A stretch of DNA of 64,000 nt, taken from IMG/VR virus record IMGVR_UViG_3300025840_000026; one strand, written 5' to 3'. The notes under the pieces are model-generated. The model worked only from the letters and a program-made list of their open reading frames with translations, was not told the origin of the DNA and made no database searches. Numbering within the stretch: the first letter of the stretch is position 1; each line of letters begins with the position of its first letter. The translations under genes were made by a program, and so were the position numbers. Source of the stretch: an uncultured virus (IMG/VR IMGVR_UViG_3300025840_000026). Lineage: Duplodnaviria > Heunggongvirae > Uroviricota > Caudoviricetes. Shown in pieces: positions 1 to 64,000 of the stretch.

Positions 1-2
1 AC

Positions 3-830
3 TCAATCATTTTTACAACTAGACAGAGAAAAAATCGTGCATCATCATCTAATGATGTGTCTAGAAAAAGTCTACTATCATCTGACGAACAAGTGGAGAT
101 TCAACTCTATGTTCCTGATGAACTTAGCTCGTCATCAAATGTTCAATATGAAGCACAAGGTGTTGGTTCAGGTGCAAGGTCAGCAATCCAAGCTGCTGGG
201 GGTTTGTCACAGATTGGACAAGGTAATGTATTAGACGGATTAGGTGAGATGGGACAAGCTGCAATGACAGCTATATCCACAGGTCTACAAAATATGATGA
301 ACTCTGCAACAGGTAATGTGATGTTCTTTTTACAAGGTAAGGCAACTAATCCTATGCAAGAACAAATGTTAAAAGGTGTAGACTTTAGAACATTTTCATT
401 TAACTATATCTTTTTTCCTAAGTCACAACAAGAAGCACAGATGATTAACGACATCATCTATTATTTTAGAACTGCAATGTTACCTGATACCTATCCTGCA
501 ATGGGTGGTGGTGGAGATGACCCGTCAGATGTAGAAGGATTCTTTAACTATCCTAATGTTTGGGATATACAATTCGGTGGGCCAATTGCAGAAAAGGTAG
601 ACGGATTCCTTCCATGTGTATTAACCAAGTGTGATGTAAACCACACAGGTGGACTTAAGTTCTCTACTTACTATGACGGTCAACCAATCAAGACTTCCAT
701 GTCATTAGACTTTGCAGAAATTAAAATTCTCACTCAGGAATCTTATCAAGAGATTACTGCAAATCCAAAAGGTGGACAATCAGGATTGAAGTCTATGGAT
801 AGTATCTTAGATACTAGGACTGGGGGTTAA
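3..830 (+). CDS. gp48: Baseplate tail-tube cap (T4 gp48-like), 5'-truncated by the window edge
   Basis: Frame is open from position 3 (SIIFTTRQRKNR...) into the track ORF 57..830. Motifs NPMQEQMLKGVDFRTFSFNYIFFPKS and CVLTKCDVNHT; lies upstream of gp53. Confidence 0.8.
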   Translation, partial: SIIFTTRQRKNRASSSNDVSRKSLLSSDEQVEIQLYVPDELSSSSNVQYEAQGVGSGARSAIQAAGGLSQIGQGNVLDGLGEMGQAAMTAISTGLQNMMNSATGNVMFFLQGKATNPMQEQMLKGVDFRTFSFNYIFFPKSQQEAQMINDIIYYFRTAMLPDTYPAMGGGGDDPSDVEGFFNYPNVWDIQFGGPIAEKVDGFLPCVLTKCDVNHTGGLKFSTYYDGQPIKTSMSLDFAEIKILTQESYQEITANPKGGQSGLKSMDSILDTRTGG

Positions 831-832
831 AA

Positions 833-1546
833 GTGGCTAATCAATTATTTAAAAATTTTCCAAAACTTCAATATAAACTTTCTGATGGAAGAGTTATAAC
901 TATTCTAGATTTTTTTCGTAAAGCAAGAATAGAACAAGTTTCAATCCCTAGTTTAACAAACTACACCTATTATGAAATTCTAGACGGTGAAAGACCCGAT
1001 GTTGTAGCTGCAAAGTTATACGGAGACAGTGACCTACACTGGACACTATTCTTAGTTAATGAATACACTAACTACTACCAATGGTATCTAGATCAAGAAT
1101 CCTTTGGGTTGTTTATGGATGAGAAATATCCAGGCCAGGCATTAATAGCTGCAAACTATTCTGACATTGTAAATTCAACTAGTAAGTTTGTTTTAGGTGA
1201 GAAAATTACAACTCCTTCAGGTAAGGAAGGAAGAATCATAAAAATAGAACCTGAACACAAAAGAATCTGCACAGCTGCAGATAGTTTCGTAAATGGAGAA
1301 GTAGTCACTGGTTCAATCAGTGGAAAGTCCTTTACTATTCAAAGTGCAATTTGGGAAAAAGATGCAGTAGAATACTATGAGAATGCAGATGGTTTTAAAC
1401 GAAATCATGCAGGAGATGGTTGGACTGAAGTATCTAAATACGACCACGAGTATGAACACAACGAAGAAAGAAGAAACATTAAAGTAATTAAACCTGAGTT
1501 TATAAAGAGAGTAGTCTCAGAGTTTGAAAGAGTGATGAAAAACTAA
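833..1546 (+). CDS. gp53: Baseplate wedge subunit (gp53-like)
   Basis: FKNFPKLQY start; YEILDGERPDVVAAKLYGDSDLHW (LysM-like gp53 motif); C-terminal NEERRNIKVIKPE. Confidence 0.85.
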   Translation: MANQLFKNFPKLQYKLSDGRVITILDFFRKARIEQVSIPSLTNYTYYEILDGERPDVVAAKLYGDSDLHWTLFLVNEYTNYYQWYLDQESFGLFMDEKYPGQALIAANYSDIVNSTSKFVLGEKITTPSGKEGRIIKIEPEHKRICTAADSFVNGEVVTGSISGKSFTIQSAIWEKDAVEYYENADGFKRNHAGDGWTEVSKYDHEYEHNEERRNIKVIKPEFIKRVVSEFERVMKN

Positions 1547-2994
1547 TGAGTGAAAATTTTATACAGGGTCAATTTTCAATTGAAGCCCTGACCCTAATAA
1601 ACCAATATGGTGAATCAGTTGACATTAGAGGTTTGACTGATTCTTTTTATTTATTTGAAAGTATCTATGAAAAATTTATAACTGCACAACTTGGAATTAT
1701 TGATGGTTTAGGATTACTAAAAAATTATCGATTTTCAGGACAAGAGTTTATTCGTATTGCAATTAAACAAAAGGAAGGAATGGGTGAAGATGCACCTGTT
1801 GAATACACTATCGATAAAACATTCAGAGTATATAAAGCAGGTAACATAGTTCGTGCAGAAGAAAAGGTAGAAGGGTTTATTTTATATTTGATTGAACCAA
1901 GAGCATTTAACTGTATTAGAACAAGATTGAGTAGAGTGTTACGAGGTTCTTACGATGACATGTTAGAAAATGTTTTAGTAAACGAAGCAAAAATACCTAC
2001 TGAGGAATTCGACCATTGGGAAGAAACTGTCCCTGATAATTTCCAATTTATCTGTCCTAACTGGACAGCTGGTAAGGTGATAGATTATTGTGTAAATAAT
2101 GGGGATACAGGTTTATCGTCAGATTGGAGAAATAGTATGTTTTTCTTCCAAACATTAAACGGTGGATTTAGATATCAAAGTGTGGGGGACATGTTCACAA
2201 AAGAATTTCCTCTACCATTTTCTTTCCGACCTAGAAATTCAGACCCTAACACAAATGAAGCTGATTTAAATGCAAAGGGGGGATTGAACACTCAAATTTT
2301 ATCATTTAATAAACCTCAAGTATTTGATACCTTAACAGGAACCGTTGGTGGTGCATATGCATCTATGATGAAAACATATGACCCTGTTAGAAAGATTGAG
2401 GAAGATGTTATTTTTGATATGAAAGAAACATTTGAAAGAGGTCAACATCTTTCGGGACATCCAATGATACACATAGAAGATGATTATGAATATGTATTCA
2501 CATCTGAGAATCAAACAGATGCAGAACAATCACCACCGATTACTGAATTAGATGTAGACCTACCACCCAATAAACACTTTACTAGTTTAGTAGATTATGA
2601 CATACAAATGAATCATTCCTACGATGACAGCAGTGATATATCAACTAATGATGTATTTAAAGGTATTGATAATAAAGACAATGCAAAATTAGAAAGAAGA
2701 GCTTTACTCGAAACACTCCAACAAAATAGAATTGAAGTTACTATTCCTTTAAGAACAGATTTATCAGTAGGAACAATTATCATTTTAAAACTTCCTTCAA
2801 ATGAACCAACTTCTGAACAAGATATAACAGATAAATTAAACGATGGTAGATATTTGATTACAGACATCAATATTGTTGGTGAACCACAAAAAGGTGCTGG
2901 GGTGATGAACATTGAATGTGTAAAAGAGAGTTACATGGATAAACTAATAAATGTTAAACCATTACTCTCTACTGCAAATCCTGAGGTATTATAA
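1546..2994 (+). CDS. Putative baseplate hub protein
   Basis: 482 aa between gp53 and gp5. FESIY...LGIIDG and LSVGTII...DGRYLIT motifs resemble contractile-tail hub proteins. Call is mostly positional. Confidence 0.55.
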   Translation: MSENFIQGQFSIEALTLINQYGESVDIRGLTDSFYLFESIYEKFITAQLGIIDGLGLLKNYRFSGQEFIRIAIKQKEGMGEDAPVEYTIDKTFRVYKAGNIVRAEEKVEGFILYLIEPRAFNCIRTRLSRVLRGSYDDMLENVLVNEAKIPTEEFDHWEETVPDNFQFICPNWTAGKVIDYCVNNGDTGLSSDWRNSMFFFQTLNGGFRYQSVGDMFTKEFPLPFSFRPRNSDPNTNEADLNAKGGLNTQILSFNKPQVFDTLTGTVGGAYASMMKTYDPVRKIEEDVIFDMKETFERGQHLSGHPMIHIEDDYEYVFTSENQTDAEQSPPITELDVDLPPNKHFTSLVDYDIQMNHSYDDSSDISTNDVFKGIDNKDNAKLERRALLETLQQNRIEVTIPLRTDLSVGTIIILKLPSNEPTSEQDITDKLNDGRYLITDINIVGEPQKGAGVMNIECVKESYMDKLINVKPLLSTANPEVL

Positions 2995-2996
2995 TA

Positions 2997-4280
2997 ATGC
3001 AAACATTTTATGGTATAGTAGAAGACAGAAACGACCCACTTAAAATTGGAAGGGTTCGTGTTCGTGTGCATGGTATTCATACAGACAATAAACAAATGAT
3101 ATCGACACCCGATTTACCATGGTGTCAAGTTCTTCTTCCTACAACCAGTGCAGGACTCTCAGGTATTGGAACACAACACGGACTCGTTGAAGGGTCAACA
3201 GTGTTTGGTGTCTTTAGAGATAAAGACATGCAAGACCCCATAGTATTTGGTGTTGCAGCTGGTATAAGTCAAAGTGGATACAGAGAAACATCAACGGATG
3301 AACTTTTATCTCGTGGTGTCGATAAAGGATTCAACGACCCTAGACGATTAACATTGAATGCATATGTAGACACACCCGATGGCCCAAATCCTCAACATGC
3401 ACCTAACAGACCACATGGTCTTACCCTTGCAATGGATACTGCACCCAAGTCACCTGAATCTTTAGATATTAAATACGATTCAACTGGGTCAAAAATTACA
3501 GAACAGGAAGTCACAGAAGATAAACTTCCATGGTATCCATTATATGTAGATGACTCAGATTTGTCAAATCTTGCACGAGGTGAAAAACTAAACCATGCAA
3601 TTAAAGAGACAGAAGAAGAAAGACCTGAAGAACAAAAACTACTAGATGATTTTGTAGACGTTCAGTCAGAACCCGTATATCCTTTTAACAAAGTTATTCA
3701 ATCAGAGTCAGGTCATGTTTTTGAAATGGATGACACTGTTGGAAAAGAACGACTAAACATTCATCATAGGTCAGGAACCTTCCATGAGATTCATCCTGAT
3801 GGTTCTGAAGTAACTAGAGTTGTGAACAACAACTACACTGCAATTTTAAAAGATGATAAGTTGTATGTGGCTGGTAATGTTGATTTGCAAGTTGGTTATG
3901 GTAATGTTACCATTAATGTTAGCACTGGGAATGTAGTGACTAATGTTGCAAAGGGTAATGTAGACATGACAGTTTCAGAAGGTAATGTAAATTCAACCAT
4001 AACTAAAGGAAACTTTACAGGAACAATCGGTGGGACAACCGATGTAACCTCAGAAGGTAAGATTACAATTACAGGTAATAACACTACAGAGATTATTTCT
4101 AACACTACGGTGACAGGGACACTTCATGTAACTGGTGTCCAAACTAATGATTCTACCATCCATGCAAAAGGTGACATCTCTACAGATGCAGGTAACGGCC
4201 CAACACTTGCAACACATAAACACAAGTATAAGGTTCCAGTCCATGTTGCAAGTAATTCAGATACAGATAAACCTAGTTAG
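2997..4280 (+). CDS. gp5: Baseplate central spike (gp5-like: OB-fold plus beta-helix; no lysozyme domain visible)
   Basis: FYGIVEDRNDPLKIGRVRVRVHGIH; YPFNKVIQSESGHVFEMDDT; C-terminal GNV repeats and THKH. Confidence 0.9.
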   Translation: MQTFYGIVEDRNDPLKIGRVRVRVHGIHTDNKQMISTPDLPWCQVLLPTTSAGLSGIGTQHGLVEGSTVFGVFRDKDMQDPIVFGVAAGISQSGYRETSTDELLSRGVDKGFNDPRRLTLNAYVDTPDGPNPQHAPNRPHGLTLAMDTAPKSPESLDIKYDSTGSKITEQEVTEDKLPWYPLYVDDSDLSNLARGEKLNHAIKETEEERPEEQKLLDDFVDVQSEPVYPFNKVIQSESGHVFEMDDTVGKERLNIHHRSGTFHEIHPDGSEVTRVVNNNYTAILKDDKLYVAGNVDLQVGYGNVTINVSTGNVVTNVAKGNVDMTVSEGNVNSTITKGNFTGTIGGTTDVTSEGKITITGNNTTEIISNTTVTGTLHVTGVQTNDSTIHAKGDISTDAGNGPTLATHKHKYKVPVHVASNSDTDKPS

Positions 4281-4284
4281 GATG

Positions 4285-4292
4285 TATAAATA
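4285..4292 (+). promoter_or_regulatory. T4-type late promoter TATAAATA, 5 nt before the gp25 ATG
   Basis: Exact gp55 consensus. Confidence 0.75.
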
Positions 4293-4297
4293 GTATA

Positions 4298-4714
4298 ATG
4301 GTTGATATAGTTAATAAAGCAAAAATAGTAGTAAATGACAATCTATATTCTGACATAGACCTACTCTTTTCTGCTCACCCCATTACAGGTGATGTGAGTA
4401 GACGGACAGACTCAGATGCAATCAAGAGGTCAGTAAAAAACATAGTATTAACTAATTACTATGAAAGACCATTTAAACCTAGTTTAGGTGGTGGTCTAAG
4501 AAATATGCTTTTTGAATTAGACACAGATAGAAGACTACAACGTGTTCAAAAACAATTAAAGAATACTATTGAAACTTTTGAACCTAGAGTTAGTAATGTT
4601 TTCATCACGTTAAACAAACTTGATAATAACGAACTGAGTGTAACTGTGAACTACTCTATAAAATCAGGACAACCATCACAACAGACACAGTTTAATATAA
4701 GAAGGACACGATAA
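4298..4714 (+). CDS. gp25: Baseplate wedge subunit (gp25-like)
   Basis: YSDIDL; AIKRSVKNIVLTNYYERPFKP; IETFEPRV. Confidence 0.9.
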   Translation: MVDIVNKAKIVVNDNLYSDIDLLFSAHPITGDVSRRTDSDAIKRSVKNIVLTNYYERPFKPSLGGGLRNMLFELDTDRRLQRVQKQLKNTIETFEPRVSNVFITLNKLDNNELSVTVNYSIKSGQPSQQTQFNIRRTR

Positions 4715-6585
4715 TGACAACTAAAAGTTCACAGATTAATGTTACAGATTTAGACTTTGAAGGTATTGGTGATAATCTTAAGAACTATCTTAAGGGACAA
4801 GACAGATTAAAAGACTATGACTTTGAAGGTTCAACCCTTTCAGTCATTATTGACCTTCTTTCTTATGCATCACATATCAGTGCAGTAAACACTAACATTG
4901 CAGCTTCAGAGTTATTCTTAGACTCTGCACAAATTAGAAAAAATGTAGTGTCACGTGCAAAAGATTTGGGATTTGTTCCTGCATCTGAGAAAGCATCAAA
5001 GGCTATCGTTGAGATGAGTCTTAGAAATGTTAGAAATGCAGATGGAACATTCCCTACACTTAATGAAATGACTCTCTTAAGAGGTTCAAGATTTCAAACA
5101 GTGTTTGACGGTTCAACTTATGAGTTTGTAGTTTCATCTTCAGTTAAACCAACACAAAACAGTGCAACCTATAACTATGTGGACATTCCACTTGTTCAGG
5201 GAACTTACGTAACAGATGTATTTGTATACGACAGACAGGTTAAAAATTCTAAGTTTGTATTATCAAATGAGAGAGTAGATAGAGCATACATTGATGTTGC
5301 AGTTAACTCAGGTGGGACTTCAACAACATTCAGTCTTTCAACAGATGTATCAAACATTAATACACAGAGTGCAGTCTACTACACCCAAGAAAACGAAGAA
5401 GGTCACACTGAAGTATATTTCGGTGACGGAGTATTAGGTAAGGAACTTTTAGACGGTGACATTATCACTGTTACTTATATTGTTGTTTCAAAAGAACATG
5501 CTGAAGGTGCAAAAACATTCCAACAGTTGACAACCATCAATGGATTCAGTGATTCAGTAATCACCACTATTGAAAAAGCAGCTGGTGGTTCAGAGAAAGA
5601 ATCAATAGAGTCTATCAAATTTAAAGCAAACAAATTCTACACTTCACAAAACAGACTAGTGACACTTAACGACTATAAAGCAAAAGTATCAGAGTATTAT
5701 CCAAATGCAGATGCAGTTGCAGTGTGGGGTGGTGAAGATAACAGCCCACCTGAATACGGTAAGGTGTTTCTTGCAATCAAACCTACAAACAATGACTACT
5801 TAACAACAGAAGAAAAAAGAGTTATTAGAAATAAACTTGATCAGTTAAACATGTTAACTGTAAGACCAGTTATTGTAGACCCTGCAATCGTTAAGATTAT
5901 TATTTCAACAACATTCAAATACAATCCAAATTTCACACAGTTATCAAAAGGTGAACTGGAGACAATAGTATCTAATGCAATTATAAACTATGATGATATG
6001 AATCTGAATAACTTTGATTCTATCTTCAGACATTCAAAACTAGTGAATGCAATCGATGAAGCAGAAACATCTGTTCTTTCCAATATTACAAATATTCGTT
6101 TAAGAAAGAGAGAGTCAGTTACAATAGGACAAAACTTAGGTTTCTATGCAGACTTTGCTAATGGTTTCTACCATCCTAATGATACCTATAACAAATCAGG
6201 TGGTGGTATTTTATCAACCACAGGATTTTATGTTCAAGGAGATTCAGTCAACGTCCAATACTTTGACGATGACGGGTCAGGCAACCTGAGAAGATACTAT
6301 CTCTCGGGTGCAGTAAGAGTTTACCAAGATAATCAAGCTGGTTCAGTTGATTATTCAAACGGAAAAATAACAATTGGGTCTATCACAATAACTTCTACAG
6401 TTAATACAGATAGTTCCATTGATTTCACTGTTATACCTAACAGTTATGATGTAGTAGCAACTAGAGGTAATCTAATTGATATATCTGCGTCAGACATTTC
6501 GGTAAAAGGTGAAGTAGACACCATCGCAAGTGGTGAATCGAGTGCAGGTGTTGGATATCGTTCAACATCGAGCTCAGACTATTAA
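4714..6585 (+). CDS. gp6: Baseplate wedge subunit (gp6-like)
   Basis: DLDFEGI...DYDFEGSTLS; ELFLDSAQIRKNVVSRAKDLG; QNRLVTLNDY; WGGEDNSPPEYGKVFLAIKP. Confidence 0.92.
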   Translation: MTTKSSQINVTDLDFEGIGDNLKNYLKGQDRLKDYDFEGSTLSVIIDLLSYASHISAVNTNIAASELFLDSAQIRKNVVSRAKDLGFVPASEKASKAIVEMSLRNVRNADGTFPTLNEMTLLRGSRFQTVFDGSTYEFVVSSSVKPTQNSATYNYVDIPLVQGTYVTDVFVYDRQVKNSKFVLSNERVDRAYIDVAVNSGGTSTTFSLSTDVSNINTQSAVYYTQENEEGHTEVYFGDGVLGKELLDGDIITVTYIVVSKEHAEGAKTFQQLTTINGFSDSVITTIEKAAGGSEKESIESIKFKANKFYTSQNRLVTLNDYKAKVSEYYPNADAVAVWGGEDNSPPEYGKVFLAIKPTNNDYLTTEEKRVIRNKLDQLNMLTVRPVIVDPAIVKIIISTTFKYNPNFTQLSKGELETIVSNAIINYDDMNLNNFDSIFRHSKLVNAIDEAETSVLSNITNIRLRKRESVTIGQNLGFYADFANGFYHPNDTYNKSGGGILSTTGFYVQGDSVNVQYFDDDGSGNLRRYYLSGAVRVYQDNQAGSVDYSNGKITIGSITITSTVNTDSSIDFTVIPNSYDVVATRGNLIDISASDISVKGEVDTIASGESSAGVGYRSTSSSDY

Positions 6586-6657
6586 TAATGAAAGGAGTGA
6601 TCAGGAGTCCCCTGAGTAGTTTCCCATTAATTTGGATTAAATAAGGAGAAAACCAAA

Positions 6658-7131
6658 ATGGCAGATAAAAAAATAAGTGCATTAACACAAGTTGCAGATT
6701 CAGACATCGGTGCCGATGATCTTTTGCATATTGTAGACAACCCTGGCGGCACACCAGTAAATAAGAAGATGACTATTGGTCAGCTTTTTGAAAATATCCC
6801 AACGCATTTAGCGATTGACGATATTAACACACTGACAGCAACAGCATCAAACCTTGCATCCACTTTTGCAACAGCAATTGATGGTTCTGCATTTTCAGCT
6901 AATGTTGCATTTACATTAGATGACGGAACAGATACAGGACAGATTAAAGTAATCTATGCCTCAACTGAACCTGCATCTAGTTACAGTGCAAACATCACTG
7001 TATCATCATGGGGGTATTCAACAGATACCACAGAACAAATTATTCTTGATTCAAGAGGTGAAGCTGTGATTTGTATTTGGGACGGTTCTAACTGGTTCCC
7101 AATTTCAACTGTTGGAGCTACATTAAGTTAA
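6658..7131 (+). CDS. Small virion structural protein inserted between gp6 and gp7
   Basis: AAGGAG RBS. MADKKISALT N-terminus typical of phage fibre/structural proteins; beta-rich C-terminus (WDGSNW). Confidence 0.6.
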   Translation: MADKKISALTQVADSDIGADDLLHIVDNPGGTPVNKKMTIGQLFENIPTHLAIDDINTLTATASNLASTFATAIDGSAFSANVAFTLDDGTDTGQIKVIYASTEPASSYSANITVSSWGYSTDTTEQIILDSRGEAVICIWDGSNWFPISTVGATLS

Positions 7132-7143
7132 GGTAACCTCTAA

Positions 7144-10100
7144 ATGTCACACCAAGAGTATATCTCTGAAAAATTAAGTCACAGACTTCCCTCTCTGCTC
7201 CCCGAGCATTTGAGAGAGGAGTCTCCTGCACTTGAACAATTCTTAAGAGCATATTTTGAATTCTTGGAAGCTGAGATTCTAGTTTTAGAATCTCAGAGTG
7301 ACCTAGACGGAGTTGCATTGGAAGATGGTCAAGGTTCTCTTTTATTAGAGACTGCGACCGTCTCTCCATCTCCCGATCAAGACACTTCTAAAGTTATCAA
7401 TGAAAGAAGTGCAACAAATACAAAGTCATATGCAGACCCATTTATCGTAGGTGAATATATCTACGGTAAGACCAATGGTGCTGTATCTCGCATTGATGTT
7501 ATCAATGGAAACATATTATATGTTAAAGCCGTTTCAGGAAACGGTTACTCTCCAAAAGAAGTTGTAGAGGGTAGAGATGGTGGTCAAACTGCAATTGTTA
7601 AATCTTATAAAGAAAATACAATTACTGCTAGTAATAGACTTTTAGACTATTCAGATATTGACCATACCACAGAAGATTTCTTAGACTATTTTCAGAAGGA
7701 CTTTGTTCCTTCACTTGATTTAAGAAATGTTGTCAACAAACGTTTGACAATCAAGAACATTAAAGATTTATACAAGAAAAAGGGAACACAAGAATCAGTT
7801 CAGTTCCTAATGCGTTTGTTGTTCGGTCAAGATGCAGAGATTAGATATCCCGACAACGAAACCATGTATCTTTCTGATTCAAACTATAATCAGAGAAGAA
7901 GCCTTGCAGTTAGAATGACCTCAGGTATTCCAAGTGCAACAGACAAAATTACAGAATACTACGATGACACAAATAGAAGAATCGTTACTGCACAAGCTAA
8001 TGTTGAGAATGTATATGCAATTGACACAAATAGTGGTATATACTACTGTGACATAACTCAGAACCATTATGGTGAGTTCACTATTGGTAAGGATGTATCA
8101 TTCTTAGATAGAGATGAAATCACAGAATACCGTGGTGAAATCCTTGGTATCATATCAGATTTTGATAAAGGAACAGAGTCTTCCTCTATTTTTATTTCAC
8201 ACGATGACGATGGTATTATTACATTAGAATCAGGTTTAGCTGCATCATATGACGGTGATTACGAACCACACAAACCAAACTTAGAAACAACAGTTGGTGG
8301 TGCATTAACATTAGAATATAATAGAAGTGGTTCTATGTATTCTATAAATGACAAACTAAACTTCAAAGGTGCAGTAGATAACACTAGAGATGCAGATGAA
8401 TCATTAACAGTCATCAGTGCATTGTTATCAGGAACCGTAGACGAAATCTATATTGAAGACGGTGGTCTTAACTACGAAGGTGGTGAGATGGTTGTCTTTG
8501 AAGAAGACGGAACGGAAGGTAACGGTGCAGAAGGTATAATCGGTTCTACTGGTGACGAGATTGTATTAGAGAATGCAACCTACTGGGGTCAATTTGAAAT
8601 ACATGCAGAGACCAATGGTCAAACACTATTCGGTGGGCCTGGAGTCAAAGATGTTAATGGTAGATACATTGTCTTCAATGATAATCAGATTGATGTCTAT
8701 GTTGATGGTGTTCTTCAAGTTAAATCTGCATACACATCTCAGAACGATAGAGTTACATTTACAAGTGGATTAAATGCAGGTCAGATAGTTGAGATATACA
8801 CTCAGTATAATAGACTGTTAAATGAAAATGGTAGTGTCATTAACTATGATGGCTACATCGATTCTGCAACAAACACACTGGTTTCAAACGATGGTAGAAT
8901 TAGAAGTATACAAATCAATGACGGTGGTGTAGGTTTCACTAAACCACCTAGAGTGTATCCAGGCGGATACATTTATTTCGATGATATCACAGGGTTTGAG
9001 GTTGGTGAACAGGTAGAAGGAACAACAAGTGGTGCAACTGCAACCATTATTAAACTACAACCAAAAGAAAAAAGAGTTTTAGTCAAACGAGAATCAACTG
9101 ATACAGGTGTTTTTCAAAACGGTGAAGAGATTGTTGGACAGACATCCAATACTCAAAAAATAAACAGAAGACAAACCGTTGCAACTGGAACAGGTGCAAA
9201 ACTATTTGTTTGGTCAGATAGTATTGGTGGTGTAGGAACAATCAATGTTCAAAGTCAAGGATATGACTTTGACAAGGATGCACAGTTATCTGAGACATCC
9301 CATTTCAACATGTTGATAACTGCTCCAACTGCAAACTTGACAAGAGACCTAACCATTACTGGAGATATTTCAGGAACCACAGGTAAGGTTGTATCATACG
9401 ATTCAAATACTCATGTTCTCACCTACACACAATTAGACGGTTACTTCTTAGACAATGAGACGGTAAGTTTTAACATTGTTGATGAGTTCACAGTTCTACG
9501 TTCTAATCCATTCTTTGGTAGAGGTGTTCATGCAGGTGAAGGTATTATCCAAAAACAATTGTTGGGTGACAGGGGAATACTTGATGCAGATGCAGTAAAC
9601 CTACAAGATGGTTTATACTACCAAACACACTCCTATGTAATTAGAGTTGGTGAGTCAATCAACAAATATAGAAGTATTGTAAAAGACTTAATTCACCCAG
9701 CTGGTCATATATTCTTTGGTGAGGTTGCAATTAAGAATGTGATTGATGATGCACAAGTTGTTTCCACATTCCGTCCTACTATCATCATCAAACTCCATCC
9801 AACTTGGAGATATGAACTAGAAAATGCTTCTAGAGACTTGTATACAAGTTTTGCAGAGAGAGACGATGAGTCTCATATAATCTTTGAACAGGGTGGGTAT
9901 CCTCTATTAGAGGACGGCCCTGATATGAAGGCAGTTACCGTTCATGAACATATCCTATTTCTTCATCTAGATGATGGTGGTGTTGGACATGACTTAAAAT
10001 CAATTCTTAGAGCAGCTGGTATTCCTGATGCAGAGACAGACCCAAGAACAGGTCTTGCAATCACTAATACAGTATACGACACTACAAATGTTACGAACCC

Positions 10101-10950
10101 TGCTGGTGCAGCAAGTGGTAGAGACACAGAGGTTGGTGACTCTTCAATGAGAAGTAGACACTTAAACATTAACATCATCAATTCATTTGCACACACTTAT
10201 ACACAGGGTTCACCTCGTATAGATGGTGCAACCTCAGTTTTAAACCTTGTAAGAGCAGACAATAACTACCTTGCATTAGGAACAGATGATGCAGATAATA
10301 TCTCATGGCCATATACAAAGAGACCATCAGATCAAGGTAAGGTGTTTCAAATCTCTGATGCATTTACAGAAGAACATTTAATACACGAAGACGGTAGTCA
10401 TATTATATTGGAAGAAGAAGCATGTCTCTTAAGATTTGAACCTTCTGCACATGCAATTCATAAAGGTGACTATGGAGACAACATATTAAGTGAAGATGGT
10501 GAAACACTTCTTCGTTTAGAGACTGCAACTACAGAAGAAGAAATTGATTTCTTTGTAACAGAAAGATCAATAGAGTTGACAGGAAAACATTTATATTATG
10601 AAGATGGAATAAATATCATCACTGAAGAAGGTGATTATATTATTAGAGAAGAGAGTGGTGCAAACCATTCTACATCTTTTGTTCCGATGGGTTCTACTTT
10701 GAGAACCATAAATACAATCAGTAGTCAAAATGCATATGATATTGCATACTACTTAAAAGATGAAACCGATGGTGACGATATACTTTTAGAAGATGGTTAC
10801 GGTAACCTACTCAGTGAGGAATCAAAATCAGAAGGTCTCAGAATTCATCAGCTTGATGCATTCTATCCAAACTTCTTTATTGCAGAATATGATAATCATG
10901 CAAGAAGAAGGACAAATTTAACATTTAGTGCTTATGTAAAGTCTGCATAA
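7144..10950 (+). CDS. gp7: Baseplate wedge initiator (gp7-like)
   Basis: FLRAYFEFLE; IKNIKDLYKKKGT; LQDGLYYQTHSYVI; LIHPAGHIFFGE; repeated LLEDG motifs; lies before gp8. Confidence 0.8.
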   Translation: MSHQEYISEKLSHRLPSLLPEHLREESPALEQFLRAYFEFLEAEILVLESQSDLDGVALEDGQGSLLLETATVSPSPDQDTSKVINERSATNTKSYADPFIVGEYIYGKTNGAVSRIDVINGNILYVKAVSGNGYSPKEVVEGRDGGQTAIVKSYKENTITASNRLLDYSDIDHTTEDFLDYFQKDFVPSLDLRNVVNKRLTIKNIKDLYKKKGTQESVQFLMRLLFGQDAEIRYPDNETMYLSDSNYNQRRSLAVRMTSGIPSATDKITEYYDDTNRRIVTAQANVENVYAIDTNSGIYYCDITQNHYGEFTIGKDVSFLDRDEITEYRGEILGIISDFDKGTESSSIFISHDDDGIITLESGLAASYDGDYEPHKPNLETTVGGALTLEYNRSGSMYSINDKLNFKGAVDNTRDADESLTVISALLSGTVDEIYIEDGGLNYEGGEMVVFEEDGTEGNGAEGIIGSTGDEIVLENATYWGQFEIHAETNGQTLFGGPGVKDVNGRYIVFNDNQIDVYVDGVLQVKSAYTSQNDRVTFTSGLNAGQIVEIYTQYNRLLNENGSVINYDGYIDSATNTLVSNDGRIRSIQINDGGVGFTKPPRVYPGGYIYFDDITGFEVGEQVEGTTSGATATIIKLQPKEKRVLVKRESTDTGVFQNGEEIVGQTSNTQKINRRQTVATGTGAKLFVWSDSIGGVGTINVQSQGYDFDKDAQLSETSHFNMLITAPTANLTRDLTITGDISGTTGKVVSYDSNTHVLTYTQLDGYFLDNETVSFNIVDEFTVLRSNPFFGRGVHAGEGIIQKQLLGDRGILDADAVNLQDGLYYQTHSYVIRVGESINKYRSIVKDLIHPAGHIFFGEVAIKNVIDDAQVVSTFRPTIIIKLHPTWRYELENASRDLYTSFAERDDESHIIFEQGGYPLLEDGPDMKAVTVHEHILFLHLDDGGVGHDLKSILRAAGIPDAETDPRTGLAITNTVYDTTNVTNPAGAASGRDTEVGDSSMRSRHLNINIINSFAHTYTQGSPRIDGATSVLNLVRADNNYLALGTDDADNISWPYTKRPSDQGKVFQISDAFTEEHLIHEDGSHIILEEEACLLRFEPSAHAIHKGDYGDNILSEDGETLLRLETATTEEEIDFFVTERSIELTGKHLYYEDGINIITEEGDYIIREESGANHSTSFVPMGSTLRTINTISSQNAYDIAYYLKDETDGDDILLEDGYGNLLSEESKSEGLRIHQLDAFYPNFFIAEYDNHARRRTNLTFSAYVKSA

Positions 10951-10953
10951 GTG

Positions 10954-10972
10954 TATAAATAGTATATAAATA
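10954..10972 (+). promoter_or_regulatory. Tandem late promoters TATAAATA (10954-10961, 10965-10972)
   Basis: Two exact consensus copies upstream of gp8. Confidence 0.7.
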
Positions 10973-10998
10973 ACTACATATCTGAGGAGATATAAGAA

Positions 10999-12474
10999 AT
11001 GGCAGCAATAATAACAGAAAAGTTTCGTGTTCATAATGCGAAACAGTTTAAGGAAGATTTTGGTGAATCAGCTTCATCAACCTATGTCTTCATTGGTAGA
11101 CCACAAGCATGGTCTGATGAGAATGCACCCCCAACACCTGCAAACGGTATTGGTCAGGAAGTAGATTCATGGTCAGATATGATTGCACTCAAGAAGATTG
11201 GGACAGCAGATGTATCACATGGTATAACAAGATACGACCACACATCTGGCACAACCTATGATGAGTATGCACACGATTATAGTGCAACCAACACTTCACC
11301 AGCAACTAGTTCAGATAATCTTTATGATTCAAGATTTTATGTAATTACAGACGAATACCATGTATACAAATGTATCAGAACAGGTAGAGATACTAATGGA
11401 GCAGTTGTTGCATCGACAGTAAAACCTACAGGAACAAGTGCAACAACAGTTATAGAAACCTCAGACTCAGGAGCTGCCTCAGGTCGTGGTTACAAATGGA
11501 AATACATGTATACAATTGGTGCCTCAGATACAATTAAGTTCGTTACTAGTGATTTCATGCCAGTGAAAACACTTGGTGCTCAAACAGAAATCGATGGAAC
11601 AGGAACTGCACTCAGTAGTGGTGGATTAGGAGTTGCAGCTACTGACGATGGTTCTGCACAATGGGATGTGGAGAACAGTGCAACTGATGGTGGTATTTTC
11701 CATGTAGTTGTAACTAACGGTGGTTCAGGTTATAATGACGGAACATATACTAGTGTTCCAATTGCTGGAGACGGTTCAGGTGCAACATGTAGTGTTGTTG
11801 TTTCTTCAGGTGCAATTTCTTATGTAACTGTCCCAACTGGAGAAGAAGGAACTGGTTATAGAAGAGCATCTATTGACATTGACAACATTCCATCTATTGG
11901 TTTAGGTTCAAACGGAACAGTTAAACCAATTATCTCACCTGAGATTGGTCATGGTGCAGACCCCGTTCAAGAACTTGGTGGTAACTATGTAATCGTAAAC
12001 TCAAGACTTGAGTTTGCAGAAGGTTCAGGTGACTTCCCAACAGATAACGACTTTAGAAGTATCGGTCTTATTCAAGACCCATTTACAGTTGGAACAACAA
12101 CTGTAGCATCTGCTGAAACACTTGCATCTTATAATAAGATGACACTTTCTACAGTGTCAGGAATTTCTGTAGATGATATCATTTTGAATGCATCTTCAGA
12201 TGGTTCAGGTGTTGCAGTAGGAAGAGTGGTTTCAATATCATCAAATGATGTTTCATATCTACCTATTGCTAACAGTGCAGGTGGTTATGCAGCTTTTGTT
12301 AACGCTAATACTGTATATGTAAGTGGTTCATCAATTGGAACAGTTACAAATGTCAACAGTGCATTCCCTGAAGTTCAAAGATATTCAGGACAAGTGATGT
12401 ATGTTGAGAACAGAGGAGCAGTTTCAAGAGCAGCCGACCAAATCGAAGATATTAAACTTATCATCGAAATGTAA
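10999..12474 (+). CDS. gp8: Baseplate wedge subunit (gp8-like)
   Basis: MAAIITEKFRVHNA; FYVITDEYHVYKCI; GYKWKYMYTI; ENRGAVSRAADQIEDIKLIIE. Confidence 0.9.
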   Translation: MAAIITEKFRVHNAKQFKEDFGESASSTYVFIGRPQAWSDENAPPTPANGIGQEVDSWSDMIALKKIGTADVSHGITRYDHTSGTTYDEYAHDYSATNTSPATSSDNLYDSRFYVITDEYHVYKCIRTGRDTNGAVVASTVKPTGTSATTVIETSDSGAASGRGYKWKYMYTIGASDTIKFVTSDFMPVKTLGAQTEIDGTGTALSSGGLGVAATDDGSAQWDVENSATDGGIFHVVVTNGGSGYNDGTYTSVPIAGDGSGATCSVVVSSGAISYVTVPTGEEGTGYRRASIDIDNIPSIGLGSNGTVKPIISPEIGHGADPVQELGGNYVIVNSRLEFAEGSGDFPTDNDFRSIGLIQDPFTVGTTTVASAETLASYNKMTLSTVSGISVDDIILNASSDGSGVAVGRVVSISSNDVSYLPIANSAGGYAAFVNANTVYVSGSSIGTVTNVNSAFPEVQRYSGQVMYVENRGAVSRAADQIEDIKLIIEM

Positions 12475-12476
12475 TC

Positions 12477-12500
12477 ATTCGTCCTCTCTTGGGGACGAAT
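12477..12500 (+). terminator. Intergenic stem-loop after gp8
   Basis: ATTCGTCCTC-TCTT-GGGGACGAAT. No U-tract, so it may be a processing or stability hairpin rather than a terminator. Confidence 0.45.
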
Positions 12501-12522
12501 AAATATAATAAAGAGATAGGAC

Positions 12523-15500
12523 ATGGCAGAAAAAACCGATTTAAATATATCACCATATTATGACGACTACAATGAAGACAAGAATTTTCATAAGGTTCTT
12601 TTCCGTGCAAGTCGACCACTACAAGCAAGAGAATTAACTCAGTCTCAATCTATACTTCAAAATCAGGTTGAGAAATTTGGTGACCACTTCTTTAAAGAAG
12701 GTGCAATCGTCCAAGGTGCTCAAACAGATATTGACATGGAAGCATACTATGTCAAGGTTTCTGCAGCCAATCCAAATTCAAACGGAGATGCAAATGTTGA
12801 AACCTACAGAACTGCAACTCATGAACAATATCTTCAAGGTAAAACCTCAGGTGTTATTGCAAAGTGTGTTTACTCTGCAGCTGAGACAGAAGATGAATCA
12901 TTAACTCTTTTTGTTAAATACATTTCACAAGGAACTAATGATACACACTCATTTGCGTTTTTAGCAAATGAAGAACTTCAAGTAGTTACACTTGACGGAG
13001 ATGGTAATGCATCAGAAGTTGGGTCAAACAATAATGACTTTACAGTTTTAAGTGCAGATAAACTACCAATTGGTAGAGGTTCACTTGCAAAGATTACCGA
13101 AGGAATTGTTTATGTCAGAGGTTTCTTTGTTAAGGTTCCTGCACAAACTTTAATCCTAGAGAAATTCTCAGGTAGACCTTCATACCGAATTGGTCTAAGT
13201 ATTGTAGAATCTCTCATCAGTTCTGCCGAAGATAGTTCACTTTTAGATAACTCTTCAGGAACTACAAACGAAAACGCTGCAGGTGCAGACCGTTTAAAAA
13301 TTTCACTAACTCTATCTAAGTTTGCAATTGATACAACAGACGATATTAACTTCGTTGAACTTGCACGAGTTAGTCAGGGTCTTATTGAATCACTAGTCAA
13401 CACAACAAGATATGGTGACGGTATTACCTCAACCCTTGCACGAAGAACATTCGATGCAAACGGTGACTTTGTTCTTAGACAATTCACTCACTCACTTAGA
13501 GAACACTTAGACGATACCACAAACAGAGGATTTTATCCAAAGAGATATGGTGGTGTAGAAGATAAATTCGTCCTACAGATTTCGCCTGGTAAGGCATATG
13601 TCCGTGGTTATGAAATTGATAAGATTGGAACAACCAATCTACCTTTTTCTAAAGCACGTTCAACAAAATCTATTCAAGATGCAAACACTCCTATTCGTTT
13701 AGGTAATCATCTTAGAGTATACAACGCACATTCACTTCCTGAATTCGGTAACGAAACAGGTTCAGACTCTATTGACCCATTCAACACATGTAAGTTATGG
13801 CCTAGTGTTGTTTCAAGTGCAGGAACAGAAAACTCAGAAGACCCTATTGGTTTTGCAAGAGTTAGAGACATTACATTAAGAGAAGGAACAGATTCCTCTA
13901 ATGTATATACTGATGCAAGTGTTTGGGAACTCTCAATGTTTGACATTAAGATGTTCACAAAAATTTCAGGAACCCAAACAAACACATTCACAGCTGGTGA
14001 CAGAGTTGTTGGGTCATCCTCAGGTGCATCAGGTATTGTTGCATACACTTCATCAGGACAACTATATGTCCACGATGTAGTCGGAACATTCACAACTTCA
14101 GATTCTATTTCATCTCAAGGTTCTAATACAGGTTCAATTTCAACAGTAACAGCTGTTAGAAACTACAACATTGATAGAGTAAGATCAATTACACAGGTTC
14201 CTGAAAATACTTCAAGAGAAGTTTTTACAGCTGATGTTCAATTAGATGCAGACAAGACTTTAACAGGAACCGTTATCTTTGCAAGTGGAAGTCCCACGGT
14301 TACAGGTTTTGGAACAAAGTATGTCACTGAACTTAAAGAAGGTGACTTAGTTTATAACCCTAGTGCATCAGAACTTCTAGTCGTAAGTTCAGTAACAAAT
14401 GATACTTCTTTTACTGCAACAACAAATGCTGGTGGTTCATATCAAGGTAATGCAACGAGAAGAAGAGCACAACTGCACAATCAAGATCAGACAGTTAATA
14501 TCTTCTCATGGCCAAGAAACTGGATTGCATCACATACACCCGAATCAGTAACAATTAAGAAACAAGAAGTTGTTACAATTTCTTCAGGTTCATTTACTGT
14601 AGATACAGATTCAAATGGAACCTTCTTACAGAGAAATACTGATAACTTCTCTATTGCAGTAGTTGAAGAATCATCAGGTTCACCAACAATTAACAATGGT
14701 GATATCCTTAACATTGAAGACTATACACTAAGTGTAACAACTTCAGGTTCAGGTCAACAGTTAACAGTATCAGGATTTGACTCAGCAGACAATGGTGCAA
14801 GATTGAAGGTAACCTTCTCTGCATCATATGTCAATCCAGTAAACAGAGATAAGACACTACGACAAGCAAGATGTTTGAAAGTAGGTAGTGCAAGAAGTGC
14901 TGGTGGTTTTTACGGAACTGCATACGATGATAAAGATATATCACTAGGTGTTACAGATGCATTTAAGATTAGGGGTATCTACGAAGGTGTAGATGGAACT
15001 CCTCTACCACCGAATGCAGCTTTCAGTATTTCAAGTGGAACACCAGTTGCATATGAAAAGATTGTTGGACAAACATCTGATGCACATGCTGTCATTATTA
15101 CATACAACGGTAGTGGTGCAACATCATACTTCTACTACACAAACAATAATAGATTCCAAGATGGTGAAACTGTTATTGGACAAACATCAAATGCAATTTT
15201 CACTGTAGGTTCTATTTCAGCTGGTTCACCAAACATTACAAAGAGATACTTCTTTGATGATGGACAGAGAGATGGATTCTATGACCTTTCAAAACTTACA
15301 AGAAAGGCAGGAGAACCTGCACCAAATAATGCTATCTTAGTAGTGTTTGACTACTTTACCTCATCAGGTGGTGGTGACTTCTATGATGTTAACTCTTATT
15401 CATCAATTGATTATAAAGATATCCCTGTCTACTCTCCAAGTAGAGTTGACTTAGGTGGTTTAGAACCCGATGGAACTTATGAGTTATCAGATTCCGTAGA

Positions 15501-18500
15501 CTTTAGACCATCTGTTGGACAGGTTTTAGGAAGTTCTACATTTGCAACTGCAAATGCAGACCCCACATCTCCAGTTGATTTATCTAATTCATCCACTGGT
15601 GCTGTTTATGCACCGATGAGTTATGACACTGGTAGGTCATATAAGAGCAGTAGAACAGGTATTACATCATCAAACGCAAGTGTTGTAGATACACCTGTCA
15701 ATGAAACATCCGTAGTGGGTGACCTAAGTTTCTATGTGGGAAGAATTGATAAAGTGTTCCTACACAGAAGTGGAGAGTTTAGACTTTCACAAGGTATTCC
15801 AGCTCTTTCTCCAACAAAACCTAAATCTCTAGATGAATCTATTGAGATGTTTGAGTTAACAATTCCACCTTATACTTTAAACTTATCAGAGATTAAAGTA
15901 AGGTCGTTTGAACACAGACGTTATACAATGTCAGACATTGGTAAGATTAATAATCGTGTAACTAACCTTGAAAGAATTACATCTCTTTCTCTGTTAGAAA
16001 AAGATACACAAACAAAACAGATTTTAGACTCAGATGGTTTTGATAGATTTAAATCAGGTTTCTTAGTAGATAACTTTAGAGGTCACAGAGTTGGTGATAC
16101 TCAACATCCCGACTATTCAATTTCAATTGATAATAAGTTGGGTGCAATGAGACCTAAAAACTTTACACAGTTTTTTGACATTGAGTTAAACACAGGTGCT
16201 TCAGGAAGTTACCAAAAGACTGGTGACCTAATCACACTACCATATACTGAACAAACCTATATTAATAACACTAAAGCATCAAGACAAATAAATGTTAACC
16301 CATATAATGTGTTTGCATTTATTGGTAACATTAAACTAACTCCTGCAACAGATATCTGGCAGGACACTGAACAACTACCCGAAGTAAGAGTAAATAGAGA
16401 AGGTAACTTTGATGCACTTTCAGGTATCAATGGTATTGGAACAGTTTGGAATAACTGGCAGACCACATGGGTTGGTGAACCTAGAACAGTTTCTAGTCAA
16501 GTTACTGCAACCTCTAATGGTCAGTGGTCAGGTGACCCTGCACAAGGTGGTGAATGGCAAGCTGGATTCCAGTTAACAAGAGAGATTACTGAAACACCCG
16601 AAACACAAACTAGAACAGGTGTTACTACATCTGTTGTGGAAGATTTTGTTGAAACAAGAAACGATAGAATCGTATCAGTTTCAGTCGTTCCTTTCATTCG
16701 TGCAAGAACAATTGAAATTGATGCAACTAATTTAAAACCTAATACTAATCACTTTATATTCTTTGATGGTATTAGAGTCGATCAATATGTAAGACCATTT
16801 AGCGGTTCCTTCTCACAAGACGGTGGAACTGGTGCATCTTCAGGTGTTAAAACAAATGGTAACGGTAGACTTCGTGCATACTTTGATATTCCAAGTAACT
16901 CTGCACAGAGATTCCCAACTGGTCAAAGAGATTTAAGAATTACATCAAGTTTCTATAACTTGACTAACCCTGCATCTAGTGGTAATACACAGTATCAAGC
17001 ACAGGGTCTTCTTCAATCTTCACAGACAGAAATTGTATCAACTAGAAATGGTAGGATTGTAACTGAAACAACATCAGAAAATAGAGATTTTTCAAGTAGA
17101 GGTGAAATATTAAACTCAACTGCAATTGATACCTCTGCAACTCCATATCCATCTCCACCTGAGATACCACCAGCTGCACAGATTCCAGTTGACAACACAT
17201 CTGTTCCTGAACCAGTTTCAGAACCAACTCTTCCTACACCCGAACCTGCACCACAGTGGTCACCAATTGCAGCTCCAGTTCCTGAGCCATCTCCACCTAT
17301 ACCTACGGTAACCGAACCAGTAGTAGAAGACTTATGGGTGGAACCATGGTTTGAAAGAAGAGATTTAGCGAGACTACCTATATGGAGAAGAGAATTTCAA
17401 GAAGACCAAGACCCTCTTGCACAATCATTTTTGGTTGATGCATCAGGTGGTATGTTCTTAACTTCAGTAGGTATATACTTTGCAACCAAAGATGAGTCTA
17501 TTCCAGTAAGAGTAGAAATCAGAAACATGGTTAATGGTTATCCAGGCCAAGTTATTCTACCATTCTCAGATGTAACTAAGAATCCTTCAGAAGTCACCAC
17601 TTCAGTTGATGGTTCCGTTGCAACTACATTTACATTTGATTCACCTGTTTACTTAGAACAAGGTAAGGAATATTGTTTTGTAGTCTTATCAAACTCTGAT
17701 AAGTATGAAGCATTTATTTCTAGAATGGGTGAACCTGATCTTATCACTGGACAAACCATTGCAGAACAACCTGCAACAGGTTCACTATTCATGTCTCAGA
17801 ATGCATCCACATGGACAGCAGAACAGACTGATGACTTGAAGTTCCATCTAAAACATGCAAAATTTGATACAACAAAATATGCAGATTTAAGATTCGATAA
17901 CGCTGCACTACCTGTTGCAAATCTTCAAGATAATCCAATTGAGTCATTTAGTGGACAGAACTATGTTAAAGTCTACAGTTATACACACGGAATGTATACG
18001 ACTAGTTCTAATGTAACAGTTAGTGGTGTAACAGGTAATATGACAGGATGTGTTGTGAACATTGGTGGTGCATCATTAGTAACAGGAAGTCTTCCAGCAG
18101 ATGGAACATATACAGGTATTGCAACTACTACAGATGTAGGAAGTAGTGGTCAAAACTGCACAGTAGATATTGTAGTATCTTCAGGTGCAATCACATCAAC
18201 CAAGATTTCAAATCCAGGCTTATCATATACAACAGATAATACACTAACAGTTACAAACTTTGGTGGTGTAAGTGAAACAAACAGTGTTACCATAGCAATT
18301 GATACTGTTGCAGAAACACTAGGTGGTATACCAGTTGATGCAATCAATCAGACATTTACATCAATCTCTAACATAGGTATTGATTCATTCTGTGTAATAC
18401 CCGATGTGTCATCATACGATTTCGTTTCAGGTTATACAGCAGTAGAGTCAACATTGAGTGGTGGTGCAGATGCAAAATCAACTAGAAACTACTACTTTGA

Positions 18501-19251
18501 TGCAATTCATACCATGATACCAAACACTATGTTGGAAAGCACACTGATTAGTGTTGCAGTAAACACAACTGCAATGGATTCACCCGAAGGATATAGTGGT
18601 GGTGGAACTGCTTATCAGATGAGAGCAGCTGGTGATATGATAACACTAAATGATAATGTGTTCTTCAGTTCACCAAGTATTGTTGCATCTCCTATTAACG
18701 AAACAAATGAAATGTCTTCACAGAAATCATTCTATTGTAGAGTTCAGATGAAGACACAAAACAGTAATGTGTCACCAGTATTGGATGTTGCAACTATAGG
18801 TTGTTTGGGTATTGCAAACAGAATAAATGAGATTAACTCATCTAATGATGTTCCACTTGGAACTACCTATATTGCATCTACAGAACCCGATGGTGATAAC
18901 AACAAGATGGTTTATGTAACGAAGAAAGTTAACTTGAAAACTCCTGCAACTGCATTGAGAGTTACAGCTGATATCTTCAACCCACCTACAACGAATGTTA
19001 AGTTCATGTATAAAGTGTTAAGAAATGATGAAGCAACTCCTTTCGATGATACAGGATGGGAATATTTTAACTCTAACGGTTCACCTGATTCTTCATTAGT
19101 ATCAGATGCAAGAAACTTTAAAGAGTATGAGTTCACAGTTGAGAACCTACCTGAGTTTGGTGCATTTGCAATTAAAGTTATAGGACAAGGAAGTAATACC
19201 TCAGTAGTGCCACTCGTATCTGCACTTAGATGTATTGCACTTGCAACATAA
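12523..19251 (+). CDS. Large VrlC-like (DUF4815-type) virion structural protein
   Basis: KTDLNISPYYDDY...FHKVLFR; QARELTQSQSILQNQ; RRYTMSDIGKI; DRFKSGFLVDNF; DPLAQSF; 2242 aa. Confidence 0.8.
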   Translation: MAEKTDLNISPYYDDYNEDKNFHKVLFRASRPLQARELTQSQSILQNQVEKFGDHFFKEGAIVQGAQTDIDMEAYYVKVSAANPNSNGDANVETYRTATHEQYLQGKTSGVIAKCVYSAAETEDESLTLFVKYISQGTNDTHSFAFLANEELQVVTLDGDGNASEVGSNNNDFTVLSADKLPIGRGSLAKITEGIVYVRGFFVKVPAQTLILEKFSGRPSYRIGLSIVESLISSAEDSSLLDNSSGTTNENAAGADRLKISLTLSKFAIDTTDDINFVELARVSQGLIESLVNTTRYGDGITSTLARRTFDANGDFVLRQFTHSLREHLDDTTNRGFYPKRYGGVEDKFVLQISPGKAYVRGYEIDKIGTTNLPFSKARSTKSIQDANTPIRLGNHLRVYNAHSLPEFGNETGSDSIDPFNTCKLWPSVVSSAGTENSEDPIGFARVRDITLREGTDSSNVYTDASVWELSMFDIKMFTKISGTQTNTFTAGDRVVGSSSGASGIVAYTSSGQLYVHDVVGTFTTSDSISSQGSNTGSISTVTAVRNYNIDRVRSITQVPENTSREVFTADVQLDADKTLTGTVIFASGSPTVTGFGTKYVTELKEGDLVYNPSASELLVVSSVTNDTSFTATTNAGGSYQGNATRRRAQLHNQDQTVNIFSWPRNWIASHTPESVTIKKQEVVTISSGSFTVDTDSNGTFLQRNTDNFSIAVVEESSGSPTINNGDILNIEDYTLSVTTSGSGQQLTVSGFDSADNGARLKVTFSASYVNPVNRDKTLRQARCLKVGSARSAGGFYGTAYDDKDISLGVTDAFKIRGIYEGVDGTPLPPNAAFSISSGTPVAYEKIVGQTSDAHAVIITYNGSGATSYFYYTNNNRFQDGETVIGQTSNAIFTVGSISAGSPNITKRYFFDDGQRDGFYDLSKLTRKAGEPAPNNAILVVFDYFTSSGGGDFYDVNSYSSIDYKDIPVYSPSRVDLGGLEPDGTYELSDSVDFRPSVGQVLGSSTFATANADPTSPVDLSNSSTGAVYAPMSYDTGRSYKSSRTGITSSNASVVDTPVNETSVVGDLSFYVGRIDKVFLHRSGEFRLSQGIPALSPTKPKSLDESIEMFELTIPPYTLNLSEIKVRSFEHRRYTMSDIGKINNRVTNLERITSLSLLEKDTQTKQILDSDGFDRFKSGFLVDNFRGHRVGDTQHPDYSISIDNKLGAMRPKNFTQFFDIELNTGASGSYQKTGDLITLPYTEQTYINNTKASRQINVNPYNVFAFIGNIKLTPATDIWQDTEQLPEVRVNREGNFDALSGINGIGTVWNNWQTTWVGEPRTVSSQVTATSNGQWSGDPAQGGEWQAGFQLTREITETPETQTRTGVTTSVVEDFVETRNDRIVSVSVVPFIRARTIEIDATNLKPNTNHFIFFDGIRVDQYVRPFSGSFSQDGGTGASSGVKTNGNGRLRAYFDIPSNSAQRFPTGQRDLRITSSFYNLTNPASSGNTQYQAQGLLQSSQTEIVSTRNGRIVTETTSENRDFSSRGEILNSTAIDTSATPYPSPPEIPPAAQIPVDNTSVPEPVSEPTLPTPEPAPQWSPIAAPVPEPSPPIPTVTEPVVEDLWVEPWFERRDLARLPIWRREFQEDQDPLAQSFLVDASGGMFLTSVGIYFATKDESIPVRVEIRNMVNGYPGQVILPFSDVTKNPSEVTTSVDGSVATTFTFDSPVYLEQGKEYCFVVLSNSDKYEAFISRMGEPDLITGQTIAEQPATGSLFMSQNASTWTAEQTDDLKFHLKHAKFDTTKYADLRFDNAALPVANLQDNPIESFSGQNYVKVYSYTHGMYTTSSNVTVSGVTGNMTGCVVNIGGASLVTGSLPADGTYTGIATTTDVGSSGQNCTVDIVVSSGAITSTKISNPGLSYTTDNTLTVTNFGGVSETNSVTIAIDTVAETLGGIPVDAINQTFTSISNIGIDSFCVIPDVSSYDFVSGYTAVESTLSGGADAKSTRNYYFDAIHTMIPNTMLESTLISVAVNTTAMDSPEGYSGGGTAYQMRAAGDMITLNDNVFFSSPSIVASPINETNEMSSQKSFYCRVQMKTQNSNVSPVLDVATIGCLGIANRINEINSSNDVPLGTTYIASTEPDGDNNKMVYVTKKVNLKTPATALRVTADIFNPPTTNVKFMYKVLRNDEATPFDDTGWEYFNSNGSPDSSLVSDARNFKEYEFTVENLPEFGAFAIKVIGQGSNTSVVPLVSALRCIALAT

Positions 19252-19252
19252 G

Positions 19253-19465
19253 ATGTCAGAGTATAGTAGAGTAGAAGGACATTCAAATCTTATTAGAGAT
19301 GAAGAAACCACTGCTATCGTTAATACCGATATCAATGCATACTACATGGCTAAGAGAAGAAAAGAAATTTTTATGACTCAGGTAAATGAAATAAATACAT
19401 TAAAGAAGGAAGTAACGGACATTAAAATCCTTCTTCAAAAAATGGTAGAAAAATTAAATGGCTAA
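19253..19465 (+). CDS. Small conserved hypothetical protein (C-terminal coiled coil)
   Basis: Likely start MSEYSRVEGHSNLIRDE...AIVN, typical of the gene following VrlC-like genes in marine T4-like phages. Confidence 0.6.
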   Translation: MSEYSRVEGHSNLIRDEETTAIVNTDINAYYMAKRRKEIFMTQVNEINTLKKEVTDIKILLQKMVEKLNG

Positions 19466-21038
19466 GACAGTAGACAACCACAGCACAATCGAAGACTTTA
19501 GAAGACGTTATAACGAACTTGCAACAGACGTTGGTGATATATCAGGCCTAAGAGACACTATTAAAAACTTTAATGGTGGTTCAATTGTAGATGCTGTAAA
19601 TGCAATCGAAGATAAAACTTTTTTCTTTCAAGAATTTATTTATACTGCAACTTCAGGTCAGACTACATTTAGTGGTGATGATGAATTCGAAAATGAACTA
19701 AAATTTAAAAGAAACAGAATACAGGTTTTCAAAAACGATCAACATTTATTAGAGACAGATGATTATATTATCGCCTCACCATTAGGTGCATTTCATACTT
19801 CTATTGTTTTAAATGTAGCTGCATCTTTAAATGATAAGATTACTATCTATTCATATACTGGTTCCTTTGAGGGAACAGCTAATGCAGCTAATATTATAGG
19901 GTATTTTTCAGAGTCTGCTGCAAACACTATTTACAATACCAATGATAACGGTGTTATTCTAAATGGTGATAACTCTACACCAACTACTACATTACAAGCA
20001 GGTTACACACTTCAACTTGCAGGTAAAACATATGCAGAAGAAGATATTACACTTGCAAGTGGTAAGACATTAACTGCACCTATTATTACAGATGGCACTG
20101 CACAAATCACTGGTGGAGTCGGAACTTCATTCTCAAGTATTACCTCAACAAGTTTTGTGGGTAATCTAACAGGTAACGTTACATCCAGTGGTCTATCAAC
20201 ATTTTCAAATGCTGACATTAATGGTGGTGCTATTGATGGAACAACAATTGGAGCAACAACTACTTCAACTGGTGCATTTACAACTGTTAGTGCAAGTGGT
20301 GGTTTTAGTGGTAACCTAACAGGTAACGTAACTGGTAATGTAACTGGTAACTTGACAGGTAATGTTACAGGTAATGTTACAGGTGATCTGACTGGTGATG
20401 TTACAGGTGATGTAACTGGTAACTTGTCAGGAAACGTAACTGGTAATGTTACAGGTAATGTAACAGGTAATGTCACGGGGACAGTTTCAAGTATTTCTAA
20501 TCACAGCACAACTAACTTAACAGAAGGCACAAATAAATACTACACTGATGCAAGGGTAGACTCAAGAATGAGTGGTAAGGATTTAAACTTCTTTGATGAT
20601 GTTAATTATACCACAACCCCAACAGCAGGTCAAATTCTAGTATGGGACAACGCAAATCAATATTGGGAACCTGCTGATAATTCAACAACCTCAGATAGTG
20701 TTACTGAAGGTTCAAACAATTTATACTTTACGAATGCTAGAGTTTCTACAAGAGTTGACACAATACTTAATCACTCTAATCACAGTAATATTACTGCGAC
20801 TAAAGTCGGTGATGAAATTAGATTGTCTGCTGCATCACAATATGGTGACTCGGATGTTCAATCTTATTTGAGTGGTGGGGCAGGACTTGCATTGAGTGGT
20901 TCAGGAAGTTTTTCTGTAAATACAAGTAATGGTGTGAAAATTTCAGGTGATAATGTCGTATTAGATTACGAGACTACGTCCACTGCACCATCAAGTGTTG
21001 GTTCAACATCTACAGGACACCTTTGGTTTGTAATTTAA
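19458..21038 (+). CDS. Tail fibre-like protein (module 1 shaft)
   Basis: Coiled-coil N-terminus; ATSGQTTF domain; GNVT repeats; two TEGxxNxYxTxAR motifs; C-terminal STAPSS...GHLWFVI. Confidence 0.7.
   Translation: MAKTVDNHSTIEDFRRRYNELATDVGDISGLRDTIKNFNGGSIVDAVNAIEDKTFFFQEFIYTATSGQTTFSGDDEFENELKFKRNRIQVFKNDQHLLETDDYIIASPLGAFHTSIVLNVAASLNDKITIYSYTGSFEGTANAANIIGYFSESAANTIYNTNDNGVILNGDNSTPTTTLQAGYTLQLAGKTYAEEDITLASGKTLTAPIITDGTAQITGGVGTSFSSITSTSFVGNLTGNVTSSGLSTFSNADINGGAIDGTTIGATTTSTGAFTTVSASGGFSGNLTGNVTGNVTGNLTGNVTGNVTGDLTGDVTGDVTGNLSGNVTGNVTGNVTGNVTGTVSSISNHSTTNLTEGTNKYYTDARVDSRMSGKDLNFFDDVNYTTTPTAGQILVWDNANQYWEPADNSTTSDSVTEGSNNLYFTNARVSTRVDTILNHSNHSNITATKVGDEIRLSAASQYGDSDVQSYLSGGAGLALSGSGSFSVNTSNGVKISGDNVVLDYETTSTAPSSVGSTSTGHLWFVI
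20310..20477 (+). repeat. Coding tandem repeat, 14 x G(N/D)(V/L)(T/S), 12-nt period
   Basis: GNLT GNVT GNVT GNLT ... GNVT read directly from the translation. Confidence 0.9.
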
Positions 21039-21047
21039 TGGGACAAA

Positions 21048-22304
21048 ATGACAGATATATACGTAAATACTGGAACAACCTTTCAACAACCTTATAATGC
21101 TCGCCAACCTGCAATTGGTAGGGTTCCTGCGAACTCACAATTAACAGCTAGGCAACCTGTAAATGCACAAACACCATTTACCTATCAGAATAGGTCACCG
21201 TTCACTTATAGAAACCCTGTAAGTGGTCAACAACCTTATATTGCTGATGCTCAGCAACCATATCCGTATATTGCTAATGCACAGCAACCCTATATTGCGA
21301 ATAGTCAAACACCATTTACTTATCAGAACAGACAACCTGCAATAGCACAACAACCTTATATTGCTAATGCTCAACAACCATACATTGCTAATGGACAAAC
21401 TCCATTTACCTATCAAAACAGATACCCTGCTAATGCACAAACACCATATATTGCAAATGCAAGACAACCTGCTACCTACCAAGCAAGGTCTCCATTTACA
21501 TATAGAAATCCTTATATTGCAAATGCTCAACAACCCTATATTGCAAATGCTAGACAACCTTCTATTGCAAATGCACAAACACCGTTTATCTATCAGGCTG
21601 CCTATCAAGCACAGGGAAATTATCGAGTTCCTTTCACTTATCAAGTTTCAGTCCCAGCAATAGGAACAGCTCCTGCTAATGGAACACAGCCTGGTGCAAA
21701 TATAACGGTAACTGAAACAGTTTCAAATTCCACAACAGGCATGTCTTTGTGGTTGTATAAAAGCACACAAAATGCCCCACCAAGTGTGTTTGCTAATTTT
21801 ATAATTTATATAAAACTTAATTTTACCTCTACAACTGCTGTAACTATGTCAGCAAAATTTACAACTGGGCCATATAGTAACAGGTCTCTACCCTCATGGG
21901 CTTCCTCTTGGGGGACTTATTATGTTATGTGGTATCTGAGTGTTAGTTCAACACCTGATACTTTTCAACATGAAACTTCTACATCGTATATGATAGAAGA
22001 CAATGGGGGAAACCAGTATGTGGCAACTAATATAGGCACCAATAGTGATGTTACTTACTCAATTAATGGCACTTCAACAAATTATACTTGGCCAACAACC
22101 TCATATCTTGGAACTTATGGATATCAAATTAATATGACAATGGAGCAAGAAGGTTATGGTGGGGGAACAGCCACTTTTACCCATGGTCATACTTTCAGAA
22201 TGAATAAATCAGGGTTTCCTACATATACAGGCCCTAGTGTTGATACTGATAATGAGATAATAATGCTAAATTCTGGTGGTGGAACACCGCCTCCACCTGT
22301 TTAG
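21048..22304 (+). CDS. Pro/Tyr/Gln repeat protein A1 with a C-terminal globular domain
   Basis: aa 13-198 are 24 xxP-led units (QQPYIANA, QTPFTYQN, RSPFTY...), followed by a ~200-aa non-repetitive domain; ends GGGTPPPPV. Confidence 0.8.
   Translation: MTDIYVNTGTTFQQPYNARQPAIGRVPANSQLTARQPVNAQTPFTYQNRSPFTYRNPVSGQQPYIADAQQPYPYIANAQQPYIANSQTPFTYQNRQPAIAQQPYIANAQQPYIANGQTPFTYQNRYPANAQTPYIANARQPATYQARSPFTYRNPYIANAQQPYIANARQPSIANAQTPFIYQAAYQAQGNYRVPFTYQVSVPAIGTAPANGTQPGANITVTETVSNSTTGMSLWLYKSTQNAPPSVFANFIIYIKLNFTSTTAVTMSAKFTTGPYSNRSLPSWASSWGTYYVMWYLSVSSTPDTFQHETSTSYMIEDNGGNQYVATNIGTNSDVTYSINGTSTNYTWPTTSYLGTYGYQINMTMEQEGYGGGTATFTHGHTFRMNKSGFPTYTGPSVDTDNEIIMLNSGGGTPPPPV
21084..21641 (+). repeat. Coding repeat array of A1 (24 units, 186 aa)
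   Basis: Units parsed by hand from the translation. Confidence 0.85.
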
Positions 22305-22316
22305 GAGATATAAGTA

Positions 22317-23087
22317 ATGGCAATTTGGACAGGCAACCCTACACCATATACGTTTCAACAACCGTATCCGTATATTGCACAGCAACCAGCACATGCAAGA
22401 CAACCTGCAACTTATCCATTTATTGGATATGCTCCTGCTAGTGCAAGACAACCTTCTACTTATCATTTAAGAACACCGTTTACATATCATGCAAGGTCAC
22501 CGTTTACGTATCATAATAGGTATCCTGCTAATGCCCAACAACCGTATATAGCTAATAGTCAGACACCGTTTACCTACCATTCAAGACAACCTTCTACTTA
22601 TCAGGTTCCATATATTGCAAATGCAAGACAACCTTTTACGTATCATGCAAGGTCACCGTTTACGTATCATAATAGGTCTTCAATAGATTATCAGGTTCCT
22701 TATATTGCAAATGCAAGACAACCGTCTACCTATCATGCAAGGTCACCGTTCACTTATCAGGCAACTGGTAGAACACCGTTTACCTATCAAGCAAGGTCAC
22801 CGTTTACCTATAGAAACCCTGTAAATGCACAGCAACCTTATATTGCAAACGCTAGACAACCCTCTACGTATCAAGTTGTATATCAAGTTCCTACCATTTA
22901 TGCAACTCCGTATATCTATACTGTTCCTTATATTGCAACAAGACCCATTGGGCCTCTTGCAAAAGTCAAGGGTGTTTTTGTAAATGATAGTGGAACTTTA
23001 AGGAAGTTGGATGAAGTTTATGTAAATGACAGTGGAACTGCAAGAAAAATTCATCAATCAGTTCCAACTGCACAGTATCAAGAATAA
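22317..23087 (+). CDS. Pro/Tyr/Gln repeat protein B1 (mirror partner of A1)
   Basis: AGGAG RBS; aa 22-207 repeat array; C-terminus carries 2 x V(F/Y)VNDSGT. Confidence 0.8.
   Translation: MAIWTGNPTPYTFQQPYPYIAQQPAHARQPATYPFIGYAPASARQPSTYHLRTPFTYHARSPFTYHNRYPANAQQPYIANSQTPFTYHSRQPSTYQVPYIANARQPFTYHARSPFTYHNRSSIDYQVPYIANARQPSTYHARSPFTYQATGRTPFTYQARSPFTYRNPVNAQQPYIANARQPSTYQVVYQVPTIYATPYIYTVPYIATRPIGPLAKVKGVFVNDSGTLRKLDEVYVNDSGTARKIHQSVPTAQYQE
22380..22937 (+). repeat. Coding repeat array of B1 (24 units, 186 aa)
   Basis: Units parsed by hand; 21+186+49 = 256 aa, matching the ORF length. Confidence 0.85.
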
Positions 23088-23105
23088 AAGGACATAAATA
23101 GTAAT

Positions 23106-23438
23106 ATGGCTATTATTGCAAACCTCTACATAGATCAAGGAACAGACTTCAGTATCACTGTTGATGTAACTGATTCTGCTGGTGAGATATTGGAATTAGA
23201 TGATTACACTGCAGCTGCACAGATTAGAAAGACCTATAGTTCTTCGACAGTGAGTGCAACTTTTGCTACATCAATTGCAGCGTTGGCAGGTCAAGTAACT
23301 ATTTCTTTAACTGATACTCAGACATCTGCACTTGAAGCAGGAAGATATGTATATGATTTAAATATCACTAGTGCTGCAGGAGTAGTCACAAGAGTAATTG
23401 AAGGACAGGCAATCATAACGCCTGGTGTAACAAGGTAA
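23106..23438 (+). CDS. Small virion structural protein (BppU-N/Ig-like)
   Basis: ANLYIDQGTDF...AAQIRKTY...LEAGRYVYDL...RVIEG...TPGVTR, a common T4-like structural family. Confidence 0.65.
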   Translation: MAIIANLYIDQGTDFSITVDVTDSAGEILELDDYTAAAQIRKTYSSSTVSATFATSIAALAGQVTISLTDTQTSALEAGRYVYDLNITSAAGVVTRVIEGQAIITPGVTR

Positions 23439-23442
23439 TAAT

Positions 23443-23661
23443 ATGTCAGGAAATATTAAAGCAAGAGTTTTACAAACAAACACTATTCGTGCAAAACAGG
23501 TTGCAATTGGTAACTCAGCAACTAATGTAAACTTGTCTGCAAAATCTATCAATGAACTTGCAGATGTTAATGTGGTTGAAACAGATGATGGACTTCTTTC
23601 TTATGATGCAGCTACGGATAAGTGGGTTACAAAAACTGTTTTAGATGGTGGAACATTCTAA
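23443..23661 (+). CDS. Small fibre-associated protein
   Basis: INELADVN...DGLLSYDAATDKW motif; C-terminal LDGGTF. Confidence 0.55.
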   Translation: MSGNIKARVLQTNTIRAKQVAIGNSATNVNLSAKSINELADVNVVETDDGLLSYDAATDKWVTKTVLDGGTF

Positions 23662-23664
23662 TCA

Positions 23665-24567
23665 GTGAGTCCTACTTTATGGTCATGTGATGAGTGGTCA
23701 CCCCTAAAAGAAATCATTATTGGTTCACTCAAGGGTCACGAACAACTCAAAAAATATTCTTACTACATTAAAGATATTTCTATAATAAGAGATATCTTAG
23801 ATGAAGCACAAGAAGGGTTAGATACCTTTCAATCTATTTTAGAAAAACTTAACATAAAGGTTTACAGACCACATGGTTTCTGTTATAATGTAAGAGACTG
23901 TGCTGTAGTCATAGAAGATACAATTCTAGAATCTTCGATGAGATATAAAGAAGAATACGGTTATCTTGAAACATTAAAACCTATTTTTGAAGAAAAGGTT
24001 TCAGAGGGTGCAAAATTAATTACTGCACCAAAACCTACATGGAGACCTTGGGTAAATCCAAACGAACCTATTTTTGATGCAGCTAACATATGTCGATTAG
24101 GTAAGGACATATTAATCAGTATAAATGAAACTGCAAATGAACATGGAAGAGATTGGGTCTTTAAAACATTCAATCATTTAAATCACCATCATATAGTTCA
24201 AAAAGAAAGAATATCACACATTGACACTACCTTTGTTCCAATATCTAACGATACAGTTATGATAAATCAGGAAAGAGTAAAAGAGATACCATCCGTATTT
24301 AAAGATTGGAAACATATCTTTATCAATATTGAGGACATGAATAAGGAAAAACCACCTATTGTGACGACAAGATGTGCATCGGCATTTATTGGAATGAATA
24401 CCCTTTCTATAGATAATAATACTGTATGTGTCAATGAAAGGGAAGTAAAATTAATAGAAAAATTAGAAAGACATAACTTTAATTGCATACCTATACCCCT
24501 CAAACAAACTAGAACTCTATCAGGTGGACTGCATTGTTGCACTTTAGATTTACTTAGAACATCTTAA
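23665..24567 (+). CDS. Amidinotransferase (pentein superfamily, glycine/inosamine-phosphate amidinotransferase-like)
   Basis: EWSPLKEIIIG; YNVRD; FDAAN (Asp); HIDTT (His); LSGGLHCCTLDL (Cys): catalytic triad motifs intact. Confidence 0.85.
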   Translation: MSPTLWSCDEWSPLKEIIIGSLKGHEQLKKYSYYIKDISIIRDILDEAQEGLDTFQSILEKLNIKVYRPHGFCYNVRDCAVVIEDTILESSMRYKEEYGYLETLKPIFEEKVSEGAKLITAPKPTWRPWVNPNEPIFDAANICRLGKDILISINETANEHGRDWVFKTFNHLNHHHIVQKERISHIDTTFVPISNDTVMINQERVKEIPSVFKDWKHIFINIEDMNKEKPPIVTTRCASAFIGMNTLSIDNNTVCVNEREVKLIEKLERHNFNCIPIPLKQTRTLSGGLHCCTLDLLRTS

Positions 24568-24570
24568 TGT

Positions 24571-24578
24571 TATAAATA
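24571..24578 (+). promoter_or_regulatory. Late promoter TATAAATA followed by a long leader
   Basis: Exact consensus about 135 nt upstream of the 24713 ATG. Confidence 0.7.
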
Positions 24579-24712
24579 TTAGTATCAAATCAAGGTGTCA
24601 TTCAGTGAGACACGACCCACATAGTGAGTGGAGAGTATATAATGTATCTTTCTCGGAAAGTGAAGAGAAAAAATCTTAATTAAGCTTTTTAAAAAATTTC
24701 AAGGAGAAATAA

Positions 24713-26245
24713 ATGGCTACAGTAATTCAAATTAAAAGGTCGACTGGTTTATCCGCTCCAACGACTTCTGACTTATCAGAAGGAGAATTGGCGTATGTCC
24801 AAGACCGTGCAAACAGTGGTGCTTCGGCAAAATTGTTTATTGAATCTGTTGATTCTGATAACTCTACTCCATTAATACACGCAATCGGTGGTAAATACTT
24901 CACCGATATGTTGAGTGGTTCATCTGCAACACCTGCTAACTTTAAAGTTGGTAACGGTGCTACATCAGGTGGTTCTATTCAGTTGATGGAAGATTCAGAC
25001 AACGGTGTTCACTCTGTAGGTTTGAAAGCTCCTGACTCAGTTGCTGCTGATCTTACTTTTGTTCTACCAGGCTCAGACGGTAGTGCAAACCAAGTATTAG
25101 CAACAGACGGTTCAGGTAACCTTTCATTCTTATCAACAACTTCAACACTTGCTGGTGCAACAGACTCAGATATCTCTGCTCCTTCATCAGGACAAGTTCT
25201 TGTTCATGATGGTTCAGATTCATTTGACAACGTAAGTATCTCAGGTGACGCAACACTTGCTTCAGATGGTTCTCTAACAATTTCTGCTGGTGCAGTTGAG
25301 AACTCAATGTTAGCAGGTTCAATCTCATATGATAAGATTGACTTCTTAATTGACGAAGACAACATGGCATCTGATTCAGATGTTAAAGTTCCTTCTCAAC
25401 AGTCAGTTAAAGCATATGTTGATTCACAATTAACAGCACAAGATGTTGACTTCGCTGGTGACAGTGGAACAGGTGCAGTTGATTTAGACTCACAATCATT
25501 GACTATTGCAGGAACAACTAACGAAATCGTTACTTCTGCTTCAGGTCAAACTTTAACAGTTGGTCTTCCTACTAATGTCACAACTCAAGGTAACTTGACA
25601 GTTGGTGGATATCTTGCAGGGCCTGCTTCCTTCACAATCGACCCAGCTGCAGTTGGTGACGATACAGGAACAGTTATCATTGCTGGTAACCTACAAGTAG
25701 ACGGAACAACAACAACAATCAATTCAACAACAGTTGCAATTGATGACTTAAACTTCTCAATAGCTTCAGACGCTGCTGATTCAGCTGGTGCCAACGGTGC
25801 TGGTATTACAATCGGTGGTGCAGGTGCAACCTTCACATATACCCATGCAGACACTTCATGGAATATGAACAAGTCATTGAACATCACAGGTGGTTTATCA
25901 CTAAGTAGTTCAATTACTGAGATTGATGGTGCAGCTCCAACTGCTGGACAACTATTAATTGGTAATGGTTCTAATGGAGACATGGAACTTGCTACTTTAA
26001 CTGCTGGTGAAGGACTTGACGTAACTAACGCTGACGGTGCAATCACATTATCAGCTGAAGATGCTACTGCTAGTAATAAAGGTATTGCTTCATTCTCAGG
26101 TTCATACTTCACTGTAACTTCAGGGGATGTTGCTATCAACAATGCTACAACATCTGCAAAAGGTATTGCAAGCTTTGATTCATCTAACTTCACAGTAAGT
26201 TCAGGTGCTGTCTCTGTTTCAGCTATAGACGGCGGAACATTTTAA
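24713..26245 (+). CDS. Tail fibre-like structural protein
   Basis: MATVIQIKRS...LSEGELAY N-terminus; DEDNMASDS...SQQSVKAYVDSQ; GNLQVDGTTTTINST; C-terminal IDGGTF. Confidence 0.7.
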   Translation: MATVIQIKRSTGLSAPTTSDLSEGELAYVQDRANSGASAKLFIESVDSDNSTPLIHAIGGKYFTDMLSGSSATPANFKVGNGATSGGSIQLMEDSDNGVHSVGLKAPDSVAADLTFVLPGSDGSANQVLATDGSGNLSFLSTTSTLAGATDSDISAPSSGQVLVHDGSDSFDNVSISGDATLASDGSLTISAGAVENSMLAGSISYDKIDFLIDEDNMASDSDVKVPSQQSVKAYVDSQLTAQDVDFAGDSGTGAVDLDSQSLTIAGTTNEIVTSASGQTLTVGLPTNVTTQGNLTVGGYLAGPASFTIDPAAVGDDTGTVIIAGNLQVDGTTTTINSTTVAIDDLNFSIASDAADSAGANGAGITIGGAGATFTYTHADTSWNMNKSLNITGGLSLSSSITEIDGAAPTAGQLLIGNGSNGDMELATLTAGEGLDVTNADGAITLSAEDATASNKGIASFSGSYFTVTSGDVAINNATTSAKGIASFDSSNFTVSSGAVSVSAIDGGTF

Positions 26246-26272
26246 TAACACTTAAGTCTATAGGAGAAGCTC

Positions 26273-27100
26273 ATGGCAACAGTAATACAATTTAAAAGAA
26301 GTTCCACTCAAGGTGCAACACCTACTACAGGTGACTTGTCTTTGGGGGAACTTGCTGTCAATACCTATTCAGGTAGATTCTACACTGAAAAGAACGATGG
26401 TAGTGCAGCTGTTGTAGAGGTTGGTTCTAATCCATCAACCTTAACTGTGAATGATGCATTTTCCTTTCCTACAAGTGACGGTTCCTCAAATCAGATTTTA
26501 AAAACTGATGGTTCAGGAACTTTGAGTTGGTCAGACCAACCTTCATCAGGTGTAAAAACCTACACTTATACTATTACAACTACAACTACTTCTATTAGTG
26601 GTTCAGATGATAATAGTGATACTCTTGTATATACCTCAGGGTATGAGCAAGTGTATATCAATGGTGTGAAGTTGGTTGGTGGTGGTGCAGACTATACTGC
26701 AACCAATTCTTCCACAATCACTTTAACGGAAAACGCATTAAGTGGTGATGTTGTTGAAGTTATTGCAATCACAAGTGCAGCTAATCTTGTTCAAGGTTAC
26801 TTCACTGAGAGTTCATTTTCAACTACATCAAGTGATCAAATATTATCTGCAAATGCATTAGCAAATAAAGCAGTTAAATATGTGATTTCCGCCACTCACG
26901 CATCAACAGGCACTCACGCAGCTGAAGTTTTATTGGTGAACAATGGTAGTAGTGCATACTTTGTGCAATACGGTGATGTTTATTCAGCATCATCGTTGTT
27001 TACATTGAATGCAGATGTTTCAGGTGGTAATGCTAGATTACTAGTTACTCCTGCAAACACAGATACTACAATCGATACATTCCAAATCAGGTTATCATAA
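26273..27100 (+). CDS. Tail fibre-associated structural protein
   Basis: MATVIQFKRS...LSLGELAVN; VYINGVKL...DYTA; C-terminal domain shared with the next two ORFs. Confidence 0.65.
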   Translation: MATVIQFKRSSTQGATPTTGDLSLGELAVNTYSGRFYTEKNDGSAAVVEVGSNPSTLTVNDAFSFPTSDGSSNQILKTDGSGTLSWSDQPSSGVKTYTYTITTTTTSISGSDDNSDTLVYTSGYEQVYINGVKLVGGGADYTATNSSTITLTENALSGDVVEVIAITSAANLVQGYFTESSFSTTSSDQILSANALANKAVKYVISATHASTGTHAAEVLLVNNGSSAYFVQYGDVYSASSLFTLNADVSGGNARLLVTPANTDTTIDTFQIRLS

Positions 27101-27113
27101 GGAGATATGAATA

Positions 27114-27524
27114 ATGGCTAAAACGAAAGCATTTGAAATAGCAGAACTTATTCGTCATCTTCGATATGATGCTGATAACGATGTTATTACAACAGAAAAA
27201 GCTACTCGGGATAAAAACAAAAAGAGAGGTAATGCAACTAGAACATCCACAGATGAATTTGCATTAGACACTTTCACAAAAACTGATTACAGAGCTGCAA
27301 GATATATTGTAGCAATGTCAGATGGTGCAAAGTTTCACTCTACAGAAGTTGTTTTGGTTCATGATGGTAGTTCTGTAACAATGACACAATATGGAACACT
27401 TAAATCTCATTCATTGGCATCCTTTGATTCAGATATTAGTGGTTCAGATGTTAGATTGTTAGTAACACCAGCGTCTACCTCATCAACAGTTATCAAATAT
27501 GATAGAACAGTTGTAGAAGCATAA
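27114..27524 (+). CDS. Small structural protein (paralogous C-terminal domain)
   Basis: YRAARYIV...HSTEVVLVHDGS...TQYG...VRLLVTPAS. Confidence 0.6.
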   Translation: MAKTKAFEIAELIRHLRYDADNDVITTEKATRDKNKKRGNATRTSTDEFALDTFTKTDYRAARYIVAMSDGAKFHSTEVVLVHDGSSVTMTQYGTLKSHSLASFDSDISGSDVRLLVTPASTSSTVIKYDRTVVEA

Positions 27525-27547
27525 CGATAAGTTTTGACAAAAACTTT

Positions 27548-27576
27548 GAAAGGGGACTTTATGTCCCCTTTCTTTT
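27548..27576 (+). terminator. Rho-independent terminator
   Basis: GAAAGGGGAC-TTTAT-GTCCCCTTTC then TTTT. Confidence 0.85.
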
Positions 27577-27589
27577 ACCTATAAAAAAC

Positions 27590-27597
27590 TATAAATA
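27590..27597 (+). promoter_or_regulatory. Late promoter TATAAATA
   Basis: Exact consensus just after the terminator. Confidence 0.7.
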
Positions 27598-27626
27598 GTA
27601 TTTGTAATTAGAGAGATAATTAGAGT

Positions 27627-28367
27627 ATGGCAACCAAAAAGAATTTAATAGCTGATATTGGAATAGAGACACACGGTAGTTTGACTGTAGATGGTAATGC
27701 AACCATCACAGGAAACCTAACAGTAAATGGAACCAGTAATACAGTGGAATCCACAACCACATCGGTTGAGGATAACCTTATTGAGCTTGCAAATAATAAC
27801 ACTAGTTCTGATACACTTGATATTGGTATATACGGTAACTATGACGATGGACTAGCAGATGGGGCATCAGAGTATACAGGATTCTTTAGAGATGCAAGTG
27901 ATTCCACATGGAAACTATTTGATGGATTAGAAGTTGAGCCTGGTTCTACTGTTAATATTTCAGGGTCAGGATTTGCAAAAGCAGCTTTAGAAGTTGGTGA
28001 CTTATCATGCACAACCATTACTGCATCTGATTCACTTACTATTGACAGTTTAGTAGTAGATTCCTCAAGTGGTTCTACATTAGAAACTACAAGTGAGACA
28101 GATTTAGATTCTTGGGCAACTTCTACATATAGAAGTGCAAAATATGTTCTTCAAGCAACCGAAGGAACTAAATACCATACAACAGAAGTTATAGTTATAC
28201 ATGATGGAAGTGATGCATACTTCACACAATTCGGTGAAATTATCACAACTTCATCATTGTTTGAGGTTTCGACCTCAGTAGAAAGTGGAAGTGTAAAATT
28301 AAAAGTTACACCTGCTTCTGCAAATTCAACAGTTTTTAAATGGTCAAGAACTTTAATTAAAATTTAA
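27627..28367 (+). CDS. Tail fibre-associated structural protein
   Basis: GNLTVNGT...VEDNLIELA; GFFRDASDSTWKLF; C-terminal YRSAKYVLQ...TEVIVIHDGSDAYFTQFG domain. Confidence 0.65.
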   Translation: MATKKNLIADIGIETHGSLTVDGNATITGNLTVNGTSNTVESTTTSVEDNLIELANNNTSSDTLDIGIYGNYDDGLADGASEYTGFFRDASDSTWKLFDGLEVEPGSTVNISGSGFAKAALEVGDLSCTTITASDSLTIDSLVVDSSSGSTLETTSETDLDSWATSTYRSAKYVLQATEGTKYHTTEVIVIHDGSDAYFTQFGEIITTSSLFEVSTSVESGSVKLKVTPASANSTVFKWSRTLIKI

Positions 28368-28434
28368 TACCTCTTGACGATTAAGAAGTGATAAATAAAA
28401 GAGTTAAAACCACAATCGTTAGGACACACAAACT

Positions 28435-28695
28435 ATGGCAACACAAAATACCTTTGTTATAGAGTATGGATTGTCGGTTGGTTCCACTGAGGTCATCAAT
28501 TCGTCAGGTAAGTTGCAGGCAGCTGCAATCTCAGAGTTGGATACAGATAATCTCTCAGAAGGTTCCACGAATCAATACTTTACAAACACAAGAGCGAGAG
28601 GTGCAATATCACTTGCATCAGGTGAAAGTAACTTGAGTTACGACTCTTCAACTGGTAAAATATCGTTACCACAGGTTGATGGAGGCACATTATAA
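28435..28695 (+). CDS. Small fibre-associated protein
   Basis: N-terminus paralogous to the 28695 ORF (F.I..GL.VG.TEVI.SSG); LSEGSTNQYFTNTRAR; C-terminal VDGGTL. Confidence 0.6.
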   Translation: MATQNTFVIEYGLSVGSTEVINSSGKLQAAAISELDTDNLSEGSTNQYFTNTRARGAISLASGESNLSYDSSTGKISLPQVDGGTL

Positions 28696-31100
28696 TGACA
28701 GCTAAAAATTTCATAATCAAAAACGGTCTTACTGTTGGAACAACAGAAGTCATCACTAGTTCAGGTAGTATTACATCAGCTGCAGTAGGAGATGCTCTAA
28801 ACGAAGCAATTGCAGATAAGATTGGTGGTATTATTCAGGGTTCAGGTTCAACCACAGTAACCTATGATGATACAAACGATACTATCACCATTTCATCAAC
28901 TGGTAAGACAGAAGAAGAGATTCAAGATATCGTTGGTGCTCAGTTAGTAACCAACGGTTCACATACAAATATTACTGCATCTTACGATGATTCAGGAGAC
29001 GGTGCAGTTGACCTTTCTATCTCTGATACAGTTATCAGAGGAAAGATTAGTGCAGGTGGTGATTTAAGTTATGATAACAGCACAGGTGTTGTATCATTTA
29101 CAGAAAGAACAGATGCAGAAGTTAGAGGACTTATTAGTGCAAGTGGTGATTTAAGTTATGATAACAGCACTGGTGTAATTTCATTTACTAACGATGCTGG
29201 TGATATAGAATCAGTAATCGCTGGAACTGGTTTAACTGGTGGTGGAACTTCAGGTGATGTTACATTAAGCATTGACCTTAAAGATGAAGATAACATGGCT
29301 TCAGACTCTGCAACTCATGCCGCTTCACAGCAATCAATTAAAGCATACGTTGATTCACAAATAGCAAGTAAAGATAACACAGACGAAATTACAGAAGGTT
29401 CAACTAACTTATACTTTACAAATGCAAGAGCAGATGCTAGGATTACAGCGGCATTAATTGACGAAGATGACATGTCATCAGATAGTGCTACTAGAATCCC
29501 TTCACAACAAAGTGTTAAGGCATATGTTGATTCACAAGTTGATACAGTAGATGCATTAAGTGAACTAAGTGGTGATACTGATGATGTATCAGAAGGTTCG
29601 ACTAATTTATATTATACTGATGCAAGAGCCAGAGCGGCCATAAGTGCATCAGGAGATTTAAGTTATAACAGTTCAACAGGTGTTGTATCATACACAGAAC
29701 CTACAATGTATGCCGATTCAGATGCCAGAGGTGCAATCTCAGTCACAGATTCAGGTGGAGATGGTTCACTTGCATATAATTCATCAACAGGTGTAATTAC
29801 ATATACAGGCCCTAGTGCATCAGAAGTTCAAGCACATATTACTGCTGGAACTGGTGTGTCGGTTTCAAGTGGTCAAGTTAGTATTGGTCAGGCAGTAGGA
29901 ACTTCAGATTCACCCACATTTGCAGGTGTAACACTTACAGGTGCATCAACAGTTTCAGGACATGTTCTTCCAAGTGCAGATGTTACCTACGACTTAGGTT
30001 CAGCATCGTATCAATGGAGAGACGTATATGTCGGGCCAGGGTCACTTTATGTTAACGGACAAAAAGTATTAGAAGATAGTTCAGGAACAATCGTTGTTTC
30101 TGCTGATTCAGACCAAAACCTTCAAATGAAAACTGCTGGTAGTGGTGACATTGAGTTCAACCCATCAGGCACAGGTATCATTCAAGCAAAAGGAACACTT
30201 CAAATGCTTGATGGTGAGTTAATCACCAACAGTGCTGGTAATGCAGTTGCATTCGGAAACAACATCAGTGTAGATCAAATTGCTTCTAGAAGTGCAGACA
30301 CAAACTTAGTATTGAGTGGTAACGGAACAGGTAATGTTACATTGAATGACGATGTTGTCATCTCAGGTTCATTGACAGTTTCAGGAACAACAACTACAGT
30401 TAACTCAGAGACAATCAATCTTGCAGATAACATTCTAAACCTAAACTCTGATTTTACATCAGGTTCACCTACACAGGATGCAGGTATAAGTGTTTCAAGA
30501 GGTGGTTCAACTGCAAAAACATTCTTATGGGATGAAACCAACGATAGATGGACAGTCGGTTCAGATAGCATGGTTGCAGGAACATTCATTGGTAATCTAA
30601 CAGGGGATGTCACAGGAGATGTTACAGGTAATGCTTCAACAGCAAGTGCTTGGGCAACTGCAAGAACACTAAGTTTAACAGGTGCAGTTACAGGTTCTGC
30701 TTCAGTAGATGGTTCAGGTAATGTTTCACTTGCTACAACAGCAACAAGTGACCCAACATTGACACTTGCAGGAGATGCTTCAGGTAGTGCAACATTTACA
30801 AATTTAGGTAACGCAACATTAACAGTTACAGTTGCAAACAATTCACATACACACACTGTATCAAATATTTCAGACTTGACTGTAACAGCAGCTGAGTTGA
30901 ACTTCATGGATAATGTAACATCTAATGTTCAAACTCAGTTGAATGCAAAATATGGTAGTGGTTCTAATGCAACACTAGGAACAATTACTACAAGTAATGC
31001 AAGTAATTCAGGTGGATATGTAAGAAATGTTTATCAATCTACATCAGCTCCTACTTCAGGTGATGGTGCAGTTGGTGATTTATGGATTCTCTACTCTTAA
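28695..31100 (+). CDS. Long tail fibre-like protein (module 2 shaft)
   Basis: Repeated ISAxGDLSYxxSTGV, DEDxMxSDSAT...SQQSxKAYVDSQ and EGSTNLYxTxARA motifs; C-terminal QSTSAPTSGDGAVGDLWILYS. Confidence 0.7.
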   Translation: MTAKNFIIKNGLTVGTTEVITSSGSITSAAVGDALNEAIADKIGGIIQGSGSTTVTYDDTNDTITISSTGKTEEEIQDIVGAQLVTNGSHTNITASYDDSGDGAVDLSISDTVIRGKISAGGDLSYDNSTGVVSFTERTDAEVRGLISASGDLSYDNSTGVISFTNDAGDIESVIAGTGLTGGGTSGDVTLSIDLKDEDNMASDSATHAASQQSIKAYVDSQIASKDNTDEITEGSTNLYFTNARADARITAALIDEDDMSSDSATRIPSQQSVKAYVDSQVDTVDALSELSGDTDDVSEGSTNLYYTDARARAAISASGDLSYNSSTGVVSYTEPTMYADSDARGAISVTDSGGDGSLAYNSSTGVITYTGPSASEVQAHITAGTGVSVSSGQVSIGQAVGTSDSPTFAGVTLTGASTVSGHVLPSADVTYDLGSASYQWRDVYVGPGSLYVNGQKVLEDSSGTIVVSADSDQNLQMKTAGSGDIEFNPSGTGIIQAKGTLQMLDGELITNSAGNAVAFGNNISVDQIASRSADTNLVLSGNGTGNVTLNDDVVISGSLTVSGTTTTVNSETINLADNILNLNSDFTSGSPTQDAGISVSRGGSTAKTFLWDETNDRWTVGSDSMVAGTFIGNLTGDVTGDVTGNASTASAWATARTLSLTGAVTGSASVDGSGNVSLATTATSDPTLTLAGDASGSATFTNLGNATLTVTVANNSHTHTVSNISDLTVTAAELNFMDNVTSNVQTQLNAKYGSGSNATLGTITTSNASNSGGYVRNVYQSTSAPTSGDGAVGDLWILYS

Positions 31101-31136
31101 TAAATAAGAGTAGATTTTTGAGGAATTAAAATATAA

Positions 31137-32204
31137 ATGGTTACTGGTAATCAGAAGGTAAAAACACCCGCAGGTTGGAATTCAACACAAGGTGCTTGGG
31201 TTAAGACACCTACAGCTTGGAAAGCAGTAGAACAAGTTTATGTAAAGACCCCTACTGGGTGGAATAATGCCTCAGGACAGGACAATGCACAACAACCGTA
31301 TCCATACATTGCAAATGCACAAACACCTTACATAGCAAATGCTCAGCAACCATATCCGTATATTGCAAATGCTCAGACACCATATATTGCAAATGCTCAG
31401 CAACCGTATCCATACATTGCAAATGCACAAACACCATATATTGCAAATGCACAACAACCGTATCCGTATATTGCAAATGCACAAACACCTTACATAGCAC
31501 AAGCAAGGCAACCTTCTACTTATCAAAATAGGTCACCATTTACCTATCAGTTGCCTTATATTGCTAATGCACAACAACCTTATATTGCACAAGCAAGGCA
31601 ACCTTCTACTTATCAGCATAGGAATCCATTTACATATAGGTTACCTTATATTGCAAATGGTCAACAACCTTATATTGCGAATGCAAGGCAACCTTCTACT
31701 TATCAAAATAGGTCACCATTTACATATAGGTTACCTGTTATTGCTAATGCACAACAACCTTATATTGCTAATGCAAGACAACCTTCTACTTATCAAAATA
31801 GGTCACCATTTACATACAGGGTTCCTTATATTGCTAATGCAAGACAACCGTTTACATACATAGCATCTTATAGGGTTCCTTATATTGCTAATGCAAGACA
31901 ACCGTTTACCTATAATGCAAGGTATCCTGCTAATGCAAGATATCCTGCAAACGGTCAAACACCGTTTACATATAACGCAAGGTATCCTGCTGGTTATCCT
32001 GCAAACTATCAAACACCGTTTACATATAACGCAAGGTATCCTGCTGGTTATCCTGCAAACTATCAAACACCGTTTACATATAACGCAAGGACGCCAGGAA
32101 CGTATCCGTATATAGCAAACTATTCTTACAGGTCACCTCGTTCATATTTCTATCCAGTTGGTGGCGGAACACCACCACCACTACCTGAAGGATTCGGTAA
32201 ATAG
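31137..32204 (+). CDS. Pro/Tyr/Gln/Arg repeat protein A2
   Basis: N-terminus has 3 x VKTPxxW; aa 52-331 are 34 xxP-led units; ends GGGTPPPLPEGFGK (51+280+24 = 355 aa). Confidence 0.8.
   Translation: MVTGNQKVKTPAGWNSTQGAWVKTPTAWKAVEQVYVKTPTGWNNASGQDNAQQPYPYIANAQTPYIANAQQPYPYIANAQTPYIANAQQPYPYIANAQTPYIANAQQPYPYIANAQTPYIAQARQPSTYQNRSPFTYQLPYIANAQQPYIAQARQPSTYQHRNPFTYRLPYIANGQQPYIANARQPSTYQNRSPFTYRLPVIANAQQPYIANARQPSTYQNRSPFTYRVPYIANARQPFTYIASYRVPYIANARQPFTYNARYPANARYPANGQTPFTYNARYPAGYPANYQTPFTYNARYPAGYPANYQTPFTYNARTPGTYPYIANYSYRSPRSYFYPVGGGTPPPLPEGFGK
31290..32129 (+). repeat. Coding repeat array of A2 (34 units, 280 aa)
   Basis: Includes 4 x 54-nt tandem copies and several 90-nt tandem blocks. 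Confidence 0.9.
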
Positions 32205-32227
32205 ATGATGAATAGGAGTAATAACTA

Positions 32228-33163
32228 ATGGCAGGTCAAATTCAAGGTTTTTATCAGTTACCAGTAATTGGGTCAGCCAGTGCTACAGGTAATTATCAAG
32301 TTCCTTATATTGCAAATGCAAGGCAACCTAATACCTATATTGCATCGTATCGTGTTCCGTATATTGCTAATGCAAGGCAACCTAACACCTATATTGCATC
32401 GTATCGTGTTCCGTATATTGCAAACGCAAGGCAACCGTTTACCTATAGAGTTCCATTTACCTATCGTGTTCCATACATTGCAAATGGTCAAAACCCATTT
32501 ACATATAATAATAGATACCCAGCTGGTTACCCTGCAAACGGTCAAACACCGTTTACCTATAATGCAAGGTATCCTGCTAATGCCCAACAACCTTATATAG
32601 CAAATGCACAATCACCATTTACTTATCAAGCAAGGTCACCATTTACGTATCATCATAGGTCACCAAGGAATGCTCAACAACCTTATATAGCAAATGCACA
32701 AACACCATTTACTTATCAAGCAAGGTCACCGTTTACGTATCATAATAGGTCACCAAGAAATGCACAGCAACCAGTTATAGCAAATGCACAAACACCGTTT
32801 ACGTATCATCATAGGTCACCGTTTACGTATCATAATAGGTCACCAAGGAATGCTCAACAACCTTATATAGCAAATGCACAAACACCGTTTACCTATCAAA
32901 ATAGACAACCTTCTACTTATGCAACACAAGGTAGAACACCGTTCACGTATCAAAACAGACAACCTTCTACATATGCAACACAAGGTCAAACACCGTTTAC
33001 CTATCAAAATAGACAACCTTCTACATATGCAAGACAAGGTAGAACACCGTTTACCTATCAAAACAGACAACCTTCTACATATGCAAGACAAGGTAGAACA
33101 CCTGTTATCCGTTGGGATGGTGTATTGTCACAACAATGGCCTGCAACACCTATATCTTCCTAG
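32228..33163 (+). CDS. Pro/Tyr/Gln/Arg repeat protein B2 (mirror partner of A2)
   Basis: AGGAG RBS; aa 10-289 are 34 units (9+280+22 = 311 aa). Confidence 0.8.
   Translation: MAGQIQGFYQLPVIGSASATGNYQVPYIANARQPNTYIASYRVPYIANARQPNTYIASYRVPYIANARQPFTYRVPFTYRVPYIANGQNPFTYNNRYPAGYPANGQTPFTYNARYPANAQQPYIANAQSPFTYQARSPFTYHHRSPRNAQQPYIANAQTPFTYQARSPFTYHNRSPRNAQQPVIANAQTPFTYHHRSPFTYHNRSPRNAQQPYIANAQTPFTYQNRQPSTYATQGRTPFTYQNRQPSTYATQGQTPFTYQNRQPSTYARQGRTPFTYQNRQPSTYARQGRTPVIRWDGVLSQQWPATPISS
32255..33094 (+). repeat. Coding repeat array of B2 (34 units, 280 aa)
   Basis: Units parsed by hand from the translation. Confidence 0.9.
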
Positions 33164-33202
33164 TGACTAAATACTAGTAAGTTTAACAATTCGGTTTATA
33201 TT

Positions 33203-34777
33203 ATGGAAAAACTTACATCTCTTGATCAGGTGAAAGAAAAATTAGTTTCTACTGATTGGGATAGCCTAAAAAATTATTATCAACTTCGTTCTGAAACTCC
33301 TTATTGGATAGGTTCCATTGACCTTAAAAGTTCATACAGTGAACAGAGTAGTTATGAAGTCATAAAATATATTTGGGATGAATTAATCCCGCCCCTAAAA
33401 CTTGTAAAGTGGGGGTCTTTTTTAGAACATAGAAAGAATAAAAAAATTCAAGAACTCCAAGGTCTAAAGTGGAACTCATCTATCTATTTAAAATACATTC
33501 ATCAATGTTATTCTTCTGCACCTGAGAAGTTAGCTGCTGGTTTTTTTGGGTTTGACATTGCAGATGAGAATGACCAATCTACTACCTTTAGTAGTATTCT
33601 TGATACACCTCTGAGTGAACAATCTGAAACTAACTTAGTTTCCATGTTCTACCATGCAGCTAAAGCACATTGGATTATGGATACCGTTCAAACAGAAGGT
33701 ATGCATCACCCTATTCAATGTGTATTATTCCCACAAGACGAAAGAAAAACACACATGAATATGTTTGTTCATCCAGGCTCTGTTAGGTCTTTAGTTGTAG
33801 AAGAAATGGATGACCCTGAATTTGACTTATTGGTTTGGGATGCATACGATTTTGTTGAAGGAGAGAAGTTTACCTTTGATGGTATTTTAGACTATTGGAA
33901 GGAAAGATTAACTAAGTTTGATAAAGAACACTTTAATGTATCTTTTACATTCCAAGGTGGTATATTAGAATTTGCAACAGACTTTGCAGGTGCAGAATTT
34001 AGACAAGAGGTATATCAATACTCAAAGAAAGTAAACTCCTTGATGAAAAGAAAACCCCTCAACATCTATATTGGAGTAGATTCTACACACAATAAAATTG
34101 AGCATATAACAAAATATAGTATCGAGAAATCGATTGAAAAATCTTTTTCTAGTGGTTTTGATACACAACTTGCAAGATTCAATCCTGAGATTAAATACTT
34201 AGATATTGCAAACATTCCTGAATATACTAGGTCTTATGCAAATCAAAACACAGAGTTTACCTATAGTAGATTTTTGATTCCTTATCTAGAAAATTATGAA
34301 GGATTCAGTATGTTCTTAGACGATGATTTCTTTTTTGTTGAAACACCACTTCGTATGTTCTATTATATGAGACCCGATGATGCAGTTGCATGTATCCAGT
34401 ATCGTCAATATGAACATGTAAAAACTAAATTTAATGGTGCAGTTAACATTGATTATCCGTGTAAACTTTGGTCTAGTATGATGTTCTTTAATAATGGTCA
34501 TGAAGATTGTAAGAAGTTAACACCTGAGGTAGTTAACACGTGGACTGGGAAACAACTACACCAATTTGAATGGACAGATAAAATAAGTAAGATTCCTGAG
34601 AAATATATATTTACAGAAGGATATGATGACCCTGTAGAAAAGTGGCACTATACGGGTATTCACTACACTAGAGGTGGCCCATGGATTGATAACATGGACA
34701 CTTCAATCATAGACAACTTAGATGTCTATGAAAAAATTAAAAATTCCTACTTTACAAATAAAAGTAATGTGGTATAA
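33203..34777 (+). CDS. Two-domain protein: unknown N-terminal domain plus GT-A glycosyltransferase
   Basis: C-terminal half: IYIGVDS; TEFTYSRFLIPYL; MFLDDDF (DxD); KLWSSMMFFN; LHQFEW; HYTRGGPW. Confidence 0.75.
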   Translation: MEKLTSLDQVKEKLVSTDWDSLKNYYQLRSETPYWIGSIDLKSSYSEQSSYEVIKYIWDELIPPLKLVKWGSFLEHRKNKKIQELQGLKWNSSIYLKYIHQCYSSAPEKLAAGFFGFDIADENDQSTTFSSILDTPLSEQSETNLVSMFYHAAKAHWIMDTVQTEGMHHPIQCVLFPQDERKTHMNMFVHPGSVRSLVVEEMDDPEFDLLVWDAYDFVEGEKFTFDGILDYWKERLTKFDKEHFNVSFTFQGGILEFATDFAGAEFRQEVYQYSKKVNSLMKRKPLNIYIGVDSTHNKIEHITKYSIEKSIEKSFSSGFDTQLARFNPEIKYLDIANIPEYTRSYANQNTEFTYSRFLIPYLENYEGFSMFLDDDFFFVETPLRMFYYMRPDDAVACIQYRQYEHVKTKFNGAVNIDYPCKLWSSMMFFNNGHEDCKKLTPEVVNTWTGKQLHQFEWTDKISKIPEKYIFTEGYDDPVEKWHYTGIHYTRGGPWIDNMDTSIIDNLDVYEKIKNSYFTNKSNVV

Positions 34778-34778
34778 T
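34751..34778 (+). promoter_or_regulatory. Putative sigma70-type promoter (TTTACA-N16-TATAAT, with extended -10 TG)
   Basis: TTTACA at 34751-34756 and TGGTATAAT at 34770-34778. Confidence 0.5.
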
Positions 34779-34798
34779 AATAAAAGAGGTATAACTTT

Positions 34799-35362
34799 AT
34801 GATGAATGCACTAATTTACGATGAAAAATCAAATCTTTTTGTAAGAAAACCAAATGGTTTACAATACGATTTTAATAATGTTGACAGACCAGCTTTAGGA
34901 TTTAACTTTGATGTTTTGGTATATGATGATATCCAAGTTAAGATTGAAAACTGGGATGATAGCAAACCTTTTCATGAACAAGAACAAGTTCAATTGACTG
35001 ATGCAGAAAAGGACATGGTTGAGATTTATATTGAAAACTCTGAACCACCCATAGGTCATACATTAAATGGTCAATACATGAATATTTTACGAGATAAGTT
35101 TGATGAACTTTCAAATGAAGCTGTAGGTATTGTTGGGTTTAATTGTCCTGTTGATGCAATGATTGCTGGAAGAGAAGGTTCTAATCATCCTCATAGGTCA
35201 AATGCAAGAAGATATTTGGAATGGTATGATTCAACTGCTAATGTAGTTTTAGATGTATCTAGAATTATAGATTCAACAAGAGAAGACCATTTAGAAGACA
35301 TTAATTCTTATTTAAACCAAATTCCTAGATTTGCACCTGCCCCTGAACAACCAAGGGACTAA
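34799..35362 (+). CDS. Hypothetical protein, possibly tail-fibre-assembly chaperone-like
   Basis: GFNCPVDAMIAGREGSNHPHRSNARRYLEWYD loosely resembles the C-termini of fibre-assembly proteins; weak call. Confidence 0.4.
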   Translation: MMNALIYDEKSNLFVRKPNGLQYDFNNVDRPALGFNFDVLVYDDIQVKIENWDDSKPFHEQEQVQLTDAEKDMVEIYIENSEPPIGHTLNGQYMNILRDKFDELSNEAVGIVGFNCPVDAMIAGREGSNHPHRSNARRYLEWYDSTANVVLDVSRIIDSTREDHLEDINSYLNQIPRFAPAPEQPRD

Positions 35363-35371
35363 AGGTGTTAA

Positions 35372-36079
35372 ATGGAAATTGTTCATTTAGATAAACCTTT
35401 TAAGATAGAATCCTGTCCTTTAGACAAAATATATGTTTTAGATAATTGGTTAGACTCAAGTCTACATCATCATTTTGATGAACAGATAAGAAATGCAACT
35501 TATTGGGGTAAAACCAATAATGTAAATGCAGATAATAAGACAGGTCTTCCACATCACTCATTGTGGGGAGCTTCATTTTTTCGTAATGACTTTACACTAG
35601 ACAGTGATGTAAATCCAATAGACACAGTTTTTACAAAATATTTAATTAGAAGATTAGAATTTGAATTTAAATTCAAGTGGGTAAGATTTCAGTATGCTGG
35701 GACAAATTCTCAGACTATGGGACAACATGGGACAACTCATGTAGATTGTCAAGATGAAGATGAATGGAATCTATCCTTTCTATATTATACTAATGTGTTT
35801 TGGAATCCACAATGGGGTGGGACTTTAAGATTCTATGATTCTCCTCAACAAGGATTAGATGGAAGAGACGACCACATTAAAAATCATCAGATTGCAGAAG
35901 TGGAGTTCAAACCAAACAGATTATTAATGTTTGATGGTAGAATACCACACGGTGCAGATGCACCAACAGAAAAAGCAAAATATATGGATAGAAGGTCACT
36001 TGTAATAAGAGGTGATGAAATTAGATTAACAGATACAAAAGAGTTTTTTGATGCCAACGATAGAATTTACCGCATATAG
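35372..36079 (+). CDS. 2OG-Fe(II) oxygenase (prolyl-hydroxylase-like)
   Basis: HVD...WNPQWGGTLRF...KPNRLLMFDGRIPHG...RRSLV: HxD/H/R signature. Confidence 0.8.
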   Translation: MEIVHLDKPFKIESCPLDKIYVLDNWLDSSLHHHFDEQIRNATYWGKTNNVNADNKTGLPHHSLWGASFFRNDFTLDSDVNPIDTVFTKYLIRRLEFEFKFKWVRFQYAGTNSQTMGQHGTTHVDCQDEDEWNLSFLYYTNVFWNPQWGGTLRFYDSPQQGLDGRDDHIKNHQIAEVEFKPNRLLMFDGRIPHGADAPTEKAKYMDRRSLVIRGDEIRLTDTKEFFDANDRIYRI

Positions 36080-36968
36080 TGAAGAAACCTTAAGGAACTT
36101 TAAACCAGTTCTTGCAAAGGAAATTATTCCTGACTGGTGGAAACGAATGAGAATCATGGATTTTGCAAATGGTAGCACTAATCATTCTATTCGTTCATGT
36201 CCTGCAATGGATGATTGGTTAAAGAGTGGATGGATTATTGTTTCTACAAGAGACATGTTAGTATTGTGTGGTAATGACAGGGATGATGATGATGCAAGTT
36301 GTTTTCAAACTATAGACTTAGAACAAAAAGGTTATCAAAGTGTTGCAAGTTCACGTTCACATCCAGTTGCACAGTTTCATAATGTCTTTGAATATTTAAA
36401 AAGTGGAGAGAATCCAACCAATATTAGAGATGCATTTAAGATGAGAGCTCCATGGAATATTGTAACCCCTGAAGGTTATTCAGTATTCTACTTAGACCCT
36501 TTTCTATTTCAAAATGAACACTTTGCAGTCTGGCAGGGTATTATAGACAGTGATAAGTTTAATAAAAATATGGACAACTCACAGATTATTTTTTATCCTA
36601 AAGTTAATCATAGTTTTGTTATACCGAAAGGAACACCTATTCTACAAATTATTCCATTCAAAAGAGATGAGTGGGTTGCATCTTATCAGTTTAGAGACGT
36701 AGATGATTATCAAAAGAATTTATCTTTTCACTCTGCATCTTATGGAAACAAAGAACGTGATGAAAGTAAAATGACAATGGAAGAAGCTAATAGACTTCAT
36801 CCTGAGTTTCAGTCTGATAAATACAGAGCAGGGGCATATCGTTCTCTAGGATACTGGAAACCAAAGGGTAAATTTTTCAAAGAAGAATCCCCCCCACCTG
36901 AATGTCCCTTTCATAAAAAAGAAGAAAGTGTAGAGACACAATTGGAGTTCGATTTCGATGGCAGTTAG
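36048..36968 (+). CDS. Conserved hypothetical protein that often accompanies phage 2OG oxygenases
   Basis: SIRSCPAMDD; PWNIVTPEGYS; GIIDSD; IPKGTPILQIIPFKRD. Likely start MPTIEF at 36051. Confidence 0.55.
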   Translation: MMPTIEFTAYSEETLRNFKPVLAKEIIPDWWKRMRIMDFANGSTNHSIRSCPAMDDWLKSGWIIVSTRDMLVLCGNDRDDDDASCFQTIDLEQKGYQSVASSRSHPVAQFHNVFEYLKSGENPTNIRDAFKMRAPWNIVTPEGYSVFYLDPFLFQNEHFAVWQGIIDSDKFNKNMDNSQIIFYPKVNHSFVIPKGTPILQIIPFKRDEWVASYQFRDVDDYQKNLSFHSASYGNKERDESKMTMEEANRLHPEFQSDKYRAGAYRSLGYWKPKGKFFKEESPPPECPFHKKEESVETQLEFDFDGS

Positions 36969-37662
36969 ATTATTATTCCCAACAGTGGTTTTTCATAGAA
37001 ATCTTCTTTGTCCAAATTTAGAGGATAAAGGATTTAATGAAGACTATCTTCTTCTCTTAAAGAGAACTATGGATGAAATGAGAAGACAAGACCCTGAAGG
37101 TAGAAAAGTTTCTAATGCATATACTGGATGGCAATCTAATGACGGTTGTGAATCTAGTCCTGCCTTTAAAAAACTCATGAGGTGCATTACACAGACTTTT
37201 TATGATGAAGTATTTCCTTTTCATGGTCTAACAGATAGAGATTATAAAGTAGAAATTGGTAACTCATGGGCTAACATCAATGACCCTAAAGCATGGAATA
37301 AACCTCACCTACATAACGGATGTTGGTATAGTGGAGTGTTCTATATTCATGCAGAAGGTGACGAAGGTGATATAGTGTTTATCGATAAAGACCCAAAGGT
37401 AGTTTCTGATTACCCACATTCACCACGTGTAAATGAAAATTGGTCTTTTAGTCCTACTAAGGGAGAGTTGATTTTATTCCCATCTGCATTAATGCATATG
37501 GTAGAACCTAACTTCACTGATAGGGATAGATACAGTATTTCTTTCAATATAAACATGGTAAATTTACCTAGTGGGAATAGACATGGTGTGGTAGAAAACT
37601 TCAATCCTGATGAATTTGTCTATGATTTAGACCCACAAGGAAGACTCATATATCCTAAATAG
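36958..37662 (+). CDS. Putative 2OG-Fe(II) oxygenase (TIGR02466-like)
   Basis: LLFPT; GWQS; SWANIN...NKPHLH...SGVFY; GELILFPSALMHMVEPN...RYSISFN. Confidence 0.8.
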   Translation: MAVRLLFPTVVFHRNLLCPNLEDKGFNEDYLLLLKRTMDEMRRQDPEGRKVSNAYTGWQSNDGCESSPAFKKLMRCITQTFYDEVFPFHGLTDRDYKVEIGNSWANINDPKAWNKPHLHNGCWYSGVFYIHAEGDEGDIVFIDKDPKVVSDYPHSPRVNENWSFSPTKGELILFPSALMHMVEPNFTDRDRYSISFNINMVNLPSGNRHGVVENFNPDEFVYDLDPQGRLIYPK

Positions 37663-37666
37663 ATAT

Positions 37667-37927
37667 ATGGAAGTAATCATAGATGCACAATTAGTATGGA
37701 ATATTGTTCTAACTCTAATACTAGCACCTGTAGGTTTGTTAGTTCGTTCTATTCTATCTGAACAAAAAAGATTAGATATTCTTCTTAATAAAACAAGAGA
37801 AGAAATTGCTAGAGAATATATCACACGTGAAGAAGTAGCTGCTGACTTTGAAAGAATTGTGGGTATGATTCAAAGAATTGACGAGAAGTTAGACCGTTTC
37901 TCTAGAAAGACTTATTTCCAAGAGTAA
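37667..37927 (+). CDS. Small membrane-anchored coiled-coil protein
   Basis: Hydrophobic LVWNIVLTLILAPVGLLV followed by LLNKTREEIAREYIT. Confidence 0.6.
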   Translation: MEVIIDAQLVWNIVLTLILAPVGLLVRSILSEQKRLDILLNKTREEIAREYITREEVAADFERIVGMIQRIDEKLDRFSRKTYFQE

Positions 37928-37933
37928 AATTCG

Positions 37934-37941
37934 TATAAATA
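37934..37941 (+). promoter_or_regulatory. Late promoter TATAAATA upstream of gp13
   Basis: Exact consensus. Confidence 0.7.
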
Positions 37942-37974
37942 GTAGTAGACCACATTTAAAGATGGAATACTATT

Positions 37975-38790
37975 ATGGCAGAACCCAATTCAAAATCATC
38001 ACTAAAAGAGTATATTAAAAGAAAACTTGGGGCTCCTGTTCTTGAAATCAACGTGGATGATGACCAGTTTGATGATAGAATTGATGAAGCTTTACAATAT
38101 TTCCGTGAATACCACTACGATGGTTCAATTAAAGTATACTTAAAACACCAACTATCTTCTTCACAAATTACTGCAATGAGGACAGATGAAACTGTTACCG
38201 AAAATGTTGCAGGAACCCATGCATATGATGATATGCAATATAAAATGCAGAATAATTATATTGTTCTTCCTGAATTCATTCTATCTGTTATCAATATATT
38301 CCCATTTAACGATAAACACAATTTAAACATGTTTGACCTAAGATATCAACTTAGATTAAACGACCTTTACGACTTAACTGCAACTAACATCCTCTACTAT
38401 GAAATGGTTCAACAACACATTTCATTAATGGATTCTATTTTAGTTGGTAGAACTCCTATTCGTTATAACACACATCAAAATAGATTATATCTAGACATGG
38501 ATTTAAGTAGTGTCAATTCAAACGAATACCTTATCATCGAGTGTTATAGAAAGATAGACCCAACGGACATGACCGATATCTATAATGACATGTGGTTAAA
38601 AAGATATGCAACTGCATTAGTCAAGTATCAATGGGGTGAAAATCTTTCTAAATTCTCAGGTATTCAACTACCTGGCGGAGTTACATTAGATGCAGAGAGA
38701 ATAAAAACAGAATCATCAGAGGAAATCCGTAGACTAGAAGAAGAGTCAAGACTCAACTATGAAATGCCTGTGATGGATATGATGGGCTAA
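37975..38790 (+). CDS. gp13: Neck protein gp13
   Basis: LKEYIKRKLGAPVLEINVDDDQ; WLKRYATALVKYQWGENLSKF; LPGGVTL. Confidence 0.92.
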   Translation: MAEPNSKSSLKEYIKRKLGAPVLEINVDDDQFDDRIDEALQYFREYHYDGSIKVYLKHQLSSSQITAMRTDETVTENVAGTHAYDDMQYKMQNNYIVLPEFILSVINIFPFNDKHNLNMFDLRYQLRLNDLYDLTATNILYYEMVQQHISLMDSILVGRTPIRYNTHQNRLYLDMDLSSVNSNEYLIIECYRKIDPTDMTDIYNDMWLKRYATALVKYQWGENLSKFSGIQLPGGVTLDAERIKTESSEEIRRLEEESRLNYEMPVMDMMG

Positions 38791-38794
38791 CAAA

Positions 38795-39649
38795 ATGCCA
38801 ACAAACGTATTTTTCAACCATGCAGTATCAACTGAACAACATCTTTACGAAGATTTGGTTGTTGAATCGCTTCGTTTTTATGGACATGAAGTTTTTTATT
38901 TACCTAGAGAGGTTGTTGAAGAAGACAGTATCTTAGGAGAAGATGTTCAGTCTACATTTGGTGATTCATACAGTGTTGAGATGTATATTGAAAACACAGA
39001 AGGTTTTGAAGGAGAGGGTGACCTCTTCAGTAAGTTTGGTGTTCAGGTAAGAGACCAAGCAACATTCGTTTTATCACTGAGAAGTTGGGAAAGATTTATT
39101 TCGTTAGACAGTAACCTTGCAACAAGTCTAAGACCAAATGAGGGTGATCTAATATACTTCCCACTTTCAGGTTCGATATTTGAAATCAAATTTGTAGAAC
39201 ACGAGAATCCATTCTATCAAGTTGGTAAACTGTTTGTATTTAAACTTAGATGTGAATTGTTTGAATACAGTGGTGAAGACTTTGATACAGGTGTTACAAA
39301 CATTGACTTGGTTGAAGACGAACAAGCTTACACTATCGAAATGACAATGAACTCAGGTGGAAGTGGTCAATACTATGTTAATGAAAATGTGTCTCTAAAT
39401 GGAACTGTAGTTGGTGAAGTAGTATCATGGGATGAAGGGGTAAGAAAACTTACCATTAAAGATAACACTAGAACACTTGCAATCGGTGATACACTGGTTG
39501 GTGCAAACAGTGCCTCTTATACCATTGCATCAATCACAGATATACTTACATTTGCAAACGATGGTAATGCACAGAACAAAGAGTTTGAAGATAAAGCAGA
39601 CAACTACTTAGACTTCTCAGAGACTAATCCATTTGGGAGTCCTACCTAA
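38795..39649 (+). CDS. gp14: Neck protein gp14
   Basis: EQHLYEDLVVES; RPNEGDLIYFP; FEIKFVEHENPFYQVGK; DFSETNPFG. Confidence 0.92.
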   Translation: MPTNVFFNHAVSTEQHLYEDLVVESLRFYGHEVFYLPREVVEEDSILGEDVQSTFGDSYSVEMYIENTEGFEGEGDLFSKFGVQVRDQATFVLSLRSWERFISLDSNLATSLRPNEGDLIYFPLSGSIFEIKFVEHENPFYQVGKLFVFKLRCELFEYSGEDFDTGVTNIDLVEDEQAYTIEMTMNSGGSGQYYVNENVSLNGTVVGEVVSWDEGVRKLTIKDNTRTLAIGDTLVGANSASYTIASITDILTFANDGNAQNKEFEDKADNYLDFSETNPFGSPT

Positions 39650-40701
39650 TGTTCGGAACATACTTTTACCATGAAACAATTAAACGTGCAATCTCCATCT
39701 TTGGAACCATGTTTAACAATATCAGTATTAAGAAAATTAAAGCTGATGGAACAGTTCTTGCAGAAAACAAAGTTCCGATTTCATACGGCCCTAAACAAAA
39801 GTTTCTACAGAGACTTGCAGAAGAAGCTAATCTAAGTGATGGTAACAGAACTGCAATCTCACTTCCTCGTATGGCATTCCAGTTAAATGGTTTTGAATAT
39901 GATGGGTCACGACAACAAAACAAACTTTTAAGACACACTAAGACAACACTAGAGAGTTCAGATTCAACAAAGAGAGGTTATCAGTATCAACCTGCACCCT
40001 ATAATCTAAACTTCTCTTTATCTATTCTTGCAAAGAACGCTAACGATGCACTTCAGATTGTAGAACAGATTATACCATATTTTCAACCTGAATATACAGT
40101 AACTATGAAAATGATTGACGACATGTCTGATAATAGAGATGTTCCAATTATTCTTAACAGTATTTCAATGGAAGACACTTTTGAGGGAAGTTTCGAAGAG
40201 AGAAGAGTAATTGAATATACACTTGAGTTTACAATGAAACTCTACTTCTTCGGGCCTGTATACACTGGTAATGTAATTAAAAATGTTATCGAAAGAGATT
40301 ATATTAATTCTGATACGAATGCAGGATTTACATCTACAGAGATTGATAATTCAGGTCTAGTCAAAGAAGTCAAACACTACGAACCTGCATTCTCAGCTGT
40401 TGCAAACGCAGTATCTAACTCAACATCAGTGACATTTGACACTGCAATAAATAGTAAGATAAGTGTAGGAGATGAGGTGTTTGGAACAAACCTCTCAACA
40501 AATCCAACGGTGTCATCGGTTGCAAGTGATAAACTTTCTATAGTGGTAAGTAGTGCAGTAACAATTGATGCAGACACTACACTTAAATTTGTTGGGTCAG
40601 TAGACCCAAATGATACATTTGTTGTTGCAGAAACAGTAACCTTCTATGATGATGGAACTCTTTCTACCTACTCAGAGGATACTACAAGTGATGCGAGTTA
40701 A
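39649..40701 (+). CDS. gp15: Tail sheath stabiliser/terminator gp15
   Basis: MFGTYFYHETIKRAISIFGTMFN; VPISYGPKQKFLQR; QIVEQIIPYFQP. Confidence 0.92.
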   Translation: MFGTYFYHETIKRAISIFGTMFNNISIKKIKADGTVLAENKVPISYGPKQKFLQRLAEEANLSDGNRTAISLPRMAFQLNGFEYDGSRQQNKLLRHTKTTLESSDSTKRGYQYQPAPYNLNFSLSILAKNANDALQIVEQIIPYFQPEYTVTMKMIDDMSDNRDVPIILNSISMEDTFEGSFEERRVIEYTLEFTMKLYFFGPVYTGNVIKNVIERDYINSDTNAGFTSTEIDNSGLVKEVKHYEPAFSAVANAVSNSTSVTFDTAINSKISVGDEVFGTNLSTNPTVSSVASDKLSIVVSSAVTIDADTTLKFVGSVDPNDTFVVAETVTFYDDGTLSTYSEDTTSDAS

Positions 40702-40703
40702 TT

Positions 40704-41108
40704 ATGACAAAAGAAAAAGTAGACGACAAACTTAACGATATTTTAGATATATCCACCGACATCAAAAAGAAAACTGAGTTGGTTAAGATACCAGCAAGAA
40801 GTGAGAATATCGAGACCGATTATAGATATGCTCGTGAGAACCTCTACAACCTCGTAGAGAGAGGTCAAGATGCAATCGATGGAATCCTTGAACTTTCAAA
40901 AGAAACTGAACACCCACGTGCTTACGAGGTTGCAGGACAACTTATTAAGACAGTTGCAGATACAGCTGAAAAACTGATTGATTTACAGAAAAAACTAAAA
41001 GACTTAGAAGAGGACAAGACGGGGCCAACTACTCAACACAATCATTTATATGTTGGGTCAACTTCTGATCTTCAAAAGTTCTTAAAGAAAAATGCTAAAG
41101 ATTCCTAG
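40704..41108 (+). CDS. gp16: Terminase small subunit gp16
   Basis: DYRYARENLY; EHPRAYEVAGQLIK; LYVGSTSDLQKFLK. Confidence 0.92.
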   Translation: MTKEKVDDKLNDILDISTDIKKKTELVKIPARSENIETDYRYARENLYNLVERGQDAIDGILELSKETEHPRAYEVAGQLIKTVADTAEKLIDLQKKLKDLEEDKTGPTTQHNHLYVGSTSDLQKFLKKNAKDS

Positions 41109-41847
41109 ATTTAACACTGATAATTTACACTTATGGTGTCTTTATGACTATTATAGAACAAATGCATTTGAAAGTTGGATTCGTGAAAATGTTCAAGATA
41201 AAGTAGTTTGTGATTTAGGTGCAGGAACAGGAATACTATTATGGCTTGCATATAGGAATGGTGCAAAAAGGGTTATTGGTATAGAAAAGGAATCACAGAC
41301 TTTAGAAATATTAAGAGACCGTTTTAAAGATATACCTGAGATAGAAATTATTGAGGGAGACATTCATGAGATGGATTATCCTGAGAGTGACATCTACCTA
41401 CAGGAAAATATAGGAGCACAGTTTATACAAGAGGGTATTGATTTACTCTTTGAAAATTGTAAGAGACAAGGAGTCATTGATAAATTATACCCAAATCGGT
41501 TTAAAATTTTAGAAGGTATACATGAACGTGCAACCTATATCAAAGTAAATTCTGATGAACATTTTATGGAAGGAAGTAGAGAATTTTTTAAGAAATACAA
41601 TTTAATACCAAATTCAGAGTTATTAGATAATCAGACTGAAGTGTTATACACTAGACACGAAGGACACATCTCAGAATTTGAAGTAGAGATGTTAAAAAGA
41701 GATGTCGAAAAAGAAGAACGTCATGGTGTTGAATTATTCAATTTGTTATGGGAGATGAGTTTTGATGGGAATTATGTCTTATCTAACTACTTAACTCCTT
41801 CACATTGGAAAACTAGTTGGGGGTTTTTGTCAGATGGTTCAACCTAA
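41092..41847 (+). CDS. Class I SAM-dependent methyltransferase, PRMT-like
   Basis: DYYRT; DKVVCDLGAGTGIL; GAKRVIGIE; DIYLQENIGAQFIQEG (double-Glu loop); YPNR; SHWK. Confidence 0.8.
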   Translation: MLKIPRFNTDNLHLWCLYDYYRTNAFESWIRENVQDKVVCDLGAGTGILLWLAYRNGAKRVIGIEKESQTLEILRDRFKDIPEIEIIEGDIHEMDYPESDIYLQENIGAQFIQEGIDLLFENCKRQGVIDKLYPNRFKILEGIHERATYIKVNSDEHFMEGSREFFKKYNLIPNSELLDNQTEVLYTRHEGHISEFEVEMLKRDVEKEERHGVELFNLLWEMSFDGNYVLSNYLTPSHWKTSWGFLSDGST

Positions 41848-43423
41848 AAACGAAGGATATCTTGGTAACAACCTAATCAAAAGAGCAGGGATTGAACAAC
41901 AGTATACTGAAGAACAACTTCAAGAGTATATGTTATGTTCTAAAGACCCTGTTCATTTTATTGAAAATCATACTCAGATTATATCTCTAGATGAAGGTTT
42001 AGTTCCTTTTAAGTTAAGAGGATATCAGTCAGGACTAATAGAACACTACAATAATAATAGATTTAATATTGTTCTTGCATCACGTCAGAGTGGTAAATCA
42101 ATCACATCTTGTGCATATCTTATATGGTATCTTTTGTTTCATCCTGAAGTAAATGTAGCTATTCTTGCAAACAAAGGTGCAATTGCAAGAGAGATGATTT
42201 CACGTCTCGTAACTATGTTAGAGTCAGTTCCATTCTATCTTCAGCCTGGAGTTAAGATTCTCAACAAAGGGTCGATAGAATTTGCAAATGATAGTAGAGT
42301 GGTTGCAGCTGCAACATCTTCATCATCTATTCGTGGTATGTCAATCAACTTATTGTATCTTGACGAGTTTGCATTCGTAGAAAATGCAGAAGAGTTCTAT
42401 ACTTCCACATATCCCGTAGTTACCTCAGGTAAGGAATCTAAGGTTATCATTACTTCTACTGCAAATGGTGTTGGTAATATGTTCTACAAGATATATGAGA
42501 GTGCTGTTCAGAAACAATCTGAATACAAACACTTCACTATTAACTGGTATGATGTGCCAGGCAGAGATGAAAAGTGGAAAAAGGAAACTATTGCAAACAC
42601 TTCAGAGACACAATTTGAACAAGAATATGGTAATTCATTCTTAGGAACGGGTAACACACTTATTAATAGTAATATTCTACTGGGATTACGCAGTTTAGAC
42701 CCTGATTGGAATCGTCATAACATAAATATATTCAAACGACCAATAGAAAATCATACGTATATTTGCACAGTTGATGTATCTAAAGGAAGAGGATTAGACT
42801 ATTCTACGTTCTCAATCTTTGATATTACAACGACACCATTCGAACAGGTTGCAACATACAGAGATAATATGATATCTCCAATGCTACTTCCTGATATGAT
42901 TAATAAGTATGTAACACCATATAATACACCTCTTGTTATTATAGAAAACAATGCAGAGGGTGGAACTGTGGCAACACAACTACATTATGATATAGAATAT
43001 CCAAATGTTTTTGTTCAAGGAATGACAAAACAAGAAGATATAGGTGTAACAATGAACCGTAGAATTAAAAGAATTGGTTGTTCTACGTTGAAAGAGTTAT
43101 TAGAAGAACATAGGTTAACACTTGTAGACCGTGCAACTATAACTGAATTATTGACTTTTGTAAATAAAGGTAATTCATATGAAGCTGCAAAAGGATATCA
43201 TGACGATATGGTTATGAATTGTGTATTATTTTCATGGTTTGTAACCACTGAATTTTTTTATCACTTAACAAATTCGCAAGTTAAAGACTTATTATATTCG
43301 GAACAACAAAAATTGATTGAAGATGACATGCTACCAGCTGGAATATTCGGTTCAACTACTTCAGAGGTAGAAGAAGTAACATTCGTAGATACAGAAGGGG
43401 ATAGATGGTTTTCGGTAAATTAA
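41834..43423 (+). CDS. gp17: Terminase large subunit gp17
   Basis: YLGNNLIKRAG; SRQSGKS (Walker A); LYLDEFAFV (Walker B); VDVSKGRGLDYS; HDDMVM. Confidence 0.96.
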   Translation: MVQPKNEGYLGNNLIKRAGIEQQYTEEQLQEYMLCSKDPVHFIENHTQIISLDEGLVPFKLRGYQSGLIEHYNNNRFNIVLASRQSGKSITSCAYLIWYLLFHPEVNVAILANKGAIAREMISRLVTMLESVPFYLQPGVKILNKGSIEFANDSRVVAAATSSSSIRGMSINLLYLDEFAFVENAEEFYTSTYPVVTSGKESKVIITSTANGVGNMFYKIYESAVQKQSEYKHFTINWYDVPGRDEKWKKETIANTSETQFEQEYGNSFLGTGNTLINSNILLGLRSLDPDWNRHNINIFKRPIENHTYICTVDVSKGRGLDYSTFSIFDITTTPFEQVATYRDNMISPMLLPDMINKYVTPYNTPLVIIENNAEGGTVATQLHYDIEYPNVFVQGMTKQEDIGVTMNRRIKRIGCSTLKELLEEHRLTLVDRATITELLTFVNKGNSYEAAKGYHDDMVMNCVLFSWFVTTEFFYHLTNSQVKDLLYSEQQKLIEDDMLPAGIFGSTTSEVEEVTFVDTEGDRWFSVN

Positions 43424-43445
43424 TCATTGTTGAGAATAATAAACT

Positions 43446-43453
43446 TATAAATA
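43446..43453 (+). promoter_or_regulatory. Late promoter TATAAATA upstream of gp18
   Basis: Exact consensus. Confidence 0.7.
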
Positions 43454-43494
43454 AAACAGAGTAACAAAACTTTTTACATTAACAGGAGAAAAGT

Positions 43495-45507
43495 ATGGCA
43501 TTTCAAGTATCACCAGGCGTTCAGGTCTCAGAAATAGACCTAACAAATGTTGTTCCCGCCGTATCGTCAACTACAGGTGCATTCGCTGGGACATTTCAAT
43601 GGGGCCCTGTTGATGAAGTAGTAACAGTTTCAGACAGTAAGGGTTTAGTGAATACATTCTTTACACCTGCCAATACAAATGCTGGAGCTGAAGACTTTTA
43701 TTCAGCAGAAGCATTTCTTAAGTATGGGTCATCACTAAGAGTGGTGAGAATCAATTCAACTGGACTTTTTAGTGCAAACCAAGCTGCAAACGGTTCAACC
43801 CTTCTAAAACATCATTCCGACTACGAATCTACTTATAGAGATGGTGGTCAAAATGGAACAGTTGGTAGATGGGTAGCAAGATGTGCAGGTGCATTAGGAA
43901 ACTCAATTAAGGTTTCTGTTTGTGCATCATCAGGAGCATATTTCAGTGCAGCGGTAACAACCACATCAGCAACATCAGCTAGTGGTTCAACTACAATTTC
44001 TGTCACAGATGCAGACGTATTTACAGTAAGAGATATCGTTAAGTTTGCAGGACACAATACAATGTATCGTGTAACTGCATTAGATAATTCTGTAGGTGCA
44101 GAAACAATCACAGTTGAAGCATTAAACAATCCAACAGGAACAGGATTAACAACATCAGTATCAAGTGGTGCAAACATAGACCGTTATTGGGAATTCTATG
44201 CATCATTTGATAAAGCACCAGGCTCTTCAGCAGGTGCAACTAACGCAGGTGCTGGACAGGACGAAATTCACATTGTAGTTGTAGACGAAGATGGTGCAAT
44301 TTCAGGTGTTCGACACACAATTTTAGAAACATTCGGTTTCGTATCATTAGCATCAGACGCTAAAGATGCACAAGGACAATCAAACTACTATAGAAATGTA
44401 GTAGAAAGAGACTCACAGTGGGTATACTGGTCAGGTCACTCAACTGATATCTATGTTGCAGCTAATGATGACATCACACATGCAGAAGCAGTAACTTATA
44501 ACGCAAACGCAGGATTCTCAAGACCTGGCGCACCTATCAATGATTCATTGTCAGGTGGTGCAGATGGTAGGTCACCTACAGCAGGTGAGAAGACTGGTGC
44601 ATGGGATAACCATTATGCAGATGGAGAGTCAGTAGACATTTCTTTCATAATCGTAGGTTCAACTAGAACAGACGATGGAACAGGAACAGGTCAAGATACT
44701 GTATCAGACCACAACACAATAGTTAATCATGCAATTCAGATTTGTGAATCTAGAAAAGATTGTATGGTAATTAGTTCACCTAGAAGAACCTCAGTAGTAG
44801 GTGTTTCAAGTGAGTCTACACAATCAACTAATGTATTAACAGATGTATCTTCAGTAACTTCATCTTCATACGGAGTAATGGACTCAGGATGGGTATACAC
44901 ATATGACAGATACAACGATAGATATGTTTGGATTCCTGCAAACGGTCACACAGCAGGTATCATGGCAAGGTCAGACCTTCTAAGAGACCCATGGTTCTCA
45001 CCAGCAGGTTTCTCAAGAGGACAATACTTAGGTATCACTAAACTTGCTTTCAACCCTAAGAAAGCATCTAGAGATGACCTATACAGAGGAAGAGTTAACC
45101 CCGTGGTTACATTCCCTGGCCAAGGAACAGTTTTATTTGGTGACAAAACCATGTTATCAACACCTTCTGCATTCGATAGAATTAACGTAAGAAGACTGTT
45201 CATCGTATTAGAGAAAGCAATTGCAACAGCAGCTAAAGCACAACTCTTTGAATTCAATGATGCATTCACAAGAGCACAATTTAGAAGTGCAGTTGAACCT
45301 TTCTTAAGAGATGTGAAGAACAGAAGAGGACTTGTAGACTTCTCAGTGATTTGTGACGAAACAAATAATACTGACACAGTGATTGACAGAAACGAATTTG
45401 TTTGTTCAATCTTTGTGAAACCTGCAAGATCAATCAACTTCATTACTTTAAATTTCGTAGCAGCTAGAAGTGGTGTTAACTTCGAAGAAATCTACGGAGC
45501 AGTTTAA
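43495..45507 (+). CDS. gp18: Tail sheath protein gp18
   Basis: QVSPGVQVSEIDLT; FQWGPVDE; PWFSPAGFSRG; FDRINVRRLF; FVKPARSINFITLNF. Confidence 0.96.
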   Translation: MAFQVSPGVQVSEIDLTNVVPAVSSTTGAFAGTFQWGPVDEVVTVSDSKGLVNTFFTPANTNAGAEDFYSAEAFLKYGSSLRVVRINSTGLFSANQAANGSTLLKHHSDYESTYRDGGQNGTVGRWVARCAGALGNSIKVSVCASSGAYFSAAVTTTSATSASGSTTISVTDADVFTVRDIVKFAGHNTMYRVTALDNSVGAETITVEALNNPTGTGLTTSVSSGANIDRYWEFYASFDKAPGSSAGATNAGAGQDEIHIVVVDEDGAISGVRHTILETFGFVSLASDAKDAQGQSNYYRNVVERDSQWVYWSGHSTDIYVAANDDITHAEAVTYNANAGFSRPGAPINDSLSGGADGRSPTAGEKTGAWDNHYADGESVDISFIIVGSTRTDDGTGTGQDTVSDHNTIVNHAIQICESRKDCMVISSPRRTSVVGVSSESTQSTNVLTDVSSVTSSSYGVMDSGWVYTYDRYNDRYVWIPANGHTAGIMARSDLLRDPWFSPAGFSRGQYLGITKLAFNPKKASRDDLYRGRVNPVVTFPGQGTVLFGDKTMLSTPSAFDRINVRRLFIVLEKAIATAAKAQLFEFNDAFTRAQFRSAVEPFLRDVKNRRGLVDFSVICDETNNTDTVIDRNEFVCSIFVKPARSINFITLNFVAARSGVNFEEIYGAV

Positions 45508-45520
45508 GGAGTAAAGACGA

Positions 45521-46018
45521 ATGGCAACAATAGATCAATTTAAAGCACAGTTAATCGGTGGTGGCCCAAGAGCAAACCGATTCAAAATCTTTATTCCTCG
45601 TGCAGGAGATAAAATCGAATTCCTTGCAAAGGCTGGTAACATTCCTTCTGCAACACTTGGTGTTGTAGAGGTGCAATGGAGAGGTTCAGTCCTCAAACTT
45701 GCTGGAGATAGAACTTTCGAAAACTGGACAGTATCAATCATCAACGATGTAGAATTCTCTGCAAGAACAGCTTTAGAAGCATGGCAGACAGAAATTCAAG
45801 AACTTGGTGGTGGTAACGGTTCAACTACAACAGACTATTTGATTTCAAGAGCATTTGTAGAACAGTTAGGTAAAGATGATTCAGTCCTTGCAAGATATGA
45901 ATTCTTCAACATGTTCCCTGTAAATATAGGTGCAATCGAACTATCTCATGAGACAGTCGATTCATTGGAGCAGTTTGATGTGGAATTCGCATTCTCTCAC
46001 TGGGAAAGAGTTATTTAA
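45521..46018 (+). CDS. gp19: Tail tube protein gp19
   Basis: GGGPRANRF; KLAGDRTFENWTVSIIND; FPVNIGAIELS. Confidence 0.93.
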   Translation: MATIDQFKAQLIGGGPRANRFKIFIPRAGDKIEFLAKAGNIPSATLGVVEVQWRGSVLKLAGDRTFENWTVSIINDVEFSARTALEAWQTEIQELGGGNGSTTTDYLISRAFVEQLGKDDSVLARYEFFNMFPVNIGAIELSHETVDSLEQFDVEFAFSHWERVI

Positions 46019-46047
46019 TTTAGTGAATTTAACACCTAAAAGGGTGT

Positions 46048-46055
46048 TATAAATA
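46048..46055 (+). promoter_or_regulatory. Late promoter TATAAATA, 5 nt before the gp20 ATG
   Basis: Exact consensus. Confidence 0.75.
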
Positions 46056-46060
46056 ATAGT

Positions 46061-47596
46061 ATGGAAATATTTGGGTTTGAAATTACTCGTAAGAAAGACG
46101 AGTTAAGAAACATCGAAGTTACAAAAGCACCGTCTTTTGTGCCTCCTTTGGACGATGATGGGACTCCTGTCATTGCCCAACAGCCTGGTGGTTTTATCAC
46201 TGGTGGAGCATATGGTGCTTTCGTAGATTTTGAAGGTAATATAAAGAATGAGGTAGAACTCATTCGTAGATACCGTGAAACATCTTTAATACCTGAAGTT
46301 GATTCAGCAATTGAAGATATAGTCAATGAGTGTATCACTTCTGATTCAGCAGACAGAATTGTGTCACTCGATCTCAGAGATGTTAAACTCTCTGATAGTA
46401 TCAAGAAAAAGATACAAGACGAGTTTGCACACATCCTATCTTTAATGAAGTTCAATCAGAACTCTCATGAAATCGTCAGAAAGTGGTATATTGATGGAAG
46501 AATTTACTTCCATAAAGTTGTTGACCCTGCAAGACCCAATGCAGGTATTGTTGATATTAGGGCAATTGACCCTCTTAAAATTAAGAAGGTTAGAAACGTA
46601 GAGAAAGACAAAGACCCTAAAACAAAAATAGAAAAAATTAAAAAAGTTGAAGAGTTCTACGTATTCAACGACAAAGGTTTCGATAAGAGTGGCACTATTG
46701 ATGGTGCAGCTCTTAAAATTGCACCTGAGGCAGTGTCTTACACTACTTCAGGATTACTTGACTACACTAAAAATGTAGTAGTTGGGTATCTGCATAAGGC
46801 ATTGAAAACTGCAAATCAGTTGTCAATGATGGAAGATGCACTTGTTATCTATAGGATATCAAGAGCTCCTGAAAGAAGAATCTTCTACATTGACGTAGGT
46901 AACTTACCTAAAGCAAAAGCAGAACAATACCTTGCAGATGTAATGAACAAGTATAGAAATAAACTTGTTTACAATGCACAGACAGGTGAGATTAAAGATG
47001 ATCGTAAACACATGTCTATGTTAGAAGATTTTTGGTTACCACGAAGAGAAGGTGGTAGAGGAACAGAGATATCAACTCTGCCTGGCGGTCAAAACCTGTC
47101 AGAGATTGACGATATTGACTACTTTAAGAAGAAGTTATATCGTGCATTAAATGTTCCTGTATCTAGAATGGAAGCAGACAATGGATTTAACATGGGTCGT
47201 GCTTCAGAGATTTCTAGAGATGAACTTAAGTTTAATAAGTTCACAAACAGACTTCAGAAGAAGTTTGCAAGAGTTTTTACAGATATTCTTAAAACTCAAT
47301 TGATTTTAAAGAATATCGTTAGTGGTGAAGAGTATGAGTCTTTTAAAGATTTCATTCTCTACGATTTTGCAACTGACAACCATTTTACAGAGTTGAAAGA
47401 AAGTGAAATCATGAGAGAAAGATTCGACACTTTATCACAAGCATCAGAGTATGTTGGTAAATACTTCTCAAATGAATATGTTAGGAAGTATATACTAAGA
47501 CAAACAGAAGATGAAATTAAACTCATCGACCAACAGATTGCATCTGAAAAAGAAGCAGGTGAAGGTGATGAGGACGAACAAGGTCTTGATTTTTAG
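46061..47596 (+). CDS. gp20: Portal protein gp20
   Basis: WYIDGRIYFHK; YRISRAPERRIFYIDVGNLPKAKAEQYL; EDFWLPRREGGRGTEI. Confidence 0.97.
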   Translation: MEIFGFEITRKKDELRNIEVTKAPSFVPPLDDDGTPVIAQQPGGFITGGAYGAFVDFEGNIKNEVELIRRYRETSLIPEVDSAIEDIVNECITSDSADRIVSLDLRDVKLSDSIKKKIQDEFAHILSLMKFNQNSHEIVRKWYIDGRIYFHKVVDPARPNAGIVDIRAIDPLKIKKVRNVEKDKDPKTKIEKIKKVEEFYVFNDKGFDKSGTIDGAALKIAPEAVSYTTSGLLDYTKNVVVGYLHKALKTANQLSMMEDALVIYRISRAPERRIFYIDVGNLPKAKAEQYLADVMNKYRNKLVYNAQTGEIKDDRKHMSMLEDFWLPRREGGRGTEISTLPGGQNLSEIDDIDYFKKKLYRALNVPVSRMEADNGFNMGRASEISRDELKFNKFTNRLQKKFARVFTDILKTQLILKNIVSGEEYESFKDFILYDFATDNHFTELKESEIMRERFDTLSQASEYVGKYFSNEYVRKYILRQTEDEIKLIDQQIASEKEAGEGDEDEQGLDF

Positions 47597-47605
47597 GAGT
47601 AAAGT

Positions 47606-47776
47606 ATGAGTGAAGTCGCAAATAAAATTGTAGATGCAATTCAGAACGGTGAATTAAATGATGCAAAAGAACTTGTATTTCAAGGAATGAAAGAGAAAGC
47701 TGCAAGTGCAGTAGACATGAAAAGAGTTGAAATGCAGGTTGACTGGATATCTGACAAAGAGGTAGATACAGAGTAA
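47606..47776 (+). CDS. Small prohead core protein (gp67-like position); below the ORF-track cutoff
   Basis: AGGAG RBS then MSEVANKIVDAIQNGELNDAKELVFQGMKEKAASAVDMKRVEMQVDWISDKEVDTE* (56 aa), directly after the portal gene. Confidence 0.65.
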   Translation: MSEVANKIVDAIQNGELNDAKELVFQGMKEKAASAVDMKRVEMQVDWISDKEVDTE

Positions 47777-48075
47777 TGAAAACATTCTCTCAGATTAGAA
47801 CAGAATTGAACGAAGCAAAGTTCAAAATCCCTTCAGGTGAAAAAGAACTGAAAAGGGATGTTGTTCGTTCAGGGAGTAAAAAGTTTGAGTTAGTTTTTGT
47901 TCAGAATAAAAAGAAAAAAATAGAAGTGTATCTAGATGGGAATAATTTTGGACAGGAGTTCAAAGACCTAAAAGATGCAGAAAAAGAAATGAAAGACATC
48001 AGAGGAGTTTTATCACAAATGGAAGATTTCTCTATGGATGAATTTAAGGAGTTTTTCAATGAAGTTAATATCTGA
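47776..48075 (+). CDS. Hypothetical head-associated protein (gp68 position)
   Basis: MKTFSQIRTELNE N-terminus; lies between portal and protease. Confidence 0.5.
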   Translation: MKTFSQIRTELNEAKFKIPSGEKELKRDVVRSGSKKFELVFVQNKKKKIEVYLDGNNFGQEFKDLKDAEKEMKDIRGVLSQMEDFSMDEFKEFFNEVNI

Positions 48076-48712
48076 ATTTAACGACTATGCCATTTCACCT
48101 GTTATCGTTGAACAAAACGAGAAAGGACAAAAAGAATACTTTATCGAAGGAGTGTTCATGCAATCTGAAATTAAAAACAGAAATGGACGTGTTTATCCAA
48201 AAGATATCATGTTAAAAGAAGTTAACAGATATAAAAAGACATTCATTGACCAAAAACGTGCATTCGGTGAGTTAGGACATCCTGACGGGCCAACAATCAA
48301 TTTAGACAGAGTTTCACATCTTATTACATCATTAGAAGAAGATGGTAATAATTTTGTGGGACGTGCAAAAATTTTATCTACACCAAACGGTATGATTGTG
48401 AGAAATCTTATCGATGATGGTGCAAAACTAGGTGTATCATCAAGAGGTCTAGGTTCACTAGAGCAAAAAGGTGGTTCACAATACGTTAAAAATGATTTCC
48501 AATTAGCAACTGCAGCTGACATAGTTGCAGACCCATCTGCACCTGAAGCATTTGTCGAAGGTATAATGGAAGGTGTTGAATGGATTTATGAAAATGGAAG
48601 ACTTAAATCTCTCAATGTTGAACAGATGAGAGACCAATTAATGACCACAAAACGTCATAAATTGGAAGAAACTAAGTTAAATCTATGGAAAAGGTTCGTT
48701 GAGAATCTATAA
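48059..48712 (+). CDS. gp21: Prohead protease gp21
   Basis: Start MKLISE after AAGGAG; KNRNGRVYP; GELGHPDGP; GVSSRGLGS; DIVADPSAPEAFV. Confidence 0.95.
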   Translation: MKLISEFNDYAISPVIVEQNEKGQKEYFIEGVFMQSEIKNRNGRVYPKDIMLKEVNRYKKTFIDQKRAFGELGHPDGPTINLDRVSHLITSLEEDGNNFVGRAKILSTPNGMIVRNLIDDGAKLGVSSRGLGSLEQKGGSQYVKNDFQLATAADIVADPSAPEAFVEGIMEGVEWIYENGRLKSLNVEQMRDQLMTTKRHKLEETKLNLWKRFVENL

Positions 48713-48714
48713 CA

Positions 48715-48722
48715 TATAAATA
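48715..48722 (+). promoter_or_regulatory. Late promoter TATAAATA upstream of gp22-23
   Basis: Exact consensus. Confidence 0.7.
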
Positions 48723-48750
48723 AAAAAGAAAACTCAAACAGGAGAATAAA

Positions 48751-50103
48751 ATGGCAGAGTTAGAAAAAAACCTAGAAGCTACAGAGGAAGTAGTTGCTGA
48801 AGAACAGCAACCTGATTCTAAAGCTGATAAAGGGGACAAAAAACCTGTAAAACAAGGTTCATCTGATGCCGCTAAAATTGAAAGTGGTAAAGGTGTAGTC
48901 GTCAAACCTGAAGTAAATCCTGTTGACAAGGCTGTAGATTCAGTTCATAAAGCTGAAGACGGAGTTAAACCTGTTAAGGGTGATGACCAACAAAAAGGTG
49001 CATCAGCTCCTGAAAAAGGTTCAAAACTAAAAGAAGGTGAAGAAGATTCTAAAAAAGATGAAGTTAAACTTTCTAAAATGGAATCCATCAAGGCTATCGT
49101 CAACACAATGAAGGAAATGAATAAGGAAGAACTTCAGAAAGCTTTTGGTTCAGTATCAGAAGAAGAAGTTGACGAGTCCTTGACAAAGGCAGAAGTCGCT
49201 AGAAAAATCGTAGAAACTTTAAAAGGCATGGACGAAGCAGATGTTGCTAAGTTCTCAGAGTCTTGGATGAAGAAAGGCGAAGAAGAAGAAGAGGAAGAAG
49301 AAGTGAAAAAAGAAGAAGTAGAAGTTGAAGAGTCAACTGAACTTGAATCTTCTTTAATAGAGATTGAGGTAGAAGACGACCTAAACGCAATCTCAGAAGC
49401 ACTTGAACTTTCAGAAGAAAATGCTGAAAAAGCAAGAACAATCTTCAAAGCTGCAGTTCAATCTAAAGTTTCAGAAATTAAAGAACAACTAGAGTCACAA
49501 TACTCTACAGAATTACAAACCTCAGTAGAAAAAGTCAAATCTGATTTATCAGAAGCAGTTGACAAGTATCTATCTTATTGCGCAGAAGAGTGGACGAAAG
49601 AAAACGAACTTGCAATCGAAAGAGGTTTGAGATCAGAAATGACCGAAAACTTTATCGAAGGATTAAAGACATTGTTCGTAGAACATTATGTTGACGTTCC
49701 TGAAGACAAGTATGATGTTATTGATGAACTCGCAAATCGTCTCGAAGAGATGGAATCAAAACTTGATGGTGAAGTATCCAAGAATATGGAAATCACTGAA
49801 GAGTTAGATTCTTTAAAGAGAGGCAACATAGTGAGACAGGCAGGTGAAGACTTAACTGAATCACAAAAGGAAAAACTTGAGTCACTAGCAAACGGTGTAG
49901 ACTTCAAAGATGCAGAAGATTTCTCTGAGAAAATTTCTGAAATCAAAGAAGCATACTTCGGTGTTAGAGGTGAAGAGTTAGCTGAAGAAACTAAGATAGA
50001 AGAAGGAACTGGTTCTTTCGAAGATGAAAATTCTGAGAAAATACTAGACCCTACAATAGCTAAGTATTCTGCAGCACTTTCAAAACTTAAACCATTGGGA
50101 TAA
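48751..50103 (+). CDS. gp22: Prohead scaffold protein gp22
   Basis: Acidic coiled coil; KARTIFKAAV; VDKYLSYCAEEWTKENELAIERGLRSE; LFVEHYVDVPEDK. Confidence 0.9.
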   Translation: MAELEKNLEATEEVVAEEQQPDSKADKGDKKPVKQGSSDAAKIESGKGVVVKPEVNPVDKAVDSVHKAEDGVKPVKGDDQQKGASAPEKGSKLKEGEEDSKKDEVKLSKMESIKAIVNTMKEMNKEELQKAFGSVSEEEVDESLTKAEVARKIVETLKGMDEADVAKFSESWMKKGEEEEEEEEVKKEEVEVEESTELESSLIEIEVEDDLNAISEALELSEENAEKARTIFKAAVQSKVSEIKEQLESQYSTELQTSVEKVKSDLSEAVDKYLSYCAEEWTKENELAIERGLRSEMTENFIEGLKTLFVEHYVDVPEDKYDVIDELANRLEEMESKLDGEVSKNMEITEELDSLKRGNIVRQAGEDLTESQKEKLESLANGVDFKDAEDFSEKISEIKEAYFGVRGEELAEETKIEEGTGSFEDENSEKILDPTIAKYSAALSKLKPLG

Positions 50104-50122
50104 TTTAAAGGAGAAATCTTAA

Positions 50123-51433
50123 ATGTTTTTATCAGAAAACTTACAAGAAAAGTGGCAGCCCATTCTAGAACACTCTGATCTTCCAAAGATCGAAGACAAC
50201 TACAAGAAAGCCGTTACTGCTGTAATCCTCGAAAACCAAGAGAAAGCTCTTAATGAAGATAGAGCTACTCTTTCAGAGGCAGCACCTTTGAATGCTACTG
50301 GAAGCTCTGCAATCAATAACTGGGATCCGATTTTGATCTCATTAGTGAGAAGAGCTATGCCAAATCTCGTTGCATACGACATTTGCGGTGTTCAACCAAT
50401 GACAGGCCCTACAGGTCTTATCTTTGCTATGAAAGCAAGATACAACGATGACGAAGATGCCAATAGAGAAGACAAGTCAGAAGCTTTATTTAATGAAGCT
50501 AGAACTGGTTACTCTGCAGCAGCAGCTGCTGGTTCAACTTCGTTAGGTTCTGACCCTGTAGGTGACCCTTTTGATGCTACTGGCCCTGCTACTTATGCAG
50601 GTGACACAAGTGGTGGAATGACAACAGCGACTGCTGAAGCACTTGGTGATACATCAGGTAATGCTTTTGCTGAAATGGCATTCACAATCGAAAAGGCTAC
50701 TGTTACTGCAAAATCCAGAGCGCTTAAAGCTGAATACACATTAGAACTTGCTCAAGACCTCAAAGCAATCCACGGTCTTGATGCAGAATCAGAACTTGCA
50801 AACATTCTTTCATCAGAAATTCTTGCAGAAATCAACCGTGAAGTTATCAGAAATGTTAACCTTCAAGGAAAAACAGGAGCTGCTGGAACAGCAGTGCCTG
50901 GCACATTCAACTTAGATGTTGATGCAAACGGTAGATGGTCTGTTGAGAAATTCAAAGGATTATTGTTCCAAATCGAAAGAGAATCAAATGTTATTGCTAA
51001 AGAAACAAGAAGAGGTAAAGGTAACTTTATCCTTTGTTCTTCAGACGTAGCATCTGCTCTTTCAATGGCTGGTGTATTAGATTACACACCTGCTCTTAAC
51101 ACTTCATTAAACGTTGATGATACTGGTAATACATTTGCTGGTCTTCTAAACGGAAGAGTTAAAGTATACATTGACCCTTATGCATCTGTTGACTACATGA
51201 CAGTCGGATACAGAGGTTCAAACCCATACGACGCAGGTATGTTCTATTGCCCATACGTTCCATTACAAATGGTTCGTGCCGTTGGTGAGAACACTTTCCA
51301 ACCTAAGATTGGTTTCAAAACTAGATACGGAATGGTATCTAACCCATTTGTTGGTTCAACACCAGCAGACGGTCTTGCAACAGCAGGAACAAACCAATAC
51401 TACAGAAAGATGGCAGTATCTAACATTCTGTAA
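50123..51433 (+). CDS. gp23: Major capsid protein gp23
   Basis: LISLVRRAMPNLVAYDICGVQPMTGPTGLIFAM; KSRALKAEYTLELAQDLKAIHGLDAE; FQPKIGFKTRYG. Confidence 0.98.
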   Translation: MFLSENLQEKWQPILEHSDLPKIEDNYKKAVTAVILENQEKALNEDRATLSEAAPLNATGSSAINNWDPILISLVRRAMPNLVAYDICGVQPMTGPTGLIFAMKARYNDDEDANREDKSEALFNEARTGYSAAAAAGSTSLGSDPVGDPFDATGPATYAGDTSGGMTTATAEALGDTSGNAFAEMAFTIEKATVTAKSRALKAEYTLELAQDLKAIHGLDAESELANILSSEILAEINREVIRNVNLQGKTGAAGTAVPGTFNLDVDANGRWSVEKFKGLLFQIERESNVIAKETRRGKGNFILCSSDVASALSMAGVLDYTPALNTSLNVDDTGNTFAGLLNGRVKVYIDPYASVDYMTVGYRGSNPYDAGMFYCPYVPLQMVRAVGENTFQPKIGFKTRYGMVSNPFVGSTPADGLATAGTNQYYRKMAVSNIL

Positions 51434-51460
51434 ACAAAACAATAATTTAATTAATGTTTT

Positions 51461-51488
51461 AAGGGACTCTTCGGAGTCCCTTTTTTTT
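51461..51488 (+). terminator. Rho-independent terminator with cUUCGg tetraloop
   Basis: GGGACTC-TTCG-GAGTCCC followed by T8. Confidence 0.92.
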
Positions 51489-51548
51489 GCACTAAATAAA
51501 AGGTAGTCATGGTGACTACAATTACACATACACACACAGGAGAAAATT

Positions 51549-51764
51549 ATGAGTAATACTAAATCAGGGTATGAAATTCGTGCCGACCTATTATCTCTCG
51601 CAGAGGGAATCATCATCAACAACATCGAAAATGAAAGACAGACCATTCATTCGTGGAATGACAATCATGCTGAGTCTAAAAAGGAAATACCTTTAAGGAC
51701 TTACACAGCACAAGATGTTATTGATACTGCAAAACAGTTTAATGATTTTGTAAACGAGAAATAA
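51549..51764 (+). CDS. Small conserved hypothetical protein
   Basis: AGGAG RBS; SGYEIRADLL...VIDTAKQFNDFV. Confidence 0.6.
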   Translation: MSNTKSGYEIRADLLSLAEGIIINNIENERQTIHSWNDNHAESKKEIPLRTYTAQDVIDTAKQFNDFVNEK

Positions 51765-51777
51765 CATAAATAGTATT

Positions 51778-51803
51778 ATGGGGTAGATTTACTACCCCAT
51801 TTT
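51778..51803 (+). terminator. Stem-loop (terminator-like or 5' leader hairpin)
   Basis: ATGGGGTAG-ATTTA-CTACCCCAT-TTT, immediately after CATAAATA at 51765-51772. Confidence 0.5.
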
Positions 51804-51816
51804 CAGAGGAATAATT

Positions 51817-52044
51817 ATGTCAGAATATGCAAAAAATGTGAAAGTGTTAGAAGGCCCATGGGAGAGAAGTGTATTCCCTGATGGTCAAGAATTAAGAGAA
51901 GGGTTAATCAATAGAAAGATTGTCACTTTATATCAAAAAGACGGTTATCTTTGTGAAGAAACGGTCACAAGAGAGTATAGAGGTAATGATTACTTTGATA
52001 CAACATCAACAAAAAGGATTATAAAACTTGACAACAATCAATAA
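51817..52044 (+). CDS. Hypothetical protein
   Basis: GAGGA RBS; 75-aa ORF. Confidence 0.55.
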   Translation: MSEYAKNVKVLEGPWERSVFPDGQELREGLINRKIVTLYQKDGYLCEETVTREYRGNDYFDTTSTKRIIKLDNNQ

Positions 52045-52564
52045 GTCAATTCTAAACAAGAATAATTTCAGACTTCTTATAGATAAAATTCCAACAGTGG
52101 AATACTATGTAAAGTCTGTAAATATTCCTAGTTTATCATTTACTGAAACCGTTGCTGGTGCAGGGGTAGGACTGGATGCATATTTTCCAGGCGATAAGGT
52201 TGAATTTGGAACTTTGAATATAACCTTCTTGATAGACGAAGATTTAGAAAACTTTAAAGAAGTGTATGAATGGATGAATGCAATTGTTCCAGTTGCAGAC
52301 CCAGCTGATTATAAAAACTATGTGGGTAGTTCAACAACATCTACAGGACAGTTATCAAACGTAGATAACGATTTAAATCAATACTCAGATATTACACTTG
52401 TAATAAACACCAACAAAAATATTCCTAACAAGTTCTTCCGTTTCCGTGATGCATTTCCTATATCTTTAGGTGAGATATCACTAGAATCAGGTGCAGATAA
52501 CGAAACTGTAACTTGTGAAGTTCAGTTCAGATTTTCATACTACACTATAAATACCACTTCCTAA
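52028..52564 (+). CDS. gp3: Tail completion/tube terminator gp3
   Basis: NNFRLLIDKIPTVEYY...PGDKVEFGTLNITFLIDEDLENFKEVYEWM; FRDAFPISL. Confidence 0.85.
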   Translation: MTTINKSILNKNNFRLLIDKIPTVEYYVKSVNIPSLSFTETVAGAGVGLDAYFPGDKVEFGTLNITFLIDEDLENFKEVYEWMNAIVPVADPADYKNYVGSSTTSTGQLSNVDNDLNQYSDITLVINTNKNIPNKFFRFRDAFPISLGEISLESGADNETVTCEVQFRFSYYTINTTS

Positions 52565-52618
52565 AACACCATAAATATGGTATAATAGTAGAAAATACTA
52601 CTATTGGATTTTTATATT

Positions 52619-53062
52619 ATGAATTTAGATGAAATTAAAGAGATGTGGAAAGTCGATTGTGAAATCGATGATATTGAATTAGATAAGTCCTCACTAGAAG
52701 TCCCAAGACTTCATGCAAAATACTCAGACTTGCTATCCAGTAAGCTCATACTCTTAAAACAATATCAGTTAAAATACGACACACTACTTAAAGATAAGTG
52801 GTTGTGGTATAACGGAAAGATGGATGAGAATCGTATTAAAGAACTGGGATGGAATCCTGACCCATTTGACGGACTCAAAGTCATGAAGAATGACATGAAC
52901 ATCTTTTATAATTCTGATGAAGATTTACAGAAACTAAATGTCAAGATTGAGTATCTTAAGATTACCATTGATTTTCTTAAAGAGTGTATGCAAAATATCA
53001 CTTGGAGACATCAAACTATTAAGAACACAATTGATTGGCGTAAATTTATGAGTGGGGCTTAA
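52619..53062 (+). CDS. uvsY: Recombination mediator UvsY
   Basis: MWKVDCEIDDIELD; PRLHAKY; WYNGK; IKNTIDWRKFMSG. Confidence 0.9.
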   Translation: MNLDEIKEMWKVDCEIDDIELDKSSLEVPRLHAKYSDLLSSKLILLKQYQLKYDTLLKDKWLWYNGKMDENRIKELGWNPDPFDGLKVMKNDMNIFYNSDEDLQKLNVKIEYLKITIDFLKECMQNITWRHQTIKNTIDWRKFMSGA

Positions 53063-53064
53063 GA

Positions 53065-53733
53065 ATGATATTAAGAAGCTATATGCACATTATACCTGAA
53101 CTTTTCAGTCGTGAAGAGGTTGCAGAGATACACCAAATTGCAGATGGACTTGATGAACATGTAGGAATGGTGGGTATTGGTAAAGGTGGAGATTTGGATG
53201 ACCCTGTAGAACATGCACCTAATGTTCACCACAACATTCGTAGGTCTAAGATAAAATGGATACAACACCTACCCCCTCATCTTCAAGCTAAAGTGGATGA
53301 AGGTATGTCTTTGGCTTGCACAGGTTCAGACTGGCCTTTTGAACTAATAGAACACCAGTCACTTCAATACACTATCTACGAAGGAAGAAAGATTGAAAAG
53401 GGTGATTTTTACACTTGGCACGCAGATGACGGCCCTGAATACTTTGATTTAGATCAGAAAAGAAAACTGAGTTATGTTGTTCAATTGTCTGACCCTGACG
53501 ATTATGAGGGTGGTCTATTTCAATGGATAGAAATGGGTCAAACATTAGATCAATTGCAATTAGGACAAACTGAAATAGATATCACAAATGCAATTCAGAC
53601 ACTTCCTTTTAGTGGAAAGGCAATTGGTAGTATGTTTGTGTTTCCATCGTTTGTTCAACACCAAGTAACACCAGTCACTAGTGGTGTTAGAAAATCTTTG
53701 GTAGGATGGTTTACAGGTCGTCATTTTAGGTAA
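53065..53733 (+). CDS. 2OG-Fe(II) oxygenase (prolyl-4-hydroxylase-like)
   Basis: QYTIY...FYTWHADD; RKLSYVVQLSDPDDYEGG; FPSFVQHQVTPVTSGVRKSLVGW. Confidence 0.85.
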   Translation: MILRSYMHIIPELFSREEVAEIHQIADGLDEHVGMVGIGKGGDLDDPVEHAPNVHHNIRRSKIKWIQHLPPHLQAKVDEGMSLACTGSDWPFELIEHQSLQYTIYEGRKIEKGDFYTWHADDGPEYFDLDQKRKLSYVVQLSDPDDYEGGLFQWIEMGQTLDQLQLGQTEIDITNAIQTLPFSGKAIGSMFVFPSFVQHQVTPVTSGVRKSLVGWFTGRHFR

Positions 53734-55142
53734 TGAAAGTCACAGTCCGAAAAGTCGATGATGTCTTCATGAGGGTAGACTGTGATGACGGTTTAGCTAG
53801 AGACCTATTTGACTTCTTTTCCTTTACAGTTCCGAATGCAAAGTTCATGCCTAGTTTCAAGAACCGTTTTTGGGATGGTAAGGTCAGACTCTTTTCAATC
53901 AAAACAAATAAAATTTATATTGGTCTTCTACCTTATGTAGATGAGTTCTGCAAGGAGAGAGGATATGAGTTTGAGGGTGTTGAAGATGTTATCGGAAAGA
54001 AAACAAGACTGGACGATGATAGTATAGAACGATTTGTCAAGACCCTTGACACTACCTTTACACCACGAGATTATCAGATAAGTGCATTCCGAAGTGTAGT
54101 AGAGTATGGTAGACAACTACTTCTATCTCCAACTGCAAGTGGTAAGTCCTTTATAATCTATCTTCTTGCAAGATACTATAATAAAAAAACTCTTATTTTA
54201 GTCCCAACTACATCACTTGTAGAACAAATGACAAAAGACTTTGAGGACTACGGATACAAAGACCGTGTCTGTAAGATATATTCTAAACAAGAGGTCTTTG
54301 ATGCAGACATAACTGTATCCACTTGGCAATCATTTAGTAAAGCTCCTAAAGAAACTATGCAATCTTTTGAGATGGTAGTAGGAGATGAGGCACATTTATT
54401 TAAAGCAAATGTTCTCAAAGGTATCTTAGAGAAGATGAATAAGACTGCAATTCGTATTGGAACTACAGGAACACTAGATGGAACGGAAGTTCATAGACTT
54501 CAATTAGAAGGATTATTCGGGCCTGTGAAAAAGGTCATACGAACTTCTGAACTAATTGAAGAAGGAACTATTGCAGAAATTCAAATTGACTGTATCATAC
54601 TTCGTCATACTAAACAGAAGAAGATGAGCTATCAAGAAGAAATGGACTACCTAGTATCCAACGAAAAAAGAAATCAATTTATTACCAATCTAGTATCTTC
54701 CCTAAAGGGTAATACACTGGTGTTATTCCAGTATGTAGAGAAACACGGTGAAGTTCTATATAAGTTTTTAGATGGAAGAGTGGATGACCTTCATTATGTA
54801 TTTGGTGGAACAGACACAGTCGACAGAGAAGCTGTCAGAAGTATTGTAGAGAAGTCAGATGGAAGTGTCATATTAGCATCATACGGAACTTTCTCTACAG
54901 GAGTAAATATTAAAAAAATTGATAATATTGTATTTGCATCCCCTTCGAAATCTCGTATTCGTAACCTACAGTCTATTGGTAGAGGACTAAGAAAGACAGA
55001 AGGTAAGGATAAAATGAGACTCTTTGATATTGCAGATGACCTACAGTATGAAAACTTTACACTTAGTCACCTTAAAGAAAGAATAAATATATACAACGAA
55101 GAGAGTTTTCCATATGAAATACAACAATTCGACCTTAAATGA
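53733..55142 (+). CDS. uvsW: DNA helicase UvsW
   Basis: WDGKVRLF; SPTASGKS; GDEAHLFKA; QSIGRGLRK. Confidence 0.95.
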   Translation: MKVTVRKVDDVFMRVDCDDGLARDLFDFFSFTVPNAKFMPSFKNRFWDGKVRLFSIKTNKIYIGLLPYVDEFCKERGYEFEGVEDVIGKKTRLDDDSIERFVKTLDTTFTPRDYQISAFRSVVEYGRQLLLSPTASGKSFIIYLLARYYNKKTLILVPTTSLVEQMTKDFEDYGYKDRVCKIYSKQEVFDADITVSTWQSFSKAPKETMQSFEMVVGDEAHLFKANVLKGILEKMNKTAIRIGTTGTLDGTEVHRLQLEGLFGPVKKVIRTSELIEEGTIAEIQIDCIILRHTKQKKMSYQEEMDYLVSNEKRNQFITNLVSSLKGNTLVLFQYVEKHGEVLYKFLDGRVDDLHYVFGGTDTVDREAVRSIVEKSDGSVILASYGTFSTGVNIKKIDNIVFASPSKSRIRNLQSIGRGLRKTEGKDKMRLFDIADDLQYENFTLSHLKERINIYNEESFPYEIQQFDLK

Positions 55143-55633
55143 CATCAGCAGCTAGTTTAATTAAACAAGAATATCAAGTTGTTCGTTTGACGAATGGACA
55201 AGAACTTGTTGGTATGGTAAGAGATAGAGGAAATTATATTCAAATAACTCTACCTATGATTTGTCATCTTTCAGTCTCTATGCCTGAGAATGGAAGAGTT
55301 GGAACAATTGCAACATTTTTTCCTTATTCAGCAATGTCTAGTGACCCAATTATTGAACTACCTAAATCTATTGTTTCTCATTGGAATGCATTGAACACTC
55401 AATTTATACCTCTTTACGATAAAGCTTCTTCAGAATGGTTGCACATGATAGAAAACAAAACTATCCCTTTATTAGAAAAATCTTCAAAACAAAGAACACA
55501 AAAATATATAGAGAACGAGATTGAAAGATTGATGGAAACTTTAGATTATGACCTTGAGTTTAATGGACATGAAGAATCAGAAAGTGAAAGTTTTTTAAGG
55601 ATGACTAAACCAAAAGACGGAAAGATTCATTAA
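55139..55633 (+). CDS. Conserved hypothetical protein (Sm-like N-terminus)
   Basis: VVRLTNGQELVG motif; usual position between uvsW and gp55. Confidence 0.55.
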   Translation: MTSAASLIKQEYQVVRLTNGQELVGMVRDRGNYIQITLPMICHLSVSMPENGRVGTIATFFPYSAMSSDPIIELPKSIVSHWNALNTQFIPLYDKASSEWLHMIENKTIPLLEKSSKQRTQKYIENEIERLMETLDYDLEFNGHEESESESFLRMTKPKDGKIH

Positions 55634-55644
55634 GATTATTTTTT

Positions 55645-55652
55645 TATAAATA
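55645..55652 (+). promoter_or_regulatory. Late promoter TATAAATA
   Basis: Exact consensus. Confidence 0.6.
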
Positions 55653-55707
55653 GTTCCGTCATAACATTCAGTTATGATATAATATAAATGAGGTTTATAA
55701 ATTAATC

Positions 55708-55851
55708 ATGACTGAATTGGTCGAAAAATTATCTGAGTTAAACAGAAAGAGAAAAAATATAACACATAGTTCTATAATTGAATCATTTGAAGTGATACTT
55801 TTAATAGCTATCTTCATTACCTGCACATACGCACTTGCTCCCATAGTATAA
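55708..55851 (+). CDS. Small membrane protein (47 aa; below the ORF-track cutoff)
   Basis: MTELVEKLSELNRKRKNITHSSIIESFEVILLIAIFITCTYALAPIV*, downstream of a late promoter. Confidence 0.5.
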   Translation: MTELVEKLSELNRKRKNITHSSIIESFEVILLIAIFITCTYALAPIV

Positions 55852-55852
55852 A

Positions 55853-56047
55853 GTGAGTGACTTAGATAAAAAGGTAAGAAAGGCGTTGCAGACAGTGAAC
55901 TTGTCTCCACCCATAGATGATGACTTTTTTGATAAATTAGAAAAGATGCATCCGATGAGACAGATTGTTTATGCTAGTATACTACAATTCACGGTATTTG
56001 GGTCAATGTTAGTAGCATTCTATCTACTGCATAACTATATTATATAG
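55853..56047 (+). CDS. Small membrane protein
   Basis: Hydrophobic C-terminus IVYASILQFTVFGSMLVAFYLL. Confidence 0.5.
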   Translation: MSDLDKKVRKALQTVNLSPPIDDDFFDKLEKMHPMRQIVYASILQFTVFGSMLVAFYLLHNYII

Positions 56048-56165
56048 TATATCCCCCTGACTACATAGTTATCTTATCATGGATTTTTTAATCTGACAAG
56101 ATACTTTTGTAAAAAAACTTAAAAATTCTATTCAAATAAATATAAAAAAAACATTAAAAACCCTC

Positions 56166-56194
56166 TAGTCAATAGTGGTTTTTTGGTGTATATT
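56166..56194 (+). promoter_or_regulatory. Putative sigma70-type promoter for gp55 (TAGTCA-N17-TATATT)
   Basis: Correct spacing; the ATG begins 7 nt after the -10 box and there is no SD. Confidence 0.45.
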
Positions 56195-56200
56195 GTATAC

Positions 56201-56758
56201 ATGGCTGAGAAAAAACAAAACGAACACTACGTAAATAACAAAGAGTTCACACAAGCAGTCTCCGAGTATAACCAAGCAGTTAAACTCGCAGAATCAAAAG
56301 GGAAAACCCCACCTAGGATGACTGAGTATATTGGTGAGTGTATCTATAAGATAGCAACTCGTCTTTCCACTCGTCCTAATTTTATCAACTATACTTATAG
56401 AGACGAAATGATTTGTGATGCAATTGAAAACTGCATTCAGTATATCAATAATTTCGATGCAGAGAAGTCTAACAATGCATTTGCATACATTACTCAAATT
56501 TGCTACTATGCATTTCTTAGACGAATCCAAAAAGAGAAGAAACAAGTTTATATTAAACAGAAAAGTATAGAAGCTTCAAATGTAATAATGGATTCATTTG
56601 ATACTCTAGATGGAGTTCATGACCCCAATCTAACCAATACTAATATTGAGTGGATGCAAGAAAACATGAATCCAGTTGTTTATGAACCTAGAACTTCTAG
56701 AAAGAAAACAACAACCAAAAGTAAAAAGAACCTAGAAAAGTTCACAGAAGAGGAGTAA
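56201..56758 (+). CDS. gp55: Late-transcription sigma factor gp55
   Basis: HYVNNKEF; YIGECIYKIATRLSTRPNFINYTYRDEMICDAIENC; NAFAYITQICYYAFLRRIQKEKKQ. Confidence 0.96.
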   Translation: MAEKKQNEHYVNNKEFTQAVSEYNQAVKLAESKGKTPPRMTEYIGECIYKIATRLSTRPNFINYTYRDEMICDAIENCIQYINNFDAEKSNNAFAYITQICYYAFLRRIQKEKKQVYIKQKSIEASNVIMDSFDTLDGVHDPNLTNTNIEWMQENMNPVVYEPRTSRKKTTTKSKKNLEKFTEEE

Positions 56759-56761
56759 GTC

Positions 56762-57829
56762 GTGAAGTTTGCGATTTTAAATGACACGCACTGTGGTGTC
56801 AGAGGTGACATGATTGAAATGTCTAACTACCAAGGACGTTTCTACAACGAAGTGTTCTTTCCATACTTAGATGAACATGATATTAAACACATCGTCCATT
56901 TAGGGGACTACTTTGACCGAAGAAAGTATATTAACTTTGCAACAATGAAAGCAAATATACAACACTTCATTGAACCTATGAATGAACGTGGTATTACCAT
57001 GGATTTAATTCTTGGTAATCATGACACCTATTATAAGAACACCAACGATGTGAATGCACCTGAGTTACTACTCTACAATCAACCTAACGTAAATGTGATT
57101 TCCGAATGTGAAGTTAAAGAATACGATGGATTCAACGTTGCACTAGTTCCATGGATTAATAATGATAACTATGCAAATGCAGTAGAATTCTTGTTTAATG
57201 CACAGGCTTCTATTGCAATGGGTCACTTTGAGATTGAAGGTGCAATCATGCAGCCAGGGATGACTTGTCCTCATGGATTAGACCATACTTATCTAAAACG
57301 TTTTGATAAAGTATTAAGTGGTCACTTTCATCATAAATCTGAGGTAAAGAACATTAGGTATCTTGGTTCACAAATGCAATTTACATGGTCGGATTATGGA
57401 GACGAAAAGTATTTTCATATTTTTGATACACAAGACCAAAGTATCACACCTATTCATAACCCACTTACAATGTTTGAAAAAGCTTTTTATGATGATACTA
57501 AAGAAAGTTTTGAATCTATTGCAAATGCAGACTATAGTCAGTATGCAGGGAAATTTACAAAGGTTATAGTAGTCAACAAAGAAAATCCATATTGGTTTGA
57601 TACCTTCTTGGATAAAGTTCATGGAGTGAATCCAATACATGTCTCAGTTGTTGATGACAATAAACATATGGACTTTATGGACGATGATGAGGTTGGTGAC
57701 ATTGAAGACACACTAACAATTTTAAACAAATACATTGAAGGTTTAGAAATTCAAGGAAAGAAAAAACCCTTGACAGAATTGATGACTTCATTGTATCATG
57801 AAGCTTTAGACGAACATACTTATCTATGA
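56762..57829 (+). CDS. gp47: Recombination endonuclease subunit gp47 (Mre11-like)
   Basis: DTHCG; HLGDYFDRRK; GNHD; GHFE; SGHFH. Confidence 0.95.
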   Translation: MKFAILNDTHCGVRGDMIEMSNYQGRFYNEVFFPYLDEHDIKHIVHLGDYFDRRKYINFATMKANIQHFIEPMNERGITMDLILGNHDTYYKNTNDVNAPELLLYNQPNVNVISECEVKEYDGFNVALVPWINNDNYANAVEFLFNAQASIAMGHFEIEGAIMQPGMTCPHGLDHTYLKRFDKVLSGHFHHKSEVKNIRYLGSQMQFTWSDYGDEKYFHIFDTQDQSITPIHNPLTMFEKAFYDDTKESFESIANADYSQYAGKFTKVIVVNKENPYWFDTFLDKVHGVNPIHVSVVDDNKHMDFMDDDEVGDIEDTLTILNKYIEGLEIQGKKKPLTELMTSLYHEALDEHTYL

Positions 57830-59541
57830 TAGAATTCCAAAAAGTAAGATATAAAAATTTATTATCTTCAGGTAATAAGTTTACTGAAATTACACTAAAC
57901 GACCACCAAACTACATTAATTTTGGGAGAGAACGGTGCAGGTAAATCTACACTGTTAGATGCATTATGTTTTGGTCTTTATGGTCGTGGGTTTAGAAATT
58001 TAAAGAAAGAACTATTAATTAACTCTATCAATCAAAAAGAATTGGTTGTAGAAATTGAGTTTAAAGTAGGTAAGAAATTATATAAAGTTATACGAGGAAC
58101 AAAACCCAATAAGTTTGAACTTTATTTAAATGACACTTTGATTAATCAAGATGCATCAGTCAGAGATTATCAAGAACACTTAGAAAAGAACATTCTCAAA
58201 ATGAGTTATCGTTCTTTCACTCAAGTTGCAATTCTAGGTTCTGCAAACTTTACACCTTTTATGCAGTTAAAGGCAGCAGAAAGACGTAAACTCGTAGAAG
58301 ACCTATTGGATATCTCTATCTTCTCAACAATGGCTGACCTTCTTCGTAAGAAGATATCTTCTCATACAATTGAAATAAAGGATACCTCACATAGTATTGA
58401 TTTACTAGAAGAGAGAATCAATGGTCTTAATGAACAACTTAATGCACTTCGTGAGAATCGTGATAATAAGATTAGTAAGTATGAAAATACTGTGAAAGAA
58501 ACACAAACTAACATATCAAATCTCATGGAGAAAATAGATGAAAAGACGCAAGATGTGGTGGAGAAAAAGTCCACGATCTCAGACAGAGACCCTCAGGGAG
58601 ATAGACTCAAACAAGCAAGAGAGGTGGAGAACAGACTCAATGAAGCTTACCGAAAAGCTGTTAAAGAAATCGAGTTCTATGAAAAAAATGACGACTGTCC
58701 CACATGTAAACAAGGATTAGACGAAGAACACAAACAAGAACACATTGCACAAAAGTCAGCTAAGAAAAAAGAGTTGTTGGATGCAATTTCAAAAATTGGT
58801 GAAACTATTGAAGATTCAAGTAGACGACTTGAAGAGATTCAAGAAGTGCAAGACCAAATAGAAAAAATCCAAAAATCTATTGGTATTCTACAATCAGAGG
58901 TTGTGTCTAATCAAAAATTCATTGCAAAAATTCAAAAGGAAATAGAAGAACTCAAAAACGAACAAAGTGGTAACTCTAATGTTCAAGAACGAATTGATGA
59001 CAGTGAAGAAGAACTTGAAATCATGCACAAGAAAAAACAAACACTTGTAGAACAGAGTCACTATTTTGATATTGCACAGATGTTATTAAAAGACCAAGGT
59101 GTTAAACAAAAGATTATCAAACAATATGTTCCAATTATGAATAAACTAATTAACAAGTATCTTGCACAATTAGAATTCTATGTTGGATTTGAATTGAATG
59201 AATCATTTGAAGAAACAATCAAATCAAGATTCAGAGACGTATTCAAATATGATAACTTCTCACAAGGGGAGAAAATGAGAATTGACCTTGCACTTCTATT
59301 TACATGGAGAGCAGTTGCAAGAATGAAAAACTCAGTAAACACCAACCTTCTTATTCTAGATGAGGTGTTTGACTCTTCACTTGATACTAACGGAACAGAT
59401 GACTTCTTAAAGCTTCTGAACACACTTACAGAGAAGACCAATGCATTTATTATCAGTCATAAGGGTGATGCACTCTATGATAAATTTAATGATGTATTAC
59501 GATTTGAGAAATACAAAAACTTCTCAAGACTTGCAGAATAA
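57826..59541 (+). CDS. gp46: Recombination endonuclease subunit gp46 (Rad50-like)
   Basis: GENGAGKST; CPTC zinc hook; FSQGEKMRIDLALL; LILDEVFDSSLD; ISH. Confidence 0.96.
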   Translation: MIEFQKVRYKNLLSSGNKFTEITLNDHQTTLILGENGAGKSTLLDALCFGLYGRGFRNLKKELLINSINQKELVVEIEFKVGKKLYKVIRGTKPNKFELYLNDTLINQDASVRDYQEHLEKNILKMSYRSFTQVAILGSANFTPFMQLKAAERRKLVEDLLDISIFSTMADLLRKKISSHTIEIKDTSHSIDLLEERINGLNEQLNALRENRDNKISKYENTVKETQTNISNLMEKIDEKTQDVVEKKSTISDRDPQGDRLKQAREVENRLNEAYRKAVKEIEFYEKNDDCPTCKQGLDEEHKQEHIAQKSAKKKELLDAISKIGETIEDSSRRLEEIQEVQDQIEKIQKSIGILQSEVVSNQKFIAKIQKEIEELKNEQSGNSNVQERIDDSEEELEIMHKKKQTLVEQSHYFDIAQMLLKDQGVKQKIIKQYVPIMNKLINKYLAQLEFYVGFELNESFEETIKSRFRDVFKYDNFSQGEKMRIDLALLFTWRAVARMKNSVNTNLLILDEVFDSSLDTNGTDDFLKLLNTLTEKTNAFIISHKGDALYDKFNDVLRFEKYKNFSRLAE

Positions 59542-59554
59542 CATAAATAGTAGT

Positions 59555-60994
59555 ATGAAATCTTTCTCACAGTTCACAAACATAGATATTTCAGAGGTAA
59601 AGTTAAATCTACCTAAGGTCAAACCTATATCTATTTTTGAGGCTGCAGACCCATTCAACATTGCAATAGTCAATCCTGAAGATTTCAAATTAATTCCAAA
59701 CACACCAAAAGCAAATCTTTCAGATTTAGAAAAACTTTTAAGTAAATTTTCTTATGTAAATAGTGTTCCATTAGCAGCACAACCTAGTGGTAAAAAATTT
59801 AAAGTAAGAACAAAGGACTCTGAGACACAGGAAAGAGTTAGAACATGGATTAAAGATAATGCACCTGACTTAGCACCATTTATAGGATTTGGAAGTGGTT
59901 CTATTGGTTCAGGTGGTAGTGCTAAGATTCATGAAAACACACAAGAATTAATGGTTGCATGTCTTGTATATTTGGGTCAGAAGTATGGGACTGTTGCACA
60001 TCCCAAGACCAACGAAATTATAGAAAATGCTAAAAGTGTTTTTTTAAAGATAGAAGGGTCTAAAGATAGAATAGAACTATTAGACCAATTTGCAGAAAAT
60101 TATAATGACCTTGCAACTGCTATATCATCATCAAATGCAATTTTAGATATTGTCGGAAAACCATCAAAGGTTTTTTGGACAGGAAAGGGGTGGTCAAGTG
60201 AAATTGCACCATTTAATCCACCCATGGGAAATATTAAAGACTACAACTCTTCTGATATAGTTGTATTAGGTAGTGACAAAATTTATTATGGGTTTTCTCT
60301 AAAGAAAAAGGGTTCTTCTAAAGATGCTGACCCTACACTCATTAACAAACCCATTACAGGTAGTAAGTCATTCTTAAAGGATGTGTTAAGTGCAAAAGAC
60401 TTGGATACAATAGAGAAAGCTAAAGAAGACTTCTTTGATTTAGTTATAAAAAAACACTACAAAAAAGACCCCAAAAAGATAGATGAAAGAGAAAAATCTA
60501 AAATGATTGGTCAGATATCTCAAGTTAAAATGGGAGAGTATCTAAAATCACCTGATAATCTATTTTTTAAAACAGCTGATACTATAGTGAGAAAGGGGGG
60601 TGGAAAGGAATTTGCACTTGCCTTTATGGAACAGATTTTTAGAACAAAACTTTCTAAGATTGAACAAGCAGGACAATTTAAGTTTTATCTCTTAACAGGT
60701 ATAGGAAAAAACGGTGCTAACGAACTTAGTATTGAAGATGCAGAAGTTAAAGACCTTCCAAAGACCATAGAATCTTTGAGTAGGGTTTTTAAGGTAGGAG
60801 TAAAAACAGTAGTAACATCAGGAAAAAAACAAGCATGGGATAAGGGTGCAGGTGCAGCTAAAATATTCCATTCAATTGTAGCAGGTAATACTTCATTAGT
60901 TGACATTGAAGTTAGATATAAAGGAAGTTATACTGCAAACCCACAATTCCAAGCCACAGCAACTGCAAACTTTAAAAAATTATTTAAGAGTTAA
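59555..60994 (+). CDS. Hypothetical late protein, possible PD-(D/E)xK-like nuclease fold
   Basis: Start MKSFSQF 5 nt after CATAAATA; ENTQE...SSDIVV...YGFSLKKK motif. Confidence 0.5.
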   Translation: MKSFSQFTNIDISEVKLNLPKVKPISIFEAADPFNIAIVNPEDFKLIPNTPKANLSDLEKLLSKFSYVNSVPLAAQPSGKKFKVRTKDSETQERVRTWIKDNAPDLAPFIGFGSGSIGSGGSAKIHENTQELMVACLVYLGQKYGTVAHPKTNEIIENAKSVFLKIEGSKDRIELLDQFAENYNDLATAISSSNAILDIVGKPSKVFWTGKGWSSEIAPFNPPMGNIKDYNSSDIVVLGSDKIYYGFSLKKKGSSKDADPTLINKPITGSKSFLKDVLSAKDLDTIEKAKEDFFDLVIKKHYKKDPKKIDEREKSKMIGQISQVKMGEYLKSPDNLFFKTADTIVRKGGGKEFALAFMEQIFRTKLSKIEQAGQFKFYLLTGIGKNGANELSIEDAEVKDLPKTIESLSRVFKVGVKTVVTSGKKQAWDKGAGAAKIFHSIVAGNTSLVDIEVRYKGSYTANPQFQATATANFKKLFKS

Positions 60995-60997
60995 AAT

Positions 60998-61618
60998 ATG
61001 TATGAATTAGTTGAAGAAGCAAGTAAGGTTCTAAGAACCCCACCACAACTATTTGACTTTGAAACAAGGACTGATGCAGAAGAGATTGCATCTAAGTTAA
61101 AGGAAGCTATGCAAAGATTTGGTGGTATTGGTCTTTCTGCAAATCAGGTAGGAATTGATGCAAGGGTCTTTGTGATGAAATCCGAAGACAAGGGTGTTGT
61201 AGCATTCTTCAACCCTGAATTAAAAAGAGTTTCACAAGACACAGACTTGATGAAAGAGGGGTGTCTTTCCTTTCCTGATGTATACCTCATGATTAAAAGG
61301 TCAAAAGTAGTAGAACTAGACTACCAAGATGAGAAAGGAGAAAAACATACACTAGTATTAGATGGACTTGCAGCTAGATGTGTTCAACATGAAATAGACC
61401 ACTTAAATGGTATTCTTTTTCTTCAGAGAGCATCTAGACTGAAACTTGAAAGGGCTCTTAAATCTAGACCCAAAGAACAAAGAAAAAGAATTGAATATGA
61501 AAAACGAATGGCAATTGCAAAATACATCCAATCCCAATCCAATTTGGGAAGTTCCGAACCTGCTGTCGGAGAATCAGTGCAGGAAACTGATACAGTGGTT
61601 CAGAACACACAAGCATAA
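60998..61618 (+). CDS. def: Peptide deformylase
   Basis: GIGLSANQVG; EGCLS; QHEIDHLNG. Confidence 0.93.
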   Translation: MYELVEEASKVLRTPPQLFDFETRTDAEEIASKLKEAMQRFGGIGLSANQVGIDARVFVMKSEDKGVVAFFNPELKRVSQDTDLMKEGCLSFPDVYLMIKRSKVVELDYQDEKGEKHTLVLDGLAARCVQHEIDHLNGILFLQRASRLKLERALKSRPKEQRKRIEYEKRMAIAKYIQSQSNLGSSEPAVGESVQETDTVVQNTQA

Positions 61619-62141
61619 GATATCAGTAGGTTCAGATAAAGACTATTATGGAATACAAAAATTCCATATCTTCAATCCTGAAGTCAGAGATATCTTAAAC
61701 AAAGTTGAGTTTGATGTAGTTTCAGAAATCTTTGCAAAGACTGGTGCAAGGATGTATCCAACTATGACAAACATCAATGAGTGGTTCATAGGGGGTGTTC
61801 AAGAACCTCATTTAGATACTTATACTAATCAAGAGATACTACATGGTCTAGACCAAACCCCACCTGAATTTCCAAATAGAGAATGGACTACTATTGTAAA
61901 TCTTAATACAGACTTCAATGGTGGTGAAACATATTTCCCTAATGAAAACTATACTGTAACACCTGAAACAGGAAAAGCTTCAATATTCCAAGGTATACAC
62001 CATGACCATGGTGTCAACAAAGTATATCAAGGATGCAGATACACTGTGTCTATATGGTTTTCAGGAGACATAAACAACATGTTGTCTAATAGAATGACAA
62101 ATGATTTGTCTCTAACCTACCTAAATTTAAAAAATTATTAA
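61497..62141 (+). CDS. 2OG-Fe(II) oxygenase overlapping the 3' end of def
   Basis: EVPNLLSENQC; PHLD; LNTDFNGGETYF; HDHGVNKVYQGCRYTVSIW. Start codon uncertain. Confidence 0.8.
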   Translation: MKNEWQLQNTSNPNPIWEVPNLLSENQCRKLIQWFRTHKHKISVGSDKDYYGIQKFHIFNPEVRDILNKVEFDVVSEIFAKTGARMYPTMTNINEWFIGGVQEPHLDTYTNQEILHGLDQTPPEFPNREWTTIVNLNTDFNGGETYFPNENYTVTPETGKASIFQGIHHDHGVNKVYQGCRYTVSIWFSGDINNMLSNRMTNDLSLTYLNLKNY

Positions 62142-62181
62142 ACTTTTTTAAAAAATCCCCTAAAATCAACACCTTAGAGAC

Positions 62182-62211
62182 TTGACAATGGGTCTCACTT
62201 TTTCGTATACT
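62182..62211 (+). promoter_or_regulatory. Early sigma70-type promoter TTGACA-N18-TATACT
   Basis: TTGACAATGGGTCTCACTTTTTCGTATACT. Confidence 0.8.
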
Positions 62212-62239
62212 AATAGAGTAGTAAAGAAAAGGAGAAAAT

Positions 62240-62443
62240 ATGTCAAATCTAGCAAACGACCAAATCGTAGAAAGGGCTATTTCTGATGCAGAAACAGTAG
62301 TAGCAAGAATGTCTGATACCAAAGTAGAACAAGTTGGTTTTGTTAACTACGGTGTCAAAGGTATTAACAGAGGTTATTTAATAGCCAAAATTGCAAAAAC
62401 TTTCTACAATGAATACATGGAGGCACCAACACCCCATGGTTAA
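62240..62443 (+). CDS. Small early hypothetical protein
   Basis: AAGGAG RBS directly after the early promoter. Confidence 0.65.
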   Translation: MSNLANDQIVERAISDAETVVARMSDTKVEQVGFVNYGVKGINRGYLIAKIAKTFYNEYMEAPTPHG

Positions 62444-62621
62444 GTATCTGAAAGAAATCACCAAGTGGGATGAGGATATCCCCAACCACACTTATATGGT
62501 GGATGAAAAAGGTAACCTTGTTGGTTACATCAAAACTGGAACTAAAGAGGAGATTATCTTTAAATCTCCAATGAAACAGTTCTCCAAATCCCATAGAAAA
62601 TTTATTGAACTCAAGGGTTGA
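62436..62621 (+). CDS. Small early hypothetical protein
   Basis: MVKYLKEITKWDEDIPNHTY...FSKSHRKF. Confidence 0.6.
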   Translation: MVKYLKEITKWDEDIPNHTYMVDEKGNLVGYIKTGTKEEIIFKSPMKQFSKSHRKFIELKG

Positions 62622-62647
62622 CAATGACCCTCACTTTTTTATATACT
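62618..62647 (+). promoter_or_regulatory. Early sigma70-type promoter TTGACA-N18-TATACT (second copy)
   Basis: TTGACAATGACCCTCACTTTTTTATATACT. Confidence 0.8.
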
Positions 62648-62653
62648 TAAAAC

Positions 62654-64000
62654 ATGATGAATGAAACACTAAAAAACCAAAAAGACACTCTTGCAAAATT
62701 AATGGCAACTGAAAACCTTACAGTTGTTCATAAGAAAATACAAACTGCATACTTCGATGTTAAGAATAGGATACTTGCTTGTCCTATCTTTAAAGAAGAC
62801 ATGTCTCCTGAACTCTATGACTTGTTCATGGGTCATGAAGTAGGACATGCCCTTCACACTCCACTAGAAGGTCTACATTCAACTCTAACAGAGAACAAGA
62901 CCCTAAAGGGTTACCTCAATGTGATTGAAGATGTAAGGATTGAGAGTGCAATTAAAAACAAATTTACAGGTCTTAGAAAGTCATTCTTTAAAGCTTACAA
63001 TGAATTAATGGATATTGACTTCTTCCAATTAAAAGGAAGAAACTTAGAAGAACTTTCATTGATTGATAAAATCAACTTGATTACTAAAGTTGGTTCTAGG
63101 GTTAACATCAACCTTACTGATGAAGAACAAGTCTTTCTTGACATGGCATATGAATGTAAGACTTGGGAAGATGTTGTAGAATGTGCAAAAGCAATTTATG
63201 AATGGTCTAAAGAGAATGAGACTAGGGATGAAAATGATGAGTCAATCGTTCCCACATCTTATCAGTATGATGAATCTGACTTTGATGAAGATGAAATGGA
63301 AGAGTATGATGAATCTGACTTTGATGAAGAGGATGATGATACTGAAAACACTTCAGGTGAATCTGAACTAACTGATTCTCTTCCTGACATTGACACTTCA
63401 GAAATGAAGGACACTGGTGAGTCAGTAGAGACAGAAGTAGATGAAGATGAAGACATCAAAAACACTGGTGAAAAAAGAGACGGTGGAGCAGGTGCAAATC
63501 AGTTTGATGATGATGACGGTGCAAGGGAAGCTCTGACTGAACACTATGCACATGAGAATGAAGAAATGTTTATTTCTGAAAATGCAGCTGTCAGAACTCA
63601 TCTTAATATGAAAGATGTCTATAAAGAACTAGATGTAGAAAAAATTGTAGTTCCTTACAAAAAAGTTCTTTCTGACTGGTCAAGATTTTGGGTAAAACAT
63701 GAGAATGGTCGCATAACTCAAGACGATGACATCATTCTTGGTCTTAAAAGAGCAAAACATACTGCAAAAAAAATTCAAAACAAAAACAAAAAAGTTGTCA
63801 TGCATATGGCAAAAGAATTTGAAATGAGACAGACTGCATTGAAAAGTGTCAAAGCTTATCAAGGTAAAACTGGTAAGTTAGATATGAATCTACTTGCAAA
63901 ATATCAGATTGTTGATGATGTATTCAAAAGAGCAACTTATCTTCCTGAAGGTAAGAATCATGGTATTACTGTTCTACTTGATTGGTCAGGTTCTATTAGT
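62654..64000 (+). CDS. Metallopeptidase-like plus vWA (CobT-like) protein, 3'-truncated; absent from the ORF track
   Basis: MMNETLKNQKDTLAKLMATENL...TAYFDVKNR...GHEVGHAL...NVIEDVRIE; long acidic linker; window ends in VLLDWSGSIS (MIDAS DxSxS). Confidence 0.8.
   Translation, partial: MMNETLKNQKDTLAKLMATENLTVVHKKIQTAYFDVKNRILACPIFKEDMSPELYDLFMGHEVGHALHTPLEGLHSTLTENKTLKGYLNVIEDVRIESAIKNKFTGLRKSFFKAYNELMDIDFFQLKGRNLEELSLIDKINLITKVGSRVNINLTDEEQVFLDMAYECKTWEDVVECAKAIYEWSKENETRDENDESIVPTSYQYDESDFDEDEMEEYDESDFDEEDDDTENTSGESELTDSLPDIDTSEMKDTGESVETEVDEDEDIKNTGEKRDGGAGANQFDDDDGAREALTEHYAHENEEMFISENAAVRTHLNMKDVYKELDVEKIVVPYKKVLSDWSRFWVKHENGRITQDDDIILGLKRAKHTAKKIQNKNKKVVMHMAKEFEMRQTALKSVKAYQGKTGKLDMNLLAKYQIVDDVFKRATYLPEGKNHGITVLLDWSGSIS

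Follow-up and report, generated by a model that had tools for sequence, protein, structure and literature searches.

Thin, repeat-built homotrimeric fibres with which phages and other viruses attach to hosts, such as the triple beta-helix, the triple beta-spiral and the collagen-like fibres, are composed of identical chains running in parallel, so that a mirrored second gene is unnecessary to them. In the rods of spectrin alpha/beta and in the SMC arms, alpha-helical chains or arms lie side by side and antiparallel with their repeats in register, while the stalk of the streptococcal antigen I/II is formed within one polypeptide by an alpha helix and a polyproline-II helix, the repeats being of 82 and 39 residues. 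In the needle domain of gp37, the tip protein of the long tail fibre of phage T4, each strand spans no more than some tens of residues. The strands go out to the receptor-binding head and return, hence they are antiparallel and their lengths must match. This domain is treated in PMC9659904, which cites Bartual et al., and PMC6957217 describes seven iron atoms placed along it.

Here we describe two adjacent genes, A1 and B1, from a 64,000-nucleotide stretch of DNA of an uncultured virus (the whole of this stretch is called the window below), whose products carry repeat arrays that mirror each other (Table 1). By analogy, the shaft that we propose for such A/B pairs would resemble a split and much longer T4 gp37 needle: like the latter, it would belong to a T4-like phage fibre, with extended strands that lead to a receptor-binding head and return from it. 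However, the outgoing and returning strands belong to one chain in gp37 and to two gene products in A/B (single-chain relatives of which exist, see below), and the A/B arrays are 186 to about 540 aa long and use a two-type repeat alphabet, whereas the gp37 needle strands are shorter. As to the gp37-type topology, the sequence itself shows the mirror rule and the equal lengths of the arrays; the out-and-back course of the strands is proposed, and a trimeric state is only one possibility. The A1, B1, A2 and B2 arrays contain no HxH metal motifs such as those of the gp37 needle, and no sequence or profile similarity of the arrays to gp37 or to the annotated tail-fibre families of Pfam, PHROG and NCBIfam was detected. 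Among PDB chains, at E up to 1, nothing was retrieved with A1 or A2, and B1 gave two chance-level matches (ATP synthase alpha, E 0.5).

The antigen I/II stalk shares with the proposed shaft its long and thin shape, two antiparallel repeat regions (one of them proline-rich), a head at the fold-back and repeat-to-repeat pairing, but it is a single bacterial polypeptide without a two-type unit code. Spectrin and SMC rods are also similar in the lateral, antiparallel association of their chains or arms and in the register of the repeats; unlike in these rods, long helices are excluded in the A/B arrays by a proline every 6-10 residues, and the long proline-free heptad helices of alpha-helical coiled coils are absent from the arrays. 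The parallel homotrimeric fibres have in common with A/B a thin, repeat-built shape and, presumably, the role in host attachment; no run of three or more collagen-like Gly-X-Y triplets occurs in the four arrays.

Table 1. Coordinates of the A1/B1 locus, its neighbours and the second pair in the window
Feature	Position	Strand	Basis or match
Upstream fibre-like protein, 526 aa, first gene of the conserved type-1 module	19458-21038	+	PHROG 697 structural protein
Gene A1, 418 aa	21048-22304	+	intact ORF
A1 repeat array, aa 13-198, 24 units	21084-21641	+	hand parse of translation
A1 C-terminal non-repeat domain, aa 199-418	21642-22301	+	
GGAG Shine-Dalgarno-like site for B1	22304-22307	+	sequence reading
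Gene B1, 256 aa	22317-23087	+	intact ORF
B1 repeat array, aa 22-207	22380-22937	+	
B1 C-terminal domain, aa 208-256	22938-23084	+	
Downstream protein, 110 aa, possibly an LtfC-like beta-sandwich	23106-23438	+	PHROG 1084 (E 2.6e-28), PHROG 3304
72-aa ORF, last gene of the conserved type-1 module	23443-23661	+	PHROG 13853
Gene A2, 355 aa, A-type gene of the second pair	31137-32204	+	
Gene B2, 311 aa, mirror complement of A2	32228-33163	+	

A1 begins with a hairpin-like motif (DIYVNTGTTF), which is followed by the repeat array and by a variable C-terminal domain with the GGGTPPPPV end; the protein has no family match in Pfam, PHROG or NCBIfam. In B1, a short N-terminus precedes the array, and a double hairpin motif follows it: the C-terminal domain, conserved among B1-type proteins, contains the motif (V/F)(Y/F)VNDSGTxRK twice, resembling the single N-terminal motif of A1, and the match of B1 to PHROG 13729 is confined to aa 215-248. 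A unit-like extra stretch, QQPYPYIA (aa 14-21), lies outside the limits that the first-pass annotation, made from the DNA alone, had set for the B1 array. The two genes are located on one strand with a spacing of 12 nt; the GGAG site starts on the last nucleotide of TAG, the stop codon of A1 (22302-22304), and the B1 ATG lies 9 nt further on. As for the C-terminal domain of A1, which is proposed to be the distal tip or receptor-binding head, only one relative of it was found among 5.8 billion proteins, and it is alignable to its orthologue in a related locus (L003). Its AlphaFold2 (AF2) model, built from a 4-sequence alignment, is all-beta and of low confidence (pLDDT 34), and the best score obtained with it in the ESM Atlas (0.87, unnamed clusters) is below the meaningful level.

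The units of the A1 array are of 6, 8, 10 or 16 residues, and the unit alphabet comprises two types, I (xxPYIANA together with the short xxPxNA) and T (xxPFTYxx), the T-type units of A1 being fewer than its I-type ones. The first-pass annotation had claimed that B1, read backwards, repeats the unit string of A1 with the types exchanged, and both our hand re-parse and an ungapped antiparallel print of the two arrays reproduced its unit strings exactly. Read from the N- to the C-terminus, the unit lengths of A1 (aa 13-198) are 6 6 10 6 8 6 6 8 10 8 8 6 8 8 8 6 8 8 6 8 8 8 16 6, and all the 24 lengths of B1, read from aa 207 to aa 22 in the C- to N-terminal direction, are equal to them. Each array is indeed of 186 aa, and even the irregular 16-mers are aligned (A1 177-192 opposite B1 43-28), as had been noted. 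In this register, residue i of A1 stands opposite residue 220-i of B1. Past the three degenerate terminal units, 21 units remain. A type can be assigned to both members of 19 of these facing pairs, which are opposite without exception; the two untyped pairs are those of the proline-free RSSIDY and of the 16-mers, and same-type pairs do not occur. The caution expressed by the first-pass annotation about the three terminal units and RSSIDY was justified, as an automatic parser divides them differently and finds a longest strictly perfect A1/B1 run of 68 aa; the register itself runs on ungapped through the degenerate terminal units and RSSIDY.

The same register is obtained independently of any parsing. 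When only the P.TY and P.IA cores were labelled and the arrays were correlated without gaps, A1 and B1 gave 13 complementary core pairs and no clashes in a single register. The antiparallel-complement score was 52, against 34 for the parallel-complement, 18 for the antiparallel same-type and 24 for the parallel same-type mode, and this comparison of the four modes rejects both parallel and same-type pairing. Shuffling of the B1 units yielded a mean of 21.8 (sd 3.8) and a maximum of 48, none of the 20000 shuffles attaining 52 (z 7.9). When the types were ignored and prolines alone were compared, the peak (24 of the 32 B1 prolines) fell exactly at the register derived from the types.

A DNA-level palindrome as the source of the mirror is ruled out: an inverted repeat between A1 and B1 was searched for and is absent, and the minus-strand ORF at 21195-21644 reads otherwise, the reverse strand of I-type DNA not encoding T-type units. 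The mirror must therefore be maintained at the protein level. A1 and B1 are adjacent genes on the same strand with arrays of equal unit lengths and opposite types, read in reverse and in one ungapped register; the mirror-complementary A/B fibre pair, which these properties delimit, is a working class of this analysis and corresponds to no published family.

The second pair of the window obeys the same rule with another unit string. A2 carries three N-terminal VKTPxGW motifs, an array and the GGGTPPPLPEGFGK end; in A2/B2 all 33 unit boundaries are common, 24 complementary cores fall into a single register, and none of 20000 shuffles attains the observed score (z 13.2). In related viral contigs, antiparallel-complement was the best of the four pairing modes in 38 of 42 distinct adjacent pairs, and proline positions alone recovered the type register in 37 of the 42 and failed to do so in five. 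The 31 distinct unit strings of these relatives have 825 boundaries in common, the totals being 858 for A and 855 for B, and their facing units are I:T in 283 cases, T:I in 120, T:T in six and I:I in none; the longest relatives reach 36-39 complementary cores over about 500 aa in a single register with no same-type clash. The claim that the rule is general and not a duplication artefact was thus borne out, both by these strings and by the lack of an inverted DNA repeat.

Array length ranges from about 100 to 540 aa across the relatives and covaries between A and B (Pearson r 0.92 for 42 non-independent pairs). Insertions and deletions are matched: the loci L005 and L009 differ by a 6-to-8 unit change in both genes, and block changes are present in both genes in the comparisons L011/L016, L040/L043 and L036/L044. 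In a single case the change is uncompensated, A of L014 having a block of 20 additional aa close to the tip end and its B being identical to that of L011. The mirror rule is kept in L055 despite the gene order B then A; it is weaker in divergent type-1 lineages, where 11 of 21 boundaries (L057) and 8 of 11 (the L042 group) are common.

The proline spacing of the arrays suggests an extended beta-type chain. One proline parity is kept by 2512 of 2527 array prolines (99.4%), only 7 of 2453 P-P spacings being odd, as expected if every second residue of an extended strand points one way. In the four arrays of the window proline makes up 13-15% of the residues, and the longest proline-free stretches are of 9-15 aa. 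The A1 array (13% Pro) contains 12 Arg, no Lys and one acidic residue, and that of B1 contains 15 Arg and one acidic residue; both are strongly cationic, so charge should be of no help to pairing. The arrays also carry 54-nt and 90-nt higher-order DNA repeats. AF2 modelled the arrays as unstructured (pLDDT about 35). For a single-chain relative, P0001 (18-sequence alignment, mean pLDDT 40), the only confidently modelled part was at residues about 405-440, in its B1-type C-terminal domain, which forms four beta strands (pLDDT 62-82).

Based on these regularities, we consider it probable that the two chains associate in antiparallel orientation to form the shaft of a fibre, the C-terminal domain of A being the tip and the N-terminus of A together with the C-terminus of B forming the base. 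A1 and B1 would then be two chains of one virion fibre of a marine T4-like myovirus, with their proline-punctuated arrays lying side by side in opposite directions and each unit facing one that has its length but the other type, I (PYIANA-like) against T (PFTYxx-like). The paired arrays would make up an extended shaft of considerable length, probably in beta conformation; at about 3.3 Å per residue, fully extended chains would measure an estimated 60 nm or so in A1/B1 and about 95 nm in A2/B2. A should run from the base to the tip, where it would terminate in the variable head domain, and B should start at the tip and return toward the base, where its C-terminal hairpin motifs would meet the N-terminal motif of A. 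As to the oligomeric state, the fibre might consist of one A:B duplex, or of three as in the six-stranded gp37 needle.

The same data should be weighed against other explanations of the mirror. A and B could have no mutual contact and both align on a third component, for example a central rod of the upstream fibre protein, so that the mirrored strings would be two chains reading one ruler from opposite ends. Such an arrangement would agree with the presence of conserved fibre-like genes next to every pair and with the cationic nature of both arrays, which argues against a bare duplex. A common ruler, however, predicts equal lengths and not a strict exchange of types (no I:I and six T:T facings among 403 I/T-typed pairs), and no neighbour changes its length together with the arrays: the flanking fibre-like genes (526-aa and 801-aa upstream, 110-aa and 524-aa downstream) are conserved at 68-90% identity, while the arrays vary from about 100 to 540 aa, hence none of them tracks the array length. 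We regard a third component as unlikely. We suppose it to be quite unlikely, too, that the arrays are flexible, mostly disordered spacers or surface-binding tails and the mirror is a by-product of higher-order repeat expansion through gene conversion or slippage. The low AF2 confidence across the arrays, the 54-nt and 90-nt repeats, which could expand via slippage, and the uncompensated block of L014 relative to L011 speak for it; but there is no inverted DNA similarity between A and B, the reverse strand of I-type units does not code for T-type ones, and we know of no mutational process that copies unit order backwards into another alphabet. Moreover, the proline parity and the 96% of common boundaries indicate selection on register.

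Pairing within one kind of chain, that is, antiparallel A:A and B:B fibres to which the A/B mirror would be secondary, is to be considered because A2 scores 68 against itself without a clash and A1 scores 36. Yet the cognate A:B scores exceed the self scores (96 and 52, respectively), the longest perfect self runs are of 28-44 aa against 280 aa for A2/B2, and the A and B array lengths change together across the relatives. With its perfect run of only 68 aa, A1/B1 is separated from self pairing less clearly by the strict-run measure; taken together, these data make homotypic fibres very improbable. Finally, A1/B1 contains degenerate stretches (the three terminal units, RSSIDY and the 16-mers) that the automatic parser divides differently, and this might raise suspicion of chance or a parsing artefact. 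This explanation, to which we give practically no credence, is refuted by the agreement of the type- and proline-based parse-free tests, by the failure of all 20000 shuffles and by the 31 strings obeying the rule. Antiparallel pairing of A with B is the reading that we retain.

A separate question is what determines the choice of partner. It had been argued that A1 is unable to align end-to-end with B2, and the array lengths (186 aa versus about 270-290 aa) confirm this: the cognate pairs score 52 (A1/B1) and 96 (A2/B2) and are free of clashes, whereas the crosses reach 36 (8 clashing core residues) and 34 (14 such residues). Among 38 A proteins, the cognate B was the top or tied-top partner of 33; of the five exceptions, three were outscored only by the B of a close orthologue, and the ORFs of the other two are truncated at contig ends. 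A role of unit order as specificity code and length ruler may be envisaged from the in silico scores, in which cognates exceed crosses; at the same time, non-cognate chains retain perfectly mirrored stretches of 38-44 aa, and the terminal domains, which are not the same in the two pair types, might determine the partner just as well. That unit order decides the A/B partner and prevents mispairing may be suggested from the strings. Mutual information analysis revealed covariation of positions 1-2 of I-units with positions 7-8 of T-units and of I8 with T1, T2 and T4; the facing-end values (z 6-20) exceed the same-end ones (z 1.2 or less for I7-8/T7-8, up to 3.1 for I1-2/T1-2) but do not constitute independent evidence of contact, since neighbouring units are mirrored too (repeat-context confounding).

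A more far-reaching version, a peptide pairing code, can be put forward only tentatively, and we hold it to be rather doubtful. According to it, the unit strings by themselves would set partner choice, register and the length of an antiparallel two-chain beta fibre, two types and three main length classes (6, 8 and 10) allowing one phage to build two or more orthogonal fibres from one alphabet, and in some lineages the duplex might also be processed, or closed at its tip, by the Hint domain behind the poly-Gly end of A. If such a code were true, it would parallel base pairing at the level of proteins, and further orthogonal pairs could be composed freely.

The termini of the chains also fit antiparallel A/B pairing. 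The one hairpin motif at the A1 N-end and the two at the B1 C-end resemble the three motifs of the A2 N-end, and natural single-chain relatives (P0001, P0022, P0024, P0035 and others) join two arrays to a head of A1 type and a tail of B1 type; the self-mirror of these fused forms is modest, their proline peak being reached by 1 to 119 of 2000 shuffles. Some A relatives contain a Hint-superfamily domain, whose first residue is a Cys preceded by a poly-Gly run and whose last residues are His-Asn. It was recognized as Intein_splicing in A of L063 (45.1 bits, cut-off 35.8), as Vint and Hint in A of L061 (32.5 bits, cut-off 27, and 31.4 bits, cut-off 29.7), and as Vint in A of L043 (28.1 bits, cut-off 27); in A of L040 the Hint-type scores are under the cut-offs. 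Altogether, 5 of 16 scanned A proteins have a Hint-type match, including a weak one in L055. A-type bacterial intein-like (BIL) domains, of the Hint kind, are described in PMC7765530 as occurring in hypervariable proteins. Like BIL domains, the Hint domain of the A relatives is situated in a hypervariable protein, autocleavage there being putative; in contrast, a Pfam profile search detected no Hint domain in A1 and A2 of the window, both of which end with GGGTPPP... at that place.

Each A/B pair lies within a conserved module of 4-5 genes. In related loci, the N-terminal ~215 aa of the 526-aa protein are conserved directly upstream of A1-type genes. The 110-aa gene directly follows B in 21 related loci, and the 72-aa ORF comes after it in 20. 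From its matches to PHROG 3304, 'L-shaped tail fiber protein assembly' (E 7.4e-24), and, under the 27-bit cut-off, to Pfam LtfC PF23926 (19.5 bits), the 110-aa protein may act in the assembly of the fibre or as an accessory to it. The A/B genes are situated between the neck genes and the gene of a giant DUF4815 protein, which we take to be VrlC. PMC7029224 gives the name host recognition cluster to the stretch bounded by the VrlC gene and gp14. It is likely, as part of the pairing reading given above, that the source is a marine T4-like myovirus and that the A/B genes belong to its host-recognition region.

Cultured phages offer hardly any counterparts. In 50,697 cultured phage records, tblastn retrieved no match for B1 or for the C-terminal domain of A1 and only six weak ones for A2 (hypothetical proteins of Pseudomonas phages, E 3e-4 or weaker), which are taken as compositional; blastn against cultured phage records gave nothing, and the PYIANA DNA pattern was absent from HTVC008M, Melnitz-2 and Mosig. 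All the 223 relatives found are unnamed or annotated as 'hypothetical protein'. The motif words PYIANA, PFTYQ and FTYQN have 0 occurrences in the searched literature, which lies outside the subscription journals, and no published description of a mirror-coded fibre pair was found in it.

If the A and B chains do pair, they would represent a host-recognition fibre of a not yet described design and, to our knowledge, the first fibre whose register and partner choice are laid down in a readable repeat code of two genes. This would explain how fibre length in abundant marine T4-like phages can vary (about 100 to 540 residues per array) with assembly being kept, and would provide protein design with a natural, evolvable set of orthogonal beta-type protein-protein zippers. 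It would also give a role to unannotated gene pairs of wide occurrence in ocean viromes.

The unit strings that the first-pass annotation had read in A1 and B1 were reproduced from the translations and from an ungapped antiparallel print of the two chains. Residues 13-198 of A1 and 207-22 of B1 share an identical series of 24 unit lengths, 186 aa in each chain, and the irregular 16-mers of the two proteins lie opposite each other in the print. Past the degenerate start there are 21 units; for all but RSSIDY and the 16-mers a type can be assigned on both sides, and at each of these 19 positions the two chains differ in type, I (PYIANA-like) facing T (PFTYxx-like). When only the P.TY and P.IA cores were labelled and the chains were slid past each other without gaps, the antiparallel opposite-type mode scored 52 with no clashes, the other three modes giving 34, 18, and 24; with the B1 units shuffled, the score was 21.8 ± 3.8, and none of 20000 shuffles reached 52. 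For A2/B2 the score is 96 against 28.7 ± 5.1 after shuffling (0 of 20000 reach the observed value). Proline positions alone, with type ignored, peak in A1/B1 in exactly the same register as the type test. As to a possible origin of the symmetry in the DNA, no inverted DNA repeat was found between A1 and B1, and an ORF check showed that the strand opposite the A1 array encodes something other than a T-type array; the symmetry is thus confined to the protein level.

The mirror observation is real and general. The search of viral contigs with A1 yielded 67 loci (numbered with L), 57 of them with two adjacent array ORFs; in the other 10 the contig breaks off within 782 nt of the single array ORF, in the direction in which the partner is expected. 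Together with the window, these loci provide 42 distinct adjacent pairs. The generality proposed for the rule holds in them, the antiparallel-complement mode being strictly the top of the four in 38 pairs; of the other four, L032 and L046 have an A truncated by the contig end, L055 gives a tie, and L038 is a further exception. Of 38 A proteins, 33 score highest, alone or in a tie, with their cognate B; of the remaining five, three score higher only with the B of a close orthologue and two are truncated. The proline and type tests concur in 37 of the 42 pairs, and in the long pairs of L011 and L016 there are 36-39 complementary cores in one register over ~500 aa, with no same-type clashes. Automatic parsing resulted in 31 distinct A strings; over these, A has 858 unit boundaries and B 855, and 825 are common to both chains. 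Coincident units oppose I to T 283 times, T to I 120 times, T to T 6 times, and I to I never; among the short units of neither type (mostly xxPxNA), 257 lie opposite a T unit and 5 opposite an I unit. Divergent lineages of type 1 (A1/B1-like) blur the rule, 11 of 21 boundaries being common in L057 and 8 of 11 in the L042 group. L055 keeps the rule although its two genes stand in the opposite order, B2-type before A2-type; the A2-type gene has a weak match to Hint.

Between L005 and L009, one unit of A changes from 6 to 8 residues, and the facing B unit changes likewise; in L011/L016, L040/L043, L036/L044, and L018/L026/L027 blocks are inserted or replaced at mirror positions of both genes. The A array of L014 is longer than that of L011 by a 20-aa block (6+6+8) close to its tip end, although the two B proteins are identical; this may reflect either a change tolerated at the tip or an error in repeat assembly.

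Prolines occupy one parity in 2512 of 2527 cases (74 arrays), only 7 of the 2453 proline-to-proline spacings are odd, and the common unit lengths, 6, 8, and 10, are all even. An extended strand has a period of two, alternate residues pointing opposite ways, and the proline pattern therefore suggests a beta-type ribbon or needle. If the arrays are of this type, the physical register is probably offset from the unit alignment by an odd number of residues, which would put the prolines of both chains on non-hydrogen-bonded sites. The extra or missing residues of 10- and 6-residue units are located at the N-side of I units and at the C-side of T units, so that in the antiparallel alignment the length changes come opposite each other. 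Acidic residues are nearly absent from the arrays and Lys is missing altogether, the Arg count being 12-27; the pairing would therefore not be electrostatic. The A1 and B1 arrays, like all related ones, are strongly cationic and also nearly lack Cys, Trp, and Met; tight packing of two such chains does not account for this net positive charge.

The best explanation, which we consider probable, is that A and B physically pair in antiparallel orientation. The paired chains would make an out-and-back fibre with the C-terminal domain of A at the distal tip, a topology suggested by the likeness of the end motifs, the variable C-terminal part of A, and the existence of single-chain proteins. The N-terminal DIYVNTGTTF of A1 resembles two motifs at the C-terminus of B1, and the N-terminus of A2 has three such motifs; antiparallel pairing would bring these ends together. 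The region of A past the array is highly variable among relatives: in A1 it is a domain of ~220 aa with a single detectable relative, and in other A proteins a domain of 95-230 aa, a ~30-aa tail, or a Hint domain. Several clusters of single-chain proteins combine an A1-type head with a B1-type tail, the self-mirror between their halves being only modest. AF2 models (of the relative P0001 and of the A1 C-terminal domain) are of low confidence overall; the sole confident region in P0001 is the C-terminal part, the counterpart of the motif-bearing end of B1, with four strands.

In many relatives, A has a poly-Gly run followed by Cys and a Hint/intein-like domain ending in His-Asn, as in A-type BIL domains; this domain might perform self-cleavage at the fibre tip or other thioester chemistry. 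A1 and A2 lack it, ending at the corresponding point in GGGTPPP...

Among known designs the T4 gp37 needle comes closest, being described as six-stranded antiparallel beta with the head at the turn (PMC9659904) and as having iron sites along its length (PMC6957217). In contrast to this needle, the A/B proteins are split over two genes and several times longer, have no HxH motifs, and show no sequence similarity to it. Searches of PDB, family profiles, and cultured phage records found no match to solved structures, protein families, or cultured phages, and literature searches found no published description of the mirror rule or of A:B pairing. In small Pseudomonas phages, A2 has weak tblastn matches to hypothetical proteins (38% identity, ~200 aa, E 3e-4); these are probably compositional.

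The window represents the structural module of a T4-like myovirus, whose major capsid protein shares 65-67% identity with its counterparts in Methylophilales phage Melnitz and in the Pelagibacter phages HTVC008M and Mosig. According to a study of pelagimyophages, their "host recognition cluster" is the variable region from the VrlC gene to gp14, and tail fibres are the genes after VrlC in most genomes (PMC7029224). Provided that the giant DUF4815 protein, assumed here as a candidate VrlC, is indeed VrlC, both pairs lie in the corresponding region. Each pair is inside its own module, conserved in related loci.

Coordinates of the features discussed (window positions unless a locus or accession is named)
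Feature	Position	Details
Baseplate genes	57-12474	
Giant DUF4815 protein	next after baseplate genes	2242 aa
Fibre-like gene run	after giant protein, to ~34.8 kb	
Type-1 module	19458-23661	526-aa protein, A1, B1, 110-aa LtfC-like protein, 72-aa ORF (20-21 loci)
Fibre-like protein upstream of A1	19458-21038	tandem repeat 20309-20473
A1	21048-22304	array 21084-21641; GGGTPPP end 22270-22301
B1	22317-23087	array 22380-22937
Arginine-deiminase-like protein	23665-24567	300 aa
Type-2 (A2/B2-like) module	28695-34777	C-terminal half of 801-aa protein, A2, B2, 524-aa protein (41 loci)
A2	31137-32204	GGGTPPP end ~32160-32201
B2	32228-33163	
First 2OG-Fe(II) oxygenase	35372-36079	PF13640, E 2.8e-9
Second 2OG-Fe(II) oxygenase	36958-37662	PF13759, E 2e-19
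Neck, terminase, sheath, tube, portal, capsid genes	beyond fibre-like run	
A of L011	3824-5980	
A of L014	3824-6040	
Reversed pair of L055	2715-4510	
Hint/intein-bearing A (examples)	L043:3173-4600; L040:2505-3908; L061:3866-5161; L063:3836-5137	
Single-chain proteins P0001, P0022, P0024, P0035, P0038-P0040, P0048, P0049		~445 aa; A1-type N-terminus, two arrays round small middle domain, B1-type C-terminus
Weak A2 matches, Pseudomonas phages	PQ287279.1 32589-33125; MK819239.1 34089-34628	

The fibre-like protein upstream of A1 contains ~13 tandem copies of the 4-residue GN[VL]T (12-nt period); its conserved part in relatives is the N-terminal ~215 aa. Two genes past B1, a protein scores 27.6 bits against the arginine deiminase family (PF02274; cut-off 22.8), and Arg is the sole charged residue of the arrays, one Asp or Glu excepted; a link is speculative, since only 4 of the fetched loci have this gene beside the pair. 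As for the two oxygenases at the end of the fibre region, the family of the first includes prolyl hydroxylases; any connection with the fibre arrays, which are 13-15% proline, would be speculative.

The mismatch expected between A1 and B2 was confirmed: the crosses score 36 (A1 with B2; 8 clashing core residues) and 34 (A2 with B1; 14), against 52 and 96 for the cognate pairs, both free of clashes. Perfect mirroring extends without a break over at most 38 aa in each cross, 280 aa in A2/B2, and 68 aa in A1/B1, where RSSIDY and the 16-mers interrupt it. On a contig with two pairs (L007 and L021), the runs with the own partner are 168 and 202 aa and those of the crosses 44 and 44, while over the 31 strings the median run is 168 aa for cognate pairs and 46 aa for the 930 non-cognate combinations. 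Besides their unit strings, the A1/B1 and A2/B2 pair types differ in the end domains, which could determine the choice of partner just as well. Judging from the sequences, the unit strings fit a code that would keep the two fibre types apart.

Follow-up and report, generated by a model that had tools for sequence, protein, structure and literature searches.

A mirrored pair of repeat proteins from an uncultured T4-like phage as candidate chains of an antiparallel fibre shaft

The repeat arrays of two proteins, A2 and B2, were found to be mirror images of each other: when one is read forwards and the other backwards, all unit lengths agree and all unit classes are opposite. It is likely that the two proteins form the antiparallel, fixed-register, extended beta chains of one virion fibre shaft, a reading that is drawn from sequence patterns in this and related gene pairs. 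A2 and B2 are neighbouring repeat-protein genes of an uncultured T4-like phage (IMG/VR record IMGVR_UViG_3300025840_000026), and were analysed within a window of 64,000 nucleotides, which is the whole stretch of DNA considered here.

No description of such a fibre design was found in open-access full text and bioRxiv. We see about equal grounds for and against the broader view that A and B are a protein counterpart of the nucleic-acid duplex, that is, antiparallel, with a position-by-position pairing code that would determine the partner and its register along 165 to 533 residues, with at least two orthogonal duplexes per virion, and with duplications that are forced to be answered at the mirrored place in the partner gene. 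If true, this would provide natural, readable rules for beta-strand rods of programmable length and specificity, and the code is simple enough for a direct test. If the A and B chains do pair, theirs would be the first heteromeric assembly of beta strands in nature with a sequence that reveals partner choice, orientation and register, as the sequences of coiled coils and nucleic acids do, and they would offer many natural experiments (at least 36 lengths) on how two genes keep their arrays matched through expansion and contraction. Such pairing would also account for a gene pair that is widespread, and as yet without a name, among the host-recognition genes of abundant aquatic T4-like phages.

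Layout of the Gene Pair

All features described here are located on the plus strand. Gene A2 (31137..32204), preceded by an AGGA-type ribosome site, encodes chain 1 of the pair (355 aa), which consists of an N-terminal domain with three VKTPxxW-like motifs (31137..31295, residues 1-53), an array of 34 proline-punctuated units of 6, 8, 10 or 14 residues (31296..32138, residues 54-334) and, together with the stop codon, a short C-terminal tail (..YFYPVGGGTPPPLPEGFGK; 32139..32204) that is read as the distal end. Gene B2 (32228..33163), which has an AGGAG ribosome site and starts 23 nt after the A2 stop, encodes chain 2 (311 aa). Its 34-unit array (32261..33103, residues 12-292) equals the A2 array reversed and class-complemented, and is followed by a conserved C-terminal tail, VIRWDGxLSQQWPATPxSS, with the stop codon (33104..33163). 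At the DNA level, tandem blocks of 54 nt (4.3 copies), 90 nt (4.3 copies) and 54 nt (3.4 copies) could be detected in A2, and blocks of 54 nt (2.7 copies), 90 nt (3.6 copies) and 54 nt (4.1 copies) in B2, with a block order that mirrors that of A2.

The record nearest to the window, G001, is a 27.9-kb fragment that overlaps it. Near-identical pieces spanning the A2/B2 region were present in two RNA-filed and two probable DNA public runs, in each of which the A2-B2 junction is bridged by one contig; since contigs break inside the repeats and RNA libraries may hold DNA, the RNA-filed runs are no proof of A2/B2 transcription.

The Mirror between the Two Arrays

An initial annotation of this DNA had proposed that the unit lengths of A2, read from N- to C-terminus, equal those of B2 read from C- to N-terminus, and that the unit classes are opposite at the 33 positions it could classify. 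The arrays were parsed again by a rule that leaves no free choices, in which each array is cut at each Pro, pieces shorter than 6 residues are merged with the next, and units with a P-x-T-Y start are assigned to class T. Each array gave 34 units across exactly 280 residues from Pro to Pro (A2 54-334, B2 12-292), the length reported previously, and all 34 lengths were equal and all 34 classes opposite, including that of the 14-residue unit, which had been left unclassified. None of 200000 shuffles of the B2 units reached the observed score of 34 (shuffle maximum 20), and the best scores of other shifts and orientations were 17 (antiparallel shifted), 12 (parallel complementary) and 14 (parallel same class). 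A gapless antiparallel alignment of A2 and B2 gave 35 Pro-Pro coincidences versus 22 at the best parallel offset, and 26 and 21 were obtained when A2 and B2, respectively, were compared with their own reverse. The Pro-Pro spacings in the two arrays are all even (2, 4, 6, 8, 10, 14 and 16). Two compositional claims were reproduced as well, in that no Asp, Glu or Lys was counted in either array and 34 of the 35 junctions have an Arg two residues ahead of Pro in one or both chains. The protein mirror between A2 and B2 is confirmed as real.

As also stated in the initial annotation, the two DNAs are not reverse complements of each other (best minus-strand blastn match 10 nt, E 1.5). Blastn similarity between A2 and B2 was observed in plus/plus orientation only, reaching at most 74% over 294 nt, and derives from unit types common to both. 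These common unit types and the same-orientation DNA identity suggest that A2 and B2 are paralogues exchanging sequence, and might favour a view of the mirror as a by-product of DNA evolution (inverted duplication, antisense coding or gene conversion) with no structural meaning. Such an origin is extremely improbable, because reverse-complement similarity is missing, a CCN codon read from the opposite strand cannot encode Pro although Pro spacing is the very feature that is mirrored, exchange between same-strand genes would generate a parallel likeness instead of a mirrored one, and the mirror is kept over at least 36 different lengths. To our knowledge, no mutational mechanism yields mirrored protein strings from same-strand genes.

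Covariation in Related Pairs

A scan of viral contigs identified 240 relatives, the best 80 loci of which were kept; after loci with a cut gene and exact duplicates were left out, 53 distinct complete adjacent pairs were available. In this sample (best 80 of 240 loci), the A array begins at residue 54-59 in 51 of the 53 pairs, the B proteins are 200 to 559 aa long, and the cognate B was the top-ranked partner of its A in 50 of the 53 pairs, counts that do not represent independent events because the related pairs have common ancestry. The array lengths of A and B, each defined separately, were strongly correlated (r = 0.96; 37 distinct A and 36 distinct B lengths). The unit strings of homologous pairs thus do not vary independently; independent variation had been named in the initial annotation as evidence against its proposal. 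Under the proposed model, the shaft would change in length as super-units of 18 or 30 residues are duplicated in tandem, and a matching change would be needed every time at the mirrored place of the other gene.

When each pair was given a single antiparallel alignment free of gaps, 1920 of the 2164 B prolines coincided with A prolines, versus 1277 at the best parallel offsets, and less than 85% of the B prolines were coincident without gaps in 12 of the 53 pairs. Among the pairs whose cognate was not first, L063 could be traced to an artefact of ATG-only start calling (56 of 60 B prolines coincide from the GTG start). The B of L039 lacks two 18-residue repeats, though its A is identical to that of L038, which reflects either an uncompensated deletion or an assembly collapse, and the cognate B of L077 ranked second. 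A pairing matrix learnt from 36 other pairs assigned 454 bits to the antiparallel and 18 bits to the parallel arrangement of A2 and B2, and in a leave-one-out analysis the cognate was first in 36 of 36 cases, the learnt code partly re-measuring the proline register.

The window also contains a second pair. Gene A1 (21048..22304, 418 aa) carries an array of the same kind as that of A2, followed by a non-repeat C-terminal domain of ~200 aa, and gene B1 (22317..23087, 256 aa) is its mirror partner, with 24 Pro coincidences in a gapless antiparallel alignment. The learnt matrix gave 270 bits for A1-B1, and 96 and 113 bits for the cross pairs A2-B1 and A1-B2, respectively. The gapless test was failed by 5 of 13 pairs of the A1/B1-type family; two of these five, when realigned with gaps, scored 129 and 136 bits antiparallel versus 25 and 26 bits parallel, and require one-residue bulges. 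For the C-terminal domain of A1 (214 aa), the AlphaFold2 model built from a 5-row alignment had a mean pLDDT of 36, too low for use.

Phase Rule, Residue Code and Register

The prolines of the family all fall in one two-residue phase, with an even:odd ratio of 2959:0 in 38 pairs, in which counts of 4:2483 for Tyr, 2:971 for Phe, 256:2100 for Ala and 891:30 for Ile were also obtained. No odd-phase Pro occurred inside the aligned span in any of 55 pairs, and the strict two-residue alternation extends over as many as 533 residues. This alternation supports the part of the initial annotation that concerned extended strands, the beta structure itself being a probable reading of the pattern. According to the proposed model, A2 and B2 would run alongside each other, pointing opposite ways and held in a single register, both as fully extended beta strands, with alternate residues (Pro, Ile, Arg, Thr, Asn and Gln) forming one face and the in-between residues (Tyr, Phe, Ala, Val, Gly and Ser) forming the other. 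The Pro phase would correspond to the non-hydrogen-bonded position of a two-stranded antiparallel ribbon. In textbook sheet geometry, the missing NH costs nothing at this position.

Cross-chain mutual information in 40 pairs, the maximum of which is an indirect guide to the physical register, peaked at register +2 (1.63 bits), compared with 1.25 bits at the Pro-Pro register and 1.02 and 1.13 bits at the odd shifts flanking +2. At register +2 in these 40 pairs, the residue opposite Pro is Arg/Gln in 96% of the cases, that opposite Ala is Tyr/Phe in 86%, that opposite Phe is Ala/Gly in 88% and that opposite Asn is Thr in 65%. In A2/B2, 74 of 101 aromatic positions are opposite Ala/Gly/Ser at this register, and aromatic-aromatic facings number 0, versus 12 at the Pro-Pro register. 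Hence, the idea that bulky positions lie opposite small ones was borne out, with Ala and Gly facing Tyr and Phe. As to the antiparallel zipper proposed in the initial annotation, covariation and the scores of 454 versus 18 bits argue for in-register pairing, but its prolines were probably placed two residues off, and the physical register is probably two residues from Pro-Pro. Partner and register would be set by a residue code with the pairings Ala/Gly-Tyr/Phe and Asn/Gln-Thr, and with a third in which Pro is opposite the Arg/Gln located two residues before the partner's Pro.

The simplest model that accounts for the mirror is an isolated ribbon of one A2 and one B2, in which Pro is directly opposite Pro and both faces are in solvent. 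The restriction of Pro to alternate positions would suit exposed ribbon edges, and adjacent or overlapping genes suggest a 1:1 ratio. Nevertheless, this model appears rather doubtful: the whole Tyr/Phe/Ala/Val face would be solvent-exposed along 90 nm, the Pro-Pro register contains less cross-chain information than register +2, and aromatics are never opposite aromatics and nearly always opposite Ala/Gly/Ser, which is what a narrow shared core demands. The length of ~90 nm is arithmetic (280 x 0.33 nm). In the preferred reading as a fibre shaft, each fibre may contain one A-B pair or three; a single pair would make an isolated ribbon, and three, arranged round a common Tyr/Phe/Ala core, a six-stranded needle resembling the T4 gp37 tip. 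A bundle of ribbons with a narrow core would fit the small-opposite-aromatic rule and the Tyr/Phe/Ala face at least as well as an isolated ribbon. Prediction of an A2 + B2 complex (39-row alignment for each) scored 0.00 in both runs, which had no controls and in which the fold of the partner itself was uncertain, so that the score counts neither for nor against binding. For B2, the ESM Atlas gives a model with a pLDDT of 0.47, which resembles other repeat proteins of disordered appearance.

Comparison with Known Systems

The needle of the T4 long-tail-fibre tip gp37 (PDB 2XGF), on which Bartual et al. are said to have reported in 2010, is reportedly six-stranded and antiparallel. It is short, and its core contains seven His-bound iron atoms. 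Like this needle, the proposed shaft would be a long, thin phage fibre part with strands running along the axis, out and back. Small-opposite-large core packing is a further likeness, and according to PMC6957217, Gly921 of gp37 has to remain small as Phe970 of another subunit meets it. However, a single gp37 chain supplies both the out and the back strand, folded as a hairpin within a homotrimer, whereas two gene products would be involved here, with prolines punctuating both chains and spans of up to 533 residues. The His-bound iron core is likewise a difference, since His accounts for 7 of 562 residues in the A2 and B2 arrays; in the family, 12 even-phase and 121 odd-phase His were counted among about 20000 residues.

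Antiparallel heterodimeric coiled coils are alpha-helical and use a seven-residue code. They resemble the A/B system in having two different chains whose register and orientation derive from a periodic residue code, and in a partner specificity that permits several orthogonal pairs per cell. Unlike coiled coils, the arrays have a period of two and are marked by a proline every 6 to 10 residues, a pattern indicative of beta strands. The G5-E repeats of staphylococcal SasG/Aap and OspA form single-layer beta-sheet rods made of single chains folded back on themselves. These are also long, thin, Pro-containing beta structures that have no conventional globular core, but they show neither a two-gene mirror nor length covariation between partners.

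The C-terminus of T4 gp5 is a triple-stranded beta-helix with an eight-residue VxGxxxxx repeat, a parallel homotrimer with strands across the axis. It shares with A2/B2 an eight-residue sequence period and, on the fibre reading, a place in a T4-type virion spike or fibre. A gp5C-type beta-helix, with its uniform eight-residue repeat and one gene, was rejected because units of 6, 8, 10 and 14 residues are mixed and mirrored here and the parallel score is 18 versus 454 bits. A collagen-like or polyproline-II triple helix (Gly-X-Y) was also discarded, given the even spacings, the Pro phase of 2959:0 and a Gly content of 14 in 562 array residues, as was a sense-antisense peptide pair, on the 10-nt minus-strand match (E 1.5). 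The arrays matched no Pfam or PHROG family, and a search of all PDB chains with the B-family profile and A2 gave no meaningful match (the best, at E 0.78, being an esterase). In a phage collection from which records close to the window may be absent, blastn with the whole region and a search with the N-terminal 53 aa of A2 gave nothing useful, and tblastn with A2 gave only low-complexity Pseudomonas phage matches (E 3e-4).

Genomic Setting and Variable Ends

A2 and B2 are located in the fibre region, between baseplate/VrlC-like genes and neck genes. A fibre-like protein of 801 aa (28695..31100) is encoded directly upstream of A2, and in 37 of 38 representative loci a homologue of it lies ahead of A. 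The order fibre gene-A-B is kept in 37 to 38 of the 38 loci, and in most loci A and B overlap or are separated by 0-40 nt. This neighbourhood, and the fact that the mirror by itself is silent on what the chains contact, would also suit a model in which A and B have no mutual contact and both run, in opposite directions, along a third periodic partner such as the upstream trimeric fibre protein. That model is very unlikely. The length of the upstream protein (about 490 to 940 aa across loci) bears no visible relation to array length, no repeat with a period matching the arrays was seen in the 801-aa protein, and the small-large and Asn-Thr complementarity of A and B would have no reason.

The arrays of A2 and B2 carry net charges of +20 and +27, respectively. 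A shaft with a net charge of ~+47 and no acidic residue would be unusual for a free-standing rod, which counts against the fibre reading. The strongly cationic, acid-free arrays and the absence of a distal globular domain from A2 could instead indicate an antiparallel duplex with a role other than tail fibre, such as a cationic internal or ejected protein, a head or neck whisker, or a polyanion-binding coat. We regard this as unlikely, since the position among the fibre genes of the host-recognition region is conserved, and the distal domains of relatives vary and have a small ORF behind them, as in tail fibres. Moreover, the A/B family profile had no match in the cultured relatives HTVC008M, Melnitz and Mosig, an absence that suggests an accessory part and not a core part of the virion.

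For the proposed fibre shaft, a polarity can also be suggested. In the antiparallel alignment, the B2 C-terminal tail shares an end with the A2 N-terminal domain, which is the best-conserved part of the A family (invariant columns in a 39-row alignment) and is read as the virion-proximal end. The conserved end (A N-terminal domain and B C-terminal tail) would thus be proximal, and the variable end (A C-terminus and B N-terminus) distal. In relatives, the A C-terminus bears a Hint domain or one of ~150 aa. When A has the ~150-aa domain, an extra ORF of ~95 aa comes next, an arrangement like that of chaperone genes behind receptor-binding tips. Tails of the type GG..CF...(V/A)HN were found in 13 of 38 representative relatives, and Hint-clan Pfam matches at the A C-terminus in 5 of 12 relatives scanned, with L059 (PF01079, 31.1 vs 29.7) and L075 (PF14623, 27.5 vs 27) above the Pfam cut-off. 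A2, which ends ..GGGTPPPLPEGFGK, has no Hint/intein-like domain, the features looked for being a Cys that immediately follows a run of Gly, His-Asn at the C-terminus and matches to the Hint clan of Pfam; the Hint domain is therefore a trait of the A family, not of the A2/B2 pair. When proteins of 546 to 2000 aa were searched for natural A-B fusions, 50 matches were obtained, none with an A head and a B tail, the search being crowded and the evidence weak.

Downstream of B2, a 524-aa protein related to nucleotide-sugar glycosyltransferases is encoded (33203..34777), a homologue of which follows B in 38 of 38 representative loci. One idea, based on conserved synteny only, is that the downstream glycosyltransferase-like and 2OG-Fe(II) oxygenase genes might modify the fibre. 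The nearest late-promoter-like site upstream of A2/B2 is TATAAATA (27590..27597), which we take to be the T4-type late-promoter consensus, and the next such site is at 37934; A2 and B2 would accordingly lie within one putative late transcription unit.

Genomic setting of the repeat-protein pairs

The window covers the structural region of a T4-like myovirus, in which baseplate genes (1-12474) and a VrlC-like DUF4815 protein of 2242 aa (12523-19251) are followed by a run of fibre-like genes (19458-33163) and, downstream of it, by neck protein, terminase, sheath, portal and major capsid genes. The capsid protein shares 67% identity with those of Methylophilales phage Melnitz and Pelagibacter phage HTVC008M. 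Within the fibre run, four Pro/Tyr/Gln/Ala-rich repeat ORFs form two adjacent same-strand pairs, A1 (21048-22304) with B1 (22317-23087) and A2 (31137-32204) with B2 (32228-33163). No match to any of the four arrays was found in the Pfam and PHROG families or among the PDB chains searched. Motifs at 27590 and 37934, which we take to be T4-type late promoters from their consensus, flank the block holding A2/B2 and the genes downstream.

The fibre region is the counterpart of the hypervariable 'host recognition cluster' located between VrlC and gp14 in pelagimyophages (PMC7029224), for which the available passages of that paper mention no repeat pairs of the A/B kind. The family is absent from the cultured relatives HTVC008M, Melnitz and Mosig, and its database relatives are all unnamed metagenomic proteins. 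Sequence near-identical to 31000-33300 occurred in 23 public runs from 21 studies among the matches listed. These runs are labelled as freshwater, aquatic or estuary metagenomes, which differs from the marine setting assumed in the initial annotation; 10 of the 23 are filed as metatranscriptomes, although run data of this kind cannot show transcription.

Mirror symmetry of A2 and B2

It had been claimed that the Pro-punctuated units of A2 and B2 mirror each other. A parsing with no free choices (a cut at each Pro, pieces shorter than 6 residues merged with the next, and class T rather than I for units starting with P-x-T-Y) yielded 34 units and exactly 280 residues in each protein. When A2 was read forwards and B2 backwards, all 34 lengths were equal and all 34 classes opposite. 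The permutation check proposed along with the claim bore it out, as none of 200000 shuffles of the B2 units equalled the observed match (top score, 20), and all other shifts and orientations scored 17 or less. Even without unit parsing, one gapless antiparallel alignment placed 35 Pro opposite Pro, compared with 22 at the best parallel offset and 21 to 26 for either protein against its own reverse. The mirror is genuine, exceeds chance by far and has been conserved with covariation.

The compositional features reported earlier were recovered as well: Asp, Glu and Lys are missing from both arrays, and Arg lies two residues before Pro on at least one chain at 34 of the 35 junctions. The two DNAs are indeed not reverse complements, as no opposite-strand similarity was found between them; they are similar in the same orientation only, because the unit types are common to both. 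Their tandem blocks share periods of 54 and 90 nt with similar copy numbers and mirrored order, from which it follows directly that matched tandem duplications drove the evolution of the arrays.

Covariation across the family

A scan of viral contigs for A2 relatives identified 240, of which the best 80 loci were taken; in nearly all of these, an A-type gene is followed by a B-type gene. After loci with cut genes (L001, L003, L005, L021, L030, L031 and L062) and exact duplicates were left out, 53 distinct pairs remained from these best 80 of 240, with B proteins of 200 to 559 aa. The highest antiparallel Pro coincidence for each A was given by its cognate B in 50 of the 53 pairs, with ties between near-identical sister loci only. 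With one gapless antiparallel alignment per pair, 1920 of 2164 B prolines lie opposite an A Pro, against 1277 at the best parallel offsets, and coincidence falls below 85% in 12 pairs. Array lengths, measured separately for each protein (37 distinct values for A and 36 for B), correlate at r = 0.96, the A array usually being 4 to 8 residues longer. In homologous pairs the two genes co-vary, which was the check proposed along with the claim.

Among the three exceptions, the cognate B of L077 ranked second, whereas the failure of L063 was caused by the ATG-only start rule (a GTG start brings 56 of 60 B prolines into coincidence). The B protein of L039 lacks two 18-residue repeats found in that of L038, while the A proteins are identical; this may be either a natural uncompensated deletion or mismatched pair, or a repeat collapsed in assembly. 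If real, the mismatch would reveal the slack tolerated by the duplex. Relatives were also observed on MAG-binned contigs of four orders (L158-L161; Verrucomicrobiales, Sphingobacteriales, Rhodobacterales and Flavobacteriales), two of which measure 111 and 121 kb; these most probably represent phage sequence that was drawn into the bins.

Residue phase and pairing code

Over the 165 to 533 residues aligned in each of 55 pairs, not one Pro is out of phase on either chain. Within a pool of 38 pairs (A2/B2 and 37 representative loci, with near-identical sisters and L063 dropped), the even and odd phases contain 2959 and 0 Pro, 891 and 30 Ile, 4 and 2483 Tyr, 2 and 971 Phe, 256 and 2100 Ala, and 5 and 389 Val, respectively. 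Alternation sustained for hundreds of residues marks an extended strand whose two faces differ, and this strict two-residue period rules out the three-residue period of collagen or polyproline. Facing residues in a two-stranded antiparallel ribbon are by turns hydrogen-bonded and non-bonded, and such a ribbon would allow for Pro confined to one phase in the two chains.

Across 40 pairs, cross-chain mutual information, whose maximum indicates physical contact only indirectly, peaks two residues off the Pro-Pro register (1.63 bits, compared with 1.25 at shifts 0 and +4, and 1.02 and 1.13 at neighbouring odd shifts). In the peak register, Pro is opposite Arg/Gln in 96% of cases, Arg opposite Pro in 85%, Ala opposite Tyr/Phe in 86%, Phe opposite Ala/Gly in 88% and Asn opposite Thr in 65%. 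For A2/B2, the residue opposite is then Ala, Gly or Ser at 74 of 101 aromatic positions and never an aromatic; the Pro-Pro register gives 46 of 89, with 12 aromatic-aromatic. A log-odds pairing matrix learnt on 36 loci, without the window, its 81%-identical relative L002 and L063, scored A2-B2 at 454 bits antiparallel and 18 parallel, and A1-B1, A2-B1 and A1-B2 (all antiparallel) at 270, 96 and 113 bits, a score that partly re-measures Pro spacing. The cognate came first in 36 of 36 leave-one-out tests. Therefore, the pairing code carries over between phages and separates both pairs of this virion. The pairing model of the initial annotation stands as regards antiparallel, in-register, complementary chains, but its Pro-Pro register is probably off by two residues, judging from the sequences.

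Proposed fibre architecture

The parsimonious and most likely reading makes A and B the two antiparallel chains of one fibre shaft, which would run as extended strands in fixed register. The isolated two-chain ribbon originally drawn is unproven. Its Tyr/Phe/Ala face would be exposed along the whole length. That an aromatic is set against a small residue almost without exception, and never against a second aromatic, is a rule that a narrow shared core demands. That rule would be accommodated by three A-B ribbons around a common core, with three strands running out and three back. According to the available passages of PMC6957217, the T4 gp37 tip needle is trimeric, its chain running back to the domain from which it started, and its Gly921 is constrained by Phe970 of the neighbouring subunit. 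The needle thus has the kind of narrow core, with a small residue against an aromatic, that the A/B rule would call for, a comparison that covers sequence, histidine content and those passages; no sequence relationship between the arrays and the needle was found among PDB chains. Considering both the aromatic-small rule and the needle core, three ribbons are at least as likely as one. No description of such a design was found in open-access full text and bioRxiv, within which it is apparently undescribed.

Polarity and chain ends

The most conserved parts, the N-terminal 53 residues of A and the C-terminal tail of B (..RWDGxLSQQWPATP..), are found together at one end of the antiparallel alignment, and the other end is variable. 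The conserved end of the A-B shaft would sit on the virion, with the variable end pointing outward.

Among 38 representative A proteins, one is atypical, 16 end in a short Gly-rich tail like that of A2 and 13 in a Hint/intein-like domain of about 150 aa with a GG..CF start and a (V/A)HN end (L026, L032, L040, L046, L051, L052, L056, L059, L064, L066, L075, L077 and L080). This domain, which A2 does not carry, begins right behind the Gly run, leaves 3 to 7 residues beyond (V/A)HN, and was backed by Pfam in 5 of 12 scanned proteins (two above curated cut-offs). Its presence points to self-cleavage at the distal end, where B has its N-terminus, or to transfer of the A C-terminus there.

Another 8 of the 38 have a non-Hint C-terminal domain of about 150 aa, and all seven such loci examined contain an extra ORF of about 95 aa between A and B (L004, 2406-2690; L008, with two, 5815-6340; L009, L014, L020, L025 and L041). 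Tail-fibre chaperone genes usually occupy a position like this, and these ORFs may encode assembly chaperones of a receptor-binding tip. By eye, the A proteins of L004 (pair-2-type) and L132 (pair-1-type) share nearly the same C-terminal domain of about 150 aa (..YTYPDPAIWGPYPV...VTLALF), so the distal tip seems to have been exchanged between the two fibre types.

Neighbouring genes

The order of genes around the pair is fixed: upstream of A lies a fibre-like gene (37 of 38 loci), B is followed by a glycosyltransferase-like gene (38 of 38), and a 2OG-Fe(II) oxygenase lies downstream of B in all 27 loci with a long enough flank. In the window, this conserved block (33203-37662) encodes, in order, a glycosyltransferase-like protein, an unknown 187-aa protein, a 2OG-Fe(II) oxygenase (PF13640), an unknown 306-aa protein and a second 2OG-Fe(II) oxygenase (PF13759). 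From synteny alone, it is conceivable that the block hydroxylates or glycosylates the Pro/Thr/Tyr-rich fibre.

Just past A1/B1, a 300-aa ORF (23665-24567) weakly matches the arginine deiminase/amidinotransferase fold (PF02274, 27.6 bits, cut-off 22.8); a link to Arg modification of the Arg-rich, Lys-free arrays is only a guess. Directly after B1, a 110-aa ORF (23106-23438) resembles L-shaped tail-fibre assembly/LtfC-like families (phrog_3304, E 7e-24; PF23926 weakly).

A1/B1-type pairs

A1/B1 (21048-23087) is a second mirror pair in the same fibre region, with proximal-end motifs unlike those of A2/B2: A1 starts with ..IYVNTGTTF, and B1 ends in two VxVNDSGTxRK repeats matching phrog_13729. The C-terminal domain of A1 comprises about 200 aa. 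Among 13 distinct pairs of this type, the cognate ranked first in 8, and 5 failed the gapless test; gapped realignment of two of these five, which introduced one-residue bulges, gave 129 and 136 bits antiparallel versus 25 and 26 parallel. In one locus (L145, 2495 onward), the gene order is reversed (B before A) and the mirror retained, with 23 Pro coincidences for 26 B prolines, a 190-aa B with the RWDG tail and a 405-aa A with a VKTP head and a Hint domain.
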